This document shows positions 1-64,000 of a stretch of DNA of 64,000 nt, piece by piece. The position numbers and the translations under genes are program-made. The notes under the pieces are model-generated. The model was not told where the DNA came from and did no database searches. It saw only the letters and a list, made by a program, of their open reading frames with translations. Each line of letters opens with the position of its first letter. The stretch's first letter is position 1. The stretch is taken from the IMG/VR virus record IMGVR_UViG_3300021964_009390, positions 62,001-126,000 of that record. The stretch is one strand, 5' to 3'.

Positions 1-17
1 AAAAACGTGGCAAGCTG

Positions 18-1163
18 TTGTTGATAGACGACAATTTCGCGTATGACTCGCAAGGTCAAGGCTTCAACCGCGCTAAAACTGTGGTGGAAATGCTATGCAA
101 AATGTTCCATGTGACTTTCATGCCAACTAACTATCGACCATGTGATCATGATCGAATAGAACATTACCATACGTTGGGTGTGAATGTGGTGCTGGAGCGT
201 CGCGATCATCATGGTATGAAAATATTTGATGTGGTGGGTGAACATATAAAGCAACATGCCGGTGAATACGATGTGATATATTTCAGCCGACCTCACAACT
301 TTGGATATGTGATAGATTACTGCCGCGAGCATTCTCCATCTAGCAAAATAGTGTATGATGCAGAAGCGTTGTTTTACAAGCGTATACAAGCTCAATACAA
401 CACCACCGGGCAGATCAGCATCTGGCCACCATGTGACACACCGTCACAGCAAGTGGTGGATCAAGAGAAGGCAAAAGAATTTGACATGTTGTCCAAAACG
501 GACAATGTTATTGTTGTGTCAGATTCAGAACGTGAAAGTGTGGTCAAAAACGTACCGGCTTTGAAGGGTAAAGTTGCAGTGTATGGACATGCTATACCAC
601 CTCGACCTACCGATAACAACTATCATGAGCGAGCGCACATGCTGTTTGTAGGTTCTTTCGGTAAGGATGACACACCCAATTCTGACGCCATGATACATTT
701 TGTGAACAACATGTTTGACAAGATACATGAACGTACCGGTAGCAAATTGTACATCATAGGTACAAACCCAACCGAGACCATTTTGTCTCTGACCAGTGAC
801 AAGGTGGAGGTTCTAGGTTATGTAGAGGACATAACACCGTACTACAATAATTGTCGATTGTTTGTGGCCCCACATCGCTTCGCCGGAGGTATACCATGGA
901 AAATATCGGAATCCATGTCGAGAGGTTTACCGGTCGTCATCACAAAACTACTGGCCGATCAGTTGGGTATCGGGAGAGAATGTTGCGGTGTGGGTGATAA
1001 CGATACTCAATTCATAAACCAAGCGGTACAAATATACAACTACTCAACCCGGTGGGACAATTGTAGGAACAAAAGCTTACAATACATAAAAAACACACAT
1101 GACCCCATGACACATAGAAAGCAGCTACTAAACAGTATAAACAAGGCATTAAAAACACCATGA
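18..1163 (+). CDS. Glycosyltransferase family 4 (GT-B), probably 5'-partial
   Basis: FVGSF..PNSDA, VEVLGYVEDI, FVAPHRFAGGIPWKISESMSRGLPVV = GT4 C-terminal signature; frame is open back to the window start. Confidence 0.85.
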   Translation: MLIDDNFAYDSQGQGFNRAKTVVEMLCKMFHVTFMPTNYRPCDHDRIEHYHTLGVNVVLERRDHHGMKIFDVVGEHIKQHAGEYDVIYFSRPHNFGYVIDYCREHSPSSKIVYDAEALFYKRIQAQYNTTGQISIWPPCDTPSQQVVDQEKAKEFDMLSKTDNVIVVSDSERESVVKNVPALKGKVAVYGHAIPPRPTDNNYHERAHMLFVGSFGKDDTPNSDAMIHFVNNMFDKIHERTGSKLYIIGTNPTETILSLTSDKVEVLGYVEDITPYYNNCRLFVAPHRFAGGIPWKISESMSRGLPVVITKLLADQLGIGRECCGVGDNDTQFINQAVQIYNYSTRWDNCRNKSLQYIKNTHDPMTHRKQLLNSINKALKTP

Positions 1164-1945
1164 AAAAATATAAAGACAACTTTTTAATTATGTGCGAGTC
1201 ACGGACCGGTAGTACCATGTTGAGTACTGCACTCTGGAACCATCCGCAGGTGTGCATGCATGGAGAGATATTGCAACCTCGGCAGTTCAATAAACAAAAA
1301 CGCGATGACAAATTAGAATTTTTCGGGCTGAGCTACGATACACCAGGAGCTTTGCTCGATCTGTTACGTGATGAGCTGGTGAATGATCCGGTAAAATATA
1401 TAAGCAGGTACGGTTTCTATACCGGTAGATACAAACGTGGAGGTTTCAAATTTAAATATGAAGAGATGTCATGTGGATTGTTTGATCCAGTATTAGAGTT
1501 TATAGTCACACATCCGGAGATCAAAATAATACATTTGACCCGGGACAATCTGTGGCACCGGTATAGATCTTCATATGTAGCCACAAAAATTACAAAACAA
1601 TACAACTCGGTAACAGACACGATATCAATCGATACTGACACTGACAAGGTCAAATTGAATATACAAGATATTGAATCGAGTTTCAAGCGGACAGTTCAAT
1701 GGCAAAGGAAATATAGAAACATGTTCAAACACCATGCGATGTTAAACATAACATACGAATCACTCCTGGCTGACCCGCAAGGAACTTTTGACCAAGTGAC
1801 CGGTTTCTTAAAAATATCCAACCAAAAATGGAAACCATGGACAAAGCAAGTACAACCAGTACAGGACGATGACATAATCCGAAACATGGATAAGATCAGA
1901 GAGCATTTCATTTCCAGTAAATACGGTGTATATTTCGATAAATAA
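1160..1945 (+). CDS. Sulfotransferase (Stf0-like)
   Basis: 5'PSB loop CESRTGSTML, HGEI, IIHLTRDNL..RYRS, ITYESL. Confidence 0.8.
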   Translation: MKKYKDNFLIMCESRTGSTMLSTALWNHPQVCMHGEILQPRQFNKQKRDDKLEFFGLSYDTPGALLDLLRDELVNDPVKYISRYGFYTGRYKRGGFKFKYEEMSCGLFDPVLEFIVTHPEIKIIHLTRDNLWHRYRSSYVATKITKQYNSVTDTISIDTDTDKVKLNIQDIESSFKRTVQWQRKYRNMFKHHAMLNITYESLLADPQGTFDQVTGFLKISNQKWKPWTKQVQPVQDDDIIRNMDKIREHFISSKYGVYFDK

Positions 1946-2020
1946 TATTATTGATGAATCTTAAAAAAAAATAAATACTATTATATCAATATGGACAGCT
2001 CGGGTGGAAAGATTTAACAA

Positions 2021-2989
2021 ATGAATGTAGGTTTTTTTACACCTGGATTTAACTACCGCGGTACAGGAGTCGCGATATATGATTATGCAAACTACAATGA
2101 AAGTATCTTAGGTAATCAATCGTATATAATATCTTGCGGCACCGGGGCAAGTAGCGACATCCGTCGTAAGTTTGAGGACCGGTTCGGTGACAGAATGCTA
2201 GGGTGTGGTCATTCTAAATCAAAGCTAGAGTCGCATCTGAACGATCATAACATCACTCATCTATACCGGCTTATCGCAGGAACCAAGTGCGAATTCGAAA
2301 ACCCGGATAACCCTAGGGAGCTGAGTACCATGGTCAAGGAGTGTATACATTGTGTTTTCAACGCTAGCGAACCTCATGGTGATGTCTATGCCGCTATATC
2401 AGATCAAGTCAAAGGATATCATGCATCTGTACCGGTAGTACCTCATATGATATCGTTACCCAACGATACACATAATTTGAGAGCAGAACTAAATATACCT
2501 GATACTGCAACAGTATTTGGTGGTTATGGTGGTAAATGTAAATTTAGTATTCAAGCGGCACGAGATGCTGTTTATCAAGTCGCGAAAGCTCGGACTGATA
2601 TATATTTCCTCTTCGCGAATTTTGATAGATTCTGTGAACATTTACCTAACATTATACATGTACCAACTATATACAATGTAGATGATAAAGTGAGTTTCAT
2701 AAACACATGTGACGCGATGCTGTGGGCCCGTAATGATGGAGAAACGTTTGGTATAGCTATTGGTGAATTTTCCTCAAAAAACAAACCGGTGATTGCAAAA
2801 AAATGCGGTAAGTTAGCCCATGCAAACATTTTAAAGAACAAGGGTATATGGTATGAAGGCAAACAGGATTTAATTGATATATTGCACGCGTTTGATAGGT
2901 GCAAATCTGTAACCGGTGACTGGAATGCATATACTGATTATACACCGGAAAAGGTAATAAATATATTTAACAAAGTATTTTTGAAATGA
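2021..2989 (+). CDS. GT-B glycosyltransferase (large-virus type)
   Basis: RGTGVAIYDYA N-terminus; CDAMLWARNDGETFGIAIGEF GT4-like E-x7-E motif. Confidence 0.75.
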   Translation: MNVGFFTPGFNYRGTGVAIYDYANYNESILGNQSYIISCGTGASSDIRRKFEDRFGDRMLGCGHSKSKLESHLNDHNITHLYRLIAGTKCEFENPDNPRELSTMVKECIHCVFNASEPHGDVYAAISDQVKGYHASVPVVPHMISLPNDTHNLRAELNIPDTATVFGGYGGKCKFSIQAARDAVYQVAKARTDIYFLFANFDRFCEHLPNIIHVPTIYNVDDKVSFINTCDAMLWARNDGETFGIAIGEFSSKNKPVIAKKCGKLAHANILKNKGIWYEGKQDLIDILHAFDRCKSVTGDWNAYTDYTPEKVINIFNKVFLK

Positions 2990-3591
2990 TAAACCATGAG
3001 CACAAATGTATTTTTATACATATACCAAAATGTGGTGGGTCTAGTGTTGAACGACATATAGATAACCGAGACTGGTGGGTACATGCCCCGGCGGAGAAAC
3101 ATTTAACCGCCAATGATGCACGGAACAAATATGCGCAATATTGGGATGATTATTTTAAGTTTTCTATAGTACGTAACCCGTATGATATAGAAGTCTCATG
3201 GTACCATTTCAAAAAACACCCATTTATCCATGGACGGGAGATAGGCTTTTCAGAGTTTATCAAAGACGAGAGTATTAACACAGTAGCGAAAATTAGTCAC
3301 GGTCTTACGGACAAAAGATGGGAGAATATTATACCGAGTGTTACCGACTGCTATGAGTATTTGTCTATTGACGATACTATCGCGATGGATTATATCGGTA
3401 AACTCGAAAATATTCGACAAGACTTCAATACAATCTGTGACAAAATAGGGATACCACGGCAACAACTTCTACATGTAAACAAAACAAACCACAAACACTA
3501 CACTGAATACTATGATGATGAAACAAAGCAAATCGTTGCGGAAAAATACGCAAAAGACATTGAGTATTTTGGTTATGAATTTGGAGAATGA
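2986..3591 (+). CDS. Sulfotransferase family 2
   Basis: FIHIPKCGGSS, FSIVRNPYD..VSWY, YIGKLEN, C-terminal HYTEYYDDET..AKDIEYFGY. Confidence 0.9.
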   Translation: MINHEHKCIFIHIPKCGGSSVERHIDNRDWWVHAPAEKHLTANDARNKYAQYWDDYFKFSIVRNPYDIEVSWYHFKKHPFIHGREIGFSEFIKDESINTVAKISHGLTDKRWENIIPSVTDCYEYLSIDDTIAMDYIGKLENIRQDFNTICDKIGIPRQQLLHVNKTNHKHYTEYYDDETKQIVAEKYAKDIEYFGYEFGE

Positions 3592-3594
3592 GGG

Positions 3595-4209
3595 ATGATA
3601 AGTCATAAACATAAATTTGTATTTATATGCGCCCCTAAAACGGGAAGCACTTCAGTATCAAAAGCATTAGATGAATATTGTATTAAATTTTCACCTCGTA
3701 AAAAGCATTTTACATATTCTGAGTATTTGGATAACAAACGGGTTGGTGAAACGGTTAATAAAGATTATTTTTTCTTTGCATTTGTGAGAAATCCATTTGA
3801 TAGACTTGTGTCACAATTCAAATTTACGGGAAAGAAATGGTGGAAGAAAGCAGGACTTTCGCAATCCTCGTTGTGTTTTGAAAATTATGTTAAGCAAATA
3901 GTTGCCTGCAACTTACCATTTTCTGTTCATCGATACAATTCAAAAATAAAATCAGATCAAACAGATAAAGATTGGTCACAATTGCAGTTTCTAAGTGAAG
4001 ACATAGATTTCATCGGAAGATATGAAAACCTCCAAGAAGACTTTAATATTGTGTGCGACAAAATTGGAATTCCAAAACAACAACTTCCACACAAAAATGC
4101 CACAAAACACAAACACTACACCGAATACTACGATGATGAAACTCGTCAACTTGTTGCGGAAAAGTATGCAAAAGACATTGAGTTGTTCGGATACAAATTT
4201 GGAGAATAA
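3595..4209 (+). CDS. Sulfotransferase family 2
   Basis: FICAPKTGSTS, FVRNPFDRLVS, FIGRYENL, shared C-terminus. Confidence 0.9.
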   Translation: MISHKHKFVFICAPKTGSTSVSKALDEYCIKFSPRKKHFTYSEYLDNKRVGETVNKDYFFFAFVRNPFDRLVSQFKFTGKKWWKKAGLSQSSLCFENYVKQIVACNLPFSVHRYNSKIKSDQTDKDWSQLQFLSEDIDFIGRYENLQEDFNIVCDKIGIPKQQLPHKNATKHKHYTEYYDDETRQLVAEKYAKDIELFGYKFGE

Positions 4210-4210
4210 G

Positions 4211-4780
4211 ATGGATAAGAAGACTGCAATATCACTTGGAAATGTATGTACCTCGGCAGTATACGGTTTACGGGAAGGCTTAAGACCATCCAAGAAGGGT
4301 GGGTACAAAACATGTCCTTTTGATCTGATGTGTACAAACATAGATGGTATAATAGATTGTTTAAATACGGATTTTAAATACTTTTGTGATCCCAAATTTC
4401 TGAAAGTAAAAGATCTAGGAACTGAAAATGGTGAAGACCGATTCATGATTAGACATACAAAGTATAAATGGAAATTCAACCACGAATCATTTGCTCCTGG
4501 TGAAGCATATTTGTACGCACGTGAAAACTGGGAAAATGGTGTTTATACGTTTGTAAATAATAATTTCGAGAAACTCGTTGAGAGATACACAAAACGGATT
4601 GATAATTTTAAATATTATTGTGAATCTGATTACTATGTAACTTTCATTTTGCAGTTATGTCGTGAAGAATATTCGGATGGACTTATGGAGCGATTACATG
4701 ATGCAATAAAAACTAGATTTTCAAAATTGGAATATGAGATAAAGGTTATATCAAATGACTACAAGATTAGGAAGAAATAA
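4211..4780 (+). CDS. DUF1796-like (putative papain-like peptidase) protein
   Basis: ISLGNVC...CPFDL...FNHE...RYTKRIDNF pattern; true start is ATG 4211 just after the upstream stop (the ORF-track extension from 4022 is a shadow). Confidence 0.65.
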   Translation: MDKKTAISLGNVCTSAVYGLREGLRPSKKGGYKTCPFDLMCTNIDGIIDCLNTDFKYFCDPKFLKVKDLGTENGEDRFMIRHTKYKWKFNHESFAPGEAYLYARENWENGVYTFVNNNFEKLVERYTKRIDNFKYYCESDYYVTFILQLCREEYSDGLMERLHDAIKTRFSKLEYEIKVISNDYKIRKK

Positions 4781-4892
4781 ACATATAATAATTCATGTTG
4801 CACCACCAAAGACTGACGATGAAACAAAATCTACCGTTGCGGAAAAATTTGCAAAAGACATTGAATATTTCGGATACAAATTTGGAGAATAA
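4755..4892 (+). pseudogene. 45-aa internally deleted sulfotransferase (N-terminal PSB loop fused to constant C-terminus)
   Basis: Translates MTTRLGRNKHIIIHVAPPKT-DDETKSTVAEKFAKDIEYFGYKFGE*; 5' part matches the start of the 5745 gene, 3' part matches the shared sulfotransferase tail. Confidence 0.75.
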
Positions 4893-4895
4893 GAT

Positions 4896-5675
4896 GTGAG
4901 ATATAAGAAGCAGATCGGATATTCCCCTACAAGGACCCACTGGTCCAAGGCGTATTATCATATTGTAATTGATTACCTTGGGGCTCTATATAAATTTATT
5001 GACACAGATTTAACAAATTATAATTTAGTTTTCCATCCATGTTGGAGGAGTAAAAAATTTGCAGAACAGTGGACCAACATTGTTGTACCTGAACTAAAAA
5101 ATTCAGTTGTATATCACAAGAGATTGAAAAATTTAGAAGAATCTATTGTGATTGATTCGAAAATATCAATTGACAGTGATAAAATGCCACATAAACACAA
5201 AGAAAACATTGTTTTATTTTTAAGAAAAAAAGTAAATGATTATCTGATAGGAATAGAAACAAAACAAAATAAAATGCTTTTGATAAAAAGAACAAAAATT
5301 AGGTGTACTAACAACTTTGATGAACTTTTAATTTTATGCAAAAAATATTGTGACAAATTAAATCTTGAACTTGATGTATTTGATGATTCGGAAAATCTTG
5401 GAAGTGTGGGGGAACAATTACAGAGATACAGATCATCAAAAATTGTCATTGGACAGCATGGTGCAGGATTTATTAATTTGCTTGCCTGTCTACGGAACGT
5501 ACATTTTATTGAATTTAAATCAATATGCAGAGGACCCCGTGGGAATAAACAAGATCCAGTGTGCTTTGAGGTAATGGCTAATATATTAGGAATTTCTCAC
5601 CAATGTATACAGAACAACGAAAATCAAGATATTGATTTAAATCAAGTCAATAAATACCTAGAGGAGGTAACATAA
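4896..5675 (+). CDS. Glycosyltransferase family 61 (DUF563)-like
   Basis: YYH near N-terminus; EQLQRYRSSKIVIGQHGAGFINL..HFIEF. Confidence 0.8.
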   Translation: MRYKKQIGYSPTRTHWSKAYYHIVIDYLGALYKFIDTDLTNYNLVFHPCWRSKKFAEQWTNIVVPELKNSVVYHKRLKNLEESIVIDSKISIDSDKMPHKHKENIVLFLRKKVNDYLIGIETKQNKMLLIKRTKIRCTNNFDELLILCKKYCDKLNLELDVFDDSENLGSVGEQLQRYRSSKIVIGQHGAGFINLLACLRNVHFIEFKSICRGPRGNKQDPVCFEVMANILGISHQCIQNNENQDIDLNQVNKYLEEVT

Positions 5676-5744
5676 CTTTGATTGCCGGAAGTTATTTTTA
5701 CAATTCACACTTGTTACGAAGACGATACATTGATTCAGATATAA

Positions 5745-6767
5745 ATGAAATTTCCAATAATGAAAAATAAACATATAATAATTCATGTTGGACCAGCAAA
5801 AACTGGAACATCTGCATTACAATATTTTTTATTAAAAAATCGCGAAGAACTCGAGAAAGCTGGATACTATTATCCGGATCACCGGGTAGATCAAAACGGT
5901 GTAGGTGGAGGTCATGCGAATCCACGTAGATTTAATATTAAAAATATCATAAACAATTTTTTAGAATCAAATTCAAAACATCATACATTAATATTATCAT
6001 CAGAAGACTTCTTCGTAAAGATAAACGAACTCAATAAAATATGCGCAAGTATTAAGTTTGTCTCGTTTTATCGTTGTAGTATTTACCAGTCATTATCCGG
6101 TTATATTCAAAAAATAAAACGTAAAAATCAAACCGATAAATTTAAACGGCACAAAATAGATAGATCGCCTAATGATACCCACCTTGATAATTTGAAAATT
6201 AAAAATATTAATTACACAATAATTCCGTATATGTTCGATTTTGATAACACTTGGTCAATTGTTAATGAATTTTTGAGGTTTATTGATAATAGTAACGTAT
6301 TGAGTCATATGTATGAAAACAAAATAAAAATTGTGAATCCATCATACTGTATAGAGGCAATAGAACTTAAGAGGTTTATTAATAACAATATTAACGATAT
6401 CAACGTTGATAATAATAAATCTACCATACTTGAGTTGGATGTAATACTACAGAAATTTACAGAGGGTGTGAATGATTTTTCTTTTTTAAAAGATGAACAA
6501 TTTGAAGAAAATAAAAAAATAGAAATATTGTTTTTAGAAAATATAATTATAAATTACAAACAACCGCAATTGAAAGTGATTTTAAATCATATGCAAAAAT
6601 CTAAAAATAAAAAATTTATAACACAACAATTATCAAAACAACAAATTGTTAAAATAGTGAAACATATTGCAAATGAGGATATAAACATACTTAAAAATAT
6701 TTTGCCTTATATTTCAAAAGATACGAATAATCCAATATACATAGAGATTAAAAATATTATCGAATGA
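5745..6767 (+). CDS. Sulfotransferase-fold protein
   Basis: IIHVGPAKTGTSALQ, YYP, LILSSEDF; very AT-rich; start could be 5760. Confidence 0.7.
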   Translation: MKFPIMKNKHIIIHVGPAKTGTSALQYFLLKNREELEKAGYYYPDHRVDQNGVGGGHANPRRFNIKNIINNFLESNSKHHTLILSSEDFFVKINELNKICASIKFVSFYRCSIYQSLSGYIQKIKRKNQTDKFKRHKIDRSPNDTHLDNLKIKNINYTIIPYMFDFDNTWSIVNEFLRFIDNSNVLSHMYENKIKIVNPSYCIEAIELKRFINNNINDINVDNNKSTILELDVILQKFTEGVNDFSFLKDEQFEENKKIEILFLENIIINYKQPQLKVILNHMQKSKNKKFITQQLSKQQIVKIVKHIANEDINILKNILPYISKDTNNPIYIEIKNIIE

Positions 6768-6774
6768 TCACAAG

Positions 6775-6861
6775 ATGAAATATTATTATATAAATTTGAG
6801 AAGTTCAACAGAACGCAGTGAGCATATGGAGAGATTGACAGACTATACACTGGTTATGTAG
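6775..6861 (+). pseudogene. Truncated GT25 N-terminal fragment
   Basis: MKYYYINLRSSTERSEHMERL.. resembles the GT25 start (YxINLxxxxxRxxxM); stops after 28 codons. Confidence 0.55.
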
Positions 6862-6987
6862 AACATAGCTACTGCATTAACAACATGATCCTGTGGAGAC
6901 GCAACGTTGAGTCGGATATCAATCGAGTGTCAAGAAAATAATGTAACATGAGTTGCGTAATTGCATGACACACTATATTATATAGGT

Positions 6988-7221
6988 GTGTTTAAAAACA
7001 AAGCAGCATGGCGAGAAGCGATAAGTGACACGGTCATAGGTACCGTAATCAACTTTCCGCTCAACATGCTGGCCATGTGGTTCATATTCAAAGCAGAACT
7101 GACCGTATTGCAATCATCTGCGCTATTGTGGTTCATATTCACCAGCGTGGCTATTGTACGTAAATACTGTTTGAGAGTTTACTTTGAAAAAAAGTCAAAA
7201 GAAATAGTTGACTCAGAATAA
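6988..7221 (+). CDS. Small membrane protein (GtrA-like topology)
   Basis: Two hydrophobic helices; GTG 6 nt after TATTAT of promoter TTGCGT(6953)-17-TATTAT. Confidence 0.7.
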   Translation: MFKNKAAWREAISDTVIGTVINFPLNMLAMWFIFKAELTVLQSSALLWFIFTSVAIVRKYCLRVYFEKKSKEIVDSE

Positions 7222-7277
7222 TAAGCCTATATACTATATAAGTATACGCCGCTGAGGTGGCATCGTTCTTTCACAAT
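7208..7277 (+). promoter_or_regulatory. Promoter followed by a boxB-like hairpin and boxA-like antitermination site
   Basis: TTGACT 7208, TATACT 7230; hairpin GCCGC-TGAG-GTGGC 7248-7261; GTTCTTTCACAAT 7265-7277 resembles rrn boxA GCTCTTTAACAAT. Confidence 0.6.
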
Positions 7278-7291
7278 CAAATCAATTTAAT

Positions 7292-7918
7292 TTATCAGAT
7301 CGACGGATCTGATAATGGGACGCTAGTAGAAGGAGCAACCTTAGCTCCACTAGCACACATGTCCTCGCTGCGGCGGGGGGTCGACGATCTAGTGATTGAG
7401 GCTAGCTGAAGGACAGCGATGTGGATACAATCCATCATGTGGTACATGTCTGCCAACCCTATAACTGAACTATAGGTATGATTCCTGGAGGTGAGCTGTA
7501 AAAGGCAAGGCCTTCCTTTGTCGCATAACAATGGATCTAGGAACATAGTGCGAACAAGATCTCGGTAGTAGAGGCTCAACGATCAAGTGATTCAGAGCGG
7601 GTTAAACACCCATCAAGTTGCAGAATCATTCTGGCGGTAACTAGAGACATGTTGAGAGAAGGCTGAAGAGTAGTCTCTCCCCAATCAATTTCATAAGGTG
7701 GTAACTGCGTAGCGGGCGCTGCCTTTAATTTGAATCCGGAACACCGGCTGTCTGTCACAACCCGCGGGACCCACTATATTAATATCCACGTCGTGTTACA
7801 CAGCAGCCGGTTTCCCCATTTTAACTTTGAGCGACACATGTGGGCCCGGAACGAACCACGGCGAGATAGAGCGCCCGGCAGGAACCGCGCAACCTGAACT
7901 CACGCTCCCTAGGCTCAA
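7292..7918 (+). ncRNA. Candidate large structured ncRNA or ncRNA cluster, family unassigned
   Basis: No credible ORF; more than 12 helices including perfect 10-bp stem 7292-7315, long-range ACATGTCT/AGACATGT, TTCCTGGA/TCTAGGAA, TGATTC/GAATCA, ACCGGCTG/CAGCCGGT, TTGAGC/GCTCAA. Confidence 0.7.
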
Positions 7919-7970
7919 CAATTTAGGTCGAAACACACACACTAATACAAAGAAAGGAAACAAACAAATC

Positions 7971-8177
7971 ATGGCAAGATCTGGATATGAAATACGTCTC
8001 GATGTGCTACGAATGGCAAAAGACCTGGCTGATGACCGATACCATCAGGAGCTGAACCGCCGGCAAGAAATTGCTACCCGGAACAACACTGAATGGTCAT
8101 TACCTAGCGACACAAGAGAGAAAGACTCTCTTAAAATCGCTGACGAGCTTTACGCCTTTGTAGAAGCGAAAGACTAA
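7971..8177 (+). CDS. Conserved small myovirus hypothetical protein (YEIRLxxLxMAK type)
   Basis: RBS AAGAAAGGA upstream of ATG 7971; followed by terminator. Confidence 0.75.
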   Translation: MARSGYEIRLDVLRMAKDLADDRYHQELNRRQEIATRNNTEWSLPSDTREKDSLKIADELYAFVEAKD

Positions 8178-8191
8178 TCGCTCGACGAGCG

Positions 8192-8216
8192 ACCCACCTT
8201 CGGGTGGGTTTTTTTT
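8192..8216 (+). terminator. Rho-independent terminator
   Basis: ACCCACC-TTCG-GGTGGGT followed by T-run. Confidence 0.9.
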
Positions 8217-8251
8217 GTGGAAATTGTAAGAACAAGCATATATAATAAGGT

Positions 8252-8650
8252 ATGAAAATGTTACTCATTATCTCTGTTGCCGCACCAACACTAGCGTTGT
8301 TACTAGGTTACTCCCATCCCGGTACCGACCCTGTCGGGGACCCAACACCCGTGGTTCCCACCAGAGAGGTGGCGGTGTACAAAGTGAACGAGTACAATGT
8401 ACCCAAGAGCGATGTGGTGATCACGGTGAACACTTTCCCGTTTGATGTCGGTGGAAGCCGCCCATTCCAGATCAGTGCTCATGGTAAAAAATATCGGTTC
8501 AAACCAGAAGACGTTCGTGAGTTTCTCAAAAAAGGTGTGCAGATGGACATCCCTAGCGAGCCTCTACCCACCGGAACCTGGATAGGTCCATTTCCTTTTG
8601 TTGGAGACATGTCCAAGCAAATCAAACCGGTACGACTCAACATCAACTGA
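8252..8650 (+). CDS. Hypothetical secreted or membrane-anchored protein
   Basis: Hydrophobic N-terminus, Pro-rich linker. Confidence 0.65.
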   Translation: MKMLLIISVAAPTLALLLGYSHPGTDPVGDPTPVVPTREVAVYKVNEYNVPKSDVVITVNTFPFDVGGSRPFQISAHGKKYRFKPEDVREFLKKGVQMDIPSEPLPTGTWIGPFPFVGDMSKQIKPVRLNIN

Positions 8651-8660
8651 CCCACACGCA

Positions 8661-8736
8661 CAGGCCGAGTGGCGGAACTGGTAGACGCTGCATCGACCAC
8701 CATACATCGGCAACAGCGCGTAGCGCTCTCAGCCTG
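8661..8736 (+). ncRNA. tRNA-like element (Leu-type D-arm; non-canonical anticodon and T arms)
   Basis: GGCCGAG-TG-GCGGAACTGGTAGACGC; outer stem CAGGCCGAG/CTCAGCCTG; no TTCG T-loop, no CCA. Confidence 0.45.
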
Positions 8737-8770
8737 CCGCCGCCCATGTTTGGCTCATCTCAAAAAAAAG

Positions 8771-8798
8771 TTGCGATCTCGCTGAGATGAGCCATAAT
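8771..8798 (+). promoter_or_regulatory. Early-type promoter
   Basis: AAAAAG-TTGCGA-16-CATAAT. Confidence 0.6.
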
Positions 8799-8838
8799 TG
8801 AAGTATATTAAGATTTTTAACTACCAACACACTACAAC

Positions 8839-9768
8839 ATGAATCTAGACATTGACACTACTACATTTCAAAAAGTCAGCACGATCAAAGTGCCTGACAT
8901 CTTCAACAGACGACTCAAAACCGGCATCAGCAAAATGGATGACATGCTCGGAGGCGGCTTCTTGCCAGGCAGCAGCTTCACTTTGTGTGCACCGGCCGGT
9001 TGCGGCAAGACCACGCTGATGCTTCAGACATTGGACTCGATGGTCAATCTGGGTTATCGTGTGGCTTACGCCAGTGGTGAGGAGAGCATCTTCCAGCTGG
9101 CGCACACATGCTCACGACTCAAAGTGACCAACGTGGACATCGCCAACGAGACTGATGTGGAGACTCTGGTTGACGTGCTGAAAGATTATGACATCTTGAT
9201 CGTCGACTCGTTTCAAGCTCTCACCACTCGCAAAGCCAAGGGCTTTCGAGCAGTCGAGAAACACGCGGTGCAGCGTCTGGTCAAAGCTGCTAAAGACCAC
9301 GAGTGTGTGCTTGGCATGATCATGCACCTGACCAAGAGTGGTGAGCTCAAGGGCAGCACCATCGTGCCTCACACTGTTGACATGAACATCAAGGTGGGTC
9401 CCATGCCTGACACTGATGACGAGATGGCCAGACTGGTGTACATCGACGGCAAGAATCGTTTCGGACCGCTGGGTGACTTCGAGGCCACTCTGGGTTACGG
9501 TGGATACGATTTCAACGCCTCTGTCAAGAAAATTGAAAAAGAGGACAAGACCAAAGTCAAGAGCAAGAGCTCCAGAAAGCAAGAGGAGCTCGAGACTCTG
9601 GAACAACATGACCATTTGAGCATTCGCACCACATGTGAGTTGTTGAGCATCGCGCCGCTTCGTGCGCAGCATCTGTTACGCGAGCTTGTGATGTGTGAGA
9701 AGTATGTCAAATCTGGTCGTGGTCCTGACAGCAGATGGACTCGTGTGGGTTACTCAGGAGTGAGTTGA
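8839..9768 (+). CDS. RadA/Sms-like RecA-fold ATPase with C-terminal HTH-like tail
   Basis: KTGISKMDDMLGGG, Walker A APAGCGKTT, YASGEES, IVDSFQ, HLTKSG.LKG....H.VD, KNRFG. Confidence 0.85.
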   Translation: MNLDIDTTTFQKVSTIKVPDIFNRRLKTGISKMDDMLGGGFLPGSSFTLCAPAGCGKTTLMLQTLDSMVNLGYRVAYASGEESIFQLAHTCSRLKVTNVDIANETDVETLVDVLKDYDILIVDSFQALTTRKAKGFRAVEKHAVQRLVKAAKDHECVLGMIMHLTKSGELKGSTIVPHTVDMNIKVGPMPDTDDEMARLVYIDGKNRFGPLGDFEATLGYGGYDFNASVKKIEKEDKTKVKSKSSRKQEELETLEQHDHLSIRTTCELLSIAPLRAQHLLRELVMCEKYVKSGRGPDSRWTRVGYSGVS

Positions 9769-9799
9769 TGTTTTGCATGTTAATATAAATAGCTATACA

Positions 9800-10369
9800 A
9801 TGTCAGCACATTTTGATTTCAGCAAGTACCTGTCACCTATTTTCATAGAGACGGGTACACATGTAGGTACCGGATGTAAACGTGCCATAAACGCCGGGTT
9901 CAAAACTTTACACTCTATAGAAATCCACCCGGAGATCCACCAGATGGGTAAGAAGAATCTAGACGAATATATCAACTCTAACAACTTGCAGGTGGACATT
10001 CATCTGCACCTAGGTAACAGTGTAGACATGTTGCGCGAGATACTGGATACAATAGATAATCAGTGCACATTTTGGTTAGATGGTCATGGCGGTTATTATG
10101 ATACATCTGTTGAGAAACAATTACGTAACACTGGCACGGTCAACTGCCCGCTCATGCAGGAATTGGAAGCTATAGGTAGTCACCATATTAAGGAACATAT
10201 AATTATGATTGACGATTTGCGTATGATAAACAAAGGAGCTTGGAGAACACCTGGTATTAATGAATCGACAATAAAGGCCGCGATAGACAAAATCAACCCC
10301 GGATACAAATATGTATATGAACCAGGTTGCAGACCTAATGATTGTCTGGTTGCCATGGTACACCAATAA
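9800..10369 (+). CDS. Class I SAM-methyltransferase-like protein
   Basis: FIETGT..G, SIEI, LGNS, FWLDGH, IMIDDLR; TATAAATA upstream at 9784. Confidence 0.7.
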   Translation: MSAHFDFSKYLSPIFIETGTHVGTGCKRAINAGFKTLHSIEIHPEIHQMGKKNLDEYINSNNLQVDIHLHLGNSVDMLREILDTIDNQCTFWLDGHGGYYDTSVEKQLRNTGTVNCPLMQELEAIGSHHIKEHIIMIDDLRMINKGAWRTPGINESTIKAAIDKINPGYKYVYEPGCRPNDCLVAMVHQ

Positions 10370-10411
10370 AAAGTTGTACTATTTAAATTTTAACACTAAT
10401 ATAAACATACA

Positions 10412-10969
10412 ATGAAACTTAAAATACTAGCATTTCTCGCAGCAGCAACCATGGTTGCCACAGCTGCACAGGCATCAACACAACCAGGTTGGGGATCCAA
10501 AACCACTCAGCGTACCATCGGAGGTATTCTTGGTGGAGCCACCATCGGTGGCATCATCGGTCATCAACACGACAAGCAGAAAGAAGGTATCATCATCGGT
10601 ACTGTGCTAGGTGGATTGATTGGAAACAGATCCGGAGCAAACAAAGACTATCGCAACGCGCAAAAGGAACAAGCAGCCTGGGAGGCGCAGAAACGTCGAC
10701 AAGCAGCTGAACGAGCACGTTGGGAACAACAGCGCCGCGCTCGTAGCCAACCTATCATACACACACCAGTATACACTGGCAGCAACTCCGGTAGTTTACA
10801 CAACGACCCGGAGATTGTGGCGGCCAGACAACGTGCCGAGCAACTGGAGCTGGAGCTTCAACGTCAACAACAAGCACGTGAGAGCGCGCTACAGAAGCAA
10901 CGTCTGTTACAAGAGTACGCTGAACGGCAAGCCAGAGCCAGTCAACAATTGGGCAACAGTCAATACTGA
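10412..10969 (+). CDS. Glycine-zipper exported protein with coiled coil
   Basis: Signal peptide (AQA cleavage), GGILGGATIGGIIG..GIIIGTVLGGLIG, Gln/Arg/Glu coiled coil. Confidence 0.8.
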   Translation: MKLKILAFLAAATMVATAAQASTQPGWGSKTTQRTIGGILGGATIGGIIGHQHDKQKEGIIIGTVLGGLIGNRSGANKDYRNAQKEQAAWEAQKRRQAAERARWEQQRRARSQPIIHTPVYTGSNSGSLHNDPEIVAARQRAEQLELELQRQQQARESALQKQRLLQEYAERQARASQQLGNSQY

Positions 10970-11115
10970 TGAAAGCACGCGCCGAGCTATCCGAAGGGCA
11001 GCTCGTGTTCGTGTTGATGGATGAATCAGGTGAGTCAGTGGCCATCATGAAACAGACAACCACCACCACGCTCAAGAAATTTTTGAAACTGGTACATGAC
11101 ATGTTGGATGATTGA
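10969..11115 (+). CDS. Small hypothetical protein
   Basis: 48-codon ORF coupled by TGATG overlap to the upstream gene. Confidence 0.45.
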   Translation: MKARAELSEGQLVFVLMDESGESVAIMKQTTTTTLKKFLKLVHDMLDD

Positions 11116-11914
11116 CGCGTACGACATCATGAACGAGTACGGGAGCGACCCCAAGCGTGATGACGATCTGAACAGATGGAGAGGCGATCTGAATCACAAC
11201 GATTTTCGTCATTGGAAACGCGCCCTCAACTCGCTAGACCCGATGGAAATACAGAGCATGCTAGACGACCATCACCTGAGCCCTGAACTGAGCTGCACCT
11301 ATCACAACAGATACAATCGCACTCGCTGGAGAAGAGCCGAAGATCTGATCAACAAACACACCAGCATGAACGATCTGGTTGTGGACATCGGAGCCGGTAG
11401 TCATGCATCAGTTGTTGACAACATGTTGCGCAAGTATCCTAGACGCAAATACATCATATGCGATCTGGTGAGCCCGTTGCTGCTAGCGTATTACAATTTG
11501 TCCAAGAGCGGTCACAACGTGAGGTACATTCGAGAGGATGATGTGAGTTTCGATTCTTTGAACCCGCTCGATTTGATACACAAGTACGATTGTTTGTTGT
11601 TACCACATCACATGTGTGACGCGTTGTATCACGTGCCCCCACACACCACATTTTACAACTCGTACAGTTTCAGCGAGATGAGCACCGATGAGGTGGAGCA
11701 GTACATGGACATAATAGGCACCTCACAAGGGGTGCTGATCAGCGAGAATTACTGGGCTCGTAACGACATGACTTGTCACCTGTGTGATGAACCAGTCATG
11801 CCAATACATCACATGTTACCGTACGGTTACACATGCAAGTACAATCGTCAACCACATGTTCGAACCAATCCCGGAGCAAGCATTGTTGTGTACACACCAT
11901 CCAACAGAGCGTGA
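11108..11914 (+). CDS. Putative sugar O-methyltransferase
   Basis: VVDIGAG, YIICDL...L.LAYY, FYNSYSFSEM....EQY. Confidence 0.65.
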   Translation: MIDAYDIMNEYGSDPKRDDDLNRWRGDLNHNDFRHWKRALNSLDPMEIQSMLDDHHLSPELSCTYHNRYNRTRWRRAEDLINKHTSMNDLVVDIGAGSHASVVDNMLRKYPRRKYIICDLVSPLLLAYYNLSKSGHNVRYIREDDVSFDSLNPLDLIHKYDCLLLPHHMCDALYHVPPHTTFYNSYSFSEMSTDEVEQYMDIIGTSQGVLISENYWARNDMTCHLCDEPVMPIHHMLPYGYTCKYNRQPHVRTNPGASIVVYTPSNRA

Positions 11915-11916
11915 AC

Positions 11917-11943
11917 AAAAAAAGGCGGTGACTAGCACCGCCT
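11917..11943 (-). terminator. Rho-independent terminator of hsp20
   Basis: AGGCGGTG-5nt-CACCGCCT with T-run on the minus strand. Confidence 0.8.
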
Positions 11944-11967
11944 CAGACAATTGTTCCCAGGAACATG

Positions 11968-12420
11968 TCAAAGAATCTTCACCTTTTTAGGCTCGTCTTT
12001 TTCACGTTTTGGAACTGTGACAAGCAACAGACCATTGTCGAAATCGGCCTGAATTTTTTTCACATTCAGATTGTCTCCTAGTTTGAATGAACGCTTGAAT
12101 GAGGAGCGTTTCAACTCTTTACGTATGTAACGAGCACCTTCATCATTTTTCATCTCACGTTTACCACCAGAGATCATGAGCACCTGTGATTCAAGATCCA
12201 CACTCACATCATCCTTGGCAAGCCCGGGAATTTCTGCTTCAATTGTGATCTTGTCATCGTAGTCCTTCACATCCACTTTAGGATAACTGTTGTTGCCGAA
12301 GAACTCTACACCGTAGTCCTGACCGAACCCGGGCATGGCCTCGTTGAAGAAACGGTCGAGTAAACTATCGACCGGAGTCAGGAAATCATCCCGACTGATT
12401 AACCAGTTGTTATTTTTCAT
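11968..12420 (-). CDS. Small heat shock protein Hsp20
   Basis: YPKVDV, AEIPGLAKDDV, FKRSFKL, ADFDNGLLLVTVPK; SD AGAAAGGAGGT. Confidence 0.95.
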   Translation of the reverse strand: MKNNNWLISRDDFLTPVDSLLDRFFNEAMPGFGQDYGVEFFGNNSYPKVDVKDYDDKITIEAEIPGLAKDDVSVDLESQVLMISGGKREMKNDEGARYIRKELKRSSFKRSFKLGDNLNVKKIQADFDNGLLLVTVPKREKDEPKKVKIL

Positions 12421-12560
12421 GTGTATTTCACCTCCTTTCTAAACTTTATGTCTTAGCGTGCAGCCTCGATCGAGCACTGTACATATATAATTTAGTCTAG
12501 CGATGAATATATTTCAACAAAAAAGTTGCGATTGTGAGTGATGGTTACTATAATGTAGTT

Positions 12561-13535
12561 ATGATTAGTCAATTAATTAGCTTAGATGAACGGGCAGGGA
12601 CAAACGTCAGTGGTTACGATACCATCGATGACGTGTTGGGCGCTGCATCACTCAATTTTAACGTCGAGAAGACCCCTGCACATGATCCGGAAGGAAACGA
12701 AGTGCCAGGTGTCAATTTGATCCGTCGGACAGACACCAACGCTGTGCTCGGTACATGTGGTAAACGTTACCAGTGTATCGACAATCGTGAGATGTTCGAA
12801 CCATTCGCTAGCGTCGTGGAGAACACTGGAGCTAAATATGAAAGCGCCGGTACCATAGGCGGTGGCAAGATCAACTGGATCAGTGCACGTCTCCCCAAGG
12901 AACTCACGGTCAATGTTGGTAAGACCAAAGACCTATACGAGCAGCGTCTGGTGATGATGAGCTATCATGACGGGTTGCGACGTAACAGTTATTTCAGTTT
13001 CAACAAGCGCGTGATTTGCAACAACATGCTTAGCCAATTGAGCCGAGCCGCTAGCAAGTCGTTAGGTGTGAGACACACTCCAAGCTGGGAGGCTCAACTG
13101 GATGTGGCCAATCAAGCGTTCTCCGAGAGTGTCAAGGACATGTACGCTTTCCAGGAGAATGGTGAGTGGTTGGCCAAGCAACAGATGAGCGAGGAACAGG
13201 CGCTGATGTTTGGTTATCGTTTCTTTGGTCGTTGGATTGAAAACGAGGAGCGTGAGAAAAAAGACAAAGAACGATCCGATCGGTCCAAGACTCTTGAAGA
13301 GACCAAGGTTGCTACTCTGATGAAGCTGTTCAACGAAGGTCTGGGTAACGAAGGCAAGACCCGATACGACATGCTCAACGCTGTGACTGAGTACCTTGAT
13401 CACCACGCGGTCAAGAAGAACACCAACAGTGGCAAGAGATTGCTCAGCAATTTGAATGGTGCTCAACGCACGCTCAAGAGCCGCGCGCTTCAAGAACTGA
13501 GCAACACCGAGGGTTATTTGAAACTAGCAGCATGA
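12561..13535 (+). CDS. DUF932 family phage/plasmid protein
   Basis: RRTDTNAVLG..GKRYQCIDN, SAG..GGG, HDG, RVICNN, RHT, NAVTEYLDH; leaderless ATG 6 nt after TATAAT. Confidence 0.85.
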   Translation: MISQLISLDERAGTNVSGYDTIDDVLGAASLNFNVEKTPAHDPEGNEVPGVNLIRRTDTNAVLGTCGKRYQCIDNREMFEPFASVVENTGAKYESAGTIGGGKINWISARLPKELTVNVGKTKDLYEQRLVMMSYHDGLRRNSYFSFNKRVICNNMLSQLSRAASKSLGVRHTPSWEAQLDVANQAFSESVKDMYAFQENGEWLAKQQMSEEQALMFGYRFFGRWIENEEREKKDKERSDRSKTLEETKVATLMKLFNEGLGNEGKTRYDMLNAVTEYLDHHAVKKNTNSGKRLLSNLNGAQRTLKSRALQELSNTEGYLKLAA

Positions 13536-13735
13536 GTTTAGATGTACAAGCCAATGCGAAACTACCATTGAGAAGATATCGCCGGATCGATTGGGGCAAA
13601 CCGGCTCCACCGATCCCGGGATGGAACGAGCCACGAGCGATGTTGACGTTATGGGAAGCACAGGAAAAAAATCGAGCGTTCCGGTTCAACAGGGCCACAT
13701 ATCGTTGGATACTAGATGACCCAGATGCTGAGTGA
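13532..13735 (+). CDS. Hypothetical protein
   Basis: ATGA overlap with the upstream stop. Confidence 0.55.
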   Translation: MSLDVQANAKLPLRRYRRIDWGKPAPPIPGWNEPRAMLTLWEAQEKNRAFRFNRATYRWILDDPDAE

Positions 13736-14261
13736 CATGGGGTTCAAGACACGCTTAGACTGGTTAGACATACAACTGTGTGTGGGTAAGATTGTAGATC
13801 AAATAATTGAATCTGGATTCAAACCCAAACACATTGTGGGGCTGAGCCGTGGTGGTCTAGTTCCGGCCACCATGCTGGCTAACGCACTCAACGTACGAGA
13901 GGTGTATGTACATGGCTATCACAGCTACGATGATGATACCAACATGCGTGATATCGACAACCCACATGGAGTGATGTATCAAGATGTTGTACCAGATTTA
14001 ATGTGCAACTGTCAAGGACGTGAAGTTTTGATTGTAGACGATTTGTGTGACGAAGGTATCACCATGCTAGGCTTGCTCCGCCGACTGGAGAAAAAGTTCC
14101 ACGACGGTGCGATCAAAGTGAGGTGCGCGGCTTTGTACTGCAAGCAACGCAGTCAGTTTGAGCCATTGTATGTTGGAGAACATGTGGACAACGACTGGCT
14201 GGTTTTTCCATGGGAACAACAGTTGCCAAAACAATCAATACGAGATAAAATATACAAATGA
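13716..14261 (+). CDS. Purine phosphoribosyltransferase (Gpt-like)
   Basis: IVGLSRGGLVPA, PRPP-binding loop VLIVDDLCDEGITM, WLVFPWE. Confidence 0.9.
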   Translation: MTQMLSDMGFKTRLDWLDIQLCVGKIVDQIIESGFKPKHIVGLSRGGLVPATMLANALNVREVYVHGYHSYDDDTNMRDIDNPHGVMYQDVVPDLMCNCQGREVLIVDDLCDEGITMLGLLRRLEKKFHDGAIKVRCAALYCKQRSQFEPLYVGEHVDNDWLVFPWEQQLPKQSIRDKIYK

Positions 14262-14446
14262 ACATAAACGAACAGACAGACGCATTCACCGGTGCATTGG
14301 ACAATTTGATTGACAAATTCAGTAGAGAGTTTGACTTGAACGTTCAAACAATTGTCGGTGTGTTAGAGGATAAAAAACTAGAATTGTTGCTCACTGGAGT
14401 CAACTTTGAAATAGATCAACCCGGTACATTCGATGAAGATCAGTGA
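14258..14446 (+). CDS. Hypothetical protein
   Basis: Operonic ATGA overlap. Confidence 0.6.
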   Translation: MNINEQTDAFTGALDNLIDKFSREFDLNVQTIVGVLEDKKLELLLTGVNFEIDQPGTFDEDQ

Positions 14447-14747
14447 AGTGGAGATAAAGGAGACTCCGGACGGTGACTTGTACTTCACACTTCCGGATGA
14501 GGTGTATGATCGTCTAGGGTGGAGAGAGGGTGACGAGCTGATATGGGACTGGAGACCCAAGCACAAAGATTTTATAATTAAAAAGTGCCGTTATGAATCT
14601 GTGGAACTGGACCTGGATGATGAAACATTCACCGGAATAGCTAAATTGGCTCATGACAACGACGTCACATTCAACAGACAAATAGAGATGATCATGAAAG
14701 AGTTTATCTCTCATCATGAACAAGTTGCCGATTCAACAGGCATTTGA
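14433..14747 (+). CDS. AbrB/MazE-like DNA-binding protein with second small domain
   Basis: GDLYFTLPDEVYDRLGWREGDELIW. Confidence 0.7.
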   Translation: MKISEVEIKETPDGDLYFTLPDEVYDRLGWREGDELIWDWRPKHKDFIIKKCRYESVELDLDDETFTGIAKLAHDNDVTFNRQIEMIMKEFISHHEQVADSTGI

Positions 14748-14753
14748 TACAAT

Positions 14754-14936
14754 ATGGGTATAACACAACAAGAACTCAAGGAACTAGAACACGACGTGAT
14801 GAAATATTTGAGCACCAAGCGTGGCTGTAAGCATTACAGAACGTTCGAACTAGTGTACGCTTTGATTGAAAAATACAAGTACAAGCGTAGCACCCTCAAC
14901 AAAATAACAGAAGAGATTAACCGTTTAACAGCATGA
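14754..14936 (+). CDS. Hypothetical protein
   Basis: Tightly packed operonic ORF. Confidence 0.55.
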   Translation: MGITQQELKELEHDVMKYLSTKRGCKHYRTFELVYALIEKYKYKRSTLNKITEEINRLTA

Positions 14937-15157
14937 AAACTAACACATTGATCAAAGATATTTTAGGTGAATTGGAACCTCCAGTGAAACAAGACGTGCA
15001 GCCCTACCGAGGTGTGATGGTGTATGATCACAAGACCGCCGGTACCATTCAAGTCATGAATGCCGAAACTTGGGGTGACTGGAAAAGCTATCAACCAGGA
15101 CGATTTGGTCGCTCAGCAGTCAAAAAAGCCGGTGGTAAGAACACGTGTCATATTTAA
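14933..15157 (+). CDS. Hypothetical protein
   Basis: ATGA overlap. Confidence 0.55.
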   Translation: MKTNTLIKDILGELEPPVKQDVQPYRGVMVYDHKTAGTIQVMNAETWGDWKSYQPGRFGRSAVKKAGGKNTCHI

Positions 15158-15158
15158 C

Positions 15159-15368
15159 ATGAACTATCAAGACATATACGTAGTAGAAGATTTTGACGAG
15201 GCTGAACAGTTTCGTTACGAACATAACAATCAAACTGTAGAAGTTGGTACCGCTGTTGCATACGATAAACTATTTGAGAGTATACCAGGTGACAAGGAGG
15301 GGATGACACAGATGATATGTTTCGATGGTATATACTACCAACCGGGAGACGACTATGAGCAAACCTAG
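15159..15368 (+). CDS. Hypothetical acidic protein
   Basis: ATG immediately after the upstream stop. Confidence 0.55.
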   Translation: MNYQDIYVVEDFDEAEQFRYEHNNQTVEVGTAVAYDKLFESIPGDKEGMTQMICFDGIYYQPGDDYEQT

Positions 15369-15606
15369 ATGGCACCCATTACCGGTTGACTCTCAAGTTG
15401 TAGCTGCAATTGAAGATCGGAGAACCGCGCTGAGAGATCTATACTCAAAAGAGGTATCAACTACTCCTGCTGCAGAGGACAGCTGGATATGGCACCATTT
15501 GTTCACCGTGCTAGACCATGCGGAGAAAATATTCAAACTCCCGGTTGAATCTTTGAAGCAAGAGATGGAAAACAATATCAAACAGAACAACGATCATGAC
15601 ACATGA
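15355..15606 (+). CDS. Hypothetical protein
   Basis: GGAG RBS, operonic. Confidence 0.55.
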   Translation: MSKPRWHPLPVDSQVVAAIEDRRTALRDLYSKEVSTTPAAEDSWIWHHLFTVLDHAEKIFKLPVESLKQEMENNIKQNNDHDT

Positions 15607-15949
15607 AGACATAATTGAACATGTAGCGTATGAACGTGGCAAGTACGCGAGCCAGTCACACACATATGGTACACCGGATGGGGAAGAATACTTCCACACC
15701 AGAAGCAAACGAGACATAAAATATAGAGCTCGTGAGTATGCGATGGATGAAGAGGATGTCAGCAACTTGAAGATGTCACACAAATTGACCCAGGAACTCG
15801 ACCATGTGCTGATACAACTAGAAGAACTACTGTACATGCTGGGAGACCAACCAACACCACCTACAGAAGACGAGGTGCTCAACTATGTGATCGGTATGAT
15901 CGAGAGTGTAAAAGTCAAAAAGAATAAAGTTGCGATCAACAACAAATGA
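15596..15949 (+). CDS. Hypothetical protein
   Basis: Operonic ORF. Confidence 0.6.
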   Translation: MTHEDIIEHVAYERGKYASQSHTYGTPDGEEYFHTRSKRDIKYRAREYAMDEEDVSNLKMSHKLTQELDHVLIQLEELLYMLGDQPTPPTEDEVLNYVIGMIESVKVKKNKVAINNK

Positions 15950-15964
15950 GAATAATATCGAGAT

Positions 15965-16204
15965 ATGGAAAGGCAATATGAGTATAGAATAAAGTATCAG
16001 CATGCTGATGATGTGTTGACTAACTATCACTATTATCAAGCAGAAACTGCTGAACAAGCGCTCAATTACCAACTAGAGATGGTGGAACATCATGGCTGGG
16101 ACATTGAAATTCTCCAAGTGGAACGCAAATGCCCGTGGTCCGGGAATTGGGAAGATAAAAGCGAAGTATTAACAAATCAAACAACTACACAAATAAATGA
16201 ATGA
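15965..16204 (+). CDS. Hypothetical protein
   Basis: Leaderless ATG after TTGCGA-17-TAATAT. Confidence 0.65.
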   Translation: MERQYEYRIKYQHADDVLTNYHYYQAETAEQALNYQLEMVEHHGWDIEILQVERKCPWSGNWEDKSEVLTNQTTTQINE

Positions 16205-16442
16205 AGACAATATAGATGCAAATGATCTGTTAGATCGTTGGTTCAACAGTGATGCGTGGAACACAATATGTAAAGATGCTGATGGTGATGATGCTGATAG
16301 CCTGGAGATACTAGAACAGGTTAATGAACAACTACAATCGCTGATATTTCATGTGCGCAACAACTCTGGTAACGCTCGTGTGGAATACGAACTACGCTAC
16401 TTCGCAGAACTATGTGAGATGTTTGAAGTACCTTTATTCTGA
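16197..16442 (+). CDS. Hypothetical acidic protein
   Basis: Operonic overlap. Confidence 0.6.
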   Translation: MNEDNIDANDLLDRWFNSDAWNTICKDADGDDADSLEILEQVNEQLQSLIFHVRNNSGNARVEYELRYFAELCEMFEVPLF

Positions 16443-16636
16443 TGAAAATAACAATAGAACCATACAGCGGGGGTGTGTTCACCGCGCAGAATGACGCGGA
16501 GCATATTGGTGAGGTCATCACCTTGTTCAAAGGTTTGCTAGTGAATGCTGGATATCACCCAAACACAGTTGACGAGTACTTGTCAGTTGAGGAGGAATGG
16601 TTCCCGGACAAAAATGAATCAGAAACAAACGACTAG
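16442..16636 (+). CDS. Hypothetical protein
   Basis: TGATG coupling. Confidence 0.6.
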   Translation: MKITIEPYSGGVFTAQNDAEHIGEVITLFKGLLVNAGYHPNTVDEYLSVEEEWFPDKNESETND

Positions 16637-16707
16637 GACCACCGCCAACGCAACCAGCATCGTGATTTGCTTAACTGTAACATGATGTATCATAACCATA
16701 TTTAATC

Positions 16708-16899
16708 ATGAACGACCAAGAAACAACTCCTATGACCCGTATCGTCAATGACGTGTTAGACGAATGGAAAGACACACAATTTAATATCGCCAGTGAATCC
16801 GCTAGATATCTACTGGCTTTAGCTGTAGCTGAACGTGTTGATGAACACGTGAAGCAATTGATAGAAGACATAGTCTGCCCTGGAGACACCTGGGGATAA
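16708..16899 (+). CDS. Hypothetical protein
   Basis: ORF upstream of tRNA. Confidence 0.55.
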   Translation: MNDQETTPMTRIVNDVLDEWKDTQFNIASESARYLLALAVAERVDEHVKQLIEDIVCPGDTWG

Positions 16900-16904
16900 C
16901 CCGC

Positions 16905-16980
<76 letters not shown>

Positions 16981-16987
16981 ATTTGAT

Positions 16988-17173
16988 GTGAAATACAAAT
17001 ACAACATAACATACACCAAAGATGGAACTAGAGACACAATGAACTTCAAGAACAAAGACACCATGATAAAATACCTTGAAACACACCGATACAAAATGTC
17101 CAGCTGGGGCAGAGTCACAGTCAATTTCAACCAGGTCTCCCTACCACTCAAAGCGACCGTGTGGAGCAGCTGA
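16988..17173 (+). CDS. Hypothetical protein
   Basis: ORF after tRNA. Confidence 0.5.
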   Translation: MKYKYNITYTKDGTRDTMNFKNKDTMIKYLETHRYKMSSWGRVTVNFNQVSLPLKATVWSS

Positions 17174-17174
17174 C

Positions 17175-17357
17175 ATGTTATACGAAATATCAGACGAAGA
17201 CATACAAGCGATCAAAAATGTTGAGATCATAGTGAATGAAATGTATGACTCTAGGCGCGTGGTAGAGGCTGATGATATAATAGCATTACGATCAATCAAT
17301 CGATTGAAACGGATTGTGAAGGCATGGGAACATGATGAACAGATGTGGGACCAATAA
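17175..17357 (+). CDS. Hypothetical protein
   Basis: GGAG RBS, ATG 17175. Confidence 0.55.
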   Translation: MLYEISDEDIQAIKNVEIIVNEMYDSRRVVEADDIIALRSINRLKRIVKAWEHDEQMWDQ

Positions 17358-17397
17358 ATGGTTGACATATATTACTGAACCAATATAATACACGTAC

Positions 17398-17673
17398 ATG
17401 TACACAAGCACACAACAAGCAGACGATGCATGGGACGAATACTTCTCATCATCAGACGACCGGCATGAGAGATATCATAGAGAACGTGAGGATCTTAGAA
17501 TCAACGACATGATAGAGCAGCAACACTATCATGACCTGTATTGTGCCGAGCAAATGGGTATGTTATCGTACGACAAGGATGGTGTACCGTGCATGGATGA
17601 ATATTATGAATACTGGAACAGATTAACTAAATACGCGCAACATGAAACAGACAGACAACCGACTAGCATTTGA
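17398..17673 (+). CDS. Hypothetical acidic protein
   Basis: TTGACA-16-TATAAT promoter upstream. Confidence 0.6.
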   Translation: MYTSTQQADDAWDEYFSSSDDRHERYHREREDLRINDMIEQQHYHDLYCAEQMGMLSYDKDGVPCMDEYYEYWNRLTKYAQHETDRQPTSI

Positions 17674-17854
17674 CCCACCTCATCGTAAGGAATTGGTCCG
17701 AGAGATAGCAGAACTACAATCCCGGTTACAACCTCACGATACTGGTCATATTCGCACCGCTATAAATGTACTCGAGCTACGAGTTCAGGAGATTGACCGT
17801 TTTCGGAAAAAAGAAAAAGACTGGAAAGATCCATTGCTGTTAGGTAAATACTGA
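17642..17854 (+). CDS. Hypothetical protein
   Basis: Contains HDTGHIRTAI.VL..R motif typical of small myovirus proteins. Confidence 0.6.
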   Translation: MKQTDNRLAFDPPHRKELVREIAELQSRLQPHDTGHIRTAINVLELRVQEIDRFRKKEKDWKDPLLLGKY

Positions 17855-17855
17855 T

Positions 17856-18302
17856 ATGCATAAACAAATTGTAGGCTTCACTGCAGGTAATTTTGACCTG
17901 TTACATCCCGGATATATATACACGTTTGAGGAGGCCAAGCGACATTGTGATCACTTCATGGTGTTTTTGCAACGTGACCCATCTGCCACTCGGTACACCA
18001 AATACAAACCCGTGATTCCGTATTATGAGAGATACAAAGCGTTGATGTCCATAAAGTATGTTGACGAGGTGTACATGTATCAAACCGAAGAGGAACTGGT
18101 TGAATTGATTAAGTTTTGGAAACCAGATGTACGTATACTTGGTGAGGACTATATTGGTAAAAGTTTCACTGGAGACGATCTACCACCTCGAGTGATATAC
18201 ACCACTCGATCTCACGAGTGGAGCACCACTCGATTGAAGGACTTGATAACCAAACAAACAATCAAACAAAACCCTGACATTTTGAATGAACCAGACAAAT
18301 AA
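17856..18302 (+). CDS. Cytidylyltransferase (TagD/HldE-like, HIGH superfamily)
   Basis: GFTAGNFDLLHPG, ER...L..IKYVDEV, LGEDY, RSHEWSTT. Confidence 0.85.
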   Translation: MHKQIVGFTAGNFDLLHPGYIYTFEEAKRHCDHFMVFLQRDPSATRYTKYKPVIPYYERYKALMSIKYVDEVYMYQTEEELVELIKFWKPDVRILGEDYIGKSFTGDDLPPRVIYTTRSHEWSTTRLKDLITKQTIKQNPDILNEPDK

Positions 18303-18306
18303 ACAC

Positions 18307-18382
18307 GCCACCTTAGCTCAGCTGGTAGAGCGGCTCACTTGTAATGAGCAGGTCGTCGGTTCGATCCCGACAGGTGGCTCCA
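18307..18382 (+). tRNA. tRNA-Thr(TGT)
   Basis: 76-nt cloverleaf, anticodon loop CTTGTAA, GGTTCGATC T-arm, encoded CCA. Confidence 0.95.
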
Positions 18383-18389
18383 TTTAACC

Positions 18390-18665
18390 ATGTGGAACTA
18401 CAGAATCATAAAGTTCAAGGACCATGTAGGGTTGTATGAAACAATGTACAACGACGCTGGAGAGATCTGCGCCCATTCTGAAAAACCGGAAATAGTTGGT
18501 GACACTTTCGAAGAAGTAGGAGAAACGCTCAAGCTCATGCTGCATGATTACAACAAGCATGTGGCGAACCCGGATCAAGTGTTGGATGGACCGAGTATCA
18601 AGTTTGGTACATTCTATGATCCAGATGACAAACTTGTACCATTCACAGATCTGGACGACATTTGA
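18390..18665 (+). CDS. Hypothetical phage protein (WNYRI type)
   Basis: MWNYRII...LYE.MY N-terminus common in phages. Confidence 0.65.
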   Translation: MWNYRIIKFKDHVGLYETMYNDAGEICAHSEKPEIVGDTFEEVGETLKLMLHDYNKHVANPDQVLDGPSIKFGTFYDPDDKLVPFTDLDDI

Positions 18666-18821
18666 TAGAGACGGTATTTGGTAGAGATTATGAAAGAACG
18701 GTTACAGTACATATGGTCGATCTGCTCCTTGTTCGTGGTTCTCCCGTGCATGTTGTGTGTGGTGATGTACGATGTCATGACAGAATGGATCTTCGCGCGA
18801 TATCGAGAGTGGAAAAAAAAG

Positions 18822-18864
18822 TTGCGCGTTTGATCATATGATCATATCATTATATCATAATCAG
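18822..18864 (+). promoter_or_regulatory. Early promoter with palindromic spacer and ATAATCAG leader start
   Basis: TTGCGC-17-TATCAT; TGATCATATGATCA 18831-18844; ATAATCAG 18857. Confidence 0.7.
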
Positions 18865-18890
18865 ATAACAATTTCAACAAAGGACAAGAT

Positions 18891-19193
18891 ATGATGAGAT
18901 GCGACAAAACCGGACTAACCGACAAGGATTGGAGAACCATTTTAGATGTGGTCAACGTGTTTGACCCGGGTGATATAGCCCATGTGTATCCTGAGATGGG
19001 TTCACCTGAGTTCATGCAGGACGTTCAATCAGCTTTCAAGGCTGTGTTAGCTCATGTGGAGCGTAACAACATACAGAAAAGCCACGGAGGTGTGAAAGTA
19101 CCTCAATATGGCCCGAACGGAGCAGACAGCACCAAACCTAAACCAGTAGACCATATGAGCCTCGCCTATCAACAATGGGTACACGACTCATGA
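18891..19193 (+). CDS. Hypothetical protein
   Basis: AAAGGA RBS. Confidence 0.65.
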   Translation: MMRCDKTGLTDKDWRTILDVVNVFDPGDIAHVYPEMGSPEFMQDVQSAFKAVLAHVERNNIQKSHGGVKVPQYGPNGADSTKPKPVDHMSLAYQQWVHDS

Positions 19194-19507
19194 GTAGCTT
19201 TGTAACATATGTAGGAGTGGCGGATTGTCACGGAATCGAAAGTTTTCAGCTCAAAGATGATACAAGCGATTTTGACAGAACCTGTCGTATCATGAGATCA
19301 GCTGCTAACGGACAAAGACATGCTGTGTACTACGAGGCCTCTATGGATGCCGCGGCAGCAAGCGTAGTGAAAGAGTTTCTAGACGACGGACAATACACTG
19401 AAGCACTAGAATGTTTGAAACGGGTCTCCATTGAGCTCAGCACTCTCCCAGAACAGGCGGATAGTCTAGAAAAAATTCCCAACCCTGAACTGGATCCGTA
19501 CGCATGA
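19190..19507 (+). CDS. Hypothetical protein
   Basis: ATGA overlap; GVADCHGIESF. Confidence 0.6.
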   Translation: MSSFVTYVGVADCHGIESFQLKDDTSDFDRTCRIMRSAANGQRHAVYYEASMDAAAASVVKEFLDDGQYTEALECLKRVSIELSTLPEQADSLEKIPNPELDPYA

Positions 19508-19579
19508 TCACATTTTTCGTGTTCCTCATGTTCGGGTTGATGCTGTTTGCCGTAGCTTGCGAATTCAGCGAATAAAAAG

Positions 19580-19621
19580 TTGCGCGTTTGCTCAGCAGCT
19601 CATACAATTAAGAATAATCAG
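19580..19621 (+). promoter_or_regulatory. Early promoter
   Basis: AAAAAG-TTGCGC-17-TACAAT then ATAATCAG. Confidence 0.7.
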
Positions 19622-19640
19622 ATAACCAAAGGATCAATCA

Positions 19641-20153
19641 ATGCATTACGAAAAATTACAGGACACAGTTGTTAACGCCGAAGACGATTTCTGGTTCGGG
19701 GACCCATGTTACGTGGTACCTGACTCACTCTGGGCACCATTTTGTGACAACTGGCAAGCATACGACAAGAAGCATCAAGACGATGCAGATTTCAAACATC
19801 ATTATGTGGCACGTGTCGAGCACGAATCGACCGGGTACGTGTTTTACGTGTGGAGCACCGCTTACGGAGACGGTACATACAGCCTGCAAGTCGACCACAA
19901 AGAGGTGGGTAAGCTACCAGTTGATGCTGGCTGTCTGAGCGCCATACCTGTAGGATTGATCAAGCACTGGAAAAAGGCTGGTGAGATCAGCAACTACGAG
20001 GACCTCGGCCATGTTGTAGACTTCGAAAATTTGCAGGGTGAGCTCGTGTGCGAGGGAGGAGACTTCTTCTGGGGACGAGTCAATTTACCCACCGGGTACG
20101 AGGAGGAACATGATGAGGAATATGAAGATTGTGACGAGTACAGTTATGTTTAG
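19641..20153 (+). CDS. Conserved phage protein (GDPCY / T.YGDG.Y / VDAG, DUF4241-like)
   Basis: Motifs FGDPCYV, STAYGDGTY, PVDAGCL; acidic tail. Confidence 0.7.
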   Translation: MHYEKLQDTVVNAEDDFWFGDPCYVVPDSLWAPFCDNWQAYDKKHQDDADFKHHYVARVEHESTGYVFYVWSTAYGDGTYSLQVDHKEVGKLPVDAGCLSAIPVGLIKHWKKAGEISNYEDLGHVVDFENLQGELVCEGGDFFWGRVNLPTGYEEEHDEEYEDCDEYSYV

Positions 20154-20243
20154 TGTCATGTTGCTACTTGCAGCAATCATGAGTACTGCAGACAGTCATA
20201 GCTGCCCGGAACCTGGTCATGGCCCATGCTATTTGTGCGACAA

Positions 20244-20453
20244 ATGAGCGACATGACTGAACAACAGCTAGACATGCTCCGTCGCAAGATCATCGAACGC
20301 GTCACCAGTGTGTTCACCAGTCGTCCCACGTGGGCCGCTCAACCATTTGTTGATCATGACACATACTCCAGCATCGAGCAAGCGATCAATGATGAGTTTG
20401 ACAAGCATCAGAAGTTGCATGTATCAGATGATGTTCATACTATAGAATCATGA
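20244..20453 (+). CDS. Hypothetical protein
   Basis: Operonic ORF. Confidence 0.5.
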   Translation: MSDMTEQQLDMLRRKIIERVTSVFTSRPTWAAQPFVDHDTYSSIEQAINDEFDKHQKLHVSDDVHTIES

Positions 20454-20809
20454 CAGATAACACCAAAACATTTAAAAATTTAAACTTTGTTCAAGACACA
20501 AACTACCCTCACGAACAACTCAATCAACCACCAAAATACAACGCTGAGTTCTCCACAGACGACTACACGTTGAGCGTGGTGTATGGTGGAATGACTTACA
20601 GTAGCTCATCTACTGACGGTGACGCCTCCTCTTATGAAGTGGCGTTGTGGGATTCAGATGATGAACTGGTAAAAATGGACGAGTATGACTCGGTACTAGG
20701 CTGGCAAACACCAGACGAAATCACAAGAATCATGAAATTGATTCAGTTGCGTCCGGATCTGCTCAAGCAAAAGACCGTCAAACAATTGTGTGATGCGGCG
20801 GGCGTTTGA
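20450..20809 (+). CDS. Hypothetical phage protein
   Basis: YTLSVV..G...YEVA...V.GWQT.DEI pattern seen in phage early proteins. Confidence 0.65.
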   Translation: MTDNTKTFKNLNFVQDTNYPHEQLNQPPKYNAEFSTDDYTLSVVYGGMTYSSSSTDGDASSYEVALWDSDDELVKMDEYDSVLGWQTPDEITRIMKLIQLRPDLLKQKTVKQLCDAAGV

Positions 20810-21137
20810 CAAACTCGCATCACTTGTGTTATACCATGTTGGTGACACCATTTGTGATCTATTCTTTTGGAAACATTTCCAAGACGAATGGGTTGTTGAC
20901 CACATGTACCGTGTGTACAGCTGGTGCATACTCAAGAGCGTAAAGCTGCAGCACCCGGAACTTGAAAATTTTGCTAACTCGCCGAGTGGATCGAATGTGA
21001 TCGAACCGGTACATATAGACTCTAAAGATGTAGTGTTGCAACCATCATTTGATGAATTTGTAGACGACAATGATCTGATGGAATGTCAAATAATGTTTCA
21101 AGAAGAAATCACACAACATTGGAGAGATCGAACATGA
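20793..21137 (+). CDS. Hypothetical protein
   Basis: Operonic ORF. Confidence 0.55.
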   Translation: MRRAFDKLASLVLYHVGDTICDLFFWKHFQDEWVVDHMYRVYSWCILKSVKLQHPELENFANSPSGSNVIEPVHIDSKDVVLQPSFDEFVDDNDLMECQIMFQEEITQHWRDRT

Positions 21138-21352
21138 ACGACACACCACAACTATCCGGAAAACAGAAACAACGACTCATGAAACATGCGCGTCGGGCAT
21201 TTGATCATGACCCGAACGATTATGATGGTATGGGTAACTCCGGCCGATTTCCACCGGAACAAACCGAACATCCTGGAGATAAAAAACACTCGGACCTGTT
21301 GCTGATCATGCTGGCTCTGGCACTACCTGTGATCTATTACCTACTCAAATAA
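21134..21352 (+). CDS. Small protein with C-terminal TM helix
   Basis: GGAG RBS, DYDGMGN.GRF, hydrophobic C-terminus. Confidence 0.6.
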   Translation: MNDTPQLSGKQKQRLMKHARRAFDHDPNDYDGMGNSGRFPPEQTEHPGDKKHSDLLLIMLALALPVIYYLLK

Positions 21353-21353
21353 C

Positions 21354-22064
21354 ATGTATCAACACCTGTCAAACGGTGACATGTACGACCCTAACCGGTT
21401 CATCTACATACAGATAGACAACACCAAACCACAACCACACAACAGAGTACAGACCCCTCTGTTTCATCTCAATGTGCGGAGGATAACTGACCTCACAAGT
21501 GAAGAGATCATGCATTTGATGAGCCAATGCAGAGTCGCCCCACAACCTTGCGTCAAGTCACAACTGTGGTACATAGAGGCGAATCGCAAACGTCGGAGAG
21601 AGTACGCGATACATAAATTGCAACATGATTACTGGTGGGAGGTTTGTGCTAAAATTCAGTACAAGTACACCAAGGAACAACTGGACAAAATGCCATGGAC
21701 TGAATCCAGACACAAGAAGCATGAACGTGTGCTGGGACCCACGCTATGGGAGTGGGTGGAGCAATGCAGACCCAACAGTTTTCACGCGCTGTGGGGCCGA
21801 AGAAAAACATTACCGGGAATCTCTCGTATGAGGACTAAATACACTTGTGGAGACAAACGAACTAGACGATTATCTTCGCGAGCTAGCTCGCGAGACAAGC
21901 GTGGGCGACGCGTTCAAAATGTCTCACCCGTCACGAAGTCGCATGCAATTTCATCTGTTGGCCGAAGAACAACGCGCTCATCGAGAAATGTTGGAAAGAC
22001 GACGCGAAGAGTTGCTAGAACTGGAAATAACAGGAGACAGTTCAGAAGACAGTTCAGAAGCTGA
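21354..22064 (+). CDS. Hypothetical protein; 3' end doubtful (possible frameshift near 21775)
   Basis: Arg/Ser-rich tail overlaps the 21847 gene by more than 200 nt. Confidence 0.4.
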   Translation: MYQHLSNGDMYDPNRFIYIQIDNTKPQPHNRVQTPLFHLNVRRITDLTSEEIMHLMSQCRVAPQPCVKSQLWYIEANRKRRREYAIHKLQHDYWWEVCAKIQYKYTKEQLDKMPWTESRHKKHERVLGPTLWEWVEQCRPNSFHALWGRRKTLPGISRMRTKYTCGDKRTRRLSSRASSRDKRGRRVQNVSPVTKSHAISSVGRRTTRSSRNVGKTTRRVARTGNNRRQFRRQFRS

Positions 22065-22287
22065 GCAACCTAAAAAGTATCCGTACAAAGTGAAAAACTG
22101 CGCCGATGATCATAAACACAACATACACGTGCATGACCAGCCGTTGATTGTAGGCAAGGTATACAATTTGAAATTCGCGAATCATCACCATGATGGTTGT
22201 TATCTGGTCACGAGCGAACATCCTCACGAAGCGTTATATGCTTGGCCAATCTCAGGTCCCTTTGACACCTGTGGTGAGTGTAGTTGA
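21847..22287 (+). CDS. Hypothetical His/Cys-rich late protein
   Basis: TAAATA-5nt-GTG; HHHDGC, CGEC. Confidence 0.6.
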   Translation: METNELDDYLRELARETSVGDAFKMSHPSRSRMQFHLLAEEQRAHREMLERRREELLELEITGDSSEDSSEAEQPKKYPYKVKNCADDHKHNIHVHDQPLIVGKVYNLKFANHHHDGCYLVTSEHPHEALYAWPISGPFDTCGECS

Positions 22288-22354
22288 AACAAAGTTGCAC
22301 ATTCACTCAAACGCAGATACAATAGAAGAATAATCAGAAAACAAAGGATCAAAC

Positions 22355-22606
22355 ATGACAGACACCGAATCAGACACACTACTTCACAATTATCCTGAGA
22401 TGGAACTCTCCGTGAAACTGAGCCAGATAGAAGGCTGCTTTAAGTTTCTACACTACATGAATTTTGACGAGTATGGAGATGTGATCGAACGCCCACGCAA
22501 CGAGACTGAACGTCAGAGCGTGGTGAACAATCTGGAACGAGTACGAGAGTGCCGCTCGTTGCTCAAGCGTGTGCTCAACGGACACAAACAAAAGTTGCAG
22601 CATTGA
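22355..22606 (+). CDS. Hypothetical protein
   Basis: Promoter 22295-22323, AAAGGA RBS. Confidence 0.65.
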   Translation: MTDTESDTLLHNYPEMELSVKLSQIEGCFKFLHYMNFDEYGDVIERPRNETERQSVVNNLERVRECRSLLKRVLNGHKQKLQH

Positions 22607-22652
22607 TCAGTTGTGTATATCATTAGATCATAATCAGTTAACCAAAGGTCAC

Positions 22653-22994
22653 ATGAGCAAGAACATTTCATTCATCAGTCACCACAAACCACAACGCGGC
22701 ATCACCGGCACCTCGTTACAATCGTACCTCAAGGCGAGTCGAGCGCATCTGGAGATGCTGTTTGGCCCTCCGCTGAACGAACCAGTGGACGATTACAAGA
22801 CCAGCTACGAGTGGCATGTGGAGGTCAAGCATGACGGAGAGTCCAGAGGATTTGTGGCCATTTACGATTACAAGAGCGATCATAGTGACGACATCGGCGA
22901 GGAGATTCACTGGCATGTAGGTGCCAAGGATGTGTATCTAGCGTCCGAGGTTGTTGATTTCGCCACCACCGGGAAAACTTTCAAAGTAACATAA
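22653..22994 (+). CDS. Hypothetical phage protein (GTSLQ..FG.P..K...EW..IYDYK..WHVG family)
   Basis: Promoter 22595-22623, AAAGG RBS, motif pattern. Confidence 0.7.
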   Translation: MSKNISFISHHKPQRGITGTSLQSYLKASRAHLEMLFGPPLNEPVDDYKTSYEWHVEVKHDGESRGFVAIYDYKSDHSDDIGEEIHWHVGAKDVYLASEVVDFATTGKTFKVT

Positions 22995-22995
22995 C

Positions 22996-23238
22996 ATGAG
23001 ACAGAAACGACATTACATCAAGCAAAACTGCTTCGGAGACCTGGAGGTGTTCATCGTGGAGGCAGTAGAAGTTAACAAACACCAACCACTCCGAGACCAG
23101 GTGAACAACTGGACCGCGTACTGCGTGTGCGACAACCGAGCCACGGCTGATGCGGTGATCAAAAAAGACATGGAGCGAGGAGACATTTTGAGAGGACGAA
23201 TCTCGTCCCACACCATTCAAACCAAGGAGATGATATGA
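22996..23238 (+). CDS. Hypothetical protein
   Basis: Operonic ORF. Confidence 0.55.
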   Translation: MRQKRHYIKQNCFGDLEVFIVEAVEVNKHQPLRDQVNNWTAYCVCDNRATADAVIKKDMERGDILRGRISSHTIQTKEMI

Positions 23239-23489
23239 TAACAGAACTAGCAAACACCAAAGTATTAGCCAAAACCCATTTATACAGCACCTGGAGCCGG
23301 AAAACTGTCGGCGAGGTGGTTGACAGCTGGAACTGGAACATGGGGATCTTTGAGATATACGATGAGATTCGAGACTGGGACCGGCGTGATCAAGAGAACG
23401 TGCTCCGGTATGCTTATGATTACTTCAACAAGGACAAGTTCATCAACGAGCTGGCCAGCCACTTGTTGGGTCAAGGTTTTGATGATTGA
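23235..23489 (+). CDS. Hypothetical protein
   Basis: AAGGAG RBS. Confidence 0.6.
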   Translation: MITELANTKVLAKTHLYSTWSRKTVGEVVDSWNWNMGIFEIYDEIRDWDRRDQENVLRYAYDYFNKDKFINELASHLLGQGFDD

Positions 23490-23595
23490 GCTATTGTTCC
23501 TGGTGGTGGTGTTGAGCCTGCCGATGATCGCCATATACATTTTTGATCAGATGTGAAAAGTTGCAGGTTTGATCGATCGTGCATACAATCATTAC

Positions 23596-23760
23596 ATGAC
23601 AGCGACAGATATAAAACACAAGAGACGTAAACAAGCCTGGGAGTCTTTACCAACACCTCGAGTGAGCTGGGAAGAGTTCAAAAGGATCAACGATCGTAGC
23701 AGCAGCATCGAACAAGCTGTGGTACGAGCCACAAGAATCACACAAAAGAAACACCGATGA
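23596..23760 (+). CDS. Small basic hypothetical protein
   Basis: Leaderless ATG after TTGCAG-17-TACAAT. Confidence 0.55.
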   Translation: MTATDIKHKRRKQAWESLPTPRVSWEEFKRINDRSSSIEQAVVRATRITQKKHR

Positions 23761-24011
23761 CACAACCAATGCAAACACAAACACCTTTTCCACCAGAACA
23801 ACACACCATCACTCGACCCGAACACACACGTTGGGATCGATTTGAAAAGGTGGAGTTCATAGAAGAAACCTCCACTCTCACCAGACATGACATGTTCAAT
23901 GAGTTGCTGGGCTGGATGAACGAAGAGGAGTTCAACAAATTCTACGACAATTTCTGCAGCAACTGGTCTCTAGCAAGGGATCATGAAGAGCTTGACACGC
24001 GTGTTGGATAA
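23757..24011 (+). CDS. Hypothetical protein
   Basis: ATGA overlap. Confidence 0.6.
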   Translation: MTQPMQTQTPFPPEQHTITRPEHTRWDRFEKVEFIEETSTLTRHDMFNELLGWMNEEEFNKFYDNFCSNWSLARDHEELDTRVG

Positions 24012-24289
24012 TGAAAACGTCACTACAAACGATGGACAACGACGGAACCGCATTGGACCAAGATCTTGATGTTGCAGATGTTGAGGCGGCAATAGCTCAA
24101 CGTGCAGCGGAACAGCTCAGCAGCGGCAAGGTGCGTGAAGCATACTACAACAGCTACGCATACTTACGAGATTTACAAGAATTCGCGCTGGACTCCAGAG
24201 ACATGGACTTGAAGGAACATATCAAACTCGCGTTGAGCTCACTGGACAATTTTGGTAGAACATTAGACATAGGATACAAATGGGATTGA
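24011..24289 (+). CDS. Hypothetical protein
   Basis: TAATG coupling. Confidence 0.6.
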   Translation: MKTSLQTMDNDGTALDQDLDVADVEAAIAQRAAEQLSSGKVREAYYNSYAYLRDLQEFALDSRDMDLKEHIKLALSSLDNFGRTLDIGYKWD

Positions 24290-24467
24290 GCTGGTTAGCA
24301 TGGTTGCTGTTGTTGTTCGTGCCGGTGAGTTGCACGTTGCTCGTGTGTTGGTACTGGTACACCTGTCACAAGATAGACCAACAGTACCGAGACAGACAGG
24401 ATGACGAATGAGAGAATTACACCGATACTTAGTTGCACAATCTGAAGCAACATCATACAATCATAAC

Positions 24468-24614
24468 ATGAACGACACACTAGACATCATAGTCACTTTG
24501 ATCATGCTCACGCCAATGTTTCTGGTCTGTGCAGGTTTGATATACGACCTGTTCGCCAGTCACAACACACAACAACGCGTGTTGTTCGGATCGGTGCATC
24601 CGGACGAGCGTTAA
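24468..24614 (+). CDS. Small membrane protein
   Basis: Leaderless ATG after TTGCAC-17-TACAAT; one TM helix. Confidence 0.55.
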   Translation: MNDTLDIIVTLIMLTPMFLVCAGLIYDLFASHNTQQRVLFGSVHPDER

Positions 24615-24815
24615 TGTCAGCAACAGATCAAATCAAACTTCACGTGAGCTGCATCAAGCGGCAGATCATACTGCACCACTACAAACAGATCTGGTTCCAT
24701 CTCAAAGGAATCTATCGAGCCATTTTCAACATATCGAACAGATGAACACACAAAAAGTTGCAGGTTTGATCTGCAGCTCATACAATAAAGAATAATCAGA
24801 CAACAAAACACATTT

Positions 24816-25202
24816 ATGAGTTACAAAACATTACATGACATCAAAGCGCGAGTCACCGCTCGCTGGAAACATCCCCGCTGCAAGTTTCAACGAGGCGATT
24901 ACGCCGAGGTGAGTGCTCAGGTGTTGCCCCGACAGTACGTGAAAATGGACGGAGGCATCGGCGAGGGTCACAGCTACGTGAGCCGGATCAAACGTCGACG
25001 CGTGGGACAGATCGGACGAGTCATCGCGGTGAGCTGCTTGCCTGACGGTCGCATCAGAAGCAACGATTTCAGCTACAGAAACGGTGGTGCGAGTCGCATG
25101 TACACCAGATACTACATTCAATTTCGAGACGGAACAATCATGGGCTACGACAGCCATCATCTGAAACCGGCGTTCAGCCTGGCCAGCCTCACCGGCGCAT
25201 GA
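24816..25202 (+). CDS. Basic hypothetical protein (SH3/KOW-like pattern)
   Basis: KFQRGD.....GQIGRVIAV....YYIQF.DG; promoter 24758-24786. Confidence 0.6.
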   Translation: MSYKTLHDIKARVTARWKHPRCKFQRGDYAEVSAQVLPRQYVKMDGGIGEGHSYVSRIKRRRVGQIGRVIAVSCLPDGRIRSNDFSYRNGGASRMYTRYYIQFRDGTIMGYDSHHLKPAFSLASLTGA

Positions 25203-25570
25203 TCAATCTGTCACACTTGCACAATCCTGCCGGAATCAACCTGGGACCCTATCGAACCATGCCAATCAAACAACGACAAACAAAAACCGCCCGCAAACAA
25301 CGTCGCAAGACCGAACAGGAGCGACTGGAAACCAAAGCCAGAAGCCCCGGCGTGCCACCCAACACGTGTCCGTACATCGACCTGACTCAGACCATGATAC
25401 AGGACCTGGTGAACAGCTACGACGATCTGAAGAGCAACAATCATCACAATCCCCTGGTGGAGGAGATAGGCGAACGAGCCAAAGACATGTTGGAGTACAT
25501 CAGACGAGCCAACGAGACCATGCGAGACAACAGCGCGTTCTGGTATCAACAGTACAAGAACAAACTATGA
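25199..25570 (+). CDS. Hypothetical protein
   Basis: VP..TCP.ID...LE.IR.AN..MR pattern. Confidence 0.6.
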   Translation: MINLSHLHNPAGINLGPYRTMPIKQRQTKTARKQRRKTEQERLETKARSPGVPPNTCPYIDLTQTMIQDLVNSYDDLKSNNHHNPLVEEIGERAKDMLEYIRRANETMRDNSAFWYQQYKNKL

Positions 25571-25803
25571 ACAACACACGCTTCTACATGCTCACCTGGC
25601 TCAACTGGATGGTGGGGGTGCTGCTATGCTGGTACGCCTGGACCGGAGACATGCCTCAACGTGAACAGATCGGCTGGTGCATCTTCGGACTCATGTACTT
25701 GGCCATGGACACACCCACCCGAGACGATGGCGGGCACGCGTGTCGAGTCATGGCAAGCTTCATGGCGTTGTTGCTTGCTGCGTGGCTGATATGGAACAGA
25801 TGA
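25567..25803 (+). CDS. Small multi-TM membrane protein
   Basis: ATGA overlap; three hydrophobic segments. Confidence 0.55.
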   Translation: MNNTRFYMLTWLNWMVGVLLCWYAWTGDMPQREQIGWCIFGLMYLAMDTPTRDDGGHACRVMASFMALLLAAWLIWNR

Positions 25804-25898
25804 AACCGAACAAATATTATTCACGTCACAATAAGTTAATGGGTTTGATATCAAGTGAACTAGTTGCCAGATCCCGCGCGTGACCATACAATCAACAT

Positions 25899-26048
25899 AT
25901 GATCAGAATAACCACACACATCATTTTAATGACAATGACACTCACCGGATTCCTCTGGTGGACACACACGCTGTGGCCGGCTTTCGAGATGGCGTACGAC
26001 TGCATCGTGAACGTGGTGAACCAGAACCTGCCGCCGGCCACTGAATAA
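25899..26048 (+). CDS. Small membrane protein
   Basis: Leaderless ATG after TTGCCA-17-TACAAT. Confidence 0.5.
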   Translation: MIRITTHIILMTMTLTGFLWWTHTLWPAFEMAYDCIVNVVNQNLPPATE

Positions 26049-26053
26049 TTGAC

Positions 26054-26353
26054 ATGATCACCATACGACAATTGAGACACATGCTGGATGTGGCGTGTGA
26101 ACAACACGAACTCACAGACGAGAGCGAGGTGAGGTTCATCACACGAGGCACGCACTCGGACGTGGTGCACTGGCAACTGGACAAATACACCAGCGTGGAC
26201 TGCAGCATGACGGATCAGATGGCGACGGTGCCTCCGGATCCATCGAACGGACCACCAGCTGACAGAAGGTTCGGAGCCGGAGTGTTGTTGCTGGGTGAGG
26301 AGTGCGTGATGAGATGCACGCCACAGGACATACTTGATCAACTTGACTGGTGA
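26054..26353 (+). CDS. Hypothetical protein
   Basis: Operonic ORF. Confidence 0.55.
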   Translation: MITIRQLRHMLDVACEQHELTDESEVRFITRGTHSDVVHWQLDKYTSVDCSMTDQMATVPPDPSNGPPADRRFGAGVLLLGEECVMRCTPQDILDQLDW

Positions 26354-26880
26354 ATGAGCCCGGTGTATTATAGACATGACTCGATCATCAGCTGCAGTGA
26401 CTCGGACCTGTCCACAATAGAATTTTGCGAACGTAACAATTATAAACAACACAAAATGAACAACATGATGAGACTATTAAAAGCGTTGGGTAATATAGCC
26501 CGTTACACCTGTCTGGGCTGGTACAACACGTACAATCACGTGATAGATTCGTTGGAACGACACGAGAACGTGTGTAAAAAGCGTGTGAATCGTGACAAAA
26601 ACACGGAAAAATATCAGAAAAACCAGCTGAATGAGGCGCCCAAGCTGTGAGAAACCTAGGAGCTTCATGGGAACAACCAGAAATACACGAAATACTAGGA
26701 AACAATTTAAACCAATGATACCACTACAGGATGAAAGGGCAACAAATAATATCCCCGTCCAGTGTAGTATGTATCCGGCAACTAATCATATGTCAACTGA
26801 AAAAAACAGGAGAAACAGTTGTTGCCATCTAATCATCTAGACTACATAATAATATAACAATCAGAAAACATTATCAGACC

Positions 26881-27099
26881 ATGCCAAGAACCAACACTCA
26901 AGCCGACTCGGCGCTAGCAGAAATGGTAGCAGATGCTGCCCCCGAGCAAACCTTCACACTGCAACAAATATCTGACAAGACCGGTCTGAGTGCCGAGCGA
27001 GTCAGACAGATCGAACGTCAGGCGCTACGACGATTCAGAAGCGGAATCGAGGACTGGCTCAAACGAGAAGGATTCGACGAGTACTTGCCAGACCTGTAA
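26881..27099 (+). CDS. Stand-alone sigma-70 region 4 HTH protein
   Basis: FTLQQISDKTGLSAERVRQIERQALRRFR matches sigma70 r4.2 (TL.E.G..F.VTRERIRQIE.KAL.KLR). Confidence 0.85.
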   Translation: MPRTNTQADSALAEMVADAAPEQTFTLQQISDKTGLSAERVRQIERQALRRFRSGIEDWLKREGFDEYLPDL

Positions 27100-27145
27100 C
27101 ACTTTCCCAAAGGCCGTCCCCACCTGATAATCCTGAACTAATCCC

Positions 27146-27181
27146 ACCTCTCGAGTCTGACGGCGCTCGAGAGGTTTTTTT
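27146..27181 (+). terminator. Rho-independent terminator
   Basis: CCTCTCGAG...CTCGAGAGG followed by T6. Confidence 0.75.
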
Positions 27182-27327
27182 GTGGTCGATTCAATCAACC
27201 TATTTGGTGGGACAGGTTGATAAAATGAAAAAATATCCACCTATCCCCTCCCACACAAACCATCACTCTACACTTTACTGTTGAGAAAAAAGTTGTCCTT
27301 TAGAGCAGCTTTTGATATAATTGTATT

Positions 27328-27420
27328 ATGTTCAGCGATAGAGGCAGTTAGAAAAAACAGACAGACCCACTTTCAGGGAAGGTGATTGAGTTTGCTGCTG
27401 TCCTATAATATCACGAATAT
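27328..27420 (+). ncRNA. Candidate rod-shaped small RNA
   Basis: Starts 6 nt after TTGTCC-17-TATAAT; only a 7-codon ORF; nested pairings ATGTTC/GAATAT, GATA/TATC, GGCAGT/GCTGTC, CAGAC/GTTTG, CACTTT/AAGGTG. Confidence 0.5.
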
Positions 27421-27461
27421 GGGGAGGACCATTCCGAAATATATATATATGGCCCACACAC

Positions 27462-27492
27462 AAAAAAAGAGTGGCCTGTTCTGACCACTCTT
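27462..27492 (-). terminator. Rho-independent terminator of the leftward island operon
   Basis: AAGAGTGG..CCACTCTT with T-run on the minus strand. Confidence 0.75.
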
Positions 27493-27517
27493 GACAGTTA
27501 TGGGTTAGGCTTAAATT

Positions 27518-27721
27518 CTACTGTTCTTCATCAACATCTCCACTTATATGGAACACACAATCCTCTTCTCCTGATCCTGAATGTTCTATAGAACTGATGA
27601 ACACACTACTATTACCATAATAGCTGGTTCGATGCTCTCCATCCAAACACACCTCAAATGAGATGTTGTCTGTATCTTGAAAATCTCTATCCAATCTCTC
27701 CTTCAATTCTCCTACTGTCAT
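27518..27721 (-). CDS. Small acidic early protein
   Basis: MTVGELKERL..; AGGAGG RBS. Confidence 0.7.
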   Translation of the reverse strand: MTVGELKERLDRDFQDTDNISFEVCLDGEHRTSYYGNSSVFISSIEHSGSGEEDCVFHISGDVDEEQ

Positions 27722-27722
27722 A

Positions 27723-27887
27723 TTATTTGTCCTCCTTACTGTAATCTGCAAATGAGTAGCTTTCAACACTATCCTGAATCATCTCCATCACAATATCAAA
27801 AGCCTCTTCTTCATCAAAATGATCTCCAGGAAATGTTGATTCAATTTGATCTATACATTCTTTAACTAATTCTTTTAACTTATCCAT
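27723..27887 (-). CDS. Small acidic early protein (54 aa, absent from ORF track)
   Basis: MDKLKELVKECIDQIESTFPGDHFDEEEAFDIVMEMIQDSVESYSFADYSKEDK; own TTGTCC-17-GATAAT promoter. Confidence 0.7.
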   Translation of the reverse strand: MDKLKELVKECIDQIESTFPGDHFDEEEAFDIVMEMIQDSVESYSFADYSKEDK

Positions 27888-27923
27888 AATTGTATTATCT
27901 TATAATTTGATCTAAAGGACAAC

Positions 27924-28091
27924 TTATTTGTAAAGTATGTCACTAAATTCATATTTCAAACTGTCTTTCAAATCCTCATAAACAGCTATTCTGATTCCTT
28001 CTTCTCCATAACTCTCATAATCTCCACTTCTCTTCAAATCAGCTCTCATCTGGTCCATCATATACTCTATCAATTCTTTCAACCTATCCAT
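27924..28091 (-). CDS. Small acidic early protein (55 aa, absent from ORF track)
   Basis: MDRLKELIEYMMDQMRADLKRSGDYESYGEEGIRIAVYEDLKDSLKYEFSDILYK; RBS AGAAAGGAAAGTT. Confidence 0.7.
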   Translation of the reverse strand: MDRLKELIEYMMDQMRADLKRSGDYESYGEEGIRIAVYEDLKDSLKYEFSDILYK

Positions 28092-28105
28092 AACTTTCCT
28101 TTCTA

Positions 28106-28345
28106 TTATTTTAAAACCTTATCTATTTCAGATTTAGCTACATCCTCAATAGCCATATTAGTATTTGTCATCACATTCTCTTCAGTATTCAACATCACTC
28201 CCTCTCTATCATCAGAAGAAGCTGCATCATACTCACCATCCTCCTCATTCATCTCTCTCAATTCAGTTAAGGATTGGAGATAGAATGTTTTGATGAAATG
28301 TTCAAACTGCTCAAAACTTATATCCTTTTCAGTATCAATTATCAT
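28106..28345 (-). CDS. Small acidic early protein
   Basis: Leaderless ATG after TTGTCC-17-TATAAT. Confidence 0.7.
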   Translation of the reverse strand: MIIDTEKDISFEQFEHFIKTFYLQSLTELREMNEEDGEYDAASSDDREGVMLNTEENVMTNTNMAIEDVAKSEIDKVLK

Positions 28346-28351
28346 AAAATG

Positions 28352-28453
28352 ATTATATGAAGAGCTGATGAAATGGACAACTTTTTCTCCCAGAAAAAAT
28401 CAGGTGCGCCAGGGAGAGAAAAAGTTGCAGGTTTGAGCAGTTTTCACTATCAT
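28352..28453. promoter_or_regulatory. Back-to-back divergent early promoters within a 12-bp inverted repeat
   Basis: CAACTTTTTCTC 28378-28389 / GAGAAAAAGTTG 28416-28427; -10 boxes at 28352-28357 (-) and 28448-28453 (+). Confidence 0.8.
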
Positions 28454-28459
28454 GTTAAT

Positions 28460-28579
28460 ATGGAAAGAGAATATTACATAATGGAAGTAGAAGGAGCAGG
28501 ATGTTATTGTTTATGTTATGATGATGTAGATGGTAATAGAGTTGTTGTGGATTGGGATTTAGAGATAAGGGAGGACTAA
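28460..28579 (+). CDS. 39-aa acidic early protein
   Basis: Leaderless ATG; only 3 C in 120 nt. Confidence 0.65.
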   Translation: MEREYYIMEVEGAGCYCLCYDDVDGNRVVVDWDLEIRED

Positions 28580-28642
28580 AAGTTGTCCTTTTTGCTAGGA
28601 GGATTTAAAATAAGATTTTAAATTAGTAAAGAAAGGAAAGTT

Positions 28643-28813
28643 ATGAGAGAAGAATTGAAAAAGATTTTAGTGATTAGTTTGTATGATGGAAGTAATGAGA
28701 TTGATGAAGTGGATGAGGAGATGATGAGAGAGATTGAGAGGAGTAGTGAGAAGTGTAAGAAGGGTGATAAGGTGATTTGGATGGATGAAGAGTTTATGTA
28801 TTTGGAATTGTAA
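28643..28813 (+). CDS. 56-aa acidic early protein encoded without any cytosine (absent from ORF track)
   Basis: MREELKKILVISLYDGSNEIDEVDEEMMREIERSSEKCKKGDKVIWMDEEFMYLEL; promoter TTGTCC(28583)-17-TAAAAT, RBS AGAAAGGAAAGTT. Confidence 0.75.
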   Translation: MREELKKILVISLYDGSNEIDEVDEEMMREIERSSEKCKKGDKVIWMDEEFMYLEL

Positions 28814-28851
28814 AAGTTGTCCTTTTCAAATGATCACCTTATAATTAGAGC

Positions 28852-29067
28852 ATGAAAAGGATTAGAAGTTACAGTTTTGGATATGATATTGACAACATTA
28901 AAGATGTGCAATCTTATGTGATTGACAATTATGATGAAGGAGATTACAACATCCATATTGCTAGAGGAGATGATGTGATGAATTATATGACAATCTTGAG
29001 AGGAGAAGATGAGGAGTTGGATGGATTGATCGACAGTTGTTATGGTGAGGGTGATTTTGAAGAATAA
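28852..29067 (+). CDS. Highly acidic small early protein
   Basis: Leaderless ATG after TTGTCC-17-TATAAT; Asp/Glu-rich. Confidence 0.7.
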   Translation: MKRIRSYSFGYDIDNIKDVQSYVIDNYDEGDYNIHIARGDDVMNYMTILRGEDEELDGLIDSCYGEGDFEE

Positions 29068-29106
29068 AAAGTTGTCCATTTGAGCAGCAGACACTATTAT
29101 CATAAT

Positions 29107-29322
29107 ATGGAAGAAGAAAACAACATATGGGAACAAATGGAAACGCACATGCACGAGAATCTGGGAACGTACGGACTCAAGATGATGGATGCATTTTTAG
29201 ATTTGAAAGAATCAGCTGAAGATTGCGGAATGTGTCCGCAAGACACTCCTGAACGTCAGGAACGATTTGAACAGATGAATGGAGAGGCTCATGCTCCAGG
29301 AAGCAGACAACCATCTGAATAA
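29107..29322 (+). CDS. Small acidic protein with CxxC
   Basis: Leaderless ATG after TTGTCC-17-TATTAT. Confidence 0.65.
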   Translation: MEEENNIWEQMETHMHENLGTYGLKMMDAFLDLKESAEDCGMCPQDTPERQERFEQMNGEAHAPGSRQPSE

Positions 29323-29362
29323 AAAGTTGTCCATTCAAGCAGCAGACGCTATTATATAAACA

Positions 29363-29479
29363 ATGAAGATAAGATCTACGATACGCGCCAAGGCCACTCA
29401 GGCCCACGCACGACACAACAAGACGCTGGATCGTAAGCGCAAACACAGGAAGGATTATAAGTTATGTTCACAATATTAA
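29363..29479 (+). CDS. 38-aa basic peptide (RKRKH motif)
   Basis: ATG 7 nt after TATTAT; MKIRSTIRAKATQAHARHNKTLDRKRKHRKDYKLCSQY. Confidence 0.45.
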   Translation: MKIRSTIRAKATQAHARHNKTLDRKRKHRKDYKLCSQY

Positions 29480-29658
29480 GAGGAAAGACCGCCATCATCG
29501 ACTGTCAAGATCTACAAGCCGCGATACGATTCGTGCAGAGTCTGGAGAGCGGAATGAATCGTCACAAGGATCATTCACCATACACCATCGTCAAGGCGGA
29601 GGATGTGGAACGACCAGGTGTGAAGATCGGAGCACCTGACGCGTTCGTCACAAACTAA
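29464..29658 (+). CDS. Hypothetical protein
   Basis: AAGGA RBS. Confidence 0.55.
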   Translation: MFTILRGKTAIIDCQDLQAAIRFVQSLESGMNRHKDHSPYTIVKAEDVERPGVKIGAPDAFVTN

Positions 29659-29744
29659 AAGTTGACCGTCTGAGCACCAGAGCATACAATTAAGAATAAT
29701 CAGGCAATCAAGCCATCAAACAAAATATAAGGAAAATAACAGTT

Positions 29745-30074
29745 ATGTCAAAAGGAAAAAACACTCGCAAAGCAAAAGTATTTTACACATTACAAGACGC
29801 GTACGGCAAGGACGTGCGCATCGACTTGAACAACTATCGAGTCATCTGCAACAAGACCGGCAAACGCAAGAGCTTCTATCACAAGTACTTGTTCAATCTG
29901 ATCAGTCGCAAGTACGAAAGCAACATCGATCGCTTCAGAACCGAGTATACTAGCAGAGAGGCCGCTCCCAGCAAGAACGAACGACGCGCCAAGCAGCTTC
30001 AGGCACGCATCGATCGTCTGTACAACCAGATTCGAGAGCTCAAAGCCACAAGAAACGAGCTGGTTGTTGACTAA
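29745..30074 (+). CDS. Basic hypothetical protein (C..TG..Y..Y.SREA), related to 40983
   Basis: Promoter 29662-29690, AAGGA RBS, terminator downstream. Confidence 0.7.
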   Translation: MSKGKNTRKAKVFYTLQDAYGKDVRIDLNNYRVICNKTGKRKSFYHKYLFNLISRKYESNIDRFRTEYTSREAAPSKNERRAKQLQARIDRLYNQIRELKATRNELVVD

Positions 30075-30099
30075 ATTTCTTCCATAACTGATCCTAACC

Positions 30100-30138
30100 A
30101 GGGGCTGGTGAATAGAGTAGCCAGCCCCTCTTGTTTTT
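30100..30138 (+). terminator. Rho-independent terminator
   Basis: AGGGGCTGG...CCAGCCCCT followed by CTTGTTTTT. Confidence 0.7.
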
Positions 30139-30176
30139 AAGTTGACATCACCCATGAAACATCATACAATAAACAT

Positions 30177-30806
30177 ATGAAAACGATAACCACACTAGTC
30201 ACTCTGATGATCGTGTCAGTTGCATCAGCAGCGATCATCGACCGAAACAGGGACGGCATCCCTGACACCACTCGTGAATGGAACGTGCCAGAGTTCACCG
30301 ATCAGAACATTCATGGATTCACACCCAGCGACTCGTTGGCAGGAGCGTTACGAATGGCAGCACGCAACTCGCTGGAGCCTGATCCGTTCGGTGCCGACAC
30401 AACCAACACCAGAACACGACCTTTGACTCCTGATCAGAAACGATTGAACGAGCAGCTGTTGGCCAGATACAAACAAGAGTTAGAAGCTCATCTGAACAAC
30501 ATCACTCCTGAACCAGATGAGGACACGCTGCAGGCTCAGATCGCTCGATTGAACCAAGAGTATGTGAACCGAGCTGCAGAACTTGACCGAGTGATTCAAC
30601 TGGATGGTACAGTGGTGACACGTGACAACACTGACGCCAACTCGACTGGTCAATCATCCGCTTACGAATCAGATTCAGAATCGAATCAACTGGCCATGGC
30701 CGCCATTGGAGGTGGAGGCTTGCTTGCCGGACTCGCCAGTGGTGTTGTGGCATGGAGAAGGCGTCGAGAAACTGACCCGGCTGCTCTAGAAACAACCACG
30801 CTCTGA
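30177..30806 (+). CDS. Exported protein with DxNxDG Ca-binding-like loop and C-terminal TM plus RRRR anchor
   Basis: Signal peptide ..VASA; DRNRDGIPD; AMAAIGGGGLLAGLASGVVAWRRRR. Confidence 0.7.
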   Translation: MKTITTLVTLMIVSVASAAIIDRNRDGIPDTTREWNVPEFTDQNIHGFTPSDSLAGALRMAARNSLEPDPFGADTTNTRTRPLTPDQKRLNEQLLARYKQELEAHLNNITPEPDEDTLQAQIARLNQEYVNRAAELDRVIQLDGTVVTRDNTDANSTGQSSAYESDSESNQLAMAAIGGGGLLAGLASGVVAWRRRRETDPAALETTTL

Positions 30807-31024
30807 GACCACAACACTCTCTGAGACTCAACCTGGTCTAGACCACAGGGTATGAAACTTTGTGATATACAGGCCAGGTTTGGTGTGTTCGAAAATGTGC
30901 ATGGGAAAATTTTTTTGCGCGATTTTTTGAGGCATGTATATAAGCGGTTTTGCCTGGTCCACGACCACCACGACCTGAGCGTAGCGAATGTAGATTATTG
31001 CATCTCGGAAACATAAATAGCCAC

Positions 31025-31360
31025 ATGACACAACCCATGATCGAATCTATCGGACTAGTCGCAGGTGCCACTGGTCTGATCGCGTGGATACCACAGTTAC
31101 AGACAGTGTGGTTCAAGCGAGAACACCGAGGTGTGAATCGAGGCACTCTGATGATCATATTCACAGCGTTGTGCATGTGGTGTGTGTACGGAGTGTTACG
31201 AGAGGCCTGGGCTGTATGTGCGAGCAACGCATGCAGCGGCATGCTGGTGGCCACGATATTCGCCCGTGTCACCTGGCTCAGATCACAGCAAACAGCACCA
31301 GATCCGGACATCCAACAGTACGAACAACACATCGTGAGCACCGACTCATGGGAGACATGA
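31025..31360 (+). CDS. SemiSWEET/PQ-loop (MtN3) transporter
   Basis: IGLVAG...IAWIPQ; G(V)N..T; MWCVYG; SN; three TM helices; TAAATA-5nt-ATG. Confidence 0.8.
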   Translation: MTQPMIESIGLVAGATGLIAWIPQLQTVWFKREHRGVNRGTLMIIFTALCMWCVYGVLREAWAVCASNACSGMLVATIFARVTWLRSQQTAPDPDIQQYEQHIVSTDSWET

Positions 31361-31425
31361 CACCTGGTCGGCGGCAGGCTGAAGGTTGCTACGCAACGTT
31401 GCCGATGACGCGCGGGGGTTGACGA

Positions 31426-32016
31426 ATGCTGAGCCATGAACATAAGTATATTTTTCTCCATGTACCCAAGTGCGGAGGTTCTTCTGTAGTTGCAGCACTG
31501 TCGAGACACCCACATAGCAAAAAATTCAAAACTGGGCACCCGGTGCTGGCTAGTTACTTCGATGAGTTCGGTGATAATGTCCGGGATTACTTTATTTTCT
31601 CCATTGTGAGGAATCCGTTCGCAAGAGCGGTCAGTGCGTTCAAGTACCTTCAAAAAGGAGGAAGTAAAAGTTCATCAGACATAAGAGACCGAGATCAATT
31701 TGACATGAAAGGCTTGGATTTTAATAAATTTGTATTGAAATATTTTGACCAAAAAACACCTCTACATTTTCGTTCTCAAGCGGCATTTATAGGTGAATAT
31801 TTTAAACATGTAGACTATATTGGTAAACTCGAAAATATACAGTTGGATTTTGATAATATTTGTGACAAAATTGGAATCTCAAGAAAAAAACTTCCACATG
31901 TGAATAAAACCAATCACTTGCATTACACCGAGTATTATGATGATGAAACTCGTGAACTTGTTACAGAACGATACGCAAGAGATATTGAATTGTTTGGTTA
32001 CGAATTTGGTGAATGA
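31426..32016 (+). CDS. Sulfotransferase family 2
   Basis: FLHVPKCGGSS, VRNPFARAVS, HFRSQ, shared tail. Confidence 0.9.
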   Translation: MLSHEHKYIFLHVPKCGGSSVVAALSRHPHSKKFKTGHPVLASYFDEFGDNVRDYFIFSIVRNPFARAVSAFKYLQKGGSKSSSDIRDRDQFDMKGLDFNKFVLKYFDQKTPLHFRSQAAFIGEYFKHVDYIGKLENIQLDFDNICDKIGISRKKLPHVNKTNHLHYTEYYDDETRELVTERYARDIELFGYEFGE

Positions 32017-32630
32017 TATATGGACCTCGATGTATGAAGAAAACAATTTATATAAGGATGCCAAGATGTGGATCTTTTACAGTGGTCAGTCTTTGTGAAA
32101 AAAATAATATTAAATATTACGGTGGTAGAGATATGGGTTTTTGGAACTATAATACAAACCATACAAAGAATACTTCACCGAAACTGTACAAATGCGTAGA
32201 AAACTATGTAAATGAAAAAGTGTATAATGAAAGTTTCATCTTTACAACTGTAAGGAATCCGTATTCCCGTGCAGTTTCAATGTATAAACACGAATCATGG
32301 GACTCCGCGAGAACTTTCAGCGACTTTTGTAATAAACTTATAAGAGATGAATACCCTTCAAAATTTGCAAAATGGCATAGCTCCACCTTGACAGAGCATA
32401 TTGTCGATAAGGATATTCTCAAAGTTGATTTTGTAGTCAAACTTGAAAATTTTCAACAAGACTTCGATACGGTCTGCGACAAAATAGGGATACCACGTCA
32501 ACAACTTCCACATGAAAACAAATCAAAACACAAACACTACACCGAATACTATGATGAAGAAACAAAACAAATTGTTGCGGAACGATACGCACGTGACATC
32601 GAGTTGTTCGGGTATGAATTTGATAAATAA
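32013..32630 (+). CDS. Sulfotransferase family 2
   Basis: YIRMPRCGS, VRNPYSRAVS, shared tail. Confidence 0.88.
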   Translation: MIYGPRCMKKTIYIRMPRCGSFTVVSLCEKNNIKYYGGRDMGFWNYNTNHTKNTSPKLYKCVENYVNEKVYNESFIFTTVRNPYSRAVSMYKHESWDSARTFSDFCNKLIRDEYPSKFAKWHSSTLTEHIVDKDILKVDFVVKLENFQQDFDTVCDKIGIPRQQLPHENKSKHKHYTEYYDEETKQIVAERYARDIELFGYEFDK

Positions 32631-32635
32631 CTAAC

Positions 32636-33364
32636 ATGAAAGCTATAGTGCAGAGTTGCGACAGATATCACAGTATGGCTCAAAACATGCTGGTTCAATA
32701 CGAAAAATTATGGCCATCTAATCCTTTTACATTCAGGGTCCCATGGAATGAAAAATATCCAGAAGTTATAGAAAATCAATTTGGAAGTAAAATAGAATTA
32801 ATTAACGCTGGAATTAAATTTAAGCAAACATTTCATGCACTAACTAAAGATCTTGATGACAATGACTGGGTTTATTGGTGTATTGATGACAGATACCTAA
32901 TAAGCATTGAAGAAGGGGAAGCTAATCAAGTTCTTAATTTTGTAGAATCAATTAAAAACCCTAACATCATTAATGTGTGCTTTCATTTTGTCAGGTATAT
33001 AAAAGATTCTGCAAATTGTATACAAAGAGAAGGCTCAGGTGTAGAAATTTATTTTGAAAACTTGAGATTTATACAACACAAATCTTTTATCAACAATTGG
33101 TTGCACCAATTTTTTAGAGTTAAAGCGTTAAGAGAGTTCTGGAGGCACATAGAAGAGCCACCTCAATATCAAGCCATACAAATGGATTACAGCACAAAAC
33201 CTTTAAATGGAATTTCTTTAACTTTAGACCATAATATATCCAGGTACGGAGAAAGCACGGAGGGGGGAACGATCACAAAAAATTGTCAAAATAGTTGTAT
33301 TGAAAATAATATATCAATCCCAAAAATTTTTTTATCAAAAAAACAAAAAACAATTATTATTTAA
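32636..33364 (+). CDS. Putative GT-A-like glycosyltransferase
   Basis: VQSCDRY, WP, VYWCIDDRY (DxD-like); AT-rich cargo gene. Confidence 0.5.
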   Translation: MKAIVQSCDRYHSMAQNMLVQYEKLWPSNPFTFRVPWNEKYPEVIENQFGSKIELINAGIKFKQTFHALTKDLDDNDWVYWCIDDRYLISIEEGEANQVLNFVESIKNPNIINVCFHFVRYIKDSANCIQREGSGVEIYFENLRFIQHKSFINNWLHQFFRVKALREFWRHIEEPPQYQAIQMDYSTKPLNGISLTLDHNISRYGESTEGGTITKNCQNSCIENNISIPKIFLSKKQKTIII

Positions 33365-33367
33365 AAT

Positions 33368-33400
33368 CAGGACATTGAGTATTTTGGGTACGAATTCGAA
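33368..33400 (+). repeat. Orphan copy of the sulfotransferase 3' constant sequence
   Basis: 30/33 identical to 34006-34038 (encodes QDIE.FGYEFE) but intergenic. Confidence 0.8.
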
Positions 33401-33462
33401 CAAACGTCCAAAAAAGAATGGTAATACAGTAATGGATCAGGCTAAATAATTATATTATTAAT

Positions 33463-34044
33463 ATGATCAACCACAAACACAAATTTATTTTTATTCACAT
33501 ACCAAGAACTGGTGGGACTAGTATAGAGCAACAGTTTAGTTATAATGGAGATCGTTCTGGAGACGGAAAAAAACATTGGAATCTAGATCAATACAAAGAT
33601 GTATTATCCAACGAACAATTTGATAATTATTTTAAATTCACTTTCATCAGGAACCCCTGGGATATTGTAATTTCTAAATATATGGATAGAGGTTGGTATT
33701 CTAGCCCCATCAAAGGAAGGGGCGGTAAAATTGGATATTATTCCGGGCAAAAGTTAAGTTATTTTTTAAATCATTATCAACCCGCCAGACATGAGTATGG
33801 AGATAGTTTTTTTGATTATTTCAACCCCAAACAAATTGATTTTGTTGGCCGTTTTGAAGATAGAAGGAAAGGTTTAAATTTTATATCAAAAAAAATCGGC
33901 ATTAATCTTAATCCTCAAACTAAATCTAGATCCAATTCTGACAAAAAACACTACACCGAATACTACGATGATGAGACAAGACAAATGGTTGCGGAAAGAT
34001 ATGCACAGGACATTGAGTTGTTCGGGTACGAATTCGAATCGTGA
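33463..34044 (+). CDS. Sulfotransferase family 2
   Basis: FIHIPRTGGTS, IRNPWD..IS, VGRFE, shared tail. Confidence 0.9.
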   Translation: MINHKHKFIFIHIPRTGGTSIEQQFSYNGDRSGDGKKHWNLDQYKDVLSNEQFDNYFKFTFIRNPWDIVISKYMDRGWYSSPIKGRGGKIGYYSGQKLSYFLNHYQPARHEYGDSFFDYFNPKQIDFVGRFEDRRKGLNFISKKIGINLNPQTKSRSNSDKKHYTEYYDDETRQMVAERYAQDIELFGYEFES

Positions 34045-34856
34045 ATATAAAAAATATTAATACAATTAAGTTATTTTCTGATCCACTGTTCGATGCGCAT
34101 TTTTCTGTCGATCCTGGTTCTAAATTTTTAATATTTAAATCAATAGATTTTAAAACGGTAAGTGCTACATTAAAAGTAGATCCGGTGAGTCTGGTTAAAT
34201 TTTTAAACGATATATGTATGGAGATGTATAGAAATGGTAAAACTAATGGTATACCTCGAGATGTGTCGATAAATTTACATGATCATTATTTTTGTGCGGA
34301 AACTATAAGAGATATATATTCAGGTATTATTTCTGACCTGCTAGCGGACAATAGTGAATGGAGTACAAACGAAATTGTTTCATTTGGGTTTTTATGCGGT
34401 AACACTAAACCTCAAAGATTGAAATACATTGAAATGGGTAAAAGTTTTTCTCAACTAAACTACATATCGACAAAAAAATACAATAGGTACTCCAAAGATA
34501 CAGACGGCTTCACAAGCGTGATAAAATTAAAAAAAGATTATAAGTATTTTATCGATTTAACCGGTCATAGCTACAGTACTAAAACATATCAATTTCTAGC
34601 ATCCAAACGCGTATACTTCACTTCTAAACATAATGAGATTTTAGACTGGGAAGCAAATCACTTAAAACCCTGGGAAAATTACATCCCGGTTGAAGATGAT
34701 CTTTCAGATCTTATAAGTAAATATCAAACAATAGAATCAAACCCGGTATTATATAAAAAAATTATTAAAAATAATACCAATTTGATAGCAAATCAACTCT
34801 CTCATAAATTAATGTTACAGCATTTAATAAAGACTATTTCAGCGTACATTATATAA
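34041..34856 (+). CDS. Glycosyltransferase family 90 (CAP10-like)
   Basis: YKYFIDLTGHSYS....L, LKPWENYIPV..DLSDL. Confidence 0.75.
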   Translation: MNIKNINTIKLFSDPLFDAHFSVDPGSKFLIFKSIDFKTVSATLKVDPVSLVKFLNDICMEMYRNGKTNGIPRDVSINLHDHYFCAETIRDIYSGIISDLLADNSEWSTNEIVSFGFLCGNTKPQRLKYIEMGKSFSQLNYISTKKYNRYSKDTDGFTSVIKLKKDYKYFIDLTGHSYSTKTYQFLASKRVYFTSKHNEILDWEANHLKPWENYIPVEDDLSDLISKYQTIESNPVLYKKIIKNNTNLIANQLSHKLMLQHLIKTISAYII

Positions 34857-34903
34857 ATATAAGGAAGTTGAAAAATAATCAATTGTAGTTAATTATATAT
34901 ATT

Positions 34904-34975
34904 ATGAGAGTAGCTGTAACTGGAACTGCGTGTGTAGGTAAAAGCACATTTGTGAATGATTTTTTAAAAAATTGA
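34904..34975 (+). pseudogene. Truncated P-loop kinase/ATPase N-terminus
   Basis: MRVAVTGTACVGKSTFVNDFLKN*: intact Walker A then stop. Confidence 0.65.
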
Positions 34976-34976
34976 T

Positions 34977-35612
34977 ATGAACATCAATTTATATGTGTCA
35001 TACTATAAGGATAAAATAAACGAGAGGAATCTGGAGCTAGAGCAGTGCCTGCTCGGTAATCTAACCAATGCCGCGGTAGACAACGTATATCTGCTAGCTG
35101 AAAACACCCCACCAAAACGGTTTCGGACTAACAGTAAAGTCACTGTCATACCACATAAACGACCCACGTTCACCAATTTTTTCAACATTGTGAACGACAC
35201 AACAGGTGCAAAGGATCTGAACATAGTCGTGAACAGTGACATCTACCTACCGGACAACATCGCGGACATACACCCTCATGTGAGTATGGACACAGTAGCA
35301 TGCATGTCCCGGTGGGAGTTACAATCTGATGGTTCGCTTGTACAGGCACGCGGACCACGTGGTGACAGCCAGGACGCGTGGATGTGGAGAGGCAAGATTC
35401 GCGAGGTGGATTACAGTGACTTCAACCTGGGTGTACTGGGTTGTGACAATCGAATAGCCTGGGAGTTCATGAACGTGGGTTATCGATTGATAAATCCATG
35501 CGAGACATTCAAAATAGCCCATGTACACAACTCCAAAGTCAGAAATTACAGATACAATGATCTGAATGACAAAGTGTCTGGACCATACCAGTTTGTGTCA
35601 CATAGCGCATGA
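34977..35612 (+). CDS. Putative glycosyltransferase-like protein
   Basis: VVNSDIY, SRWE, DSQDAW, LG..GCDNRI, HVH. Confidence 0.6.
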   Translation: MNINLYVSYYKDKINERNLELEQCLLGNLTNAAVDNVYLLAENTPPKRFRTNSKVTVIPHKRPTFTNFFNIVNDTTGAKDLNIVVNSDIYLPDNIADIHPHVSMDTVACMSRWELQSDGSLVQARGPRGDSQDAWMWRGKIREVDYSDFNLGVLGCDNRIAWEFMNVGYRLINPCETFKIAHVHNSKVRNYRYNDLNDKVSGPYQFVSHSA

Positions 35613-36199
35613 TAAGTCACGAGCATAAATTTCTTTTCATTCATGTGCCACGGACAAGTGGTAGCAGCATCGAGATACAGTTTAAATACAACGATGCAGG
35701 TATGTGGATGGTAAACTATGATGGTCGTAAGCATTGGACATTGAACCAATGGAAAGAACATTTAGAACCGGAAGTATTTGAAACATATTTCAAATTCACA
35801 ATTGTCCGGAATCCTTGGGACCGGGTAATCAGCAAATATTGTACACGTAATGAGTTTGGACCGATCGGACAACCGGCCGGAAAATCACTGAAATATTTTC
35901 TAGACAATTACAAAACTCCCGGGAACGAACATGGAGAGACCTTGATTGATTATTTCGATCCGGAGCAGATGGATTACATCGGTAGATTTGAATCTAGAGA
36001 GGACACATTAACATATGTGTCACAGAAAATTGGTGTAGAAATAGACAATAGCTACAAGCTTAGACCAGTACAAGCCACGATCAAGCAACAAAACGATAAC
36101 CATCATTACACCGAATACTATGATGAAGAAACAAAACAAATTGTTGCGGAACGATACGCACGTGACATCGAGTTGTTCGGGTATGAATTTGGTGACTAA
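35609..36199 (+). CDS. Sulfotransferase family 2
   Basis: FIHVPRTSGSS, VRNPWDRVIS, IGRFE, shared tail. Confidence 0.9.
   Translation: MISHEHKFLFIHVPRTSGSSIEIQFKYNDAGMWMVNYDGRKHWTLNQWKEHLEPEVFETYFKFTIVRNPWDRVISKYCTRNEFGPIGQPAGKSLKYFLDNYKTPGNEHGETLIDYFDPEQMDYIGRFESREDTLTYVSQKIGVEIDNSYKLRPVQATIKQQNDNHHYTEYYDEETKQIVAERYARDIELFGYEFGD
36107..36191 (+). repeat. 85-nt perfect direct repeat of 32538-32622
   Basis: TACACCGAATACTATGATGAAG...GGGTATGAATTTG identical in both copies. Confidence 0.9.
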
Positions 36200-36246
36200 T
36201 TATATCTGACTCGGTTCAAAAGTAACAGTTTAGAATAAATATATAT

Positions 36247-36507
36247 ATGGAAGGTCAGGATTACTTGATCGCTGTGTTAGGAGCAGTGATCAGCATATTA
36301 GGGTGGTTTGTTCGCCGCGAAGTGTTGCGTGTGGAACACAAACTACAATTACTCAAAGAACAAGTGAAAGAGCTACAGATAGAGTGGCAAATAAATGACA
36401 CACGGGACCGCGAGCGATGGAGATGGATAGATAAAAACATGGAGGACCGGAGACAGGATATCCGGAAATTGTTTGATAGTATCTATGAACTTACAAAAAA
36501 CAAATAA
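36247..36507 (+). CDS. TM plus coiled-coil late protein (holin-like topology)
   Basis: N-terminal TM helix; TAAATA-5nt-ATG. Confidence 0.6.
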   Translation: MEGQDYLIAVLGAVISILGWFVRREVLRVEHKLQLLKEQVKELQIEWQINDTRDRERWRWIDKNMEDRRQDIRKLFDSIYELTKNK

Positions 36508-36533
36508 ATTTGGGGAATAAAGATATATAAATT

Positions 36534-36842
36534 ATGAAACATATATTAAAACATTTGAAAGATTTGACGATATTCTCGGACGAGGTGGATATAATGTATG
36601 GGCGAACAGACACATTGCATTTACTAGATTATGTGAACGAACTGAGCGAGCATAAAGAACTCATCATGACATTACTACAAGACCATATCAAGCGACTGGA
36701 ATTTTGTGAGTACAAATACAGAGGCATGGAAGAATCTAAATATACAGAAGAGAAACAACAGTACATACAACTATACAAAATAATGGGTGTACTGGTTGGT
36801 GTACCAGTTGTAGATGAATTTTTGAACAACTGGAAGAATTAA
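36534..36842 (+). CDS. Hypothetical protein
   Basis: ORF. Confidence 0.6.
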   Translation: MKHILKHLKDLTIFSDEVDIMYGRTDTLHLLDYVNELSEHKELIMTLLQDHIKRLEFCEYKYRGMEESKYTEEKQQYIQLYKIMGVLVGVPVVDEFLNNWKN

Positions 36843-36892
36843 TTAACCGGTTCCACCGGTTGATATGTCCGGGACAATATATACATATTGGT

Positions 36893-37219
36893 ATGATACA
36901 ACCCAAACTAGACAATCAACAAAGGGAACTTTATGCAACTGTATTGGTTAGAACATACACCAGTGATGTGTATGTAGGACCGGACATACGTTGGGAGTGT
37001 CTAGAACAAATGGCCAATTGTGATGATCAATCGTCTGTGTATCTAGAGCCAGTACAGGGATCTCAAAGACGGGTGATTGTCGCGGTACTCAAGAATGAAG
37101 AGCAGATGAGCGACATATGCAAACAACTGATACCTCTGTGTTATGCAATAACACAATGTGTCAAAGACAGCACTAACAACAGATTGGTGGTCAAATGGAT
37201 GAACATATGTGATGTCTGA
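36893..37219 (+). CDS. Hypothetical protein
   Basis: ORF. Confidence 0.55.
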   Translation: MIQPKLDNQQRELYATVLVRTYTSDVYVGPDIRWECLEQMANCDDQSSVYLEPVQGSQRRVIVAVLKNEEQMSDICKQLIPLCYAITQCVKDSTNNRLVVKWMNICDV

Positions 37220-37508
37220 CGATTGGATATCACATGCCCAGGTCACCTCACAACCACAACGCAAACATGCGGATCTGGGTGGTATGGATCATGTGTACAA
37301 CATCTGGCATGAACCCACAGGTATCATACTGATGACACAAAAACCTCCCGGGGAAGATATTGTATATCTAGGACAGCTAGGTGTGGGGCCCAATTTCACT
37401 AAGCACTACACACAACAACAAATAGATGATGTTATTGAGTCATGTGGAGAGCTAATAGAGAGCCGGAGGAACTATTTGAAGCCTAAAAAGCGTAAAAAAC
37501 GCAAGTGA
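37212..37508 (+). CDS. Hypothetical protein
   Basis: Operonic ORF. Confidence 0.55.
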   Translation: MSDDWISHAQVTSQPQRKHADLGGMDHVYNIWHEPTGIILMTQKPPGEDIVYLGQLGVGPNFTKHYTQQQIDDVIESCGELIESRRNYLKPKKRKKRK

Positions 37509-37510
37509 CA

Positions 37511-37837
37511 TCAATAACGTGTATATGCTCTCAAACTGGCTAGAATCCGGTTCAGATTCCCGGACCAGAATCGACGCGCGTGTACAGCGCAAGGGGTAGT
37601 ATCACTTACAATCACACCAGCTTCTTCTCCAGGGTGTATTATGTCATCAACATAATCGAACGCACCATGCGCAGTCAGGTATTTGTAGCATGTGTCCACA
37701 TGATGTGGTTCCGACTCAATAACAACATCATGTTCAGTGTACACTTTGGTGTACAGCGTGATGTCGCGGAACACACTGATCTCACTAGGTGGAAATATTA
37801 AATCGTTTTTTATAATGATAATGTTTGATACTCTCAT
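37511..37837 (-). CDS. Hypothetical protein
   Basis: ORF divergent from cysC. Confidence 0.55.
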   Translation of the reverse strand: MRVSNIIIIKNDLIFPPSEISVFRDITLYTKVYTEHDVVIESEPHHVDTCYKYLTAHGAFDYVDDIIHPGEEAGVIVSDTTPCAVHARRFWSGNLNRILASLRAYTRY

Positions 37838-37859
37838 GCTCAGGTATAAATAACTATTT

Positions 37860-38732
37860 ATGAAACTCAAGAGAAAAATTTTGATAATGGGGCTCCCGGG
37901 TGCAGGTAAAACTACACTGGCGGAATTGTTGGTACAAAAGCTATGCGCAGTGTGGTTCAATGCGGACGCTGTTCGTCAAGAGATCAGCAAAGATCTTGGT
38001 TTCACAGCAAATGATAGACTAGAGCATTCACGACGCATGGGTAAAATGTGTGAATTCGCTAGTAAATTCGGAACCTGGGCCATAGCCGATTTTGTATGTC
38101 CCACCAATAAAGCTAGAGAGCTGTTCGATGCAGACTACATAATCTGGGTGGATCGAATCAAGGAAGGTAGATTTGAAGATACAAACAAGATGTTCGAACC
38201 ACCAGCGAATGCAGATCTTGTGTTGAGAGACGGTACACCACAAGAGTGGTTGGAACAGTCCATGGATCTTTTGAAACCGGAGCTATGGGACAATCAAGCT
38301 CCAACCGCGTTGTTGATTGGCCGTTATCAACCATTCCATAAAGGACATAAAACACTAGTGGCCGAAGCCATCAAACGTACCGGGCAATGCTGCATAGCTC
38401 TTAGAGACGTGGGGGGAAAGGATGATAGTAATCCATATGACTTTCAGCAAGTGAAACGTGAGATACACGCGGCATGTCCGGAGTTTGGTGACAAAATAAA
38501 AGTTGTCGAGCTCCCCAACATCACCGATGTATTTTACGGTAGAGGTGTGGGTTACAACATAGAACAACTGGAACTAGACAAGAGCATCCAGGAAATATCG
38601 GCCACCAAGATTCGCAAAGGTGAGATAGACCAACAAGGTAACAAATTGAACAAAAACACAGGTGGTCACAATCCGTTCACTGGAGAAGGTCTCCAAGTTG
38701 ACACACAAAACACAGACCGACGTTACGAGTGA
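37860..38732 (+). CDS. cysC: Adenylyl-sulfate kinase (CysC-like) fused to HIGH nucleotidyltransferase
   Basis: MGLPGAGKTT, NADAVR...DLGFT..DR, FVCP, FEPP; second domain IGRYQPFHKGH ... ISATKIR. Confidence 0.8.
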   Translation: MKLKRKILIMGLPGAGKTTLAELLVQKLCAVWFNADAVRQEISKDLGFTANDRLEHSRRMGKMCEFASKFGTWAIADFVCPTNKARELFDADYIIWVDRIKEGRFEDTNKMFEPPANADLVLRDGTPQEWLEQSMDLLKPELWDNQAPTALLIGRYQPFHKGHKTLVAEAIKRTGQCCIALRDVGGKDDSNPYDFQQVKREIHAACPEFGDKIKVVELPNITDVFYGRGVGYNIEQLELDKSIQEISATKIRKGEIDQQGNKLNKNTGGHNPFTGEGLQVDTQNTDRRYE

Positions 38733-38733
38733 G

Positions 38734-38988
38734 TCAGTTATCCTCCCACTGACTGGTACGATACTTGGCTAGCTCCTCCGGTTCTGGCAACAGCGTGGAA
38801 TGTATAATCTCGCGTTCTTGTAGGTACTGACTTCGATTGAATGCAAACCGGTAATATGCTCTGTACATTTTACATATTGTCATCCATACATACAGCACGA
38901 TCAACGTTGCACCTTCATACAACACTTCCACAATCCACAACAAAACAACAAACGGCAACACGAACAACAACCATATTATGAAATTCAT
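38734..38988 (-). CDS. Small membrane protein
   Basis: Hydrophobic N-terminal half; ATG 6 nt after TATAAT. Confidence 0.55.
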   Translation of the reverse strand: MNFIIWLLFVLPFVVLLWIVEVLYEGATLIVLYVWMTICKMYRAYYRFAFNRSQYLQEREIIHSTLLPEPEELAKYRTSQWEDN

Positions 38989-39045
38989 AACATTATTATA
39001 CAATATCTAGTAGAGTTTGCAACAACAAGTATATATAATATATAG

Positions 39046-39342
39046 ATGAACAAACATATGGAGACAAGTATCAAGGGCATATATCATGAGTATGCCGGTC
39101 AACGCATGCAGGTGCTAGCTGATTTGCACGTACTATTAGACAAACCGATCGGGGTGGGTGACCATGCAGTGCACAGCAAAGACATCAAAGACAAAATCGA
39201 GCAACTGGATCGACTGAATAGTTTGATCGACACCATAAACGAAGAGTTTCACGATGTCACCATGCCGGACCAGAATGTAGATGAGATGAAAAAGGAACAA
39301 CAAGCATCGGACTGTTGTGATGACGGTGCTTGTGATTGTTAA
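39046..39342 (+). CDS. Conserved myovirus hypothetical protein (P.GVGDH motif)
   Basis: L..LLDKPIGVGDH pattern. Confidence 0.65.
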   Translation: MNKHMETSIKGIYHEYAGQRMQVLADLHVLLDKPIGVGDHAVHSKDIKDKIEQLDRLNSLIDTINEEFHDVTMPDQNVDEMKKEQQASDCCDDGACDC

Positions 39343-39372
39343 TAATTACATGTTGTCCGCATAAATAACATT

Positions 39373-40239
39373 ATGAACAAAGATATCGAGAACATTTTTG
39401 AAAATTACCGGTGCAGTATAAATGAATCACCAGAGGCTGTTGCGGCAGCACCAGCGGCAACAGGTGATCCAGTGGCCGATGTAGAAGCAGCGTTTGCCAA
39501 TGGCCCTGGGCAGGATGCTGAAACTTTACAGGCGCAAGTACAAGCTCTCAAAGTTGCATCTGACACAATCACTTCACAAATAGACCAGCTTGGACTAGAG
39601 CGAGACAAAGTTGTTTCCCGGGCGCGAAAAGGAGTCCCCATGCCGGACGACATGAATCCAGCCACTGGCGAGTACCGAGTTACAGACCAGATACAACAGC
39701 TCAACCAGCAATTAACACAAATGAGTCAACTAGCAGCGACCATTCAACAACCAGCTGCTCAAATGGGAGTGGACTTGAGCCCCATCATGGAAGCCATGGA
39801 ACGGTTGTTTGTCACATTGAAAGAACATGCCAACTGGTATGTCAAGTGTTTGATACCAGAGAACAATGGCTCATCACTGCACAAAAGACATCAATTGAAA
39901 CAAATGATTTTTGAAAACAACATACCGGTTCTCGATGAAGGTGATGATGACAACTACCTTAGGGATGTGCTAGGCATGGAACCAGAAGATTTCGAACATG
40001 ATGACCCGGATCAAGCAGCTATGGACAGGCATGATGCACATGACGCTGTTGAATTGTCTAGACATGATAGACCATCCAGTGGACCAGAAGATGGTTTGAT
40101 GGGTGATGTTGAAGCTCTTGAACGTCTGTTGGATGATGAGACTCGTGCAGTGATGGATGATGAAGGTGGTACCATGAGTCGTAGAGAGGCTCGGGAAACG
40201 GCCAAAGACATCATCAAACAAATGATTGATCGATTGTAA
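39373..40239 (+). CDS. Acidic late protein, possible internal head protein
   Basis: TAAATA-5nt-ATG; DIENIFENY..INE and several [IL]xE sites like prohead-protease substrates. Confidence 0.55.
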   Translation: MNKDIENIFENYRCSINESPEAVAAAPAATGDPVADVEAAFANGPGQDAETLQAQVQALKVASDTITSQIDQLGLERDKVVSRARKGVPMPDDMNPATGEYRVTDQIQQLNQQLTQMSQLAATIQQPAAQMGVDLSPIMEAMERLFVTLKEHANWYVKCLIPENNGSSLHKRHQLKQMIFENNIPVLDEGDDDNYLRDVLGMEPEDFEHDDPDQAAMDRHDAHDAVELSRHDRPSSGPEDGLMGDVEALERLLDDETRAVMDDEGGTMSRREARETAKDIIKQMIDRL

Positions 40240-40281
40240 TTGGTAGTTGCTATAACCACATGATGTTCATATCATTTATAT

Positions 40282-40605
40282 ATGAGCAGAACTACACAAA
40301 TACACTTAACACTTGAACAGCTCGACGACTGGAGTCGTGAGAACAATCATCACACATCTTTAGATTATACTAATGTAGAGAACTACATCTGGACATGCAG
40401 CATGCGGCCACCTAAACAGCTGCTGAGACGGTTGTACAAGCTTGTGCATGATGAGGCTGTTGCACCAGAAGATATAGTTATATGGGTGACAGATGAATCT
40501 ACTGGTGAGCAGTACAATTATAACCCCAGAATTGTTGATATATTCTCACATGTACATGAACCAGTACATGTTGAAACTGCTGTATTAACTGGGTTGTTTG
40601 ATTAA
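40282..40605 (+). CDS. Hypothetical protein
   Basis: Leaderless ATG after TTGCTA-17-TATCAT. Confidence 0.6.
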   Translation: MSRTTQIHLTLEQLDDWSRENNHHTSLDYTNVENYIWTCSMRPPKQLLRRLYKLVHDEAVAPEDIVIWVTDESTGEQYNYNPRIVDIFSHVHEPVHVETAVLTGLFD

Positions 40606-40931
40606 GTTATATCCGATACCGGGACGTCGAATACATGTTCTTCAGACGGTAATTCTATCGTGACTGTCATAGATTTTTTATCTACATACACCACGTTCAC
40701 ATCTTCTCCAGTTATGTCATACTTTACCTGGTCCCCTATCTCTGGTAGATGTGTGTCATTATCTTCTTCAAAATAACTGGCGTATGACAAGCGTTGATTT
40801 GGATTACCACGAGCTCTCAATTTAGGTGTGAATTGGTCCTGACCAGTAGAGTATTTTGTGTTCAGATGGTCTAGACCCTCAGCATACAGATTCATTAAAT
40901 TGTCATCATCACTTGTGTAATCTTGTCTCAT
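40602..40931 (-). CDS. Late hypothetical protein with C-terminal SH3/KOW-like segment
   Basis: TAAATA-5nt-ATG; IGDQVKY..TGE..NV. Confidence 0.55.
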   Translation of the reverse strand: MRQDYTSDDDNLMNLYAEGLDHLNTKYSTGQDQFTPKLRARGNPNQRLSYASYFEEDNDTHLPEIGDQVKYDITGEDVNVVYVDKKSMTVTIELPSEEHVFDVPVSDIT

Positions 40932-40982
40932 GTTTATATTTATATTAAACATTGATTAAACTCTAGATTATACTATAATATA

Positions 40983-41351
40983 ATGATGGCTAGAACAAGA
41001 AAAACTAAACGTTTAAAGTGTATCATAACCGGGCGAGAGTTGATATTGTCAAAAGACTATTACCAATCCAAGCTTGAGAAAGCTGGTGACGAGCAGACAT
41101 TGCATGAAACATACATATGTAAGGAAGCCAAAGACCTGATAAAGCGTGGGTATGACGTGGATAAAACTAGAGATTTATTGGGTATACAAGATGATCAGCT
41201 CGGTGATGTGGATTCGAAGATAGTTGAACAAATTCAAAATGATTCCAGAATCAAATACCGTAATATTCCTAAGTTTAATATAAATAACTATACATCAGTG
41301 AAAACCGATCCTGATGTTAAAGAATTTTTAAACCGTATATTGAAACAATAA
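40983..41351 (+). CDS. Hypothetical protein related to 29745
   Basis: LKCIITG...Y....Y.CKEA. Confidence 0.65.
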   Translation: MMARTRKTKRLKCIITGRELILSKDYYQSKLEKAGDEQTLHETYICKEAKDLIKRGYDVDKTRDLLGIQDDQLGDVDSKIVEQIQNDSRIKYRNIPKFNINNYTSVKTDPDVKEFLNRILKQ

Positions 41352-41353
41352 CC

Positions 41354-41569
41354 ATGCTAACAGCCACCACACAAGGAAATTACATTAAAATAATAGATGC
41401 AAAGACAGGTACGACCAAAAGACGTATCCAATACGCCGGGCATTTGATACAAGGACCCATAGTCACCGGTGATGAATGTTCTATCACAGTGCGTATCAAC
41501 CCAAGCGTCACATATTTGATTGTGTATAACATGATGTCTGGTACTTTGCGCCGTAGAGTACGGGTTTAA
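41354..41569 (+). CDS. Hypothetical beta-rich protein
   Basis: Operonic ORF. Confidence 0.55.
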   Translation: MLTATTQGNYIKIIDAKTGTTKRRIQYAGHLIQGPIVTGDECSITVRINPSVTYLIVYNMMSGTLRRRVRV

Positions 41570-41621
41570 TTAGTAATAACTTTTTGTTGAATTACTCCTG
41601 TTACTTGCATAATATACAGTG

Positions 41622-44069
41622 ATGAACGTTACTAAAAGAAACGGTAAGAAAGAAAATTTTAATGAGGACAAAATACTAGCCTGTGTACGGAGAGCTTGTG
41701 ACGGTGATGAAGAACTTGTACAAAAAGTATATTGGAACACCAAACTAAATTTATATGATGGTGTCAAAACCAAAGAAATAGATGAATCTGTGATCAAATC
41801 TGCTCGGTCGTTGATAGAGAAAGACCCTAGATGTAAATACGTTGCTGCAAAGCTGTTGCTAGCTACAATATACAAAGAGGTGTTTGGTGAAGGTGCAGAT
41901 AGTGATGCTTTTGTGTTACAGTACAAAAAAACGTTCATTGTCAATCTGAAAAAACTTATCAAAGAGAAGATTGTTAACAAAGAGTTGGCTAAGTTTGATT
42001 TACAAAAACTGTCAGATGCGTTGGAAATTGATAGAGATTACAGGTTTGAATATCTAGGTTTGCAGACAGTATACGATAGATATCTTATGCATATCAATGA
42101 TGTGAGGATGGAGACTCCTCAAGCATTTTGGATGAGAGTTGCTATGGGGCTCGCGTTGAAGGAGGACCCGAATACTCGCGAAGAATGGGCCATAAAATTT
42201 TACAAGCAGATAAGCAGTTTCGATTTCATGTGCAGTACACCCACATTGTTCAACAGTGGTGGTACATTCAATCAATTGAGTAGTTGTTTTTTAAACACGT
42301 TCGAAGACAGTATCAACGGAATATTTGATGGTTTACATCAAGAAGCTTTGAAGAACAAATACGCTGGTGGTTTGGGTATGGATTTGACAAATTTCCGGGC
42401 ATGTAACAGTTACATTCGAGGGACTAATGGTTACACACAGGGTGCTGTGTATTTCTGGAAACTGTACGGTGACATGCTCACCGCGGTGAATCAAGGTGGT
42501 AAACGACGAGGCGCTGGATGCGCTTATTTAGAGACCTGGCATGCCGACATCGAGGATTTTATACAGCTCAGAAAAAACACTGGAGATGATCGCAAACGCA
42601 CACATGACATGAACACAGCCAACTGGATACCAGACTTGTTCATGAAATGTGTACAAAACGATGAACCATGGTATCTATTCAGTCCTAATGAAGTACCAGA
42701 GTTACATGAATTACATGGTCGTGAGTTTGAAAAAAAATATAAAGAGTATGTCAAGCGCGGAAAGAGGGGTGAGCTTAGAATATTCCGGGAAATTAATGCA
42801 AAAGATTTGTGGAAAAAAATGCTGAGAAGTTTATTCGAGACCGGGCACCCATGGATTACTTTCAAAGACCCTAGCAACACTAGATATAGTAATCAGCATG
42901 CCGGTGTAGTGCATAGCAGCAATTTATGTACCGAGATTTTATTACACACCAAAGCTACTCAATATCATGAAAACAGTCGGAAGGTGAAGTCTCACGGTGA
43001 AACGGCAGTGTGTAATCTGGGTAGTGTGAATCTGAAAAACCACGTAAAAACTGATGCAAACGGTAACGTTAGTATTGATTATAACAAATTGAAAAACACT
43101 GTCTCGTTAGGTTTACGTATGTTAGACAACGTGATAGATATCAATTTCTACCCGACAGAAGAGACTAAAAAAAGTAACATGACTCACCGGCCGGTTGGAA
43201 TGGGTAGCATGGGGTGGCATGACATGTACTATGCTCTAGGTATTGAATTTGATAGTGATGAAGCTGTGAAAATGAGCAGCGATTTGTATGAGTTCATATC
43301 ACATGCTTCGATTGAAGCAAGTTGTGGCCTGGCTAAAGAGCGTGGTAAATATCAGAGTTACGATGGTTCGTTGTGGAGTAAAAATGTTTTCCCTATGGAT
43401 ACATATAAAGATGTGATGAAGTTACGTGAGCATCGTGCCATGAGTCGTTCACGTGGTGATCTCGATTGGACCAAGTTGCGTGACAAAGTTAGTAAACATG
43501 GCATGAGAAACAGCAACACCATGGCGATCGCACCAACCGCTACTATATCTTCAATAACCGGATGTAGTCCGAGCATCGAACCGTATTTCTCTGTATTGTA
43601 TGTGTATAGTACACTAAGTGGTGAGTTCACAATGATTAACGAACATTTTGTAACAGACATGAAAAAATTAGGTAAGTGGGATGAATCATTGGTTGACGAC
43701 CTCAAGAGGACCGATGGAGATGTTTCTCAAATACCTACCGTACCTGAAGAGATAAGAAGGAAATATAAAACGGCATTCCAACAAGACCAAATGAAAATGA
43801 TCGAACAAGCCGGTGCCCGGCAGCGTTGGATAGATCAGGGGCAAAGTTTAAATTTATACAACAACGAGACCAGTCTGAAATACTTGAACGATTTGTACTT
43901 CCATGCGTGGAATCAAGGTCTCAAAACAACATATTACCTGAGGAATCAGAGCGCTAGCAAAATTGAGAAGAGTACAGTTTCTAAAGTGAGTGATCCAGCC
44001 ACTCCGGAGATTGAAAATATATCGGCATGTAGTCTCAATAATCCGGGGGAATGTGAGAGTTGTCAATAG
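41622..44069 (+). CDS. nrdA: Ribonucleotide reductase class Ia alpha subunit with ATP cone
   Basis: VTKRNG ATP cone, STPTLFN, QLSSC, SNLCTEI, AIAPTATIS, KTTYY, C-terminal C..CESCQ. Confidence 0.97.
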   Translation: MNVTKRNGKKENFNEDKILACVRRACDGDEELVQKVYWNTKLNLYDGVKTKEIDESVIKSARSLIEKDPRCKYVAAKLLLATIYKEVFGEGADSDAFVLQYKKTFIVNLKKLIKEKIVNKELAKFDLQKLSDALEIDRDYRFEYLGLQTVYDRYLMHINDVRMETPQAFWMRVAMGLALKEDPNTREEWAIKFYKQISSFDFMCSTPTLFNSGGTFNQLSSCFLNTFEDSINGIFDGLHQEALKNKYAGGLGMDLTNFRACNSYIRGTNGYTQGAVYFWKLYGDMLTAVNQGGKRRGAGCAYLETWHADIEDFIQLRKNTGDDRKRTHDMNTANWIPDLFMKCVQNDEPWYLFSPNEVPELHELHGREFEKKYKEYVKRGKRGELRIFREINAKDLWKKMLRSLFETGHPWITFKDPSNTRYSNQHAGVVHSSNLCTEILLHTKATQYHENSRKVKSHGETAVCNLGSVNLKNHVKTDANGNVSIDYNKLKNTVSLGLRMLDNVIDINFYPTEETKKSNMTHRPVGMGSMGWHDMYYALGIEFDSDEAVKMSSDLYEFISHASIEASCGLAKERGKYQSYDGSLWSKNVFPMDTYKDVMKLREHRAMSRSRGDLDWTKLRDKVSKHGMRNSNTMAIAPTATISSITGCSPSIEPYFSVLYVYSTLSGEFTMINEHFVTDMKKLGKWDESLVDDLKRTDGDVSQIPTVPEEIRRKYKTAFQQDQMKMIEQAGARQRWIDQGQSLNLYNNETSLKYLNDLYFHAWNQGLKTTYYLRNQSASKIEKSTVSKVSDPATPEIENISACSLNNPGECESCQ

Positions 44070-44717
44070 ATGAGACCCCAAGTGTTAATTGTAGGTTGGG
44101 GAGGAGCTGGTCAAACATATCTACTGGAACAATTTAACAAACATGGAGTCCGGACGAATCATTGGAATGATGAAGACAAAGTAAAACATTGTACGTATAA
44201 CTACTTTATAAACCATAACATATACAATATCACCAGAGAACATTTGAATACAATTCCAATTATATACATGTATTGTGATCCGGTAGTTGCTATCAACAGT
44301 TATTATCGTAGAAACTTCGCTAATGCACAACATTACAAAATGAACAGAGATCATGATATATCTAGTATGGAAGCCGAGCAGAATGGGTTGTATACTGCTA
44401 TACCCAATGATAGAACCAAATACATACACCGGGTCATGACAGCCAAGCGAGACTTGTTCAATTATATAAATCACGCTAGAGGGTGGATGAACGCGCCTAG
44501 AATATTTCCAATGTCATTGGAGGACATCATCAAATACAAATCACAATTGTCAGACAAGTTACGTGTACCGTTGAACGTGTTCAACGGTCTGGAAATAAAG
44601 CCTAGAAGTTCTAAAAACCAGGCCCCACAAGCATTCCGCGACGTGTATCTTAAGGTGTATAATGATGTTAGAATTTTGTGCCGGAAATACTTGAATAACA
44701 GTCTCAAAAAAATTTAA
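44070..44717 (+). CDS. Sulfotransferase-fold-like protein between nrdA and nrdB
   Basis: IVGWGGAGQT loop, K(V)KH, YMYCDP..AINSYYRR. Confidence 0.5.
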   Translation: MRPQVLIVGWGGAGQTYLLEQFNKHGVRTNHWNDEDKVKHCTYNYFINHNIYNITREHLNTIPIIYMYCDPVVAINSYYRRNFANAQHYKMNRDHDISSMEAEQNGLYTAIPNDRTKYIHRVMTAKRDLFNYINHARGWMNAPRIFPMSLEDIIKYKSQLSDKLRVPLNVFNGLEIKPRSSKNQAPQAFRDVYLKVYNDVRILCRKYLNNSLKKI

Positions 44718-44734
44718 TCTCAATAAATAAACAT

Positions 44735-45739
44735 ATGTCTACTAAATCAGGAAAAGTACTGGATGGAGATTCAGCCGGAGTCAATCAAATATTACCACAT
44801 GTCAACAAATGGGCATGGGACTTGTACAAGCAAGGTAAAAACAACAATTGGACTCCGGAGGAGGTGCCAATGACTAAAGACATACAAAACTGGAAACAAG
44901 ACGGTGTAATTAGTGATGATGAGCGTTTACTTATCAAAAGATGTTTGGGTTTTTTCGCTGGAAGTGAAAGTCTTGTAGGTAACAACTTGTTCACACTGTT
45001 CAAGTATGTAACTGATCCAGAGTGTCGCCAGTATATGGCTAGACAAATGTATGAAGAGTGTTTACATAATGATACAATAGTGTATATATGTGACAGTTTA
45101 GATCTAGATATAGACGAGGTATACGAGGCATACAACACGATCCCTAGTATTAAAGCTAAGGATGATTTTCTAATGAATGTGACCAAGGGTCTCGGTAAAC
45201 AGATTGACACATCAACAACTGAGGGTCAACGTGAATTGATCAAAGGAGCATTCATATATTGGATTGTATGTGAAGGTACATTCTTCTTCAGCGGTTTTGC
45301 TATGTTGTTAGCGTTATCTAGAAAAATCCCGGGTGTTTGTGAACAGATACAATATACATTGAGAGACGAGAGTATTCATATCAAATTCGGTACTACATTG
45401 TTGAACAAAATCAAAGAACAATACCCAGATGCATGGGATGACACCTTAGAGAATGAACTAGTAGAGAATCTAAAATCTGCTGTTGAGCTAGAGATACAGT
45501 ATGCTAAAGATGTATTGCCTCGAGGTATACTAGGGTTAAATGCTGATATGTTTGTCGATTACATGCAACATATTGCTAACCGTCGGTTGTCTGGGTTGGG
45601 TATGAAGTTCCGATACGACAAAGACACAAATCCGTTTCCTTGGTTGAGTGAAACAATCGATTTACAAAAGCAAAAGAACTTTTTTGAAACCAAAGTTACT
45701 GATTACCAAAATTCAGGGGCTTTGGATGACGATTTTTAA
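44735..45739 (+). CDS. nrdB: Ribonucleotide reductase class Ia beta subunit
   Basis: WTPEE, EECLH, EGTFFFSGF, RDESIH, NFFETKV..Y. Confidence 0.97.
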   Translation: MSTKSGKVLDGDSAGVNQILPHVNKWAWDLYKQGKNNNWTPEEVPMTKDIQNWKQDGVISDDERLLIKRCLGFFAGSESLVGNNLFTLFKYVTDPECRQYMARQMYEECLHNDTIVYICDSLDLDIDEVYEAYNTIPSIKAKDDFLMNVTKGLGKQIDTSTTEGQRELIKGAFIYWIVCEGTFFFSGFAMLLALSRKIPGVCEQIQYTLRDESIHIKFGTTLLNKIKEQYPDAWDDTLENELVENLKSAVELEIQYAKDVLPRGILGLNADMFVDYMQHIANRRLSGLGMKFRYDKDTNPFPWLSETIDLQKQKNFFETKVTDYQNSGALDDDF

Positions 45740-45919
45740 AATATTGAGATCGCTTGTCAGATACATATACCGGTCATTTGTACCACATACTGATAGGAAG
45801 TATCATGGGGTGGACTGGATTAGAATCAGACGGAATCAAGAAAAGCCTCTACGATTGACTAAATACCGATAGCTGGGTGCATTATTGTATCGAAAGGGGT
45901 GGGTTGAGCGGGAATTTTT

Positions 45920-46645
45920 TTATAGGTGTCCACCATGTCCACCATGGTGTGTAGCTCGATTGTCTTGATGGTTTTTACCATAAACATCTGCTGCTGCTTT
46001 CGCTAGGACTCGTTGCAACCGGGGCCAGTCACCACTTCTTGTGTCACCGTTCGGGTTACTATCCAGTATACCTTCTTCAACAGTTCTTTTTTGTAAATCC
46101 TGGTTCAAGTGTGTGGAAAAGTCTCTCCATGATTTTGAACGATAACCACCACTATGACCACCGTGCGGACCATGGTATGTGCCTCGATCATCTTGATGTG
46201 CTTTACCATATGTATCCGCGAAGGCCTTGGCTACAACTCGGAGCAAACGGGGCCAGTCACCACTTCTAGCCACTCCGTTAGGGTTACTATCAAACAAACC
46301 TTCTTCTGCAGTACGTTTATGCAATGCGCGTTCCATGTGACGATAAAAGTCGTTCCATGACCGATCCGGTGGAAAGTGTAACACATAGTGAGACGCAATG
46401 GGTAGCTGTGGTATATACGGTTTCCCATGCGGACAAAATATATGGTACGAACCCCTATCTGCTGAATGGTTAGGCTGGTACGTGTCAGCTGATGCTTTGG
46501 CTATCACTCGCTCCAGTCTAGGCCAGTCCCCCATTCTCGTGTCACCATTGGAATTACTATCCAATATACCTTCCTCAACCAGTCTTTTTCTCAAACTTCT
46601 CTGCATGTGACCTTTGAAACTGTTCCATGACATGTCTGTAAACAT
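45920..46645 (-). CDS. Protein of three tandem ~63-aa repeats with His/Gly linkers
   Basis: SW..F..H....L.KR..EEG..DSN.NG..R.GDWPRL.RV.AKA.AD.Y...H...R...H x3; TAAATA-5nt-ATG. Confidence 0.8.
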   Translation of the reverse strand: MFTDMSWNSFKGHMQRSLRKRLVEEGILDSNSNGDTRMGDWPRLERVIAKASADTYQPNHSADRGSYHIFCPHGKPYIPQLPIASHYVLHFPPDRSWNDFYRHMERALHKRTAEEGLFDSNPNGVARSGDWPRLLRVVAKAFADTYGKAHQDDRGTYHGPHGGHSGGYRSKSWRDFSTHLNQDLQKRTVEEGILDSNPNGDTRSGDWPRLQRVLAKAAADVYGKNHQDNRATHHGGHGGHL

Positions 46646-46699
46646 GTATATATTTACACCATTGTTGACAATGATCAATCTATAGCTTAATATAATAAC

Positions 46700-46876
46700 A
46701 TGAACAGACATTTGAAATACCATCTCCGTTGGCAATGCGGGTTTCTTGTATGTTACCCGACCATGTGGCTGTTCTCAGACTACATGCAATTACCATTGTG
46801 GTTGAGCGTGGTCCTGTTTCAATTTGTTGGTGCATCAATATTTTACCATGTGGATAGGTACATTTTTAAAAAATAG
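46700..46876 (+). CDS. Small 2-TM membrane protein (absent from ORF track)
   Basis: MNRHLKYHLRWQCGFLV...FYHVDRYIFKK; leaderless ATG after TTGACA-17-TAATAT. Confidence 0.6.
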   Translation: MNRHLKYHLRWQCGFLVCYPTMWLFSDYMQLPLWLSVVLFQFVGASIFYHVDRYIFKK

Positions 46877-46912
46877 TTGGACATATTACAATCTAGACTA
46901 TATAATAACTAT

Positions 46913-47596
46913 ATGAAAACAACAAAAGTTGTAACAACCATCGTGGCTTTTGTAGCAGCAGCTGCAGCAGTCTCTAGTGTTCACGCAGATTCTCATGGAT
47001 CCAACCTCCGGGGCTCCGCCAGTGTAGGTTTCGCTAATGAGAACTATTACAGAGGTGCCGATCTAGGTGATGACACAATCAAAGTTGGAGTCGAGGCTAG
47101 ATCCAATCTAGGTGGTGTGGGAGTGTTCGGTAGTGTTGTAGCTGACCAATCCACAGGATCTGCAGCAGATCAATACTACATTTCCGCCGGGTTAGCTAGT
47201 AAATTGTTCGAAGACTCAGTCAATTTCTCTGGTGGTTACTTGCACCGAGAAGGTGTACCGGGTGATGCCACAGGAGAGCTATTCACCAGTTTCGGACTAG
47301 ATGTCGCATTGTCACCAACAGGCATTGTGTACTATGATATTGATAATGAGTTGTGGACTCTAGAGCTCGGCATCAAGCATGAGTTTGATCTAGAAGTGGC
47401 CAAGCTATGTGTACATGGTACCATTGGAGAAACTGAAGCAACTGCAGCAATTGATCGTACATATTGGTCTACTGGTGCAAAACTCACCAGAGGTGTGACC
47501 GACAATGCAGATGCAGTGCTAGGTCTTGACTACGTAGATGCAGACGGTATTGAAGATGATCTCGTGTTGACCGCTGGACTTACATTTAAATTTTAG
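46913..47596 (+). CDS. Outer-membrane beta-barrel (TIGR02001-like porin)
   Basis: Signal peptide ..VHA, Y.YRG, alternating amphipathic strands, C-terminal Phe (LTFKF). Confidence 0.8.
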   Translation: MKTTKVVTTIVAFVAAAAAVSSVHADSHGSNLRGSASVGFANENYYRGADLGDDTIKVGVEARSNLGGVGVFGSVVADQSTGSAADQYYISAGLASKLFEDSVNFSGGYLHREGVPGDATGELFTSFGLDVALSPTGIVYYDIDNELWTLELGIKHEFDLEVAKLCVHGTIGETEATAAIDRTYWSTGAKLTRGVTDNADAVLGLDYVDADGIEDDLVLTAGLTFKF

Positions 47597-47625
47597 TGTA
47601 GTAGTTATCTGATTAATAACAACCT

Positions 47626-47655
47626 AAGCTGCGGGGTAACCCGCGGCTTTTTTTT
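47626..47655 (+). terminator. Rho-independent terminator
   Basis: AAGCTGCGGG-GTAA-CCCGCGGCTT followed by T-run. Confidence 0.85.
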
Positions 47656-47726
47656 GTATATTTTTACTCCGGAACTTGTTCAAAACTAACGAGCTAGAAT
47701 AAATATTAGTGGATTAGGAGGTAACA

Positions 47727-48059
47727 ATGGATAAACAAGGTAATTACATACCAAAGCCATTCACCCCGGAGCTAGCTGTACAAGCGGCCATGGAGATGGA
47801 TGAGACTTATGATGAGAAACGCACATTATGTAATGTGTTGAAACAAGCGTACAGATGCAGCCGCGAGGATAGCTACAACTTGACCGCGCTCCGAGCGTTG
47901 ATATTAGAAGCTTTCTGGATGGGTAAACGCATGAGTCGCAAATTAGGTGATAATGCGAGACATGTCCTTGAACAAGAGACATCACAACATGCAGAAGAAT
48001 TCATGTTCAGTGTTGATTGGAATGAAGACATAGATCTCTCACAAGGTAATTGGGACTAA
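47727..48059 (+). CDS. Hypothetical late protein
   Basis: TAAATA upstream, AGGAGGT RBS. Confidence 0.65.
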   Translation: MDKQGNYIPKPFTPELAVQAAMEMDETYDEKRTLCNVLKQAYRCSREDSYNLTALRALILEAFWMGKRMSRKLGDNARHVLEQETSQHAEEFMFSVDWNEDIDLSQGNWD

Positions 48060-48125
48060 TTTTTTGACCAACGGGCCCTGAGTTTATGGTTCAGGTGTAT
48101 ACGTGGTGGTAGAATAAATAATAGT

Positions 48126-48536
48126 ATGAAACAGCAACAACCAGGGACCCCGTTGGTCAACAAAGATTTAGATGTACCCGTATTCAAACCTAGGATACCT
48201 AGTTATTTAATGAAACAAATGGATGATCATAACAAATTTTTATTAGAACAAATATCTGTCATGAAACAACAAAATGAATGGCAGACGGATCTGGTCAGCA
48301 AGATATATAATTACACCAAAACTATAAACGGTAAAGTGGTGGAACTGGAAAACTTCCGGCATCGAATGGAAATAGAGATGGAACTAGATTCCAAGTGGGA
48401 CAAACGAGAGGCCAAATTGAACCGGATCAAAAAATGGAGTGTTATAGCTTTTTTAGGATTGCTATACCCGTTGTACTTGACAATAGTCAACCACATAGGC
48501 TTTGGTAACATTGTAGAGAATCTTTTGAAATTTTAA
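48126..48536 (+). CDS. Coiled-coil protein with C-terminal TM helix
   Basis: TAAATA-5nt-ATG. Confidence 0.65.
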   Translation: MKQQQPGTPLVNKDLDVPVFKPRIPSYLMKQMDDHNKFLLEQISVMKQQNEWQTDLVSKIYNYTKTINGKVVELENFRHRMEIEMELDSKWDKREAKLNRIKKWSVIAFLGLLYPLYLTIVNHIGFGNIVENLLKF

Positions 48537-48538
48537 AT

Positions 48539-49867
48539 ATGTTAGAGAGAACAAATCAAAAATCATTTATATTCATGCTGGCGATGACCGCGACGTTCAT
48601 CGCTGGATGTGCAGCTTTTTTCAGCGTGAGAGGTATATCGTTATTGTTCGCCGGGAGCATGATACCGGTGGCCATCATGGCCAGTAGTTTGGAAGTAGGT
48701 AAGCTGATGGCCGCAAGTTTTTTATATAGACAATGGAAACGTCTCAAATTGCTCATGAAGTTTTACCTATCAGTGGCGGTGGTGTTGCTGATAGGTATCA
48801 CGTCTTTGGGTGTGTATGGTTATTTGAGTGATGCGTTTGATAAGACAATGAGTCAAGTCAAGCTATACGAGACCAATATTGAACAGACTCAAAAACAAAT
48901 AGACACATATCAAAAAGAGATAAACAAAATAGAGGGAGCAGCTGATCTAATAGACACCAAAGCCAATGAATCTATCACCCAATATCAAAAAATATATGAT
49001 GATTTTGTCGCAGACCAGCGAGCTCGTCAACAAGCGTTGAGGGATCAATTGAAAATGTTGAACGAGGCTGTTGCAGTTGTAGAGAATCAGCCTGGTGGTT
49101 TGTTCAGTAACAAAAAGAAAAAATTACAGGAACTGAAAGACCAGCAAGCAGAAGACAGGAATACCATCTCCAATTCGTTGAAAGAAATTGACGTGTCTAT
49201 CAGCGACGAATATAAAAAATTCACTGTCAAGGTGGAGAGGTTGAGAGAATCAACAGAACAAGTACCAGACAATGTTCAAGACGTGAATACGATATACGAT
49301 AAAATTCGCGGCAAGGAACTAGAGATACTAAAGCTCCGTGAAGATATACGTAATACTGATATTGGTAGTTTCAAATTTATTGCACGTTCTTTTGATATGG
49401 AATTGGAGCAAGTAGTCAAATGGTTTATATTCATAATATGTGTAGTTTTTGACCCATTGGCTGTAGTGCTAGTGGTCGGGTTAAACATGATGATCGCGGA
49501 CAGATGGCAGCAATTAGAAAAACCAGTTGCAACAGAGCATAAAAAAAAAGTAGCTCAACCGACTGAAAATCAACCAATTGTCACGACTATATCACCAACT
49601 ACAACCACTCCAAACAAGGTGCATGTAAAGTATTACACTGATACAGATATCATGGAGTCACAAACCACGGTCACACAACCGGTTAGTGTTATACAGGTTG
49701 AAAAAATCGTGGAGGTTGAAAAACCTGTGGAGGTTGAAAAGATTGTGGAGGTTGAAAAACCTGTGGAGGTTGAAAAAATCGTAGAAGTTGAAAAACCGAT
49801 CGAGTCGAAACTCTCCCCGGCTGATGCTCTCAAGATGTATTGGAAGCAAAGACAGGATAAAAAATAA
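48539..49867 (+). CDS. Conserved large-phage membrane coiled-coil protein
   Basis: AAFFSV.G...LF..MASSLEVGKL..ITSLG.YGYLS...VFDPLAV; VEK repeats. Confidence 0.8.
   Translation: MLERTNQKSFIFMLAMTATFIAGCAAFFSVRGISLLFAGSMIPVAIMASSLEVGKLMAASFLYRQWKRLKLLMKFYLSVAVVLLIGITSLGVYGYLSDAFDKTMSQVKLYETNIEQTQKQIDTYQKEINKIEGAADLIDTKANESITQYQKIYDDFVADQRARQQALRDQLKMLNEAVAVVENQPGGLFSNKKKKLQELKDQQAEDRNTISNSLKEIDVSISDEYKKFTVKVERLRESTEQVPDNVQDVNTIYDKIRGKELEILKLREDIRNTDIGSFKFIARSFDMELEQVVKWFIFIICVVFDPLAVVLVVGLNMMIADRWQQLEKPVATEHKKKVAQPTENQPIVTTISPTTTTPNKVHVKYYTDTDIMESQTTVTQPVSVIQVEKIVEVEKPVEVEKIVEVEKPVEVEKIVEVEKPIESKLSPADALKMYWKQRQDKK
49697..49804 (+). repeat. Six tandem 18-nt coding repeats (VEK[I/P]VE)
   Basis: GTTGAAAAAnnnGTGGAG units alternating Ile/Pro. 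Confidence 0.9.
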
Positions 49868-50569
49868 TTATATAGTCGTTACGGCATGTTGATACAGCTT
49901 CATATCTAATGAATTGTGCATCATCTCACTAACTATCTGTCGCTCAAATGGTGTAGTGTTATTATTTTTTTGCCGGTTGAGTATTTCTAGCTTGCATGTT
50001 TGTTTATTTTCAATTTTAAAATCAGTGCATATATTTTTAATTACTTCTGTAAGTTGATCGTTTATTTTTTCTAGAATTAACGTGTATGTTATATTGTCAT
50101 AATCTTTACATATTGTATCTATATCATTGGATTGACTTACATACTCACACATCAAACTGGAGTAAGATAAACAGTATTTTTTGAGTGTTTCAGCCGGTAA
50201 CCTTCTCATAGGTTTATTGTCGAATTTAACTTTGTCAAAATAGTAATAATGACTTATCAAACGATCGACCGGATGTCTCAACACACATAATGATTTGCAG
50301 CTGTCAGATCTAGTGACTACATCATTGTTTTTTGTGTGACATAACACTATTTTTATCTGTTCTAAATGTTCATTCAACACCCCCATTGCAGCTACGTAAT
50401 CATCATTTGTGGTTAAATTTATACCCTTGTAATCGCAGTCACCAAACAGTGTTTGCGGAAAGTATATCTGTTGATGGGTGTATTTTGTAATAAATGCTTT
50501 GTATAGTAGTGAACGTACGCTAGTACCACCGCATTTTGGTATATGATAAAATATAAATTCCGGATTCAC
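49868..50569 (-). CDS. Sulfotransferase family 2
   Basis: FYHIPKCGGTS, LRHPVDRLISHYYY; lacks the shared 3' tail. Confidence 0.85.
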   Translation of the reverse strand: MNPEFIFYHIPKCGGTSVRSLLYKAFITKYTHQQIYFPQTLFGDCDYKGINLTTNDDYVAAMGVLNEHLEQIKIVLCHTKNNDVVTRSDSCKSLCVLRHPVDRLISHYYYFDKVKFDNKPMRRLPAETLKKYCLSYSSLMCEYVSQSNDIDTICKDYDNITYTLILEKINDQLTEVIKNICTDFKIENKQTCKLEILNRQKNNNTTPFERQIVSEMMHNSLDMKLYQHAVTTI

Positions 50570-52389
50570 GTGTTTATAAATTTTAACAAGTTTTTAGCAA
50601 AGTGATCGTGCTGTATATCGTCTTTGTTCATTGTTTTCAAATATTCATGACCCCGGGCGAGCATGCATGACAACTGCGTTTGAGAGTTCAATATGTGTTG
50701 TAGGTGTGTCACATTTGAGTAATAGCATGGATATGTATCACCTAGGTACTCCTGTACTGCCGGGTGCTTGTTTATCAACACAGGTATGTTACCGGCGATC
50801 ATTTCCAGTATTGTGTTGTTTGCAGATGCGTCTATAACGTTAACTACTACAATGTTGTTGCTCACAATATATTTATATTCGTCTGGGTTTTGTACATATT
50901 TTAACTCTACGCTAGACGTATCTATATATTCCTGTAGCATGGCGGATTCATTACCCAGCAACGTTTTCATTTTACTAGATTCTTTCCACCCACTCAACCA
51001 TAGTTTTTTTCTAGTTGTATTCACACGATATAGTGTAGACATGTATCTCATTTGCTGCCCGATCTGTACAATACATGTATCTGGATCGTTAATAATTCTG
51101 TCAATATTACACGGTGGCATGCTGTTTAAATCAACCGGGTGTTTGGTAGATAATACCGGGATATTTCCAACACGAGGTTCAATATACGATTTTAAATACT
51201 CAGACATCACGATCAATCCTTTGCACCATGGTATACTGGCTACGTAGTTTCGGTTTTTTAGTAATGTGTTAACATTGGCGATATCTAAATAATCTGGAGT
51301 GTTTGGAGTGATGTGAATTATACCAACCCAATCACTCGTCATGGGTTGGTTGTTGTCCCACACAAAATATTGTTCTGTACAGTCTAATAAATTAATATTT
51401 CCATGATCATGTAAGATCCCAGTTTTTTCTAAATTGTGAATAACATCCGGCCAACCACCGGCGTGTTGACGTGCATCACCTTTACTAAACGTGGTTGTAT
51501 GCAATTTATATGTATTATACATACTAGTCCAATATAATCTGGAGCTACCAGACAACCATGGTTGATGCATGCCTAATGAGTTTTCTTGCCATGATGTTTC
51601 ACTTGAAAACTGATGACCTACATCTCGAGGAGCAACACGACCTAGATCATGTTCTAGAATGGTTTTACTATAAAAAACATCCTCCGGTGGGTAGTCTAGT
51701 GGTTTGTTTAAATGTTCCAACCCGTTCATGTAGTTTCTGGTACTATCGTTGATGGTCAAATTTTTCGGTGAATGTGTGTTCAAACAATCGATCATAACTT
51801 GTCTTGTGCGTAGTGAAAAGCCTCCATTACCTACACCCAGTTCATTATCATCCTGTCCAACCGGCCACGGTGCACCAACATAGTCGTATTTCATGAACAT
51901 GTCAATACCGCCATGATTAATGTCTGTGTCCTGTTGATATACTAGAATTTTCTCACCGGTTAGTGCCTCCCATAACGGTTTGGATAACATCATGTTGTTG
52001 TACACGTTCTGGTCAAATTCATGCTCATGCGTCCATCCCATCTCATTCGCATTTATCACCTGTATATCGTTGCTGATATTGTTACACATGGATTTGATAA
52101 ATTCATGGTTAGTGTTTGTGCATATCACACAATGCTCCCAGCTTGAACCCATCAAGTGCACCACTTTTCTAATTATATATTCTATATGGGGAAGTTTTCT
52201 GTTTTCTATAATTACTGTTTGATTGACTGCTGAAATTGATTGAGGTATATTTAGTTTCCGTGCATGTGGTATTTGAGATATACAATTGACCGCATGGTGG
52301 TATTGTTTGTTGATAATGATCTCATGCCACGGGTCGTTCGTGTATGTACGTAGTCCGGTCTTTTGATCACATGCATGCTTTATTTGCAT
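50566..52389 (-). CDS. DUF5672 domain fused to a GT-B-like domain
   Basis: IIENR, LVYQQD, YDYVGAPW..GNGGFSLR, PEDVFY; second half DASANNTILE..P.LIN.HPA.EYLG..YP. Confidence 0.75.
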   Translation of the reverse strand: MQIKHACDQKTGLRTYTNDPWHEIIINKQYHHAVNCISQIPHARKLNIPQSISAVNQTVIIENRKLPHIEYIIRKVVHLMGSSWEHCVICTNTNHEFIKSMCNNISNDIQVINANEMGWTHEHEFDQNVYNNMMLSKPLWEALTGEKILVYQQDTDINHGGIDMFMKYDYVGAPWPVGQDDNELGVGNGGFSLRTRQVMIDCLNTHSPKNLTINDSTRNYMNGLEHLNKPLDYPPEDVFYSKTILEHDLGRVAPRDVGHQFSSETSWQENSLGMHQPWLSGSSRLYWTSMYNTYKLHTTTFSKGDARQHAGGWPDVIHNLEKTGILHDHGNINLLDCTEQYFVWDNNQPMTSDWVGIIHITPNTPDYLDIANVNTLLKNRNYVASIPWCKGLIVMSEYLKSYIEPRVGNIPVLSTKHPVDLNSMPPCNIDRIINDPDTCIVQIGQQMRYMSTLYRVNTTRKKLWLSGWKESSKMKTLLGNESAMLQEYIDTSSVELKYVQNPDEYKYIVSNNIVVVNVIDASANNTILEMIAGNIPVLINKHPAVQEYLGDTYPCYYSNVTHLQHILNSQTQLSCMLARGHEYLKTMNKDDIQHDHFAKNLLKFINT

Positions 52390-52475
52390 GTATATAATTA
52401 TTGTTACAATATTTGATTATCAATACAAATATAAAGTTGAACATCGATATAAATAAGTTTATAATATAAAGTATC

Positions 52476-52805
52476 ATGAATGGAAAAGGTAGCAAACAAC
52501 GACCTACAGATTTAAAAAAGTATGGTAAAAATTACAAAAAAGTTTTTGATAAAAAAACAAACAATGCTCAAGTCGATGAAATGACCGGAGTGATTAAGAT
52601 CGAAACAGAAGCGAGTGGTCGCCGACAAGAGCGCAAGGTGAAAGTCATTAAAGAATATACAGACGAAAACGGTACTGACATGGTCATAATCAATATTAAT
52701 GATTCGTTTACAAATAAAATCATACCTAAACAGTTGTTACAAACAATGGATAGAGAGATAATCAATCAAGACAATCCGTATCCGGTTCCGGAAGATACTA
52801 AATAA
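52476..52805 (+). CDS. Hypothetical protein (GKGSKQRP N-terminus)
   Basis: TTGAAC-17-TATAAT promoter. Confidence 0.6.
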   Translation: MNGKGSKQRPTDLKKYGKNYKKVFDKKTNNAQVDEMTGVIKIETEASGRRQERKVKVIKEYTDENGTDMVIININDSFTNKIIPKQLLQTMDREIINQDNPYPVPEDTK

Positions 52806-52812
52806 TTTAATC

Positions 52813-53253
52813 ATGATATCATCAGAAATTAGCAAAAGAATTAATGAGAGTTTGAGTAAACTCAGAGCTGAAACCGAACCTACGGTTGATTTGGACAGTG
52901 TAACATACCACGCTAGTTACAATAATACATGCACACAAGAGCATATCAACCCTAATCAAATGCTGCTAGATATGTGGGAACAAGACTCATGCTACGGTAA
53001 AGTAGGTGCATCTCACACTTCAGACCCAGAAGATGTATCCAGTGTTACATGTCAAGATTTTTATCAGGAAATTGCACAAGCCGCAAAGGAGTGGACGGAT
53101 AAGCCTAGCGATCGGAGAAAAATTATAGAGGCACTAGAATATGTTCTACATACTGCTGAACGGGCCCCTGAAATAAACAATAAACTAGCGGATCGATTGA
53201 AACATCAAGATTACATGAGAATTATCAATAAGCTAGTGAATTATATTAAATAA
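52813..53253 (+). CDS. Hypothetical protein
   Basis: TAAATA upstream. Confidence 0.6.
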   Translation: MISSEISKRINESLSKLRAETEPTVDLDSVTYHASYNNTCTQEHINPNQMLLDMWEQDSCYGKVGASHTSDPEDVSSVTCQDFYQEIAQAAKEWTDKPSDRRKIIEALEYVLHTAERAPEINNKLADRLKHQDYMRIINKLVNYIK

Positions 53254-53257
53254 CTCT

Positions 53258-55852
53258 TTACCTTTTAGGTGGCGCACCGTATTTACCTTTGGCTACGGAT
53301 TTAGCATCTCCACATTTCTTTTCATGCCGGACCGGTTCAGCAGGTACACGGCCTTTTTTGTAGTCATTACATTTTTTACCCTTCAACCGTACATCATGAT
53401 GCTCACGATGTAAAGTTAATGGTATGTTACGAAACAAATGACTATGTGACCATACACCTACGCAGTTTGGGTCACTGGCAAAGGCCGGGCCGAAATTGGC
53501 TTTGACCGGGATTGGTAATGGGTTGTACACCGGGCAGCATGCACCAATCAACACACGCCCTGGTGGTATCCACGCGACAGTTCTATTCGCGAGAGTGGTT
53601 CCAGTTACATCTGTCTCTTCTGTTTGCTGTATTTCACATGGTGCGGTGACATGATTCAATGACACTTCACCCTCAACATGCACTCCTCCGCCTATAACTA
53701 CATTTGTTTTCACACCTAAGTTACCATCCACTAGCACTTGCTCGTCCTGTTGTTTGTTATCCTTGTTCCTAGCGCGTAGGCATAAAATATCTGCAGACAA
53801 GTTCAAACGTCTACCACCGTCTATATTGATTTCATATTCAGAGCCAATGTTTACTTGGTTACCTGACACGTTAGTGATAGTACCACTGAGATCCACCGGT
53901 CCGTATGTCTTCATGTTTATCCCCCCGGCTCCAACTTGAATGTTGTATCGGTTACATACATTTAATGTGTAATTTCCTCCGGGGAGATCATCTACATGTA
54001 CATATTCAATCATGGGACTTTCTTGCTGACTAGTGTAAACTCCTTCCTTGTTGACCACAATCTCGTTGTTGTGTATCTTACCTACCGTGTCAACTCGAAT
54101 ACTACCAAAATCGTTCATCACCAGGCCTATTGTCTCAATTTTATGCTTGGTTATGTCTATAATCTCGTTACCACCAATTCCCATTTTAGCTTCTTGGTCA
54201 CTAAGCGCTTCGATGTTCGTTTTTATAAAATTATCTAAATCTTTTTTGAGCGATTCTGTTGCCCATGTACCGTCCATACTGCTCGGGCTCTTGCCAGAAC
54301 CACCGCAACATTTACATGTTTCACCAAATATTTTACCGCTAGTTCCAGCTTTTTTAAATGTAGCTTTCTTTTGTTCACCCTTAGGTTTACATTCTTGGTA
54401 TTTATCTGCACCATCGTCTTGACCGGTTGAAGACATGCTTCCACCTAGCATGGCGCGCTCACCAGGTCCCCAGGTCATGCCTTTGTCACCGGCACGTATC
54501 TGCGTGACTTCGGTACTGTTGAATTTATTGTTCAAATGCCAGTATTTTTCCTGTGTACCATGTCCTCCTGTGTCTGTCACTTTTGCTGCGCAGACCGGGC
54601 AGGGACCGTTAGATCCGCTCTTGGATTGCTGTTTGCTAGTGAGCTTGCGAGTTTTATCTTTTATCGCGTCTGTCCGCTTTATCTCAAACAGCTGCTTGAA
54701 ATCTGCAATAACAACACCTAAATTGTACCACTCTTTCATGTATTCTTCTTTCATGTTACCGATCTTCCGGTAACTATCACCACGTATGATACTATCAACA
54801 TCATGTTCAACATACATGTTTTGATAACCTCTCACCGTCAGATACTGATCTTCCAACACTAATTTTTGGTCATTATGGACCGCTAATTCTGTAGTGGTAT
54901 GATTGTTAAACTCTTTGAATGAACCACTGTAATGAGTCATTTTCATCATCTCTTTGTTGTCACTGTTGATAATCTCTATCACCCCCCCTTTTTGATTCAA
55001 TACATATTTGTTTCGGTACTGCTCGGTGTTGTGATCATAATCTTTATCATCACTAGGTGATTTGTTCTCGTATGTACCCGGGTAATCGATCCCAGGGTCT
55101 TTGTCTTCTCCTAGTGTATCGTATATACCTTTCCAGTCTTCTTGACCATATGTTGTGGCCCAAAATACAGGGTCCAGTGGGTCACCTTCTCTGAAGAATA
55201 CCCATACATGAGATCCAACATTAGGTATAGAAAAACTTCCCTTGGCGCAGTTACTGTAGCTGCTGGGAGTGTAGTTGTAGCTATATTTATTTATACGCAG
55301 TTCCGGCCATTGTGTGGTGTTGTGTTTGTTACTACCACCCTTTTCACTGTAACCCAAGCCAAGCTGCCCGGATTGGTCGTAATTACCTTCTCCACCATTG
55401 TCATTCCATGCATCAGCAAGTTTAAGTTCTTCAACTTCATATATTCTAGCGGGTTTCTCACCTATATCATCTTTGTTTAACGCGTAATCTGTTTTTGGTT
55501 CTTTGACTTTACCGGGTGGTTCCAACTTAGGGTCTGTCTCTTCAAGTCTGTTACTGTCACTGATGCTACCAGTTTTGTTATGAGCGTTGTATCTACCACT
55601 ACCAACCGCTCCGGTGATTGGCACCGCGCACTCGGCCCATGGGAGTATGTCTTTTATATCATCAATTATGTCATTTAAACTACTAGTTACATTTTCACCT
55701 ACAAACCTGAAACGTTTGTCTCTAGGATTTTCATTCCATTTGTCATAAACAGTGACAGACACATGTGGTACAAAAACCTTGACACGACCTCTCTTGTCTG
55801 GATCGTTGTTTTGAACAACGATACCCATGTAATTACCGTAGTATTTTTTCAT
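53258..55852 (-). CDS. T4 gp5-like baseplate hub/spike protein
   Basis: GIVVQNNDPDKRGRVKV OB-fold, P.VGS.VWVFF..GD...P, beta-helix-like repeats, terminal HSH. Confidence 0.8.
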   Translation of the reverse strand: MKKYYGNYMGIVVQNNDPDKRGRVKVFVPHVSVTVYDKWNENPRDKRFRFVGENVTSSLNDIIDDIKDILPWAECAVPITGAVGSGRYNAHNKTGSISDSNRLEETDPKLEPPGKVKEPKTDYALNKDDIGEKPARIYEVEELKLADAWNDNGGEGNYDQSGQLGLGYSEKGGSNKHNTTQWPELRINKYSYNYTPSSYSNCAKGSFSIPNVGSHVWVFFREGDPLDPVFWATTYGQEDWKGIYDTLGEDKDPGIDYPGTYENKSPSDDKDYDHNTEQYRNKYVLNQKGGVIEIINSDNKEMMKMTHYSGSFKEFNNHTTTELAVHNDQKLVLEDQYLTVRGYQNMYVEHDVDSIIRGDSYRKIGNMKEEYMKEWYNLGVVIADFKQLFEIKRTDAIKDKTRKLTSKQQSKSGSNGPCPVCAAKVTDTGGHGTQEKYWHLNNKFNSTEVTQIRAGDKGMTWGPGERAMLGGSMSSTGQDDGADKYQECKPKGEQKKATFKKAGTSGKIFGETCKCCGGSGKSPSSMDGTWATESLKKDLDNFIKTNIEALSDQEAKMGIGGNEIIDITKHKIETIGLVMNDFGSIRVDTVGKIHNNEIVVNKEGVYTSQQESPMIEYVHVDDLPGGNYTLNVCNRYNIQVGAGGINMKTYGPVDLSGTITNVSGNQVNIGSEYEINIDGGRRLNLSADILCLRARNKDNKQQDEQVLVDGNLGVKTNVVIGGGVHVEGEVSLNHVTAPCEIQQTEETDVTGTTLANRTVAWIPPGRVLIGACCPVYNPLPIPVKANFGPAFASDPNCVGVWSHSHLFRNIPLTLHREHHDVRLKGKKCNDYKKGRVPAEPVRHEKKCGDAKSVAKGKYGAPPKR

Positions 55853-56676
55853 TTGTTATCCACAAAGTCTCTAACTTTACCAGACAACCCGGCTCTGCTG
55901 AATGCAGAATCAGTCATGTTTTTCCTAGCTTCATTACAACGCTGGTCGATAAAATTTTTCAACGCGTTCGGGTCTTTTTTGAGTATTTGTCTCAAAACAG
56001 GGGGTAATTTTTTGAAGATGTCTTTCATCGCATCATCTTTACGTTTTTTGGTGTTGCTAATGTCATTCACTTTACGTTTGTTGCGTTTCAATTTGTCTAA
56101 CATCTCTTGCAACTGGTCGTCCAGTCCTACCCGATCTGCTAGTAAAGCAGCTCCCGCTAGAGCTGCTTTTTTACCTAAATTTTTAATGTCCTTAACACCT
56201 AGACCGTCTTTCAACAAACTATCCACAGCTCCCTTACCGATACCTTTGAGAGCGTTGCCAAATGTACCGGCGGTCATCTCACCCTTGAGCAGGGCCTGTA
56301 CAGCGGTGCTGATTTCATCACAAGTACTGTCACCTACCCGGGCGATAGTCCTGTCTATTTGATATGCTTGGTTTCTAGGGCTACGTATTTTTTTGATGTT
56401 GTCAGTGGTGACATCTTCCAAAATTTTACTCTGCTCATCCATCTCAGCCTGTGCTGGATTTTTCTTTGCGAACTCTAATGGATCGATACCTAGACTGTTA
56501 GAAGCTTCTTCCGCAGTTCCGTCGTCTCCTCCGGGATCTAGTTCTTGAATTTCATTTGCATATTCGTCAAATTGTAAACCTTGGTTCTGCATGTATGCTA
56601 GAAACGCATCTTGTTGGTTCTCTCTGCTATCGGAACCCAACACACTATCTTTTATCAAATCAGTCGGACCGGCCAT
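55849..56676 (-). CDS. Hypothetical virion-module protein
   Basis: Operonic with gp5-like gene. Confidence 0.65.
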   Translation of the reverse strand: MAGPTDLIKDSVLGSDSRENQQDAFLAYMQNQGLQFDEYANEIQELDPGGDDGTAEEASNSLGIDPLEFAKKNPAQAEMDEQSKILEDVTTDNIKKIRSPRNQAYQIDRTIARVGDSTCDEISTAVQALLKGEMTAGTFGNALKGIGKGAVDSLLKDGLGVKDIKNLGKKAALAGAALLADRVGLDDQLQEMLDKLKRNKRKVNDISNTKKRKDDAMKDIFKKLPPVLRQILKKDPNALKNFIDQRCNEARKNMTDSAFSRAGLSGKVRDFVDNK

Positions 56677-56678
56677 AA

Positions 56679-57914
56679 CTAATCGTCATCTGAGTATTTA
56701 TGAGCTGTTATAGGTAACGAGTCGGTACTGTCATCATCTATTGTACCGAACAATGGTACACCGTACCATGTTTTCGCGTCGGCGTTTGCTGATACTCCCG
56801 CATTTGGATGCGCGGCAATCGCTAGATACAGAGTAGGAACCCCGTTGTACACATTCCATCTGATCTCACCTATTTGTGCCGGGACTTGCGCAGACGCATC
56901 ATTATGTGTCAAATCGTGCACTAATGGATTGCTACCGTCCACATGTTTACCGGCCAGCACGATAGGTACGTTGAACACTGCGCGGCGAACCTCGGTGTTC
57001 CCAGTGGTGTTGGCGCTGTTGCTCAATGTGCTCGAGGTGTTGTTATATTGAGCGTGTGTCACCATGGCAGCTGCCGTGATTGGTTGTGATGTCGAGCTAT
57101 TTATTTGCTCAGTCACAACAGGAAGCATGCTGTCATTAGATGATATCTCTAAATCCGCAGTAGTCTTGTTCACCACATTAGTAGTACTAGACAATTGTAA
57201 TCCGGAGCTTGCTGTCCCAAGAAACAACTCTCCACTACTACCCACACTCAATATGTTACCGGCGTAATTACCAGTGTCACTGGTGATTGATCGCGCTGTT
57301 CCTAGCGCAGCAGTTAGATTTTGAAACGTTAATCTACCACTACTATCTACAGTGGCAAACAACCCGGCGTTACCAGCAGCTGCTATTGGTTCTTGTGCCA
57401 CCAACGACTGTAAACTCAAACCAAAACCATCAATACGACCAGAGGTGTTACTACAAAATATACCTCTAGTGAGAGTCCTTGTGTTGTTGTTTCTATCGTA
57501 GAGTAGACCAGGATATGTAGCAGTACCACCCACCGTGATCGCATTACCGACTGTCAAAGTGCCGGTCACGTCCATGTTGTTGTACGAAGCGGTTGCAAAA
57601 TTAGATGTGCCCGTGACAGTGATGTCTCCAACCTGCAAGGTGGGGATCTCCACCGGGTAACTAGTTCGTCCTATCACCAGTTTTTCATTCAAATCAAAAT
57701 CTGTACCATCAGCTGCAGGAGCGGATTGCTGCAACACGAATCTCATCAACTCACGAGAAGTTATCGTCATTGTTGTTTTCACTGTCGCATTGGACTTGTC
57801 AGTAACAGCGATGGGTAGATAATCTGCAGAAGTTGCAGTCACTGTGGTACCTGTAGCATTTGGTATAAATGTTATACGTGGTAGTTCAGATATTTTTATG
57901 CGCTTGTTTGCCAT
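56679..57914 (-). CDS. Tail fibre-like structural protein
   Basis: IKISELP N-terminus, Thr/Ser/Gly/Ala-rich, GEIRWN motif. Confidence 0.65.
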   Translation of the reverse strand: MANKRIKISELPRITFIPNATGTTVTATSADYLPIAVTDKSNATVKTTMTITSRELMRFVLQQSAPAADGTDFDLNEKLVIGRTSYPVEIPTLQVGDITVTGTSNFATASYNNMDVTGTLTVGNAITVGGTATYPGLLYDRNNNTRTLTRGIFCSNTSGRIDGFGLSLQSLVAQEPIAAAGNAGLFATVDSSGRLTFQNLTAALGTARSITSDTGNYAGNILSVGSSGELFLGTASSGLQLSSTTNVVNKTTADLEISSNDSMLPVVTEQINSSTSQPITAAAMVTHAQYNNTSSTLSNSANTTGNTEVRRAVFNVPIVLAGKHVDGSNPLVHDLTHNDASAQVPAQIGEIRWNVYNGVPTLYLAIAAHPNAGVSANADAKTWYGVPLFGTIDDDSTDSLPITAHKYSDDD

Positions 57915-57965
57915 GTGATATTACCCTAATATTTATCTAATAACTGGTGTGTTCAACGTGTTTAA

Positions 57966-60900
57966 TCAGTCCAGTATCTCGTTATACCAATTGACACCTA
58001 CGATCTTTGTACCTGCTGGTGTTATTTGATCTAACGTCTTACGTAATTTATTGGTTATATACTGTTGTAACTGAGTGGATTTAATTTCTGAATTTCTCAC
58101 ATTCATATTAAAATTATTACTCTTTCGCGGAGGTAGAGAATGATTGAACACCTGATCAACCCCTTCTATTAAGTTTCTCAACCCATTAGGCAAAGCCCAC
58201 TTGATATCATCCACCTCACTATATGATAACATCAAACATACAATGTCAGCTCTGGTCAAACATTTATTTACTATGTTTATATTTTTTACGCAAGTATCTC
58301 TGGTTGTGTATGTTGTGTAGTTCTTAATTTTCGATTGGACTGTGGTTTCGTTTAAATAAGGGGAAGCTCCAACTAGTAACTCTCTAGTAAACATGTTGTT
58401 GAAAGTATATTTACCTGGTTCGAATGTGTAAACATTATCTGTTTCATTCAAATGACCATCGATATACACTTCCACTCTACCGGTATTGTTGTTTATATTC
58501 ACACATATGTTATGGTAACCGGTGTAAGGTAGATTAGAATTCCATTCAGACAGATCTATTTTCAGATTGACTAGGTCTGGTTCTGCTGCCGCGAATTTGG
58601 GTTGCAATAACATTTTTAAATTTAAACCATGTTTGTGGTATTTTTCAAAATTGTTTTTTGTATATGCATGCGAGGTTATCATGCTAGGAAAATTGTTTAT
58701 GTCTGTCACCGTTAGTGTAGGTAGTTGTATTGTATCTACTATCTTGTTAGTTACTGGATCTATGTTTTCGACAAATATAGTGTCATCAACCTCGGTGACT
58801 AGATAGTCAAAATCTTCTGTGAGTGCGCTGTAGTCGTCATTCAATACAATCCCGGTTCGGTCAGTAGAAACTATGGTGTCTATGTCTTGCACATGTGTAC
58901 CAAATCTGGAATCACCTTCAATGAATGGGTATATTATATGTTGTGTATCATCAAATGGTACAGTTTCATCGTCAGTATCATAATTAACAATCTCCGCAGT
59001 CGTTGTGGGTCTAGAATAAAACGTACCAGATTGATACCACCCACTAGCTTTCCGGTAAGCGCGACCGTTTAACAGAGCTGTTGGGTGTGATGATGGTCCT
59101 ATCTGTACACCTAGTTCTTCACCACCTATTGATCTGGACAATACCAACAAGTTCTCTACAATATCCCCTGATTCAAAACTTCGTGTTATCACGATGGACA
59201 TGACTTCTCTTTCATCTAATATTTGTGTGGAGATAATGTCTCTGTTTTTGGTGAATTTGCTTAACACATTTCCAGAGTGTATAACCCACAAATTATCTGC
59301 AGTATCAACTGTATAGTCTTGTACCGATAATTTTAAATTTGTATCTTCGACCCCTGTATCATACATTTTACCCGGAAGAAGTTGCAATGTTTTTATGTCC
59401 AACCCATATACAGCATCATGTTTTGTTTGAAAACCAGAAAGAGAATCTCGTAACCCCTTCACATGGATCCATAATGTATCATCACCCACTTTAATAGAGT
59501 CTCCATAACCAACATATATGTTACGTGTATGTTGATATGGTGGTGGGTCATCTTTGACAGTTAACAAATTAGGTGGCCCGGATTTAATTCCGCGACCGTA
59601 ATCGTATACACTGTTGTCTATAAATTCGTCAGGTACCGGTATAGCAACTTGACATACTGTACTGTTGACTGTAAAAGTTTTGTTAACCATATCAAATGTG
59701 TTGATATCATAGTCATGTTCCCCAGTTCCGGTGTGTGTTAATATATAAATGTATCTGTTATCATATGTCAGGTCGGATATAGTGTTGGTGAATCCAGTAC
59801 CGTAGTGTTTGTTCCATGAATTGTAACTTGCTAATACTACACCATCATGGTCGATTTCCAATATATCACCGGTTGATAGTAGCGCGTATATATTGTCTGG
59901 AAATTCTCGTACTACAATGTCTACAAAATAACCGGGCGTGTCAGTGTCTTTGAGGTGACCGTTATTAGTTACATAGTTGTACAGTTTGAATTTTTTATCA
60001 TAAATTCGTATACTTGTGTTTTGTGTAACTTGGCCTACACTTGTACCGTCACTACCCAACACAAATACAAACGGACTCACATCGTTTGTATTGAACAGAC
60101 CTATTCCGGAATTTGTGTAATTACCGAACAATTGGTGGCCTACAGGTGATTGCCAATTCTTTATATTTATATCAAATGCTATACTCAATTCGGTACCCAT
60201 CTCGTTACCCAACTGTTTTGTATTTTTAATTTTACCATATGTAGATCCATCCAACACGTATTCTTGGTTGTCGTTTGTTATAGTTTTTGGTAGATTTGTT
60301 GTGGATGTGTATTCATCTAAACCTTTTTGTATATATACAGGATCAAATTGCTTCAAATTGTTTACCATGTCTCTAGACGACACTCGGTAATATGCGTACA
60401 TACATCCAGGTTCCAGTGTTAGATCACTAGTCTTGTCATACACACCATCACCTCGGGCAAATATAGCATCTGCTTGTACTGATGTATATGTGTTGTGCGG
60501 ATCTGAAACACTAGTTAGCGCTGAAATGTAACTGGATGTAGACGGGTTGTAATATCGATCAACCCATACCGGTTGGACACTCGGATCATCACCAGCAGAC
60601 AACCAAGTGCATAACCACGTACCTGTATGTTCATCAGTAGGATCTCCCCATCTAGTAGTGTCAGAATAATTGGCACGTTGTTTGTATATTTTATCTGATC
60701 TGCTAGGGTTATCCGAGCCTATCGCGCCACATTCATACAATTTCGAGTCATTTATATTCAATCTCTTGACCGGATCCATATTTTGCGGTGTATTGAAATA
60801 ATTCATACCGGATCGAAATTCAATTTCAAATTGTTTGACCGTATAGTCAAAATATATTCTATCTGCACCTTGTAATTGATTCGTCCCTGTAAACAACTTG

Positions 60901-62120
60901 TTGTAATCTCGTTGCTGATGTCCAGATTCTCCGCTCCATAAGTTTTGTGTACTCAATCTTTCTTTACCTGTCAATTGATTTTTGAGTGTCAACATATTTA
61001 CTGGTAGGGAATTTCCAGTTAGATAATAATATTCAGAATGTAACAAATGATTACTGAGCAATCCTTGGGTCGAGGTGTTTGTATTTACATTCAAATTGCT
61101 CAAATCATTGGATTGCTCATAGTTTACAATTTTAGAATCTAACCTAACATCACTTAATTTTGTTGTCGGTGGTCTAACACGCATGGCAGTCCGGTCTGTG
61201 AGTTCCAGTACGTTAGGGTAATTAGTGTCAATATCAAAATCGCTCCCGGGATCTGAGACATGATATTCCGGGAGTATAGTTGTCAATCGTAATGGTGGTA
61301 CCCCTGCGAACGCTGGTTTGGCGCGGTCTTCATCCGATATTAACTCCACAATTTTCATTTTCGAAAAATGTTCCTTGTATAATCGTATGATATTATGATC
61401 TCTGTAGTATGTATATTTAAATAAGTGTCGTTCATCAGAAAATAGTGCAATGATTTCCTCCGGGTCATGTTCTAGACCCGGTTCCAATACACCTTCTTCA
61501 AATTGCAGTTCTGCTGATCCATCGTCTCTATGACATAAATAGTATCTAGATTCACCATCCACGTGACTCACAACACAATCAACACCGTTTATAAAAGTTA
61601 TATTGAAGTAAAATTTTTGTTCTAGAGTGTCTCTCAATTTAGCTCCAATAAATTTTTCAGCGCTTAATTTTTTTGTCACGGTAGTGAGGTCTGCCCCAGT
61701 AGATCTTCCGGTTTGGTCTGTCAATATAGTCAAATATTCTGACACTGTATCATCTTCAGCAAGAGCACTCACCGCGCTAGCAGCGGTCAAACAAGTTTCT
61801 CCACTCAAAGCGCTCAAGCCACTCAATGGATCGTTGTTCAGTCTATTGAATGCTAAATATGTTGAAATCGTCTCCGGGTATTCATCCGGTAGTGGTTTTA
61901 ATCTAATTATATCAGATATTTTATGCTGATCTGTAAGATAAAAATTGGTAAACTTGTTAAAAGTAATGTCGTTAGTGTTGTTGAGCCCACTATGATATTT
62001 AAACGAAATACCTTGTTCAAATGAAATTGGTTCATGTATAACCTCAATAGTAGGGTCTAATCGATAGTCCAGCTGCAACGGAGGCATGACCTGTATACCA
62101 TCTATTGTGTTTGATTGCAT
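57966..62120 (-). CDS. Large baseplate/virion protein with LamG-like and propeller-like segments
   Basis: 1384 aa; HNI.VN.N...G..EVYIDG; late promoter. Confidence 0.65.
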   Translation of the reverse strand: MQSNTIDGIQVMPPLQLDYRLDPTIEVIHEPISFEQGISFKYHSGLNNTNDITFNKFTNFYLTDQHKISDIIRLKPLPDEYPETISTYLAFNRLNNDPLSGLSALSGETCLTAASAVSALAEDDTVSEYLTILTDQTGRSTGADLTTVTKKLSAEKFIGAKLRDTLEQKFYFNITFINGVDCVVSHVDGESRYYLCHRDDGSAELQFEEGVLEPGLEHDPEEIIALFSDERHLFKYTYYRDHNIIRLYKEHFSKMKIVELISDEDRAKPAFAGVPPLRLTTILPEYHVSDPGSDFDIDTNYPNVLELTDRTAMRVRPPTTKLSDVRLDSKIVNYEQSNDLSNLNVNTNTSTQGLLSNHLLHSEYYYLTGNSLPVNMLTLKNQLTGKERLSTQNLWSGESGHQQRDYNKLFTGTNQLQGADRIYFDYTVKQFEIEFRSGMNYFNTPQNMDPVKRLNINDSKLYECGAIGSDNPSRSDKIYKQRANYSDTTRWGDPTDEHTGTWLCTWLSAGDDPSVQPVWVDRYYNPSTSSYISALTSVSDPHNTYTSVQADAIFARGDGVYDKTSDLTLEPGCMYAYYRVSSRDMVNNLKQFDPVYIQKGLDEYTSTTNLPKTITNDNQEYVLDGSTYGKIKNTKQLGNEMGTELSIAFDINIKNWQSPVGHQLFGNYTNSGIGLFNTNDVSPFVFVLGSDGTSVGQVTQNTSIRIYDKKFKLYNYVTNNGHLKDTDTPGYFVDIVVREFPDNIYALLSTGDILEIDHDGVVLASYNSWNKHYGTGFTNTISDLTYDNRYIYILTHTGTGEHDYDINTFDMVNKTFTVNSTVCQVAIPVPDEFIDNSVYDYGRGIKSGPPNLLTVKDDPPPYQHTRNIYVGYGDSIKVGDDTLWIHVKGLRDSLSGFQTKHDAVYGLDIKTLQLLPGKMYDTGVEDTNLKLSVQDYTVDTADNLWVIHSGNVLSKFTKNRDIISTQILDEREVMSIVITRSFESGDIVENLLVLSRSIGGEELGVQIGPSSHPTALLNGRAYRKASGWYQSGTFYSRPTTTAEIVNYDTDDETVPFDDTQHIIYPFIEGDSRFGTHVQDIDTIVSTDRTGIVLNDDYSALTEDFDYLVTEVDDTIFVENIDPVTNKIVDTIQLPTLTVTDINNFPSMITSHAYTKNNFEKYHKHGLNLKMLLQPKFAAAEPDLVNLKIDLSEWNSNLPYTGYHNICVNINNNTGRVEVYIDGHLNETDNVYTFEPGKYTFNNMFTRELLVGASPYLNETTVQSKIKNYTTYTTRDTCVKNINIVNKCLTRADIVCLMLSYSEVDDIKWALPNGLRNLIEGVDQVFNHSLPPRKSNNFNMNVRNSEIKSTQLQQYITNKLRKTLDQITPAGTKIVGVNWYNEILD

Positions 62121-62162
62121 TACTATTATTTATCGACACATACACTATTCACTACATGTATA

Positions 62163-62705
62163 TCAGTCTATAACTTGTAATGACATGTTTTGTATAGTCG
62201 AGTCCGTAAAAGGGTATTGTCTAGATGTAGAGATTGTATATCCAGCCGGGCCTTGTATTATCAAGTCCACTGACCCCACTTTAGTTGGTACTGGTAATTC
62301 AAATGTGATTGTGTTATCATTAAACTCATCCCATTGAGGAACAACCACACCAGTGAATTTAGGGTATTCTGTTTTCAACCGATTGGTGTAGTTTTTTTCA
62401 AAATAACCGTATTGTTGTTCATTTATGAACATGTCAGGTACACTAGCACTTAAAAATATATTGTTAGTGTCGTACATTCTGTAACCCCTTACATACACTG
62501 TTGGTGTTTCTCCAATCCCGACCACCATTTGCTTGGTTGTGTTACTCAAAGAAAACCATGTTATATCTGGTGCGCCCCGAAAGACATCCCCCCGGTTTCC
62601 TGAGCGGCTGCCTAAATTATCTTGTTTCACATTGTCAGCGTATTCGTCTAGGGCTTGTTTATCAATAATTTTTGTACGTAGCGTGTTGTTCGGGTCTTTG
62701 TTCAT
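62163..62705 (-). CDS. Structural protein with Ig/IPT-like C-terminus
   Basis: NTITFELP...GSVDLII.GPAGY. Confidence 0.55.
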   Translation of the reverse strand: MNKDPNNTLRTKIIDKQALDEYADNVKQDNLGSRSGNRGDVFRGAPDITWFSLSNTTKQMVVGIGETPTVYVRGYRMYDTNNIFLSASVPDMFINEQQYGYFEKNYTNRLKTEYPKFTGVVVPQWDEFNDNTITFELPVPTKVGSVDLIIQGPAGYTISTSRQYPFTDSTIQNMSLQVID

Positions 62706-62706
62706 G

Positions 62707-63471
62707 TCATTGCGGATTGTCTGGATTATTATTCAGGTTTTTCCAATCAGTCAAACTACCTCCAGTGATATCATCTAGTGACGAAACATTGACGTAGTTT
62801 GTTTGGATGTCAAAAATCGTACCGGTGCCTGTCGATCTAGGTTTAGTAAACAACCAGCCTTTTATCGTGAATCCTGTGTTAGCCGATACTCGGTATGCGG
62901 AGCTGGCTTGCAAATCTTTCGGGTAATCCATGTTAATGGTACCATTCCACAGCACTTCCGACCGGATTTCTTGTATTGGTGCATCTGGGTCTAGAAATGG
63001 GTCAACACTTTTACTACCTTGCGGTATTTTCCATGATAATATTATGTACGGGTTCGCATAAGGTGCAAAATTAGTAATTATCTGGTCTAAATCAGACTGA
63101 TATTTTGTCATAATGTCCATCGTAACCTCTATATTCACTGGGTTCACCGGAGGTAATTTATCGAATGCATTACTAGCTTCTCGGTGACTGTATCTTTGGG
63201 GGTATGAGAAACCTTCAATTTTGTTAAAAACTCTACCCGGGTCACGCGCGATACTATTCATGGACACGGCGATCACCGGTAATTGAATATGCTGACTCTT
63301 GTTTATAAGGTCGTGTACAACGCGTTGCTTATGCGCGTAAACATATCTCGGTTCAAAAGATTTTGTAGGTTTTCTATCTTTATTGTATCTCTTTACAATT
63401 GTCTCATCAAAAGCTGATAAAAATTGTGTTATTAAATCTTTTACCTCAAAGTTAAATGTATGATATCTCAC
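62707..63471 (-). CDS. T4 gp15-like tail sheath stabiliser/completion protein
   Basis: F...F....VKR, Y.HKQR, LP.IAV, P.PVNI...M.I.TKYQ.D.DQI, FTIKGWLF; GTG 5 nt after TAAATA. Confidence 0.8.
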   Translation of the reverse strand: MRYHTFNFEVKDLITQFLSAFDETIVKRYNKDRKPTKSFEPRYVYAHKQRVVHDLINKSQHIQLPVIAVSMNSIARDPGRVFNKIEGFSYPQRYSHREASNAFDKLPPVNPVNIEVTMDIMTKYQSDLDQIITNFAPYANPYIILSWKIPQGSKSVDPFLDPDAPIQEIRSEVLWNGTINMDYPKDLQASSAYRVSANTGFTIKGWLFTKPRSTGTGTIFDIQTNYVNVSSLDDITGGSLTDWKNLNNNPDNPQ

Positions 63472-63482
63472 ATAATTATTTA

Positions 63483-64000
63483 TCAAACAAACCGTTGTAA
63501 GAACCAACCCGGTAGTTTCTCTTTACATTTAGGTAGTACCCTGGATATCATACCGTCTAGTATGTATGTAGTTGAATAATCATCCTTAGATCTTGTACAT
63601 CTACCACAAGACTGTACTAATATATTTAACATTTTATTCTCATACCAGTCTGGGTCGGCTTCTAAAATGGTCTTAACCCGTTTGTCGTTAAACGGTAGAT
63701 AGGGTAGTTTCACTACAATTTGAAATCTGGCTAGATCGTCTTTTAAATCTACACCATGAGTTAGTGATGGTGACATCAATATTGTTGGTTCGTCAGACTG
63801 TTTATGTATGTTGATTATATCTTCATTTGTAACCCCGGGCTCTCTGTATACGAGCCGGTCACATTGAAGCGTTTCATATATAAATTGTGTTATATGATGT
63901 GAATGTGTATGTATCACACCCTTCTCGTCGCCATGATGAGATACTATCTCATTGATATTATCTACTATTTTAGGTAAAAATTTATCTATTGTATTTCTAC
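63483..64000 (-). CDS. DinG/XPD-like SF2 helicase, C-terminal part (partial)
   Basis: KGVIHT.S, SPS..HGVDL, KLPY, Q.CGR..RS.DD...TYILD. Confidence 0.85.
   Translation of the reverse strand, partial: RNTIDKFLPKIVDNINEIVSHHGDEKGVIHTHSHHITQFIYETLQCDRLVYREPGVTNEDIINIHKQSDEPTILMSPSLTHGVDLKDDLARFQIVVKLPYLPFNDKRVKTILEADPDWYENKMLNILVQSCGRCTRSKDDYSTTYILDGMISRVLPKCKEKLPGWFLQRFV

What the first reader, a model, noticed from the sequence alone, without database searches (positions are those of the whole stretch)
31426..36199. Sulfotransferase constant 3' end as a built-in recombination site for cassette shuffling
Seen: six Sulfotransfer_2 genes (2986, 3595, 31426, 32013, 33463, 35609) have divergent middles but share a near-identical DNA tail encoding HYTEYYD.ET...VAE.YA.DIE.FGY.F. 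32538-32622 and 36107-36191 are identical over 85 nt. Orphan tail copies lie outside intact genes at 4815-4892 and 33368-33400. The tail is often followed within a few nt by an AT-rich cargo gene (DUF1796-like, GT61, GT-A-like, GT90), sometimes with stop/start overlap. Inference: the tail works like an att or constant segment, so homologous recombination swaps 'cargo + variable sulfotransferase 5' part' units. That would give an integrase-free combinatorial glycan-modification array at two loci 28 kb apart.
Basis: partly seen in the sequence, partly recalled or inferred. Interest (0 to 1): 0.75.

Follow-up and report, generated by a model that had tools for sequence, protein, structure and literature searches.

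The report
Phage sulfotransferase paralogues sharing conserved tail
An uncultured 222-kb estuarine phage carries eight sulfotransferase gene copies whose look-alike 3' ends are simply the most conserved part of the enzyme (with a ribosome-binding site for the next gene built in), occasionally overwritten by gene conversion, and there is no sign that they are a purpose-built site for shuffling gene cassettes.

Summary
Six Sulfotransfer_2 genes lie in the window and two more 20 kb upstream. They have divergent bodies (22-54% aa) and a shared 31-codon tail. The D and F tails are identical over 85 nt, and both orphan tails exist.

The tail belongs to the Pfam domain and folds as three confident helices. 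It is conserved in about 130 homologues from 77 unrelated viral contigs. Eight tails of the same subfamily, each drawn from a different contig, are as alike (82% nt; synonymous-codon identity 0.64) as this genome's eight (82%; 0.67). So the tails are not homogenised across the genome; purifying selection explains the similarity.

Only D-F, and weakly A-H, show tail-limited gene conversion. The orphan tails are deletion relics. Other phages, and this one, also carry orphan heads and head-tail minigenes.

The last tail codons (GGAGAA-stop) act as the Shine-Dalgarno sequence for the tightly following gene. That explains the tail-cargo abutment.

In the nearest syntenic relative the whole array is replaced. 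The left edge of the replacement is a conserved terminator-promoter cassette (PeSL-like), not a tail; the right edge is less clear.

Gene order is identical in four independent samples of the same strain. The finding is ordinary, with modest interest.

The parts
2986..3591 (+). ST2 gene A (201 aa)
   Evidence: PF03567 E 1.3e-14. Its last 184 nt are 86% identical to D and its tail is 89-91% identical to H.
3595..4209 (+). ST2 gene B (204 aa). Its end, GGAGAATAA, lies 1 nt before the ATG of the DUF1796 gene.
4211..4780 (+). DUF1796-like 'cargo' gene, GC 33%
   Evidence: PF08795 E 3.4e-10; GC
4755..4892 (+). Orphan tail 1: a 45-codon head-tail minigene. The head of a 5745-type gene is fused in frame to the last 26 codons of an ST2 tail. 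Its GGAG serves the GTG start of GT61.
   Evidence: (D14, D2)
4896..5675 (+). GT61-like glycosyltransferase, GC 31%
   Evidence: PF04577 E 7.7e-14
5745..6767 (+). 340-aa protein with a P-loop-like start (KHIIIHVGPAKTGTS) and no Pfam hit, GC 26%. Its first codons recur in orphan 1.
30100..30170 (+). Stem-loop plus U-run, followed by TTGACA-17-TACAAT: a terminator-promoter cassette at the left edge of the variable island. It is conserved in relative L168 (2319-2390).
30177..36843 (+). Variable island (array 2). Relative L168 has instead a 3.7-kb block with a methyltransferase, a Peptidase_C92 and a Sulfotransfer_4 gene.
31426..32016 (+). ST2 gene C (196 aa); its stop overlaps the start of D
32013..32630 (+). 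ST2 gene D (205 aa), a three-part mosaic: its own head, a pre-tail of about 100 nt that is about 88% identical to A, and a tail identical to F
32538..32622 (+). 85-nt tract identical to 36107-36191 (gene-conversion tract)
   Evidence: In run X1 it forms a single unitig whose depth is about the sum of the two copies.
32636..33364 (+). 242-aa 'cargo' gene of unknown family, GC 31%. A 61% identical homologue lies inside the ST2 array of L056.
33368..33400 (+). Orphan tail 2: 11 codons (QDIEYFGYEFE), 91% identical to E's tail, with the stop codon lost
   Evidence: (D7)
33463..34044 (+). ST2 gene E (193 aa); its stop overlaps the start of GT90
34041..34856 (+). GT90-like glycosyltransferase, GC 29%. 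A 60% identical homologue in L022 follows a different ST2 gene.
34977..35612 (+). 211-aa gene of unknown family, GC 46%. A 54% identical homologue lies at the far end of L044's array.
35609..36199 (+). ST2 gene F (196 aa). Its tail was probably overwritten by a D-type tail.
36107..36191 (+). Second copy of the 85-nt identical tract

Best explanation
The genes are paralogous PAPS-dependent sulfotransferases (Pfam Sulfotransfer_2). They sit in glycan-modification islands of an uncultured 222-kb estuarine or marine phage. The N-terminal P-loop, the RNP..R..S block and the 31-residue C-terminal tail are the conserved core of the enzyme. The middle, presumably the acceptor-binding part, diversifies.

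The tail DNA looks alike mainly because the peptide is under strong purifying selection throughout this viral subfamily. It is also rich in two-fold-degenerate codons. Its final codons (GGA GAA stop) double as the Shine-Dalgarno sequence for the next gene, which starts within a few nucleotides.

Because the tail is the only stretch with enough identity, it is occasionally the substrate of homology-limited gene conversion. The clearest case is F, whose tail was overwritten by a D-type tail. Unequal exchange may also occur there.

The orphan tails are relics of sulfotransferase genes removed by illegitimate deletion or replacement. In at least one case the extreme 3' end was kept together with the next gene's ribosome-binding site. 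In the one relative where both flanks can be compared, the whole island is replaced with a terminator-promoter cassette (PeSL-like) at its left edge, not a tail.

Shown: family membership, fold, family-wide conservation, the lack of genome-wide homogenisation, the D-F tract, the relics, the SD bias and the island boundary. Inferred: PAPS binding by the tail, the direction of conversion, and how the relics arose.
For: - The Pfam match runs to profile position 252/252, so the tail lies inside the domain.
- The AF2 model has pLDDT 89.7. The tail forms helices 167-170, 173-182 and 184-190 with pLDDT 82-95. All top PDB matches are sulfotransferases.
- The tail motif occurs in 130 genes of 77 contigs. 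It is also recognisable in most of the 86 homologues that the search patterns could not have selected.
- Synonymous-codon identity per block is similar within the genome and against other genomes: 0.67/0.73/0.59 versus 0.61/0.65/0.58.
- Random sets of eight same-subfamily tails from eight different contigs have nt identity 0.824 +/- 0.018 and synonymous identity 0.641 +/- 0.041. This genome's eight have 0.816 and 0.671.
- In three other metagenomes, depth over the tail is 25-30 times the phage's own depth. Tail-like DNA at >=90% identity is therefore widespread in those samples.
- D-F share 85/85 nt and 28/29 identical synonymous codons.
- The penultimate Gly codon is GGA in 88/108 genes, against 36% elsewhere. 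In 89/130 genes the next start lies within -5 to +9 nt.
- Relics of both kinds occur in other phages, and an orphan head lies in this genome at 43267-43362(-).
- The island is replaced in L168 next to a conserved terminator-promoter.
- The same junctions appear in four samples and four long contigs.
Against: - Within-genome synonymous identity is slightly above the baseline (0.67 vs 0.64; excess not significant). Some older conversion cannot be excluded.
- Tail >=95% nt with head <50% aa occurs in 3/98 within-contig pairs and 3/8159 between-contig pairs. Tail-limited exchange therefore recurs.
- The DUF1796 gene is flanked by two tail ends that are identical over 28 nt, including the TAAGATG junction (family D2). 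This is also what a tail-mediated duplication or insertion would leave.
- The contact of the tail with PAPS is inferred, not shown.
- The relatives are distant (54-84% aa), so breakpoints inside the arrays cannot be mapped to the nucleotide.
Confidence: 0.7

Rival explanations
1. One reading: the tail is maintained as a recombination site (att-like constant segment). Homologous recombination at tails, within the genome or between co-infecting phages, moves 'cargo + sulfotransferase 5' part' units and builds combinatorial arrays.
For: The D-F conversion tract is confined to the tail. F's tail is discordant with that of its L044 orthologue. Array content and order differ between related contigs, and cargo homologues (54-61% aa) sit in other arrays next to different ST2 genes. 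DUF1796 is flanked by directly repeated tail ends. Tail DNA at >=90% identity is abundant in the same waters, so it could serve as a shared homology arm.
Against: The tails are no more alike within the genome than between genomes. The tail is a folded part of the enzyme. Similarity blocks do not start at one fixed point. The orphans have different internal breakpoints and are matched by orphan heads. The proposed unit 'unk34977 + F head' is not kept in L044. The left edge of the island replacement is a terminator-promoter cassette. No credible deletion or circle joint was seen, and the order is constant in four samples.
Confidence: 0.15
2. The identical D and F tails and the orphan tails are assembly artefacts, from collapsed or chimeric repeats.
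For: The unitigs of run X1 break at the 85-nt repeat, so the graph alone does not fix the links.
Against: An independent assembly of the likely source run (X1) covers all flanks with 0 differences. It gives one 85-nt unitig at 37.8x, about equal to 21x + 18x, the depths of the contigs flanking the two copies. Contigs from three other samples span C>D, cargo>orphan 2>E and E>GT90 with 0 differences. Four long contigs carry D and F with the same neighbours. An 85-nt repeat is spanned by ordinary 150-nt reads.
Confidence: 0.03
3. The tail's nucleotide sequence is itself the selected object, as an RNA-level element for translational coupling or mRNA processing across the operon, rather than the peptide.
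For: There is a strong GGA bias that creates GGAG at the end of the tail, and the downstream start follows tightly. At least one relic (orphan 1, 4755-4892) keeps its extreme 3' end directly upstream of the next gene's start.
Against: This holds only for the last ~10 nt. Elsewhere in the tail, synonymous sites are close to the codon-usage expectation (0.64 vs ~0.5), while the peptide is 84-87% conserved. F and orphan 2 lack a closely following gene.
Confidence: 0.1

Closest known systems
PeSL-mediated modular shuffling in T4-type phages (Arbiol et al. 2010, PMC2839356; Comeau et al. 2014, PMC4122927)
   Same: Short repeated sequences in hyperplastic regions of large phages act as points of homologous exchange without an integrase. 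This window has at least 16 promoter-like repeats (AAAAGTTG..N..TAYAAT). One terminator-promoter copy sits exactly at the island's left boundary shared with relative L168.
   Different: The PeSL is non-coding and regulatory. No mini-circles were seen or could be tested, and it was not tested whether this phage is T4-type.
Recombination at conserved motifs of T-even tail-fibre adhesin genes (Tetart et al. 1998, as cited and discussed in PMC3157838)
   Same: [quoted passage not shown] The conserved sequence is there for protein reasons and is used for recombination incidentally.
   Different: In that system recombinants were produced in crosses and changed host range. Here only one conversion tract (D-F) is documented, and no swap of a variable part has been shown.
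Concerted evolution or gene conversion among paralogues in multigene families (general knowledge)
   Same: An identical tract lies inside otherwise divergent paralogues, bounded by the limits of homology (D-F).
   Different: There is no family-wide homogenisation. The eight tails are as diverged as tails from unrelated phages.
Integron attC cassette arrays (general knowledge)
   Same: Arrays of small, same-strand, tightly packed genes are separated by a recurring sequence.
   Different: No integrase was found in the arrays. The recurring sequence is a translated part of an enzyme domain, not an imperfect palindrome recombination site.

Membership tests
Pfam PF03567 Sulfotransfer_2 (PAPS-dependent sulfotransferase) | Full-length profile match above the gathering score | tested here: met
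   All six window genes score 55-75 bits against a 22-bit cut-off, covering profile positions 4-252 of 252. G and H also pass.
Pfam PF03567 Sulfotransfer_2 (PAPS-dependent sulfotransferase) | N-terminal 5'-phosphosulfate-binding loop (PKxG..S/T) and the RNP..R..S 3'-phosphate block | tested here: met
   The loop reads IPKCGGSS, APKTGSTS or VPRTSGSS. R62, N63 and S70 are invariant. Assigning these motifs to PAPS binding rests on established knowledge of sulfotransferase structures.
Pfam PF03567 Sulfotransfer_2 (PAPS-dependent sulfotransferase) | Sulfotransferase fold | tested here: met
   The AF2 model has pLDDT 89.7. The top 50 Foldseek PDB matches are all sulfotransferases, with TM 0.5-0.6.
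Pfam PF03567 Sulfotransfer_2 (PAPS-dependent sulfotransferase) | Sulfate transfer from PAPS to an acceptor | not testable with these tools
   Needs an enzyme assay. The acceptor is unknown.
Site-specific cassette system (att or attC type) | A cognate integrase or recombinase at the array | tested here: not met
   No recombinase family was found among the array genes scanned.
Site-specific cassette system (att or attC type) | The recurring site is a dedicated recombination sequence, not a functional part of a gene product | tested here: not met
   The tail lies inside the Pfam domain, is folded with high confidence, and is conserved as a peptide in unrelated phages.
Site-specific cassette system (att or attC type) | Cassettes found in other orders or contexts with junctions at the site | tested here: inconclusive
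   Cargo homologues occur in other arrays with other neighbours. At 54-61% aa identity the junctions cannot be placed. Strain-level copies show a single order.
Concerted evolution by gene conversion | A tract of identity bounded by divergent sequence in paralogues | tested here: met
   D-F share 85/85 nt while their heads are 22% aa identical. No between-contig pair with head <50% reaches 99% among 8159 pairs.
Concerted evolution by gene conversion | Paralogues within a genome are more alike, synonymous sites included, than homologues between genomes | tested here: not met
   Within the genome, nt identity is 0.816 and synonymous identity 0.671. Random sets from different contigs give 0.824 and 0.641. 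The fractions of random sets at or above the observed values are 0.68 and 0.23.
PeSL-type modular shuffling | A composite terminator plus sigma-70-like promoter, repeated through a hyperplastic region | tested here: met
   The stem-loop has -19.9 kcal/mol (z -3.1) and a U-run, followed by TTGACA-17-TACAAT at 30100-30170. At least 16 promoter-like repeats lie between 12.5 and 30.2 kb.
PeSL-type modular shuffling | Replacements between relatives bounded by the motif | tested here: inconclusive
   The left boundary against L168 lies exactly at the conserved cassette. At the right boundary L168 has a promoter, but the window shows only a weak palindrome. Only one relative was informative.
PeSL-type modular shuffling | Mini-circles formed by exchange between repeats | not testable with these tools
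   Only assembled contigs of the runs were available.

The most novel reading that the evidence does not exclude
The tail of this sulfotransferase subfamily is about 82% identical in DNA across dozens of otherwise unrelated marine phages, and it is abundant in the same water samples. It could act as a community-wide homology arm. Occasional tail-limited exchanges, within a genome and between co-infecting phages, would then re-pair sulfotransferase heads with downstream glycosyltransferase genes. That would be an integrase-free route to combinatorial diversity of phage-encoded sulfated glycans.
Probability: 0.12. Interest if true: 0.6.

Novelty: new member of a known kind. Interest (0 to 1): 0.3.

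Why it matters
The result shows how a striking 'constant segment' in a gene array can be explained without a special recombination device. The explanation combines enzyme-core conservation, an embedded ribosome-binding site and rare gene conversion. It also gives a usable control: compare paralogue tails with tails from unrelated genomes.

The context has some interest of its own. This uncultured jumbo phage, and many IMG/VR contigs, carry arrays of up to eight Sulfotransfer_2 genes interleaved with glycosyltransferases, next to an APS-kinase-like gene and a pyrophosphatase. This points to phage-directed synthesis or remodelling of sulfated glycans in marine hosts. The four literature searches run here turned up no description of such arrays.

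Tried and rejected
- Megablast of both loci against 50,697 deposited phage genomes gave no match. The sulfotransferase has only four distant tblastn hits there.
- A search for relatives through the DnaB-like gene next to locus 1 found nothing. Locus 1 therefore could not be compared across genomes.
- The metagenome-contig scan found no relative closer than 84-88% aa in the anchor gene. Nucleotide-level breakpoint mapping inside the arrays was impossible.
- The first synonymous-site test used head-derived codon usage as the null and suggested a clear excess in tails (0.66 vs 0.48). I rejected this as evidence for homogenisation. Between-genome controls gave 0.58-0.65 and matched random sets gave 0.64.
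- The first family set was ascertained with patterns taken from the tail itself. I re-did the analysis with all whole-protein HMM hits.
- The joints reported by read laying (31455>32528, 32589>33371 and others) were rejected as deletions. Each has a side shorter than 30 nt, and they read as intact tails or whole genes of other organisms.
- A profile search of PDB sequences gave only marginal hits, so the fold search was used instead.
- Four literature searches were run: two on phage sulfotransferases or phage glycan islands, one on PeSL shuffling and one on hypervariable phage glycan islands. None turned up a description of these arrays.

Full report
CONTEXT. The window is bases 62001-126000 of a 222,461-bp IMG/VR virus record that CheckV rates as complete. 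The record comes from an estuary metagenome, and near-identical sequence occurs in other estuary and marine runs. The genome has 39% GC. It encodes ribonucleotide reductase and a DnaB-like helicase. It also carries many sigma-70-like promoter repeats of the form AAAAGTTG..N..TAYAAT. No deposited phage genome matches it at the DNA level.

OBSERVATION. A genome-wide nhmmer search with a tail profile finds eight intact tail-bearing genes. Six are in the window (A 2986, B 3595, C 31426, D 32013, E 33463, F 35609). Two more, G and H, lie at genome 41166-42393 on the minus strand. The same search finds the two orphan tails.

The proteins are 22-54% identical in the first 150 aligned positions. All end in HYTEYYD[DE]ET..V.E.YA.DIE.FGY.F. 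D and F are identical over 85 nt.

Orphan 1 is part of a 45-codon ORF (4755-4892). It joins the first codons of a 5745-type gene (41 nt, 93% identical) in frame to the last 26 codons of a tail. Orphan 2 (33368-33400) is 11 codons of an E-like tail without its stop. The downstream genes start -4 to +5 nt from the stop in six of the eight cases, and most have low GC. 'Near-identical' holds only for D-F; the mean tail identity is 82%.

WHAT THE TAIL IS. The Pfam alignment runs to the last profile position, so the tail lies inside the domain. An AlphaFold2 model of C, built on 45 homologues, has pLDDT 89.7. The tail folds into three short helices with pLDDT 82-95. Every top PDB match is a PAPS-dependent sulfotransferase.

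A scan of IMG/VR found 183 viral stretches encoding relatives, of which 77 loci were kept. A whole-protein HMM found 207 homologues in them, often in arrays of up to eight per 20 kb. The tail motif is nearly invariant in 130 of these genes. The scan patterns came from the tail itself, so I checked the 86 homologues that match neither pattern. Most still have a recognisable tail (..Y.EYY..ET..IV...Y..DI..F.Y.F), though a more diverged one. This genome's eight genes all belong to the conserved-tail subfamily.

IS THE DNA HOMOGENISED WITHIN THE GENOME? Against a null built from head codon usage, identical residues in tails share the same codon more often than expected (0.66 vs 0.48). In heads they do not (0.46 vs 0.45). 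This excess is not specific to the genome.

Block by block, within-genome values (0.67, 0.73, 0.59) are close to those against genes of other contigs (0.61, 0.65, 0.58). For the decisive control I drew random sets of eight same-subfamily tails, each from a different contig, with heads below 50% identical. These sets have nt identity 0.824 +/- 0.018 and synonymous-codon identity 0.641 +/- 0.041. This genome's eight have 0.816 and 0.671. Of the random sets, 68% and 23% reach the observed values. Without F, the synonymous value falls to 0.651.

The tails here are therefore as diverged from one another as tails of unrelated phages. Their likeness comes from purifying selection on an 84-87% conserved peptide rich in two-fold-degenerate codons. 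In agreement, three other metagenomes show 25-30 times the phage's own depth over 32400-32600 at >=90% identity. That depth comes from many other organisms' tails.

RECOMBINATION THAT DID HAPPEN. D-F is a clear exception, with 85/85 nt and 28/29 synonymous codons identical while the heads are 22% identical. No between-contig pair with heads below 50% reaches 99% among 8159 pairs.

The tract begins where D-F homology begins and ends 8 nt before the stop. D is a three-part mosaic. Upstream of the tail it is about 88% identical to A for about 100 nt; in the tail it equals F.

The orthologue of F in the related contig L044 (61% aa) has a tail only 79% identical to F's. The D/F-type tail is 92-93% identical to the tail of a neighbouring L044 gene. 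F was therefore probably the recipient. A-H (24/29 codons) may be an older event.

Across all contigs, pairs with heads below 50% and tails at or above 95% make up 3/98 within-contig pairs and 3/8159 between-contig pairs. Tail-limited conversion thus recurs but is rare. DNA similarity blocks between the paralogues start anywhere from -114 to +3 nt relative to the tail start. They follow the graded protein conservation rather than a fixed site.

RELICS. In 83 sources (1.5 Mb), besides about 177 intact genes, there are about 7 distinct orphan tails and about 5 orphan heads in short ORFs. There are also head-tail minigenes (L068, L048) and a 219-aa unrelated protein ending in the last 13 tail residues (L089). 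This genome also has an orphan head directly upstream of a DUF6492 gene (genome 43267-43362, minus strand). The relic breakpoints differ from case to case, which is the pattern of illegitimate deletion or replacement of array members.

One reason for retaining an extreme 3' end is apparent. In the family, the penultimate Gly codon is GGA in 88/108 genes against 36% elsewhere. This gives GGAGAA-stop, a Shine-Dalgarno sequence. The next gene starts within -5 to +9 nt in 89/130 cases. Orphan 1 supplies exactly this site to the GTG start of GT61.

HOW THE ARRAYS TURN OVER. The closest contig that is syntenic on both sides is L168 (84% aa in the anchor gene 37860-38732). It matches the window up to 30074 and again from 36860. 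Between these points it has 3.7 kb with a methyltransferase, a Peptidase_C92 and a Sulfotransfer_4 gene, and no Sulfotransfer_2.

The left boundary is a conserved stem-loop with a U-run, followed by a near-consensus promoter. This is present in both genomes, with compensated stem differences. That is the composite terminator-promoter ('PeSL') described as the exchange point in T4-type hyperplastic regions (PMC2839356, PMC4122927). The right boundary is less clear.

Contig L044 has, at the same position, a different Sulfotransfer_2 array. The F orthologue comes first and the homologue of 34977-35612 comes last. Homologues of the cargo genes 32636 (61%), GT90 (60%) and 34977 (54%) sit in other arrays beside different sulfotransferases. 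The arrays are thus reshuffled over long times.

At strain level nothing moves. Contigs from four samples span C>D, cargo>orphan 2>E, E>GT90 and unk>F without a difference. Four long contigs also carry D and F with the same neighbours.

ARTEFACT CHECK. In the likely source run, the 85-nt repeat is a single unitig at 37.8x, about the sum of its flanks (21x and 18x). All flanks are reproduced exactly. The identity is real, and a single pass through the 3.6-kb loop fits the depths. The joints reported by the tool have sides under 30 nt and read as other organisms' genes.

WIDER LOCUS. The phage encodes a large glycan toolkit.
- In the window: GT1-type enzymes, a Sulfotransfer_3 gene (1160-1945) and GT61 and GT90.
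- Next to array 2: an APS-kinase-like gene.
- A weaker Sulfotransfer_2-like gene at 49868-50569 (-).
- Upstream of the window: GT25, GT47-like, GT10, WbqC, PIG-L, DegT, a sugar N-formyltransferase, a methyltransferase and an inorganic pyrophosphatase. These surround G and H.

VERDICT. The att-like 'built-in recombination site' reading is not supported. The weaker statement, that the conserved tail is occasionally used for homologous gene conversion, is supported. The case is a new example of known processes: paralogue diversification around a conserved enzyme core, homology-limited conversion, gene decay, and turnover of a hyperplastic region whose left edge in the one informative relative is a regulatory cassette.

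Noticed in passing
window 12519-30170 (+), plus 27889-27925 and 28352-28386 (-), and 52433-52465: There are at least 16 copies of a promoter-like repeat, AAAAGTTG(C/T)..about 20 nt..TA(T/C)AAT. At least the copy at 30100-30170 directly follows a stem-loop terminator (the only one checked). The repeats are dense upstream of small genes and resemble PeSL cassettes of T4-type phages. Relative L168 has the same motif at equivalent places.
   Followed up: partly
window 32400-32600 in runs X3-X5: Depth over the sulfotransferase tail is 25-30 times the phage's own depth at >=90% identity. DNA almost identical to this tail therefore belongs to many more abundant organisms in the same waters.
   Followed up: partly
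L248 (genome 30001-50000), especially 5946-18934: A third, larger glycan cluster lies outside the window. It holds an amidohydrolase, an ATP-grasp enzyme, WbqC, a PIG-L deacetylase, GT25, GT47-like, a GT10 fucosyltransferase, two ST2 genes (G, H), DUF6492, a LOG-like protein, an inorganic pyrophosphatase, a DegT aminotransferase, a methyltransferase and a sugar N-formyltransferase.
   Followed up: partly
L248 13267-13362 (-) = genome 43267-43362: An orphan sulfotransferase head (MISHKHKCIFIHIPRCGGTSIEINMCDKI*) lies directly upstream of the DUF6492 gene. It is the mirror image of the orphan tails.
   Followed up: yes
L089 16711-17368: A 219-aa protein with no sulfotransferase head ends in AKDIEYFGYEFGE. 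A foreign gene appears to be fused in frame to the last 13 codons of a sulfotransferase tail.
   Followed up: no
window 37860-38732: A P-loop kinase (APS_kinase domain, residues 7-87) with a cytidylyltransferase-like C-terminal part has more than 590 relatives in IMG/VR and in metagenome contigs. Deposited Xylella, Xanthomonas and Stenotrophomonas phages split it into two annotations, 'kinase' plus another protein. Its role in PAPS supply is not established.
   Followed up: partly
window 30177-31443: Two genes at the start of array 2 have 52-56% GC in a 39% GC genome. JGI's gene caller places a minus-strand gene (30838-31443) there that overlaps the true start of sulfotransferase C, and it calls C as only 157 aa.
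   Followed up: no
window 49677-49812, inside ORF 48539-49867: Six to seven tandem 18-nt repeats encode (V/I)E(K)(P/I)VE units in a 442-aa protein. That protein has a weak Rz-like spanin hit.
   Followed up: no
window 45927-46360 (ORF 45920-46735, -): An internal 206-nt direct repeat (72% identical, spacing 228 nt) lies within one gene.
   Followed up: no
window 49868-50569 (-) and 50566-52389 (-): A further, weak Sulfotransfer_2-like gene (E 3e-6, no conserved tail) lies next to a 607-aa protein of unknown family. That protein has distant paralogues elsewhere in the genome.
   Followed up: no

Follow-up and report, generated by a model that had tools for sequence, protein, structure and literature searches.

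A predicted compact PAPS synthase in a sulfotransferase-rich marine phage, with a candidate ATP sulfurylase domain of a previously unrecognised kind

A T4-like marine phage rich in sulfotransferase genes encodes a two-domain protein that, as judged from comparative evidence alone and in the absence of biochemical evidence of any kind, probably makes the sulfate donor PAPS from ATP and sulfate (we put the probability of this reading at about 0.7). The small second domain of this protein looks like a previously unrecognised, third type of ATP sulfurylase, which also appears to fill the missing first step of sulfate assimilation in some marine bacteria. The gene lies in a stretch of 64,000 nucleotides (hereafter, the window) that covers positions 62,001 to 126,000 of the IMG/VR record IMGVR_UViG_3300021964_009390, and consists of the following parts:

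37845..37852 (+), TATAAATA, a T4-type late-promoter-like octamer 8 nt before the ATG
37860..38732 (+), the whole ORF, 290 aa, a predicted bifunctional PAPS synthase (APS-kinase domain plus NMNAT-derived nucleotidyltransferase domain)
37860..38285 (+), the N-terminal domain (residues 1-142), a trimmed APS kinase with the P-loop GLPGAGKT at nt 37890-37913, NADAVR at 37959-37976, FTANDR at 38001-38018 and FEDTNKMFEPP at 38172-38204, and with a shortened lid segment
38286..38633 (+), the C-terminal domain (residues 143-258), a minimal HIGH nucleotidyltransferase and candidate ATP sulfurylase, with GRYQPFHKGH (residues 154-163) at nt 38319-38348, SNPY at 38427-38438, YGRGVGY at 38535-38555 and ISATKIR (residues 246-252) at 38595-38615
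38634..38732 (+), a low-confidence C-terminal tail (residues 259-290; pLDDT 56-75), poorly conserved and not aligned in homologs

The N-terminal domain is APS-kinase-like by both sequence and fold. The Pfam APS_kinase profile (PF01583) matches it with an E-value of 8.9e-14 and 52.2 bits against a cut-off of 21.1, although only profile positions 5-90 of 152 are covered; APS kinases in the PDB match at E 4e-8; and a Foldseek search gives APS kinases at E 9e-10, with TM by target of 0.59-0.81. The AF2 model of the whole protein has a pLDDT of 91.9. The Walker A lysine, K17, is invariant in 54 homologs. D36, R39, F48 and R53 align with the DGDxxR...F...DR residues of 3uie and 2yvu, which probably contact APS, the first Asp of DGD being replaced by Asn34; all four are at least 90% conserved, and R39 is invariant. 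The pairing of F105 with the second phenylalanine is by eye only, and this residue is below 90% conserved. The domain does not, however, reach the NCBIfam apsK cut-off (49.4 against 138.7 bits) and lacks the mobile lid, of which, by our reading of the aligned sequences, about 24 residues are replaced by DRIKEGR.

The C-terminal domain, of about 115 residues, retains every catalytic motif of the HIGH transferases across 58 homologs, with G154, Q157, H160, H163, G227, R228, G231 and R252 invariant (numbering of the window protein). Pfam CTP_transf_like scores 23.4 bits against a cut-off of 21, a family profile hits archaeal NMNAT at 4e-13, and the model of the domain has a pLDDT of 93.6. By sequence and fold, the nearest relatives are NMN adenylyltransferases of the archaeal/NadM type, with an almost identical GRFQPFHxGH motif, the NP loop and ISxTxIR, along with PPAT; the domain thus derives from archaeal/NadM-type NMNAT and is not a shrunken Sat. 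Relative to the archaeal NMNAT, about 28 residues that follow strand 3 are missing and are replaced by YGR(D/G)VGY: the alignment to 1f9a stops at PNI and resumes at GY, the profile matches NMNAT only over the first 75 or so residues, and Foldseek aligns about 78 residues at an rmsd of about 2 Å. The missing segment is likely to be the one that forms the nicotinamide-nucleotide site.

The relation to Sat-type ATP sulfurylase (PF01747) is more distant. No PF01747 match was found in the phage genome, and no Sat appears among PDB sequence hits at E up to 10. In fold searches, the ATP sulfurylase of T. thermophilus (1v47) superposes over 113 of 116 residues at Z 9.2, as compared to Z 11 for NMNAT/NadM and Z 10.9 for PPAT structures. 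A forced profile alignment to 17 Sat domains places HxGH on HxxH, YGRD on VGRDHAG and ISATxIR on ISGTxxR; however, the hhalign match is weak (probability 20%, E 1e-3), so that the GRD correspondence is of low confidence. The QxRN sulfate-binding residues of Sat are absent, and no PUA-like domain is present, as nothing lies between the kinase domain and the transferase core. The domain branches with NMNATs rather than with Sat.

Given this ancestry, two alternative activities had to be considered. The protein could be a reversed NadR-like NAD salvage enzyme, a nicotinamide riboside kinase joined to an NMN adenylyltransferase, which would restore NAD+, for example, against NAD-depleting defences; besides the NadM and archaeal NMNAT matches, this reading draws on a weak hit of Pfam AAA_28 to the N-domain and on the position of the gene next to a COG3236-annotated gene in Salvovirus phages. 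It appears unlikely, since the N-domain matches APS kinase far better than AAA_28 (8.9e-14 against 9.2e-5), about 28 residues of NMNAT are deleted, the NMNAT family cut-offs are missed by a wide margin (TIGR01527 and NF003786; 21.0 against 181.2 bits and 30.3 against 397 bits), no NAD genes were seen nearby, and all conserved context is sulfur-related (see below). Alternatively, the protein could be a CoA-synthase-like enzyme, with a phosphopantetheine adenylyltransferase as the C-domain and an N-domain that phosphorylates the 3'-OH of dephospho-CoA. The PPAT structural matches and weak hits to archaeal PPAT models are compatible with this view, as is the adenosine 3'-OH that APS kinase and dephospho-CoA kinase both appear to phosphorylate, but no CoA-pathway context was found anywhere, the PPAT family cut-offs are not reached (28 against 104 bits), and the possibility seems remote.

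The genomic context, in contrast, points to sulfate activation. Three architectures link the transferase to APS kinases, namely, the fusion, found in 81 loci; adjacent split genes in viral and bacterial genomes; and the transferase fused upstream of a canonical full-length APS kinase, a protein seen on 4 contigs, with a 46% identical C-domain and a kinase that matches human PAPSS1 at E 1e-55. Furthermore, the small membrane protein DUF2061 is encoded directly beside the gene in 38 of 81 viral loci, and in 80 bacterial DUF2061 loci the neighbours are APS kinase (55), CysQ-like phosphatase (52), CysD-like (49) and CysN-like (36) genes. The transferase occupies the same slot, next to DUF2061 and APS kinase, as the bacterial CysDN ATP sulfurylase with CysC, although the folds are unrelated (PP-loop ATPase plus GTPase in CysDN) and there is no GTPase here to drive the reaction. 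The genome of the phage under study has no DUF2061, and the small membrane ORF just downstream of the gene (38734-39003, minus strand) is not DUF2061-like.

In an order of 11 small marine alphaproteobacterial genomes, 10 carry the transferase next to the kinase gene. In the nine loci that are not cut by a contig end, the order is CysH-DUF2061-kinase-transferase, whereas the tenth ends inside the kinase. Sulfite reductase is present in all 11 genomes and lies on the CysH contig just upstream, but none has a CysD-type hit and only one has Sat, with the reservation that these genomes are incomplete MAGs. The CysH found there has the CC...GCxxC pattern of Fe-S APS reductases, so the cluster needs an APS source. 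An independent second bacterial lineage for this missing-gene argument was not obtained: surveys of 301 genomes of the order of a gammaproteobacterial MAG that carries the transferase, and of a 401-genome sample of the phylum, found the transferase only in the seed genomes.

These data also bear on another explanation, in which only the N-domain is catalytic, as an APS kinase that uses APS made by the CysDN or Sat of the host, whereas the C-domain is a nucleotide-binding regulatory or scaffolding module without sulfurylase activity. Phage cysC is a recognised auxiliary gene (PMC10914622), the C-domain lacks the QxRN residues of Sat, and degenerate partner domains in sulfate activation seem to have a precedent in the APS-kinase-like allosteric domain of fungal ATP sulfurylase. 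Nevertheless, we consider this explanation doubtful, given the invariance of the catalytic HIGH motifs across the 58 homologs, the lack of detectable CysD in the 11 genomes with CysH and sulfite reductase, of which only one has Sat, and the finding that, in the alphaproteobacterial gene cluster, the transferase is the most conserved of the four compared genes, at 82-96% identity. It is also conceivable, albeit improbable, that the C-domain adenylylates another small anion or sulfur compound (selenate, sulfite, thiosulfate, phosphate), or works in reverse on APS: the acceptor pocket is predicted to be small, and the context fixes the pathway rather than the exact acceptor. However, the position beside an APS-type CysH, downstream of sulfite reductase, together with the fusion to APS kinases, fits sulfate most simply.

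The presumed consumers of PAPS are abundant in this phage. Seven sulfotransferase ORFs in the window score above the Pfam cut-offs, and one more is borderline, compared to about 10 in a sequence-only reading of the window:

1160..1945 (+), sulfotransferase (Sulfotransfer_3/1)
2986..3591 (+), sulfotransferase (Sulfotransfer_2)
3595..4197 (+), sulfotransferase (Sulfotransfer_2), the stretch as scanned, exact ORF ends not set
31429..32004 (+), sulfotransferase (Sulfotransfer_2), the stretch as scanned
32013..32630 (+), sulfotransferase (Sulfotransfer_2)
33463..34044 (+), sulfotransferase (Sulfotransfer_2)
35609..36199 (+), sulfotransferase (Sulfotransfer_2)
49868..50386 (-), borderline sulfotransferase-like ORF (21.9 bits against a cut-off of 22)

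The 222-kb genome holds 10 Sulfotransfer_2 places and 1 Sulfotransfer_3 place, but no Sat and no CysD/CysH. The sulfotransferases lie among glycosyltransferase genes, which were confirmed at 90-1163 (GT1), 5184-5675 (GT61) and 34218-34856 (GT90), with a weak one at 2021-2989, that is, fewer than the about 7 counted in the sequence-only reading. A cytidylyltransferase was confirmed at 17856-18302, whereas two methyltransferase-like genes that had been reported in the same reading were not found among the ORFs scanned.

The association with sulfotransferases extends to other viruses, if not uniformly. Of 20 viral records chosen for a Sulfotransfer_2 gene, 11 carry the kinase (6 fused to the transferase, 4 with the transferase as the adjacent gene, and 1 with the kinase alone), including 4 of the 5 records that are at least 90% complete. 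Conversely, only 7 of 20 records with the fusion have a sulfotransferase above the cut-off, and the complete phage Bacata has none. No phage CysH occurs in the 20 records with the fusion, so PAPS reduction by a phage enzyme is not the purpose there.

Taken together, the fused, split and reverse-order architectures, the link to DUF2061, the alphaproteobacterial gene cluster and the co-occurrence with sulfotransferases support the central inference of the sequence-only reading, namely, that the C-terminal HIGH domain is an unrecognised compact ATP sulfurylase which, with the APS-kinase domain, forms a PAPS synthase feeding the phage sulfotransferases. The suggestion that the system is self-sufficient holds only in part, since the genome has no CysQ-like PAP phosphatase (PF00459) or DUF2061. 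In the scheme we propose, the C-domain would bind ATP through GRYQPFHKGH and ISATKIR and transfer AMP to sulfate, held by the invariant Arg228 of the YGR(D/G)VGY loop, giving APS and PPi; the lid-less APS kinase would then phosphorylate the 3'-OH of APS to yield PAPS, which would pull the unfavourable first step forward. The chemistry, the role of Arg228, the coupling between the two domains and the acceptor of the sulfotransferases are all inferred.

The metazoan bifunctional PAPS synthases (PAPSS1/2) have the same domain order, with the APS kinase at the N-terminus and an adenylyltransferase of the HIGH superfamily at the C-terminus, a homologous kinase domain and the same predicted two-step chemistry, but the C-domain of the phage protein is not a Sat-type sulfurylase and has about 115 aa instead of about 390, the kinase lacks the lid, and the whole protein has 290 aa against about 620. 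The gene family as such is already known from metagenomic surveys as phage cysC (the source annotation is "adenylylsulfate kinase"; PMC10914622), but, in what we read, these reports treat it as an APS kinase alone and do not discuss the fused transferase domain, its link to DUF2061 or a possible sulfurylase role. Our literature searches found no description of this domain as a sulfurylase, which in itself is not proof of novelty.

Only two kinds of ATP sulfurylase are known, Sat and CysDN. It appears more likely than not that the NMNAT-derived domain founds a third family, which would be widespread in phages, fused to or next to a lid-less APS kinase and often with DUF2061, and would be the main or only sulfate-activating enzyme in an order of streamlined marine Alphaproteobacteria. 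If so, this would be the smallest sulfate-activating enzyme known, phage cysC genes would be complete PAPS synthases rather than enzymes of a single step, and sulfate assimilation would have been under-called in some bacterioplankton, which bears on the long-standing question of which bacterioplankton can use sulfate. It would also explain how a sulfotransferase-rich phage obtains PAPS regardless of the sulfur metabolism of the host, suggest a link between DUF2061 and sulfate activation or uptake, and offer a minimal PAPS synthase for enzymatic sulfation in biotechnology.

A nucleotide search of cultured phages and a protein search with the baseplate protein found nothing, an RNR search gave only matches below 60% identity (best 47.8%), and the host stays unknown; the genome has no psbA. 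One further protein, in which the transferase is joined to a chorismate synthase fragment, was considered uninformative and possibly a miscalled gene. The TAAATA upstream of the phage gene, taken in the sequence-only reading as a promoter suggestive of late expression, is part of the full octamer TATAAATA, the promoter function of which is inferred; T4 gp15-like and baseplate genes are in the window, which contains 10 copies of the octamer against 3.45 expected, with 10 reached in 0 of 100 shuffles.

The ORF at window 37860-38732 (+) encodes a protein of 290 amino acids, in which the following parts can be distinguished:

Residues 7-87: match to Pfam APS_kinase, with the P-loop GLPGAGKT
Residues 143-258: small HIGH nucleotidyltransferase domain
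Residues 154-163: GRYQPFHKGH
Residues 191-192: NP loop
Residues 226-232: YGRGVGY
Residues 246-252: ISATKIR
Last 32 residues: poorly conserved tail of low model confidence

The N-terminal part matches APS_kinase (E 8.9e-14, 52.2 bits against a cut-off of 21.1), but only the first 90 of the 152 profile positions are covered. Solved APS kinases match at E 4e-8, and an AlphaFold model built on 54 homologs (pLDDT 91.9) retrieves APS-kinase structures at a Foldseek E of 9e-10, with TM by target of 0.59-0.81. The P-loop and residues D36, R39, F48 and R53 align with the DGDxxR...F...DR positions of plant and archaeal APS kinases and are conserved family-wide, whereas F105, which we pair by eye with the second Phe, is less conserved. 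By our reading of the aligned sequences, the lid segment is cut down to DRIKEGR.

The genomic context proposed in the sequence-only reading, namely about 10 sulfotransferase-fold genes, about 7 GT-like genes, two methyltransferase-like genes and a cytidylyltransferase, proved to be largely right. Seven sulfotransferase ORFs in the window pass the Pfam cut-offs and one is borderline; the entire viral record (222,461 bp, of which the window is bases 62001-126000), rated 100% complete, has 10 Sulfotransfer_2 places and 1 Sulfotransfer_3 place. Three clear GT-like genes and one weak one, as well as a separate cytidylyltransferase, were confirmed, but the methyltransferases were not, among the ORFs scanned. 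A perfect TATAAATA lies 8 nt before the ATG, and this octamer occurs 10 times in the window against 3.45 expected; since the window also has T4 gp15-like and baseplate genes, a T4-type late promoter is plausible. Other features of the window are:

90-6767 and 31429-36199: two islands of sulfotransferase and glycosyltransferase genes (GT1, GT61, GT90, a DUF1796 papain-like protein)
5745-6767, 32636-33364 and 34977-35612: ORFs of these islands with no Pfam match, which may be further diverged members
38734-39003 (-): small hydrophobic, probably membrane protein (89 aa), encoded convergently, 2 nt after the stop of the predicted synthase gene, and not related to DUF2061
50566-52389 (-): 607-aa protein with a DUF5672 domain, next to the borderline sulfotransferase-like ORF at 49868-50386, possibly of the same glycan pathway

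When considering the origin of the C-terminal domain, it is important to ask whether it could be a reduced Sat. A profile of 58 C-domains hits archaeal NMNAT (1f9a, 4e-13) and NadM (2qjt, 1e-11), whereas no Sat sequence appears even at E 10. The match covers only the first 75 or so residues: after the PNI strand, about 28 residues of NMNAT are absent, and the alignment resumes at GY...ISxTxIR. A model of the domain alone (pLDDT 93.6) gives the same picture with Foldseek, which returns NMNAT, NadM and PPAT with about 78 residues aligned at about 2 Å. A structural aligner independent of Foldseek ranks NadM (Z 11.2), NMNAT (11.0) and PPAT (10.9) first and, at rank 6, T. thermophilus ATP sulfurylase with bound APS (Z 9.2, 113 of 116 residues aligned). 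An hhalign comparison with 17 Sat catalytic domains taken from alphaproteobacterial genomes is weak (probability 20%, E 1e-3); when extended, it lays HxGH on HxxH, YGRD on VGRDHAG and ISATxIR on ISGTxxR. Hence, the domain is an NMNAT derivative, not a Sat, in which the segment that follows strand 3 in NMNAT has been replaced by a short loop with an invariant Gly-Arg-x-x-Gly. Inasmuch as the lost segment appears to contribute the nicotinamide-nucleotide site of NMNAT, this replacement is what one would expect if the acceptor had become a small anion.

The fusion of the two domains is very common in aquatic metagenomes: more than 100 clusters at 68-95% identity were found, on contigs up to 208 kb, 137 representatives scored below 1e-30, and at least 596 places were found in IMG/VR. 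It also occurs in cultured phages at 35-41% identity, namely, Salvovirus-like siphoviruses of Xylella, Xanthomonas and Stenotrophomonas, and Stenotrophomonas DLP6. The sources name the fusion 'adenylylsulfate kinase', 'hypothetical' or 'phosphopantetheine adenylyltransferase', whereas the stand-alone transferase is auto-named 'cytidyltransferase'. In addition to the fusion, the two domains are found as adjacent separate genes in viral records and in two bacterial MAGs and, independently, the transferase occurs fused in the opposite order to a canonical full-length APS kinase. The latter protein (P0255) was seen on four contigs from different samples; its transferase part is 46% identical to ours with all motifs, and its kinase part matches human PAPSS1 at E 1e-55. 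Recurrent fusion to two different APS-kinase lineages ties the transferase to the APS/PAPS pathway. The transferase match in the 216,422-bp IMG/VR record G160 (195126-195497) is interrupted by 3 in-frame TAG codons, and G160 may be a phage that reads TAG as a residue; two further records, G164 and G165, show one TAG and one TAA at the domain junction.

In 38 of 81 viral loci, a 67-aa membrane protein of family DUF2061 lies immediately beside the gene, sometimes in two copies (L014:1086-1310 and 37 other IMG/VR loci). In 80 bacterial loci fetched by DUF2061 (L083-L162), mostly from Flavobacteriales, the commonest neighbours of this protein are a full-length APS kinase (55 loci), a CysQ-like phosphatase (52), a CysD-like protein (49) and a CysN-like GTPase (36), next to sugar-nucleotide genes. 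DUF2061 is thus a marker of sulfate-activation clusters, and in the phage loci the kinase-transferase gene stands where cysC and cysDN stand in bacteria. DUF2061 is a 67-aa membrane protein in phages and a two-repeat protein of about 140 aa in bacteria, with an invariant YYxHERxW motif, and is tightly linked to sulfate-activation genes (cysC, cysQ, cysD, cysN, sulfite reductase); a role in sulfate uptake or as a membrane anchor for the activating enzymes might be considered. The alternatives in which the protein functions in NAD salvage or in CoA synthesis fit the fold but none of the context, and both appear unlikely, the latter somewhat more so. A more ordinary candidate for any NAD or CoA role in this phage is a third HIGH nucleotidyltransferase of its genome, a 193-aa protein with weak PPAT and NMNAT matches that is encoded outside the window (G000:C1:153059-153640 (-) in coordinates of the phage genome; locus L225:260-841).

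Two of the 80 bacterial loci contain the transferase. In a gammaproteobacterial MAG, the order is kinase, DUF2061, transferase, followed by a convergent TPR-sulfotransferase gene, and that genome shows no Sat and no PAPS_reduct-family gene. In an alphaproteobacterial MAG from station ALOHA, the order is CbiX, a siroheme methylase, sulfite reductase, CysH, DUF2061, kinase, transferase, all on one strand. All 11 genomes examined for the taxonomic order of the latter MAG (0.6-1.2 Mb) have sulfite reductase and exactly one strong PAPS_reduct hit, the CysH on the same contig just downstream of sulfite reductase, so that no CysD was found; ten have the transferase, and only one has Sat. These are incomplete MAGs, however, and the transferase was found in no other of 300 sampled genomes of the order of the gammaproteobacterial MAG, nor of 400 sampled genomes of the phylum, so that only one lineage supports this argument. 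In nine of the ten genomes the order CysH-DUF2061-kinase-transferase is kept, whereas the tenth locus ends inside the kinase gene, and the transferase is the best conserved of the four genes, at 82-96% identity. The CysH carries the CC...GCLPC...ECGIH pattern that appears to be typical of Fe-S assimilatory APS reductases, so the cluster needs an APS-forming enzyme; the simplest reading is that the transferase is that enzyme. A purely regulatory C-domain, while perhaps the strongest of the rival possibilities, is improbable, being hard to square with the invariant catalytic motifs and with this pattern of missing genes.

The co-occurrence with sulfotransferases was assessed in both directions. 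Of 20 longer records with the fusion, 7 have a sulfotransferase above cut-off and about 5 more have weak hits; the close relatives of our gene have 3-5 each, whereas the complete phage Bacata and one 93%-complete record have none. None of these records has a PAPS reductase. In Salvovirus phages, which have no recognisable sulfotransferase and where a use for PAPS is unexplained, the fusion gene sits next to genes annotated COG3236/GTP cyclohydrolase II, MazG-like pyrophosphatase and 'cysteine dioxygenase' (Xylella phage Bacata, NC_052973.1, 29138-33759, locus L001). Conversely, of 20 viral records chosen only for a Sulfotransfer_2 homolog, 11 carry the kinase (6 fused to the transferase, 4 with the transferase as the adjacent gene, 1 kinase only), including 4 of the 5 that are at least 90% complete. 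This is far above what a gene found at roughly 600 places in 2.9 million contigs would give by chance. The genome of the phage itself has no Sat, CysD/CysH, CysQ or DUF2061.

These architectures and contexts suggest a mechanism in which, however, every chemical step is inferred. The C-domain would bind MgATP by the HxGH and ISxTxxR motifs, and sulfate, held by Arg228 and the YGRxVGY loop, would attack the alpha-phosphate to give APS and PPi, although another small acceptor, while unlikely, cannot be excluded. The fused kinase domain would then phosphorylate the 3'-OH of APS to give PAPS, thus pulling a reaction whose equilibrium lies far toward ATP, and the PAPS would feed the phage sulfotransferases, which lie in two islands with glycosyltransferase genes (about 90-6800 and 31400-36200).

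By its predicted function, this protein is a PAPS synthase with the domain order of the animal enzyme, but, by descent, its second domain belongs with NMNATs. This domain cannot be assigned to Sat, as it has no profile match, no QxRN and no PUA domain, nor to NMNAT, given the deleted segment, the scores far below the cut-offs and the absence of NAD context. Phage 'cysC' is a known auxiliary gene (PMC10914622); in the literature that we could search, the fused transferase, its DUF2061 partner and a sulfurylase role are not described. The second domain possibly represents a new enzyme family for a known reaction.

Elsewhere in the window, the following genes were noted:

8839-9768: KaiC/RecA-like ATPase
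11968-12420 (-): HSP20 small heat-shock protein, shared with 20 related viral loci
12561-13535: DUF932 protein
13716-14258: purine (xanthine/hypoxanthine-guanine type) phosphoribosyltransferase
16905-16980: tRNA-Met (CAT), about 0.9 kb upstream of the cytidylyltransferase gene
17856-18302: RfaE-II/TagD-like cytidylyltransferase
18307-18382: tRNA-Thr (TGT), immediately downstream of the cytidylyltransferase gene
41622-45739: class I ribonucleotide reductase large (815 aa, with ATP-cone) and small subunits, separated by a 215-aa ORF with no family match (44070-44717)
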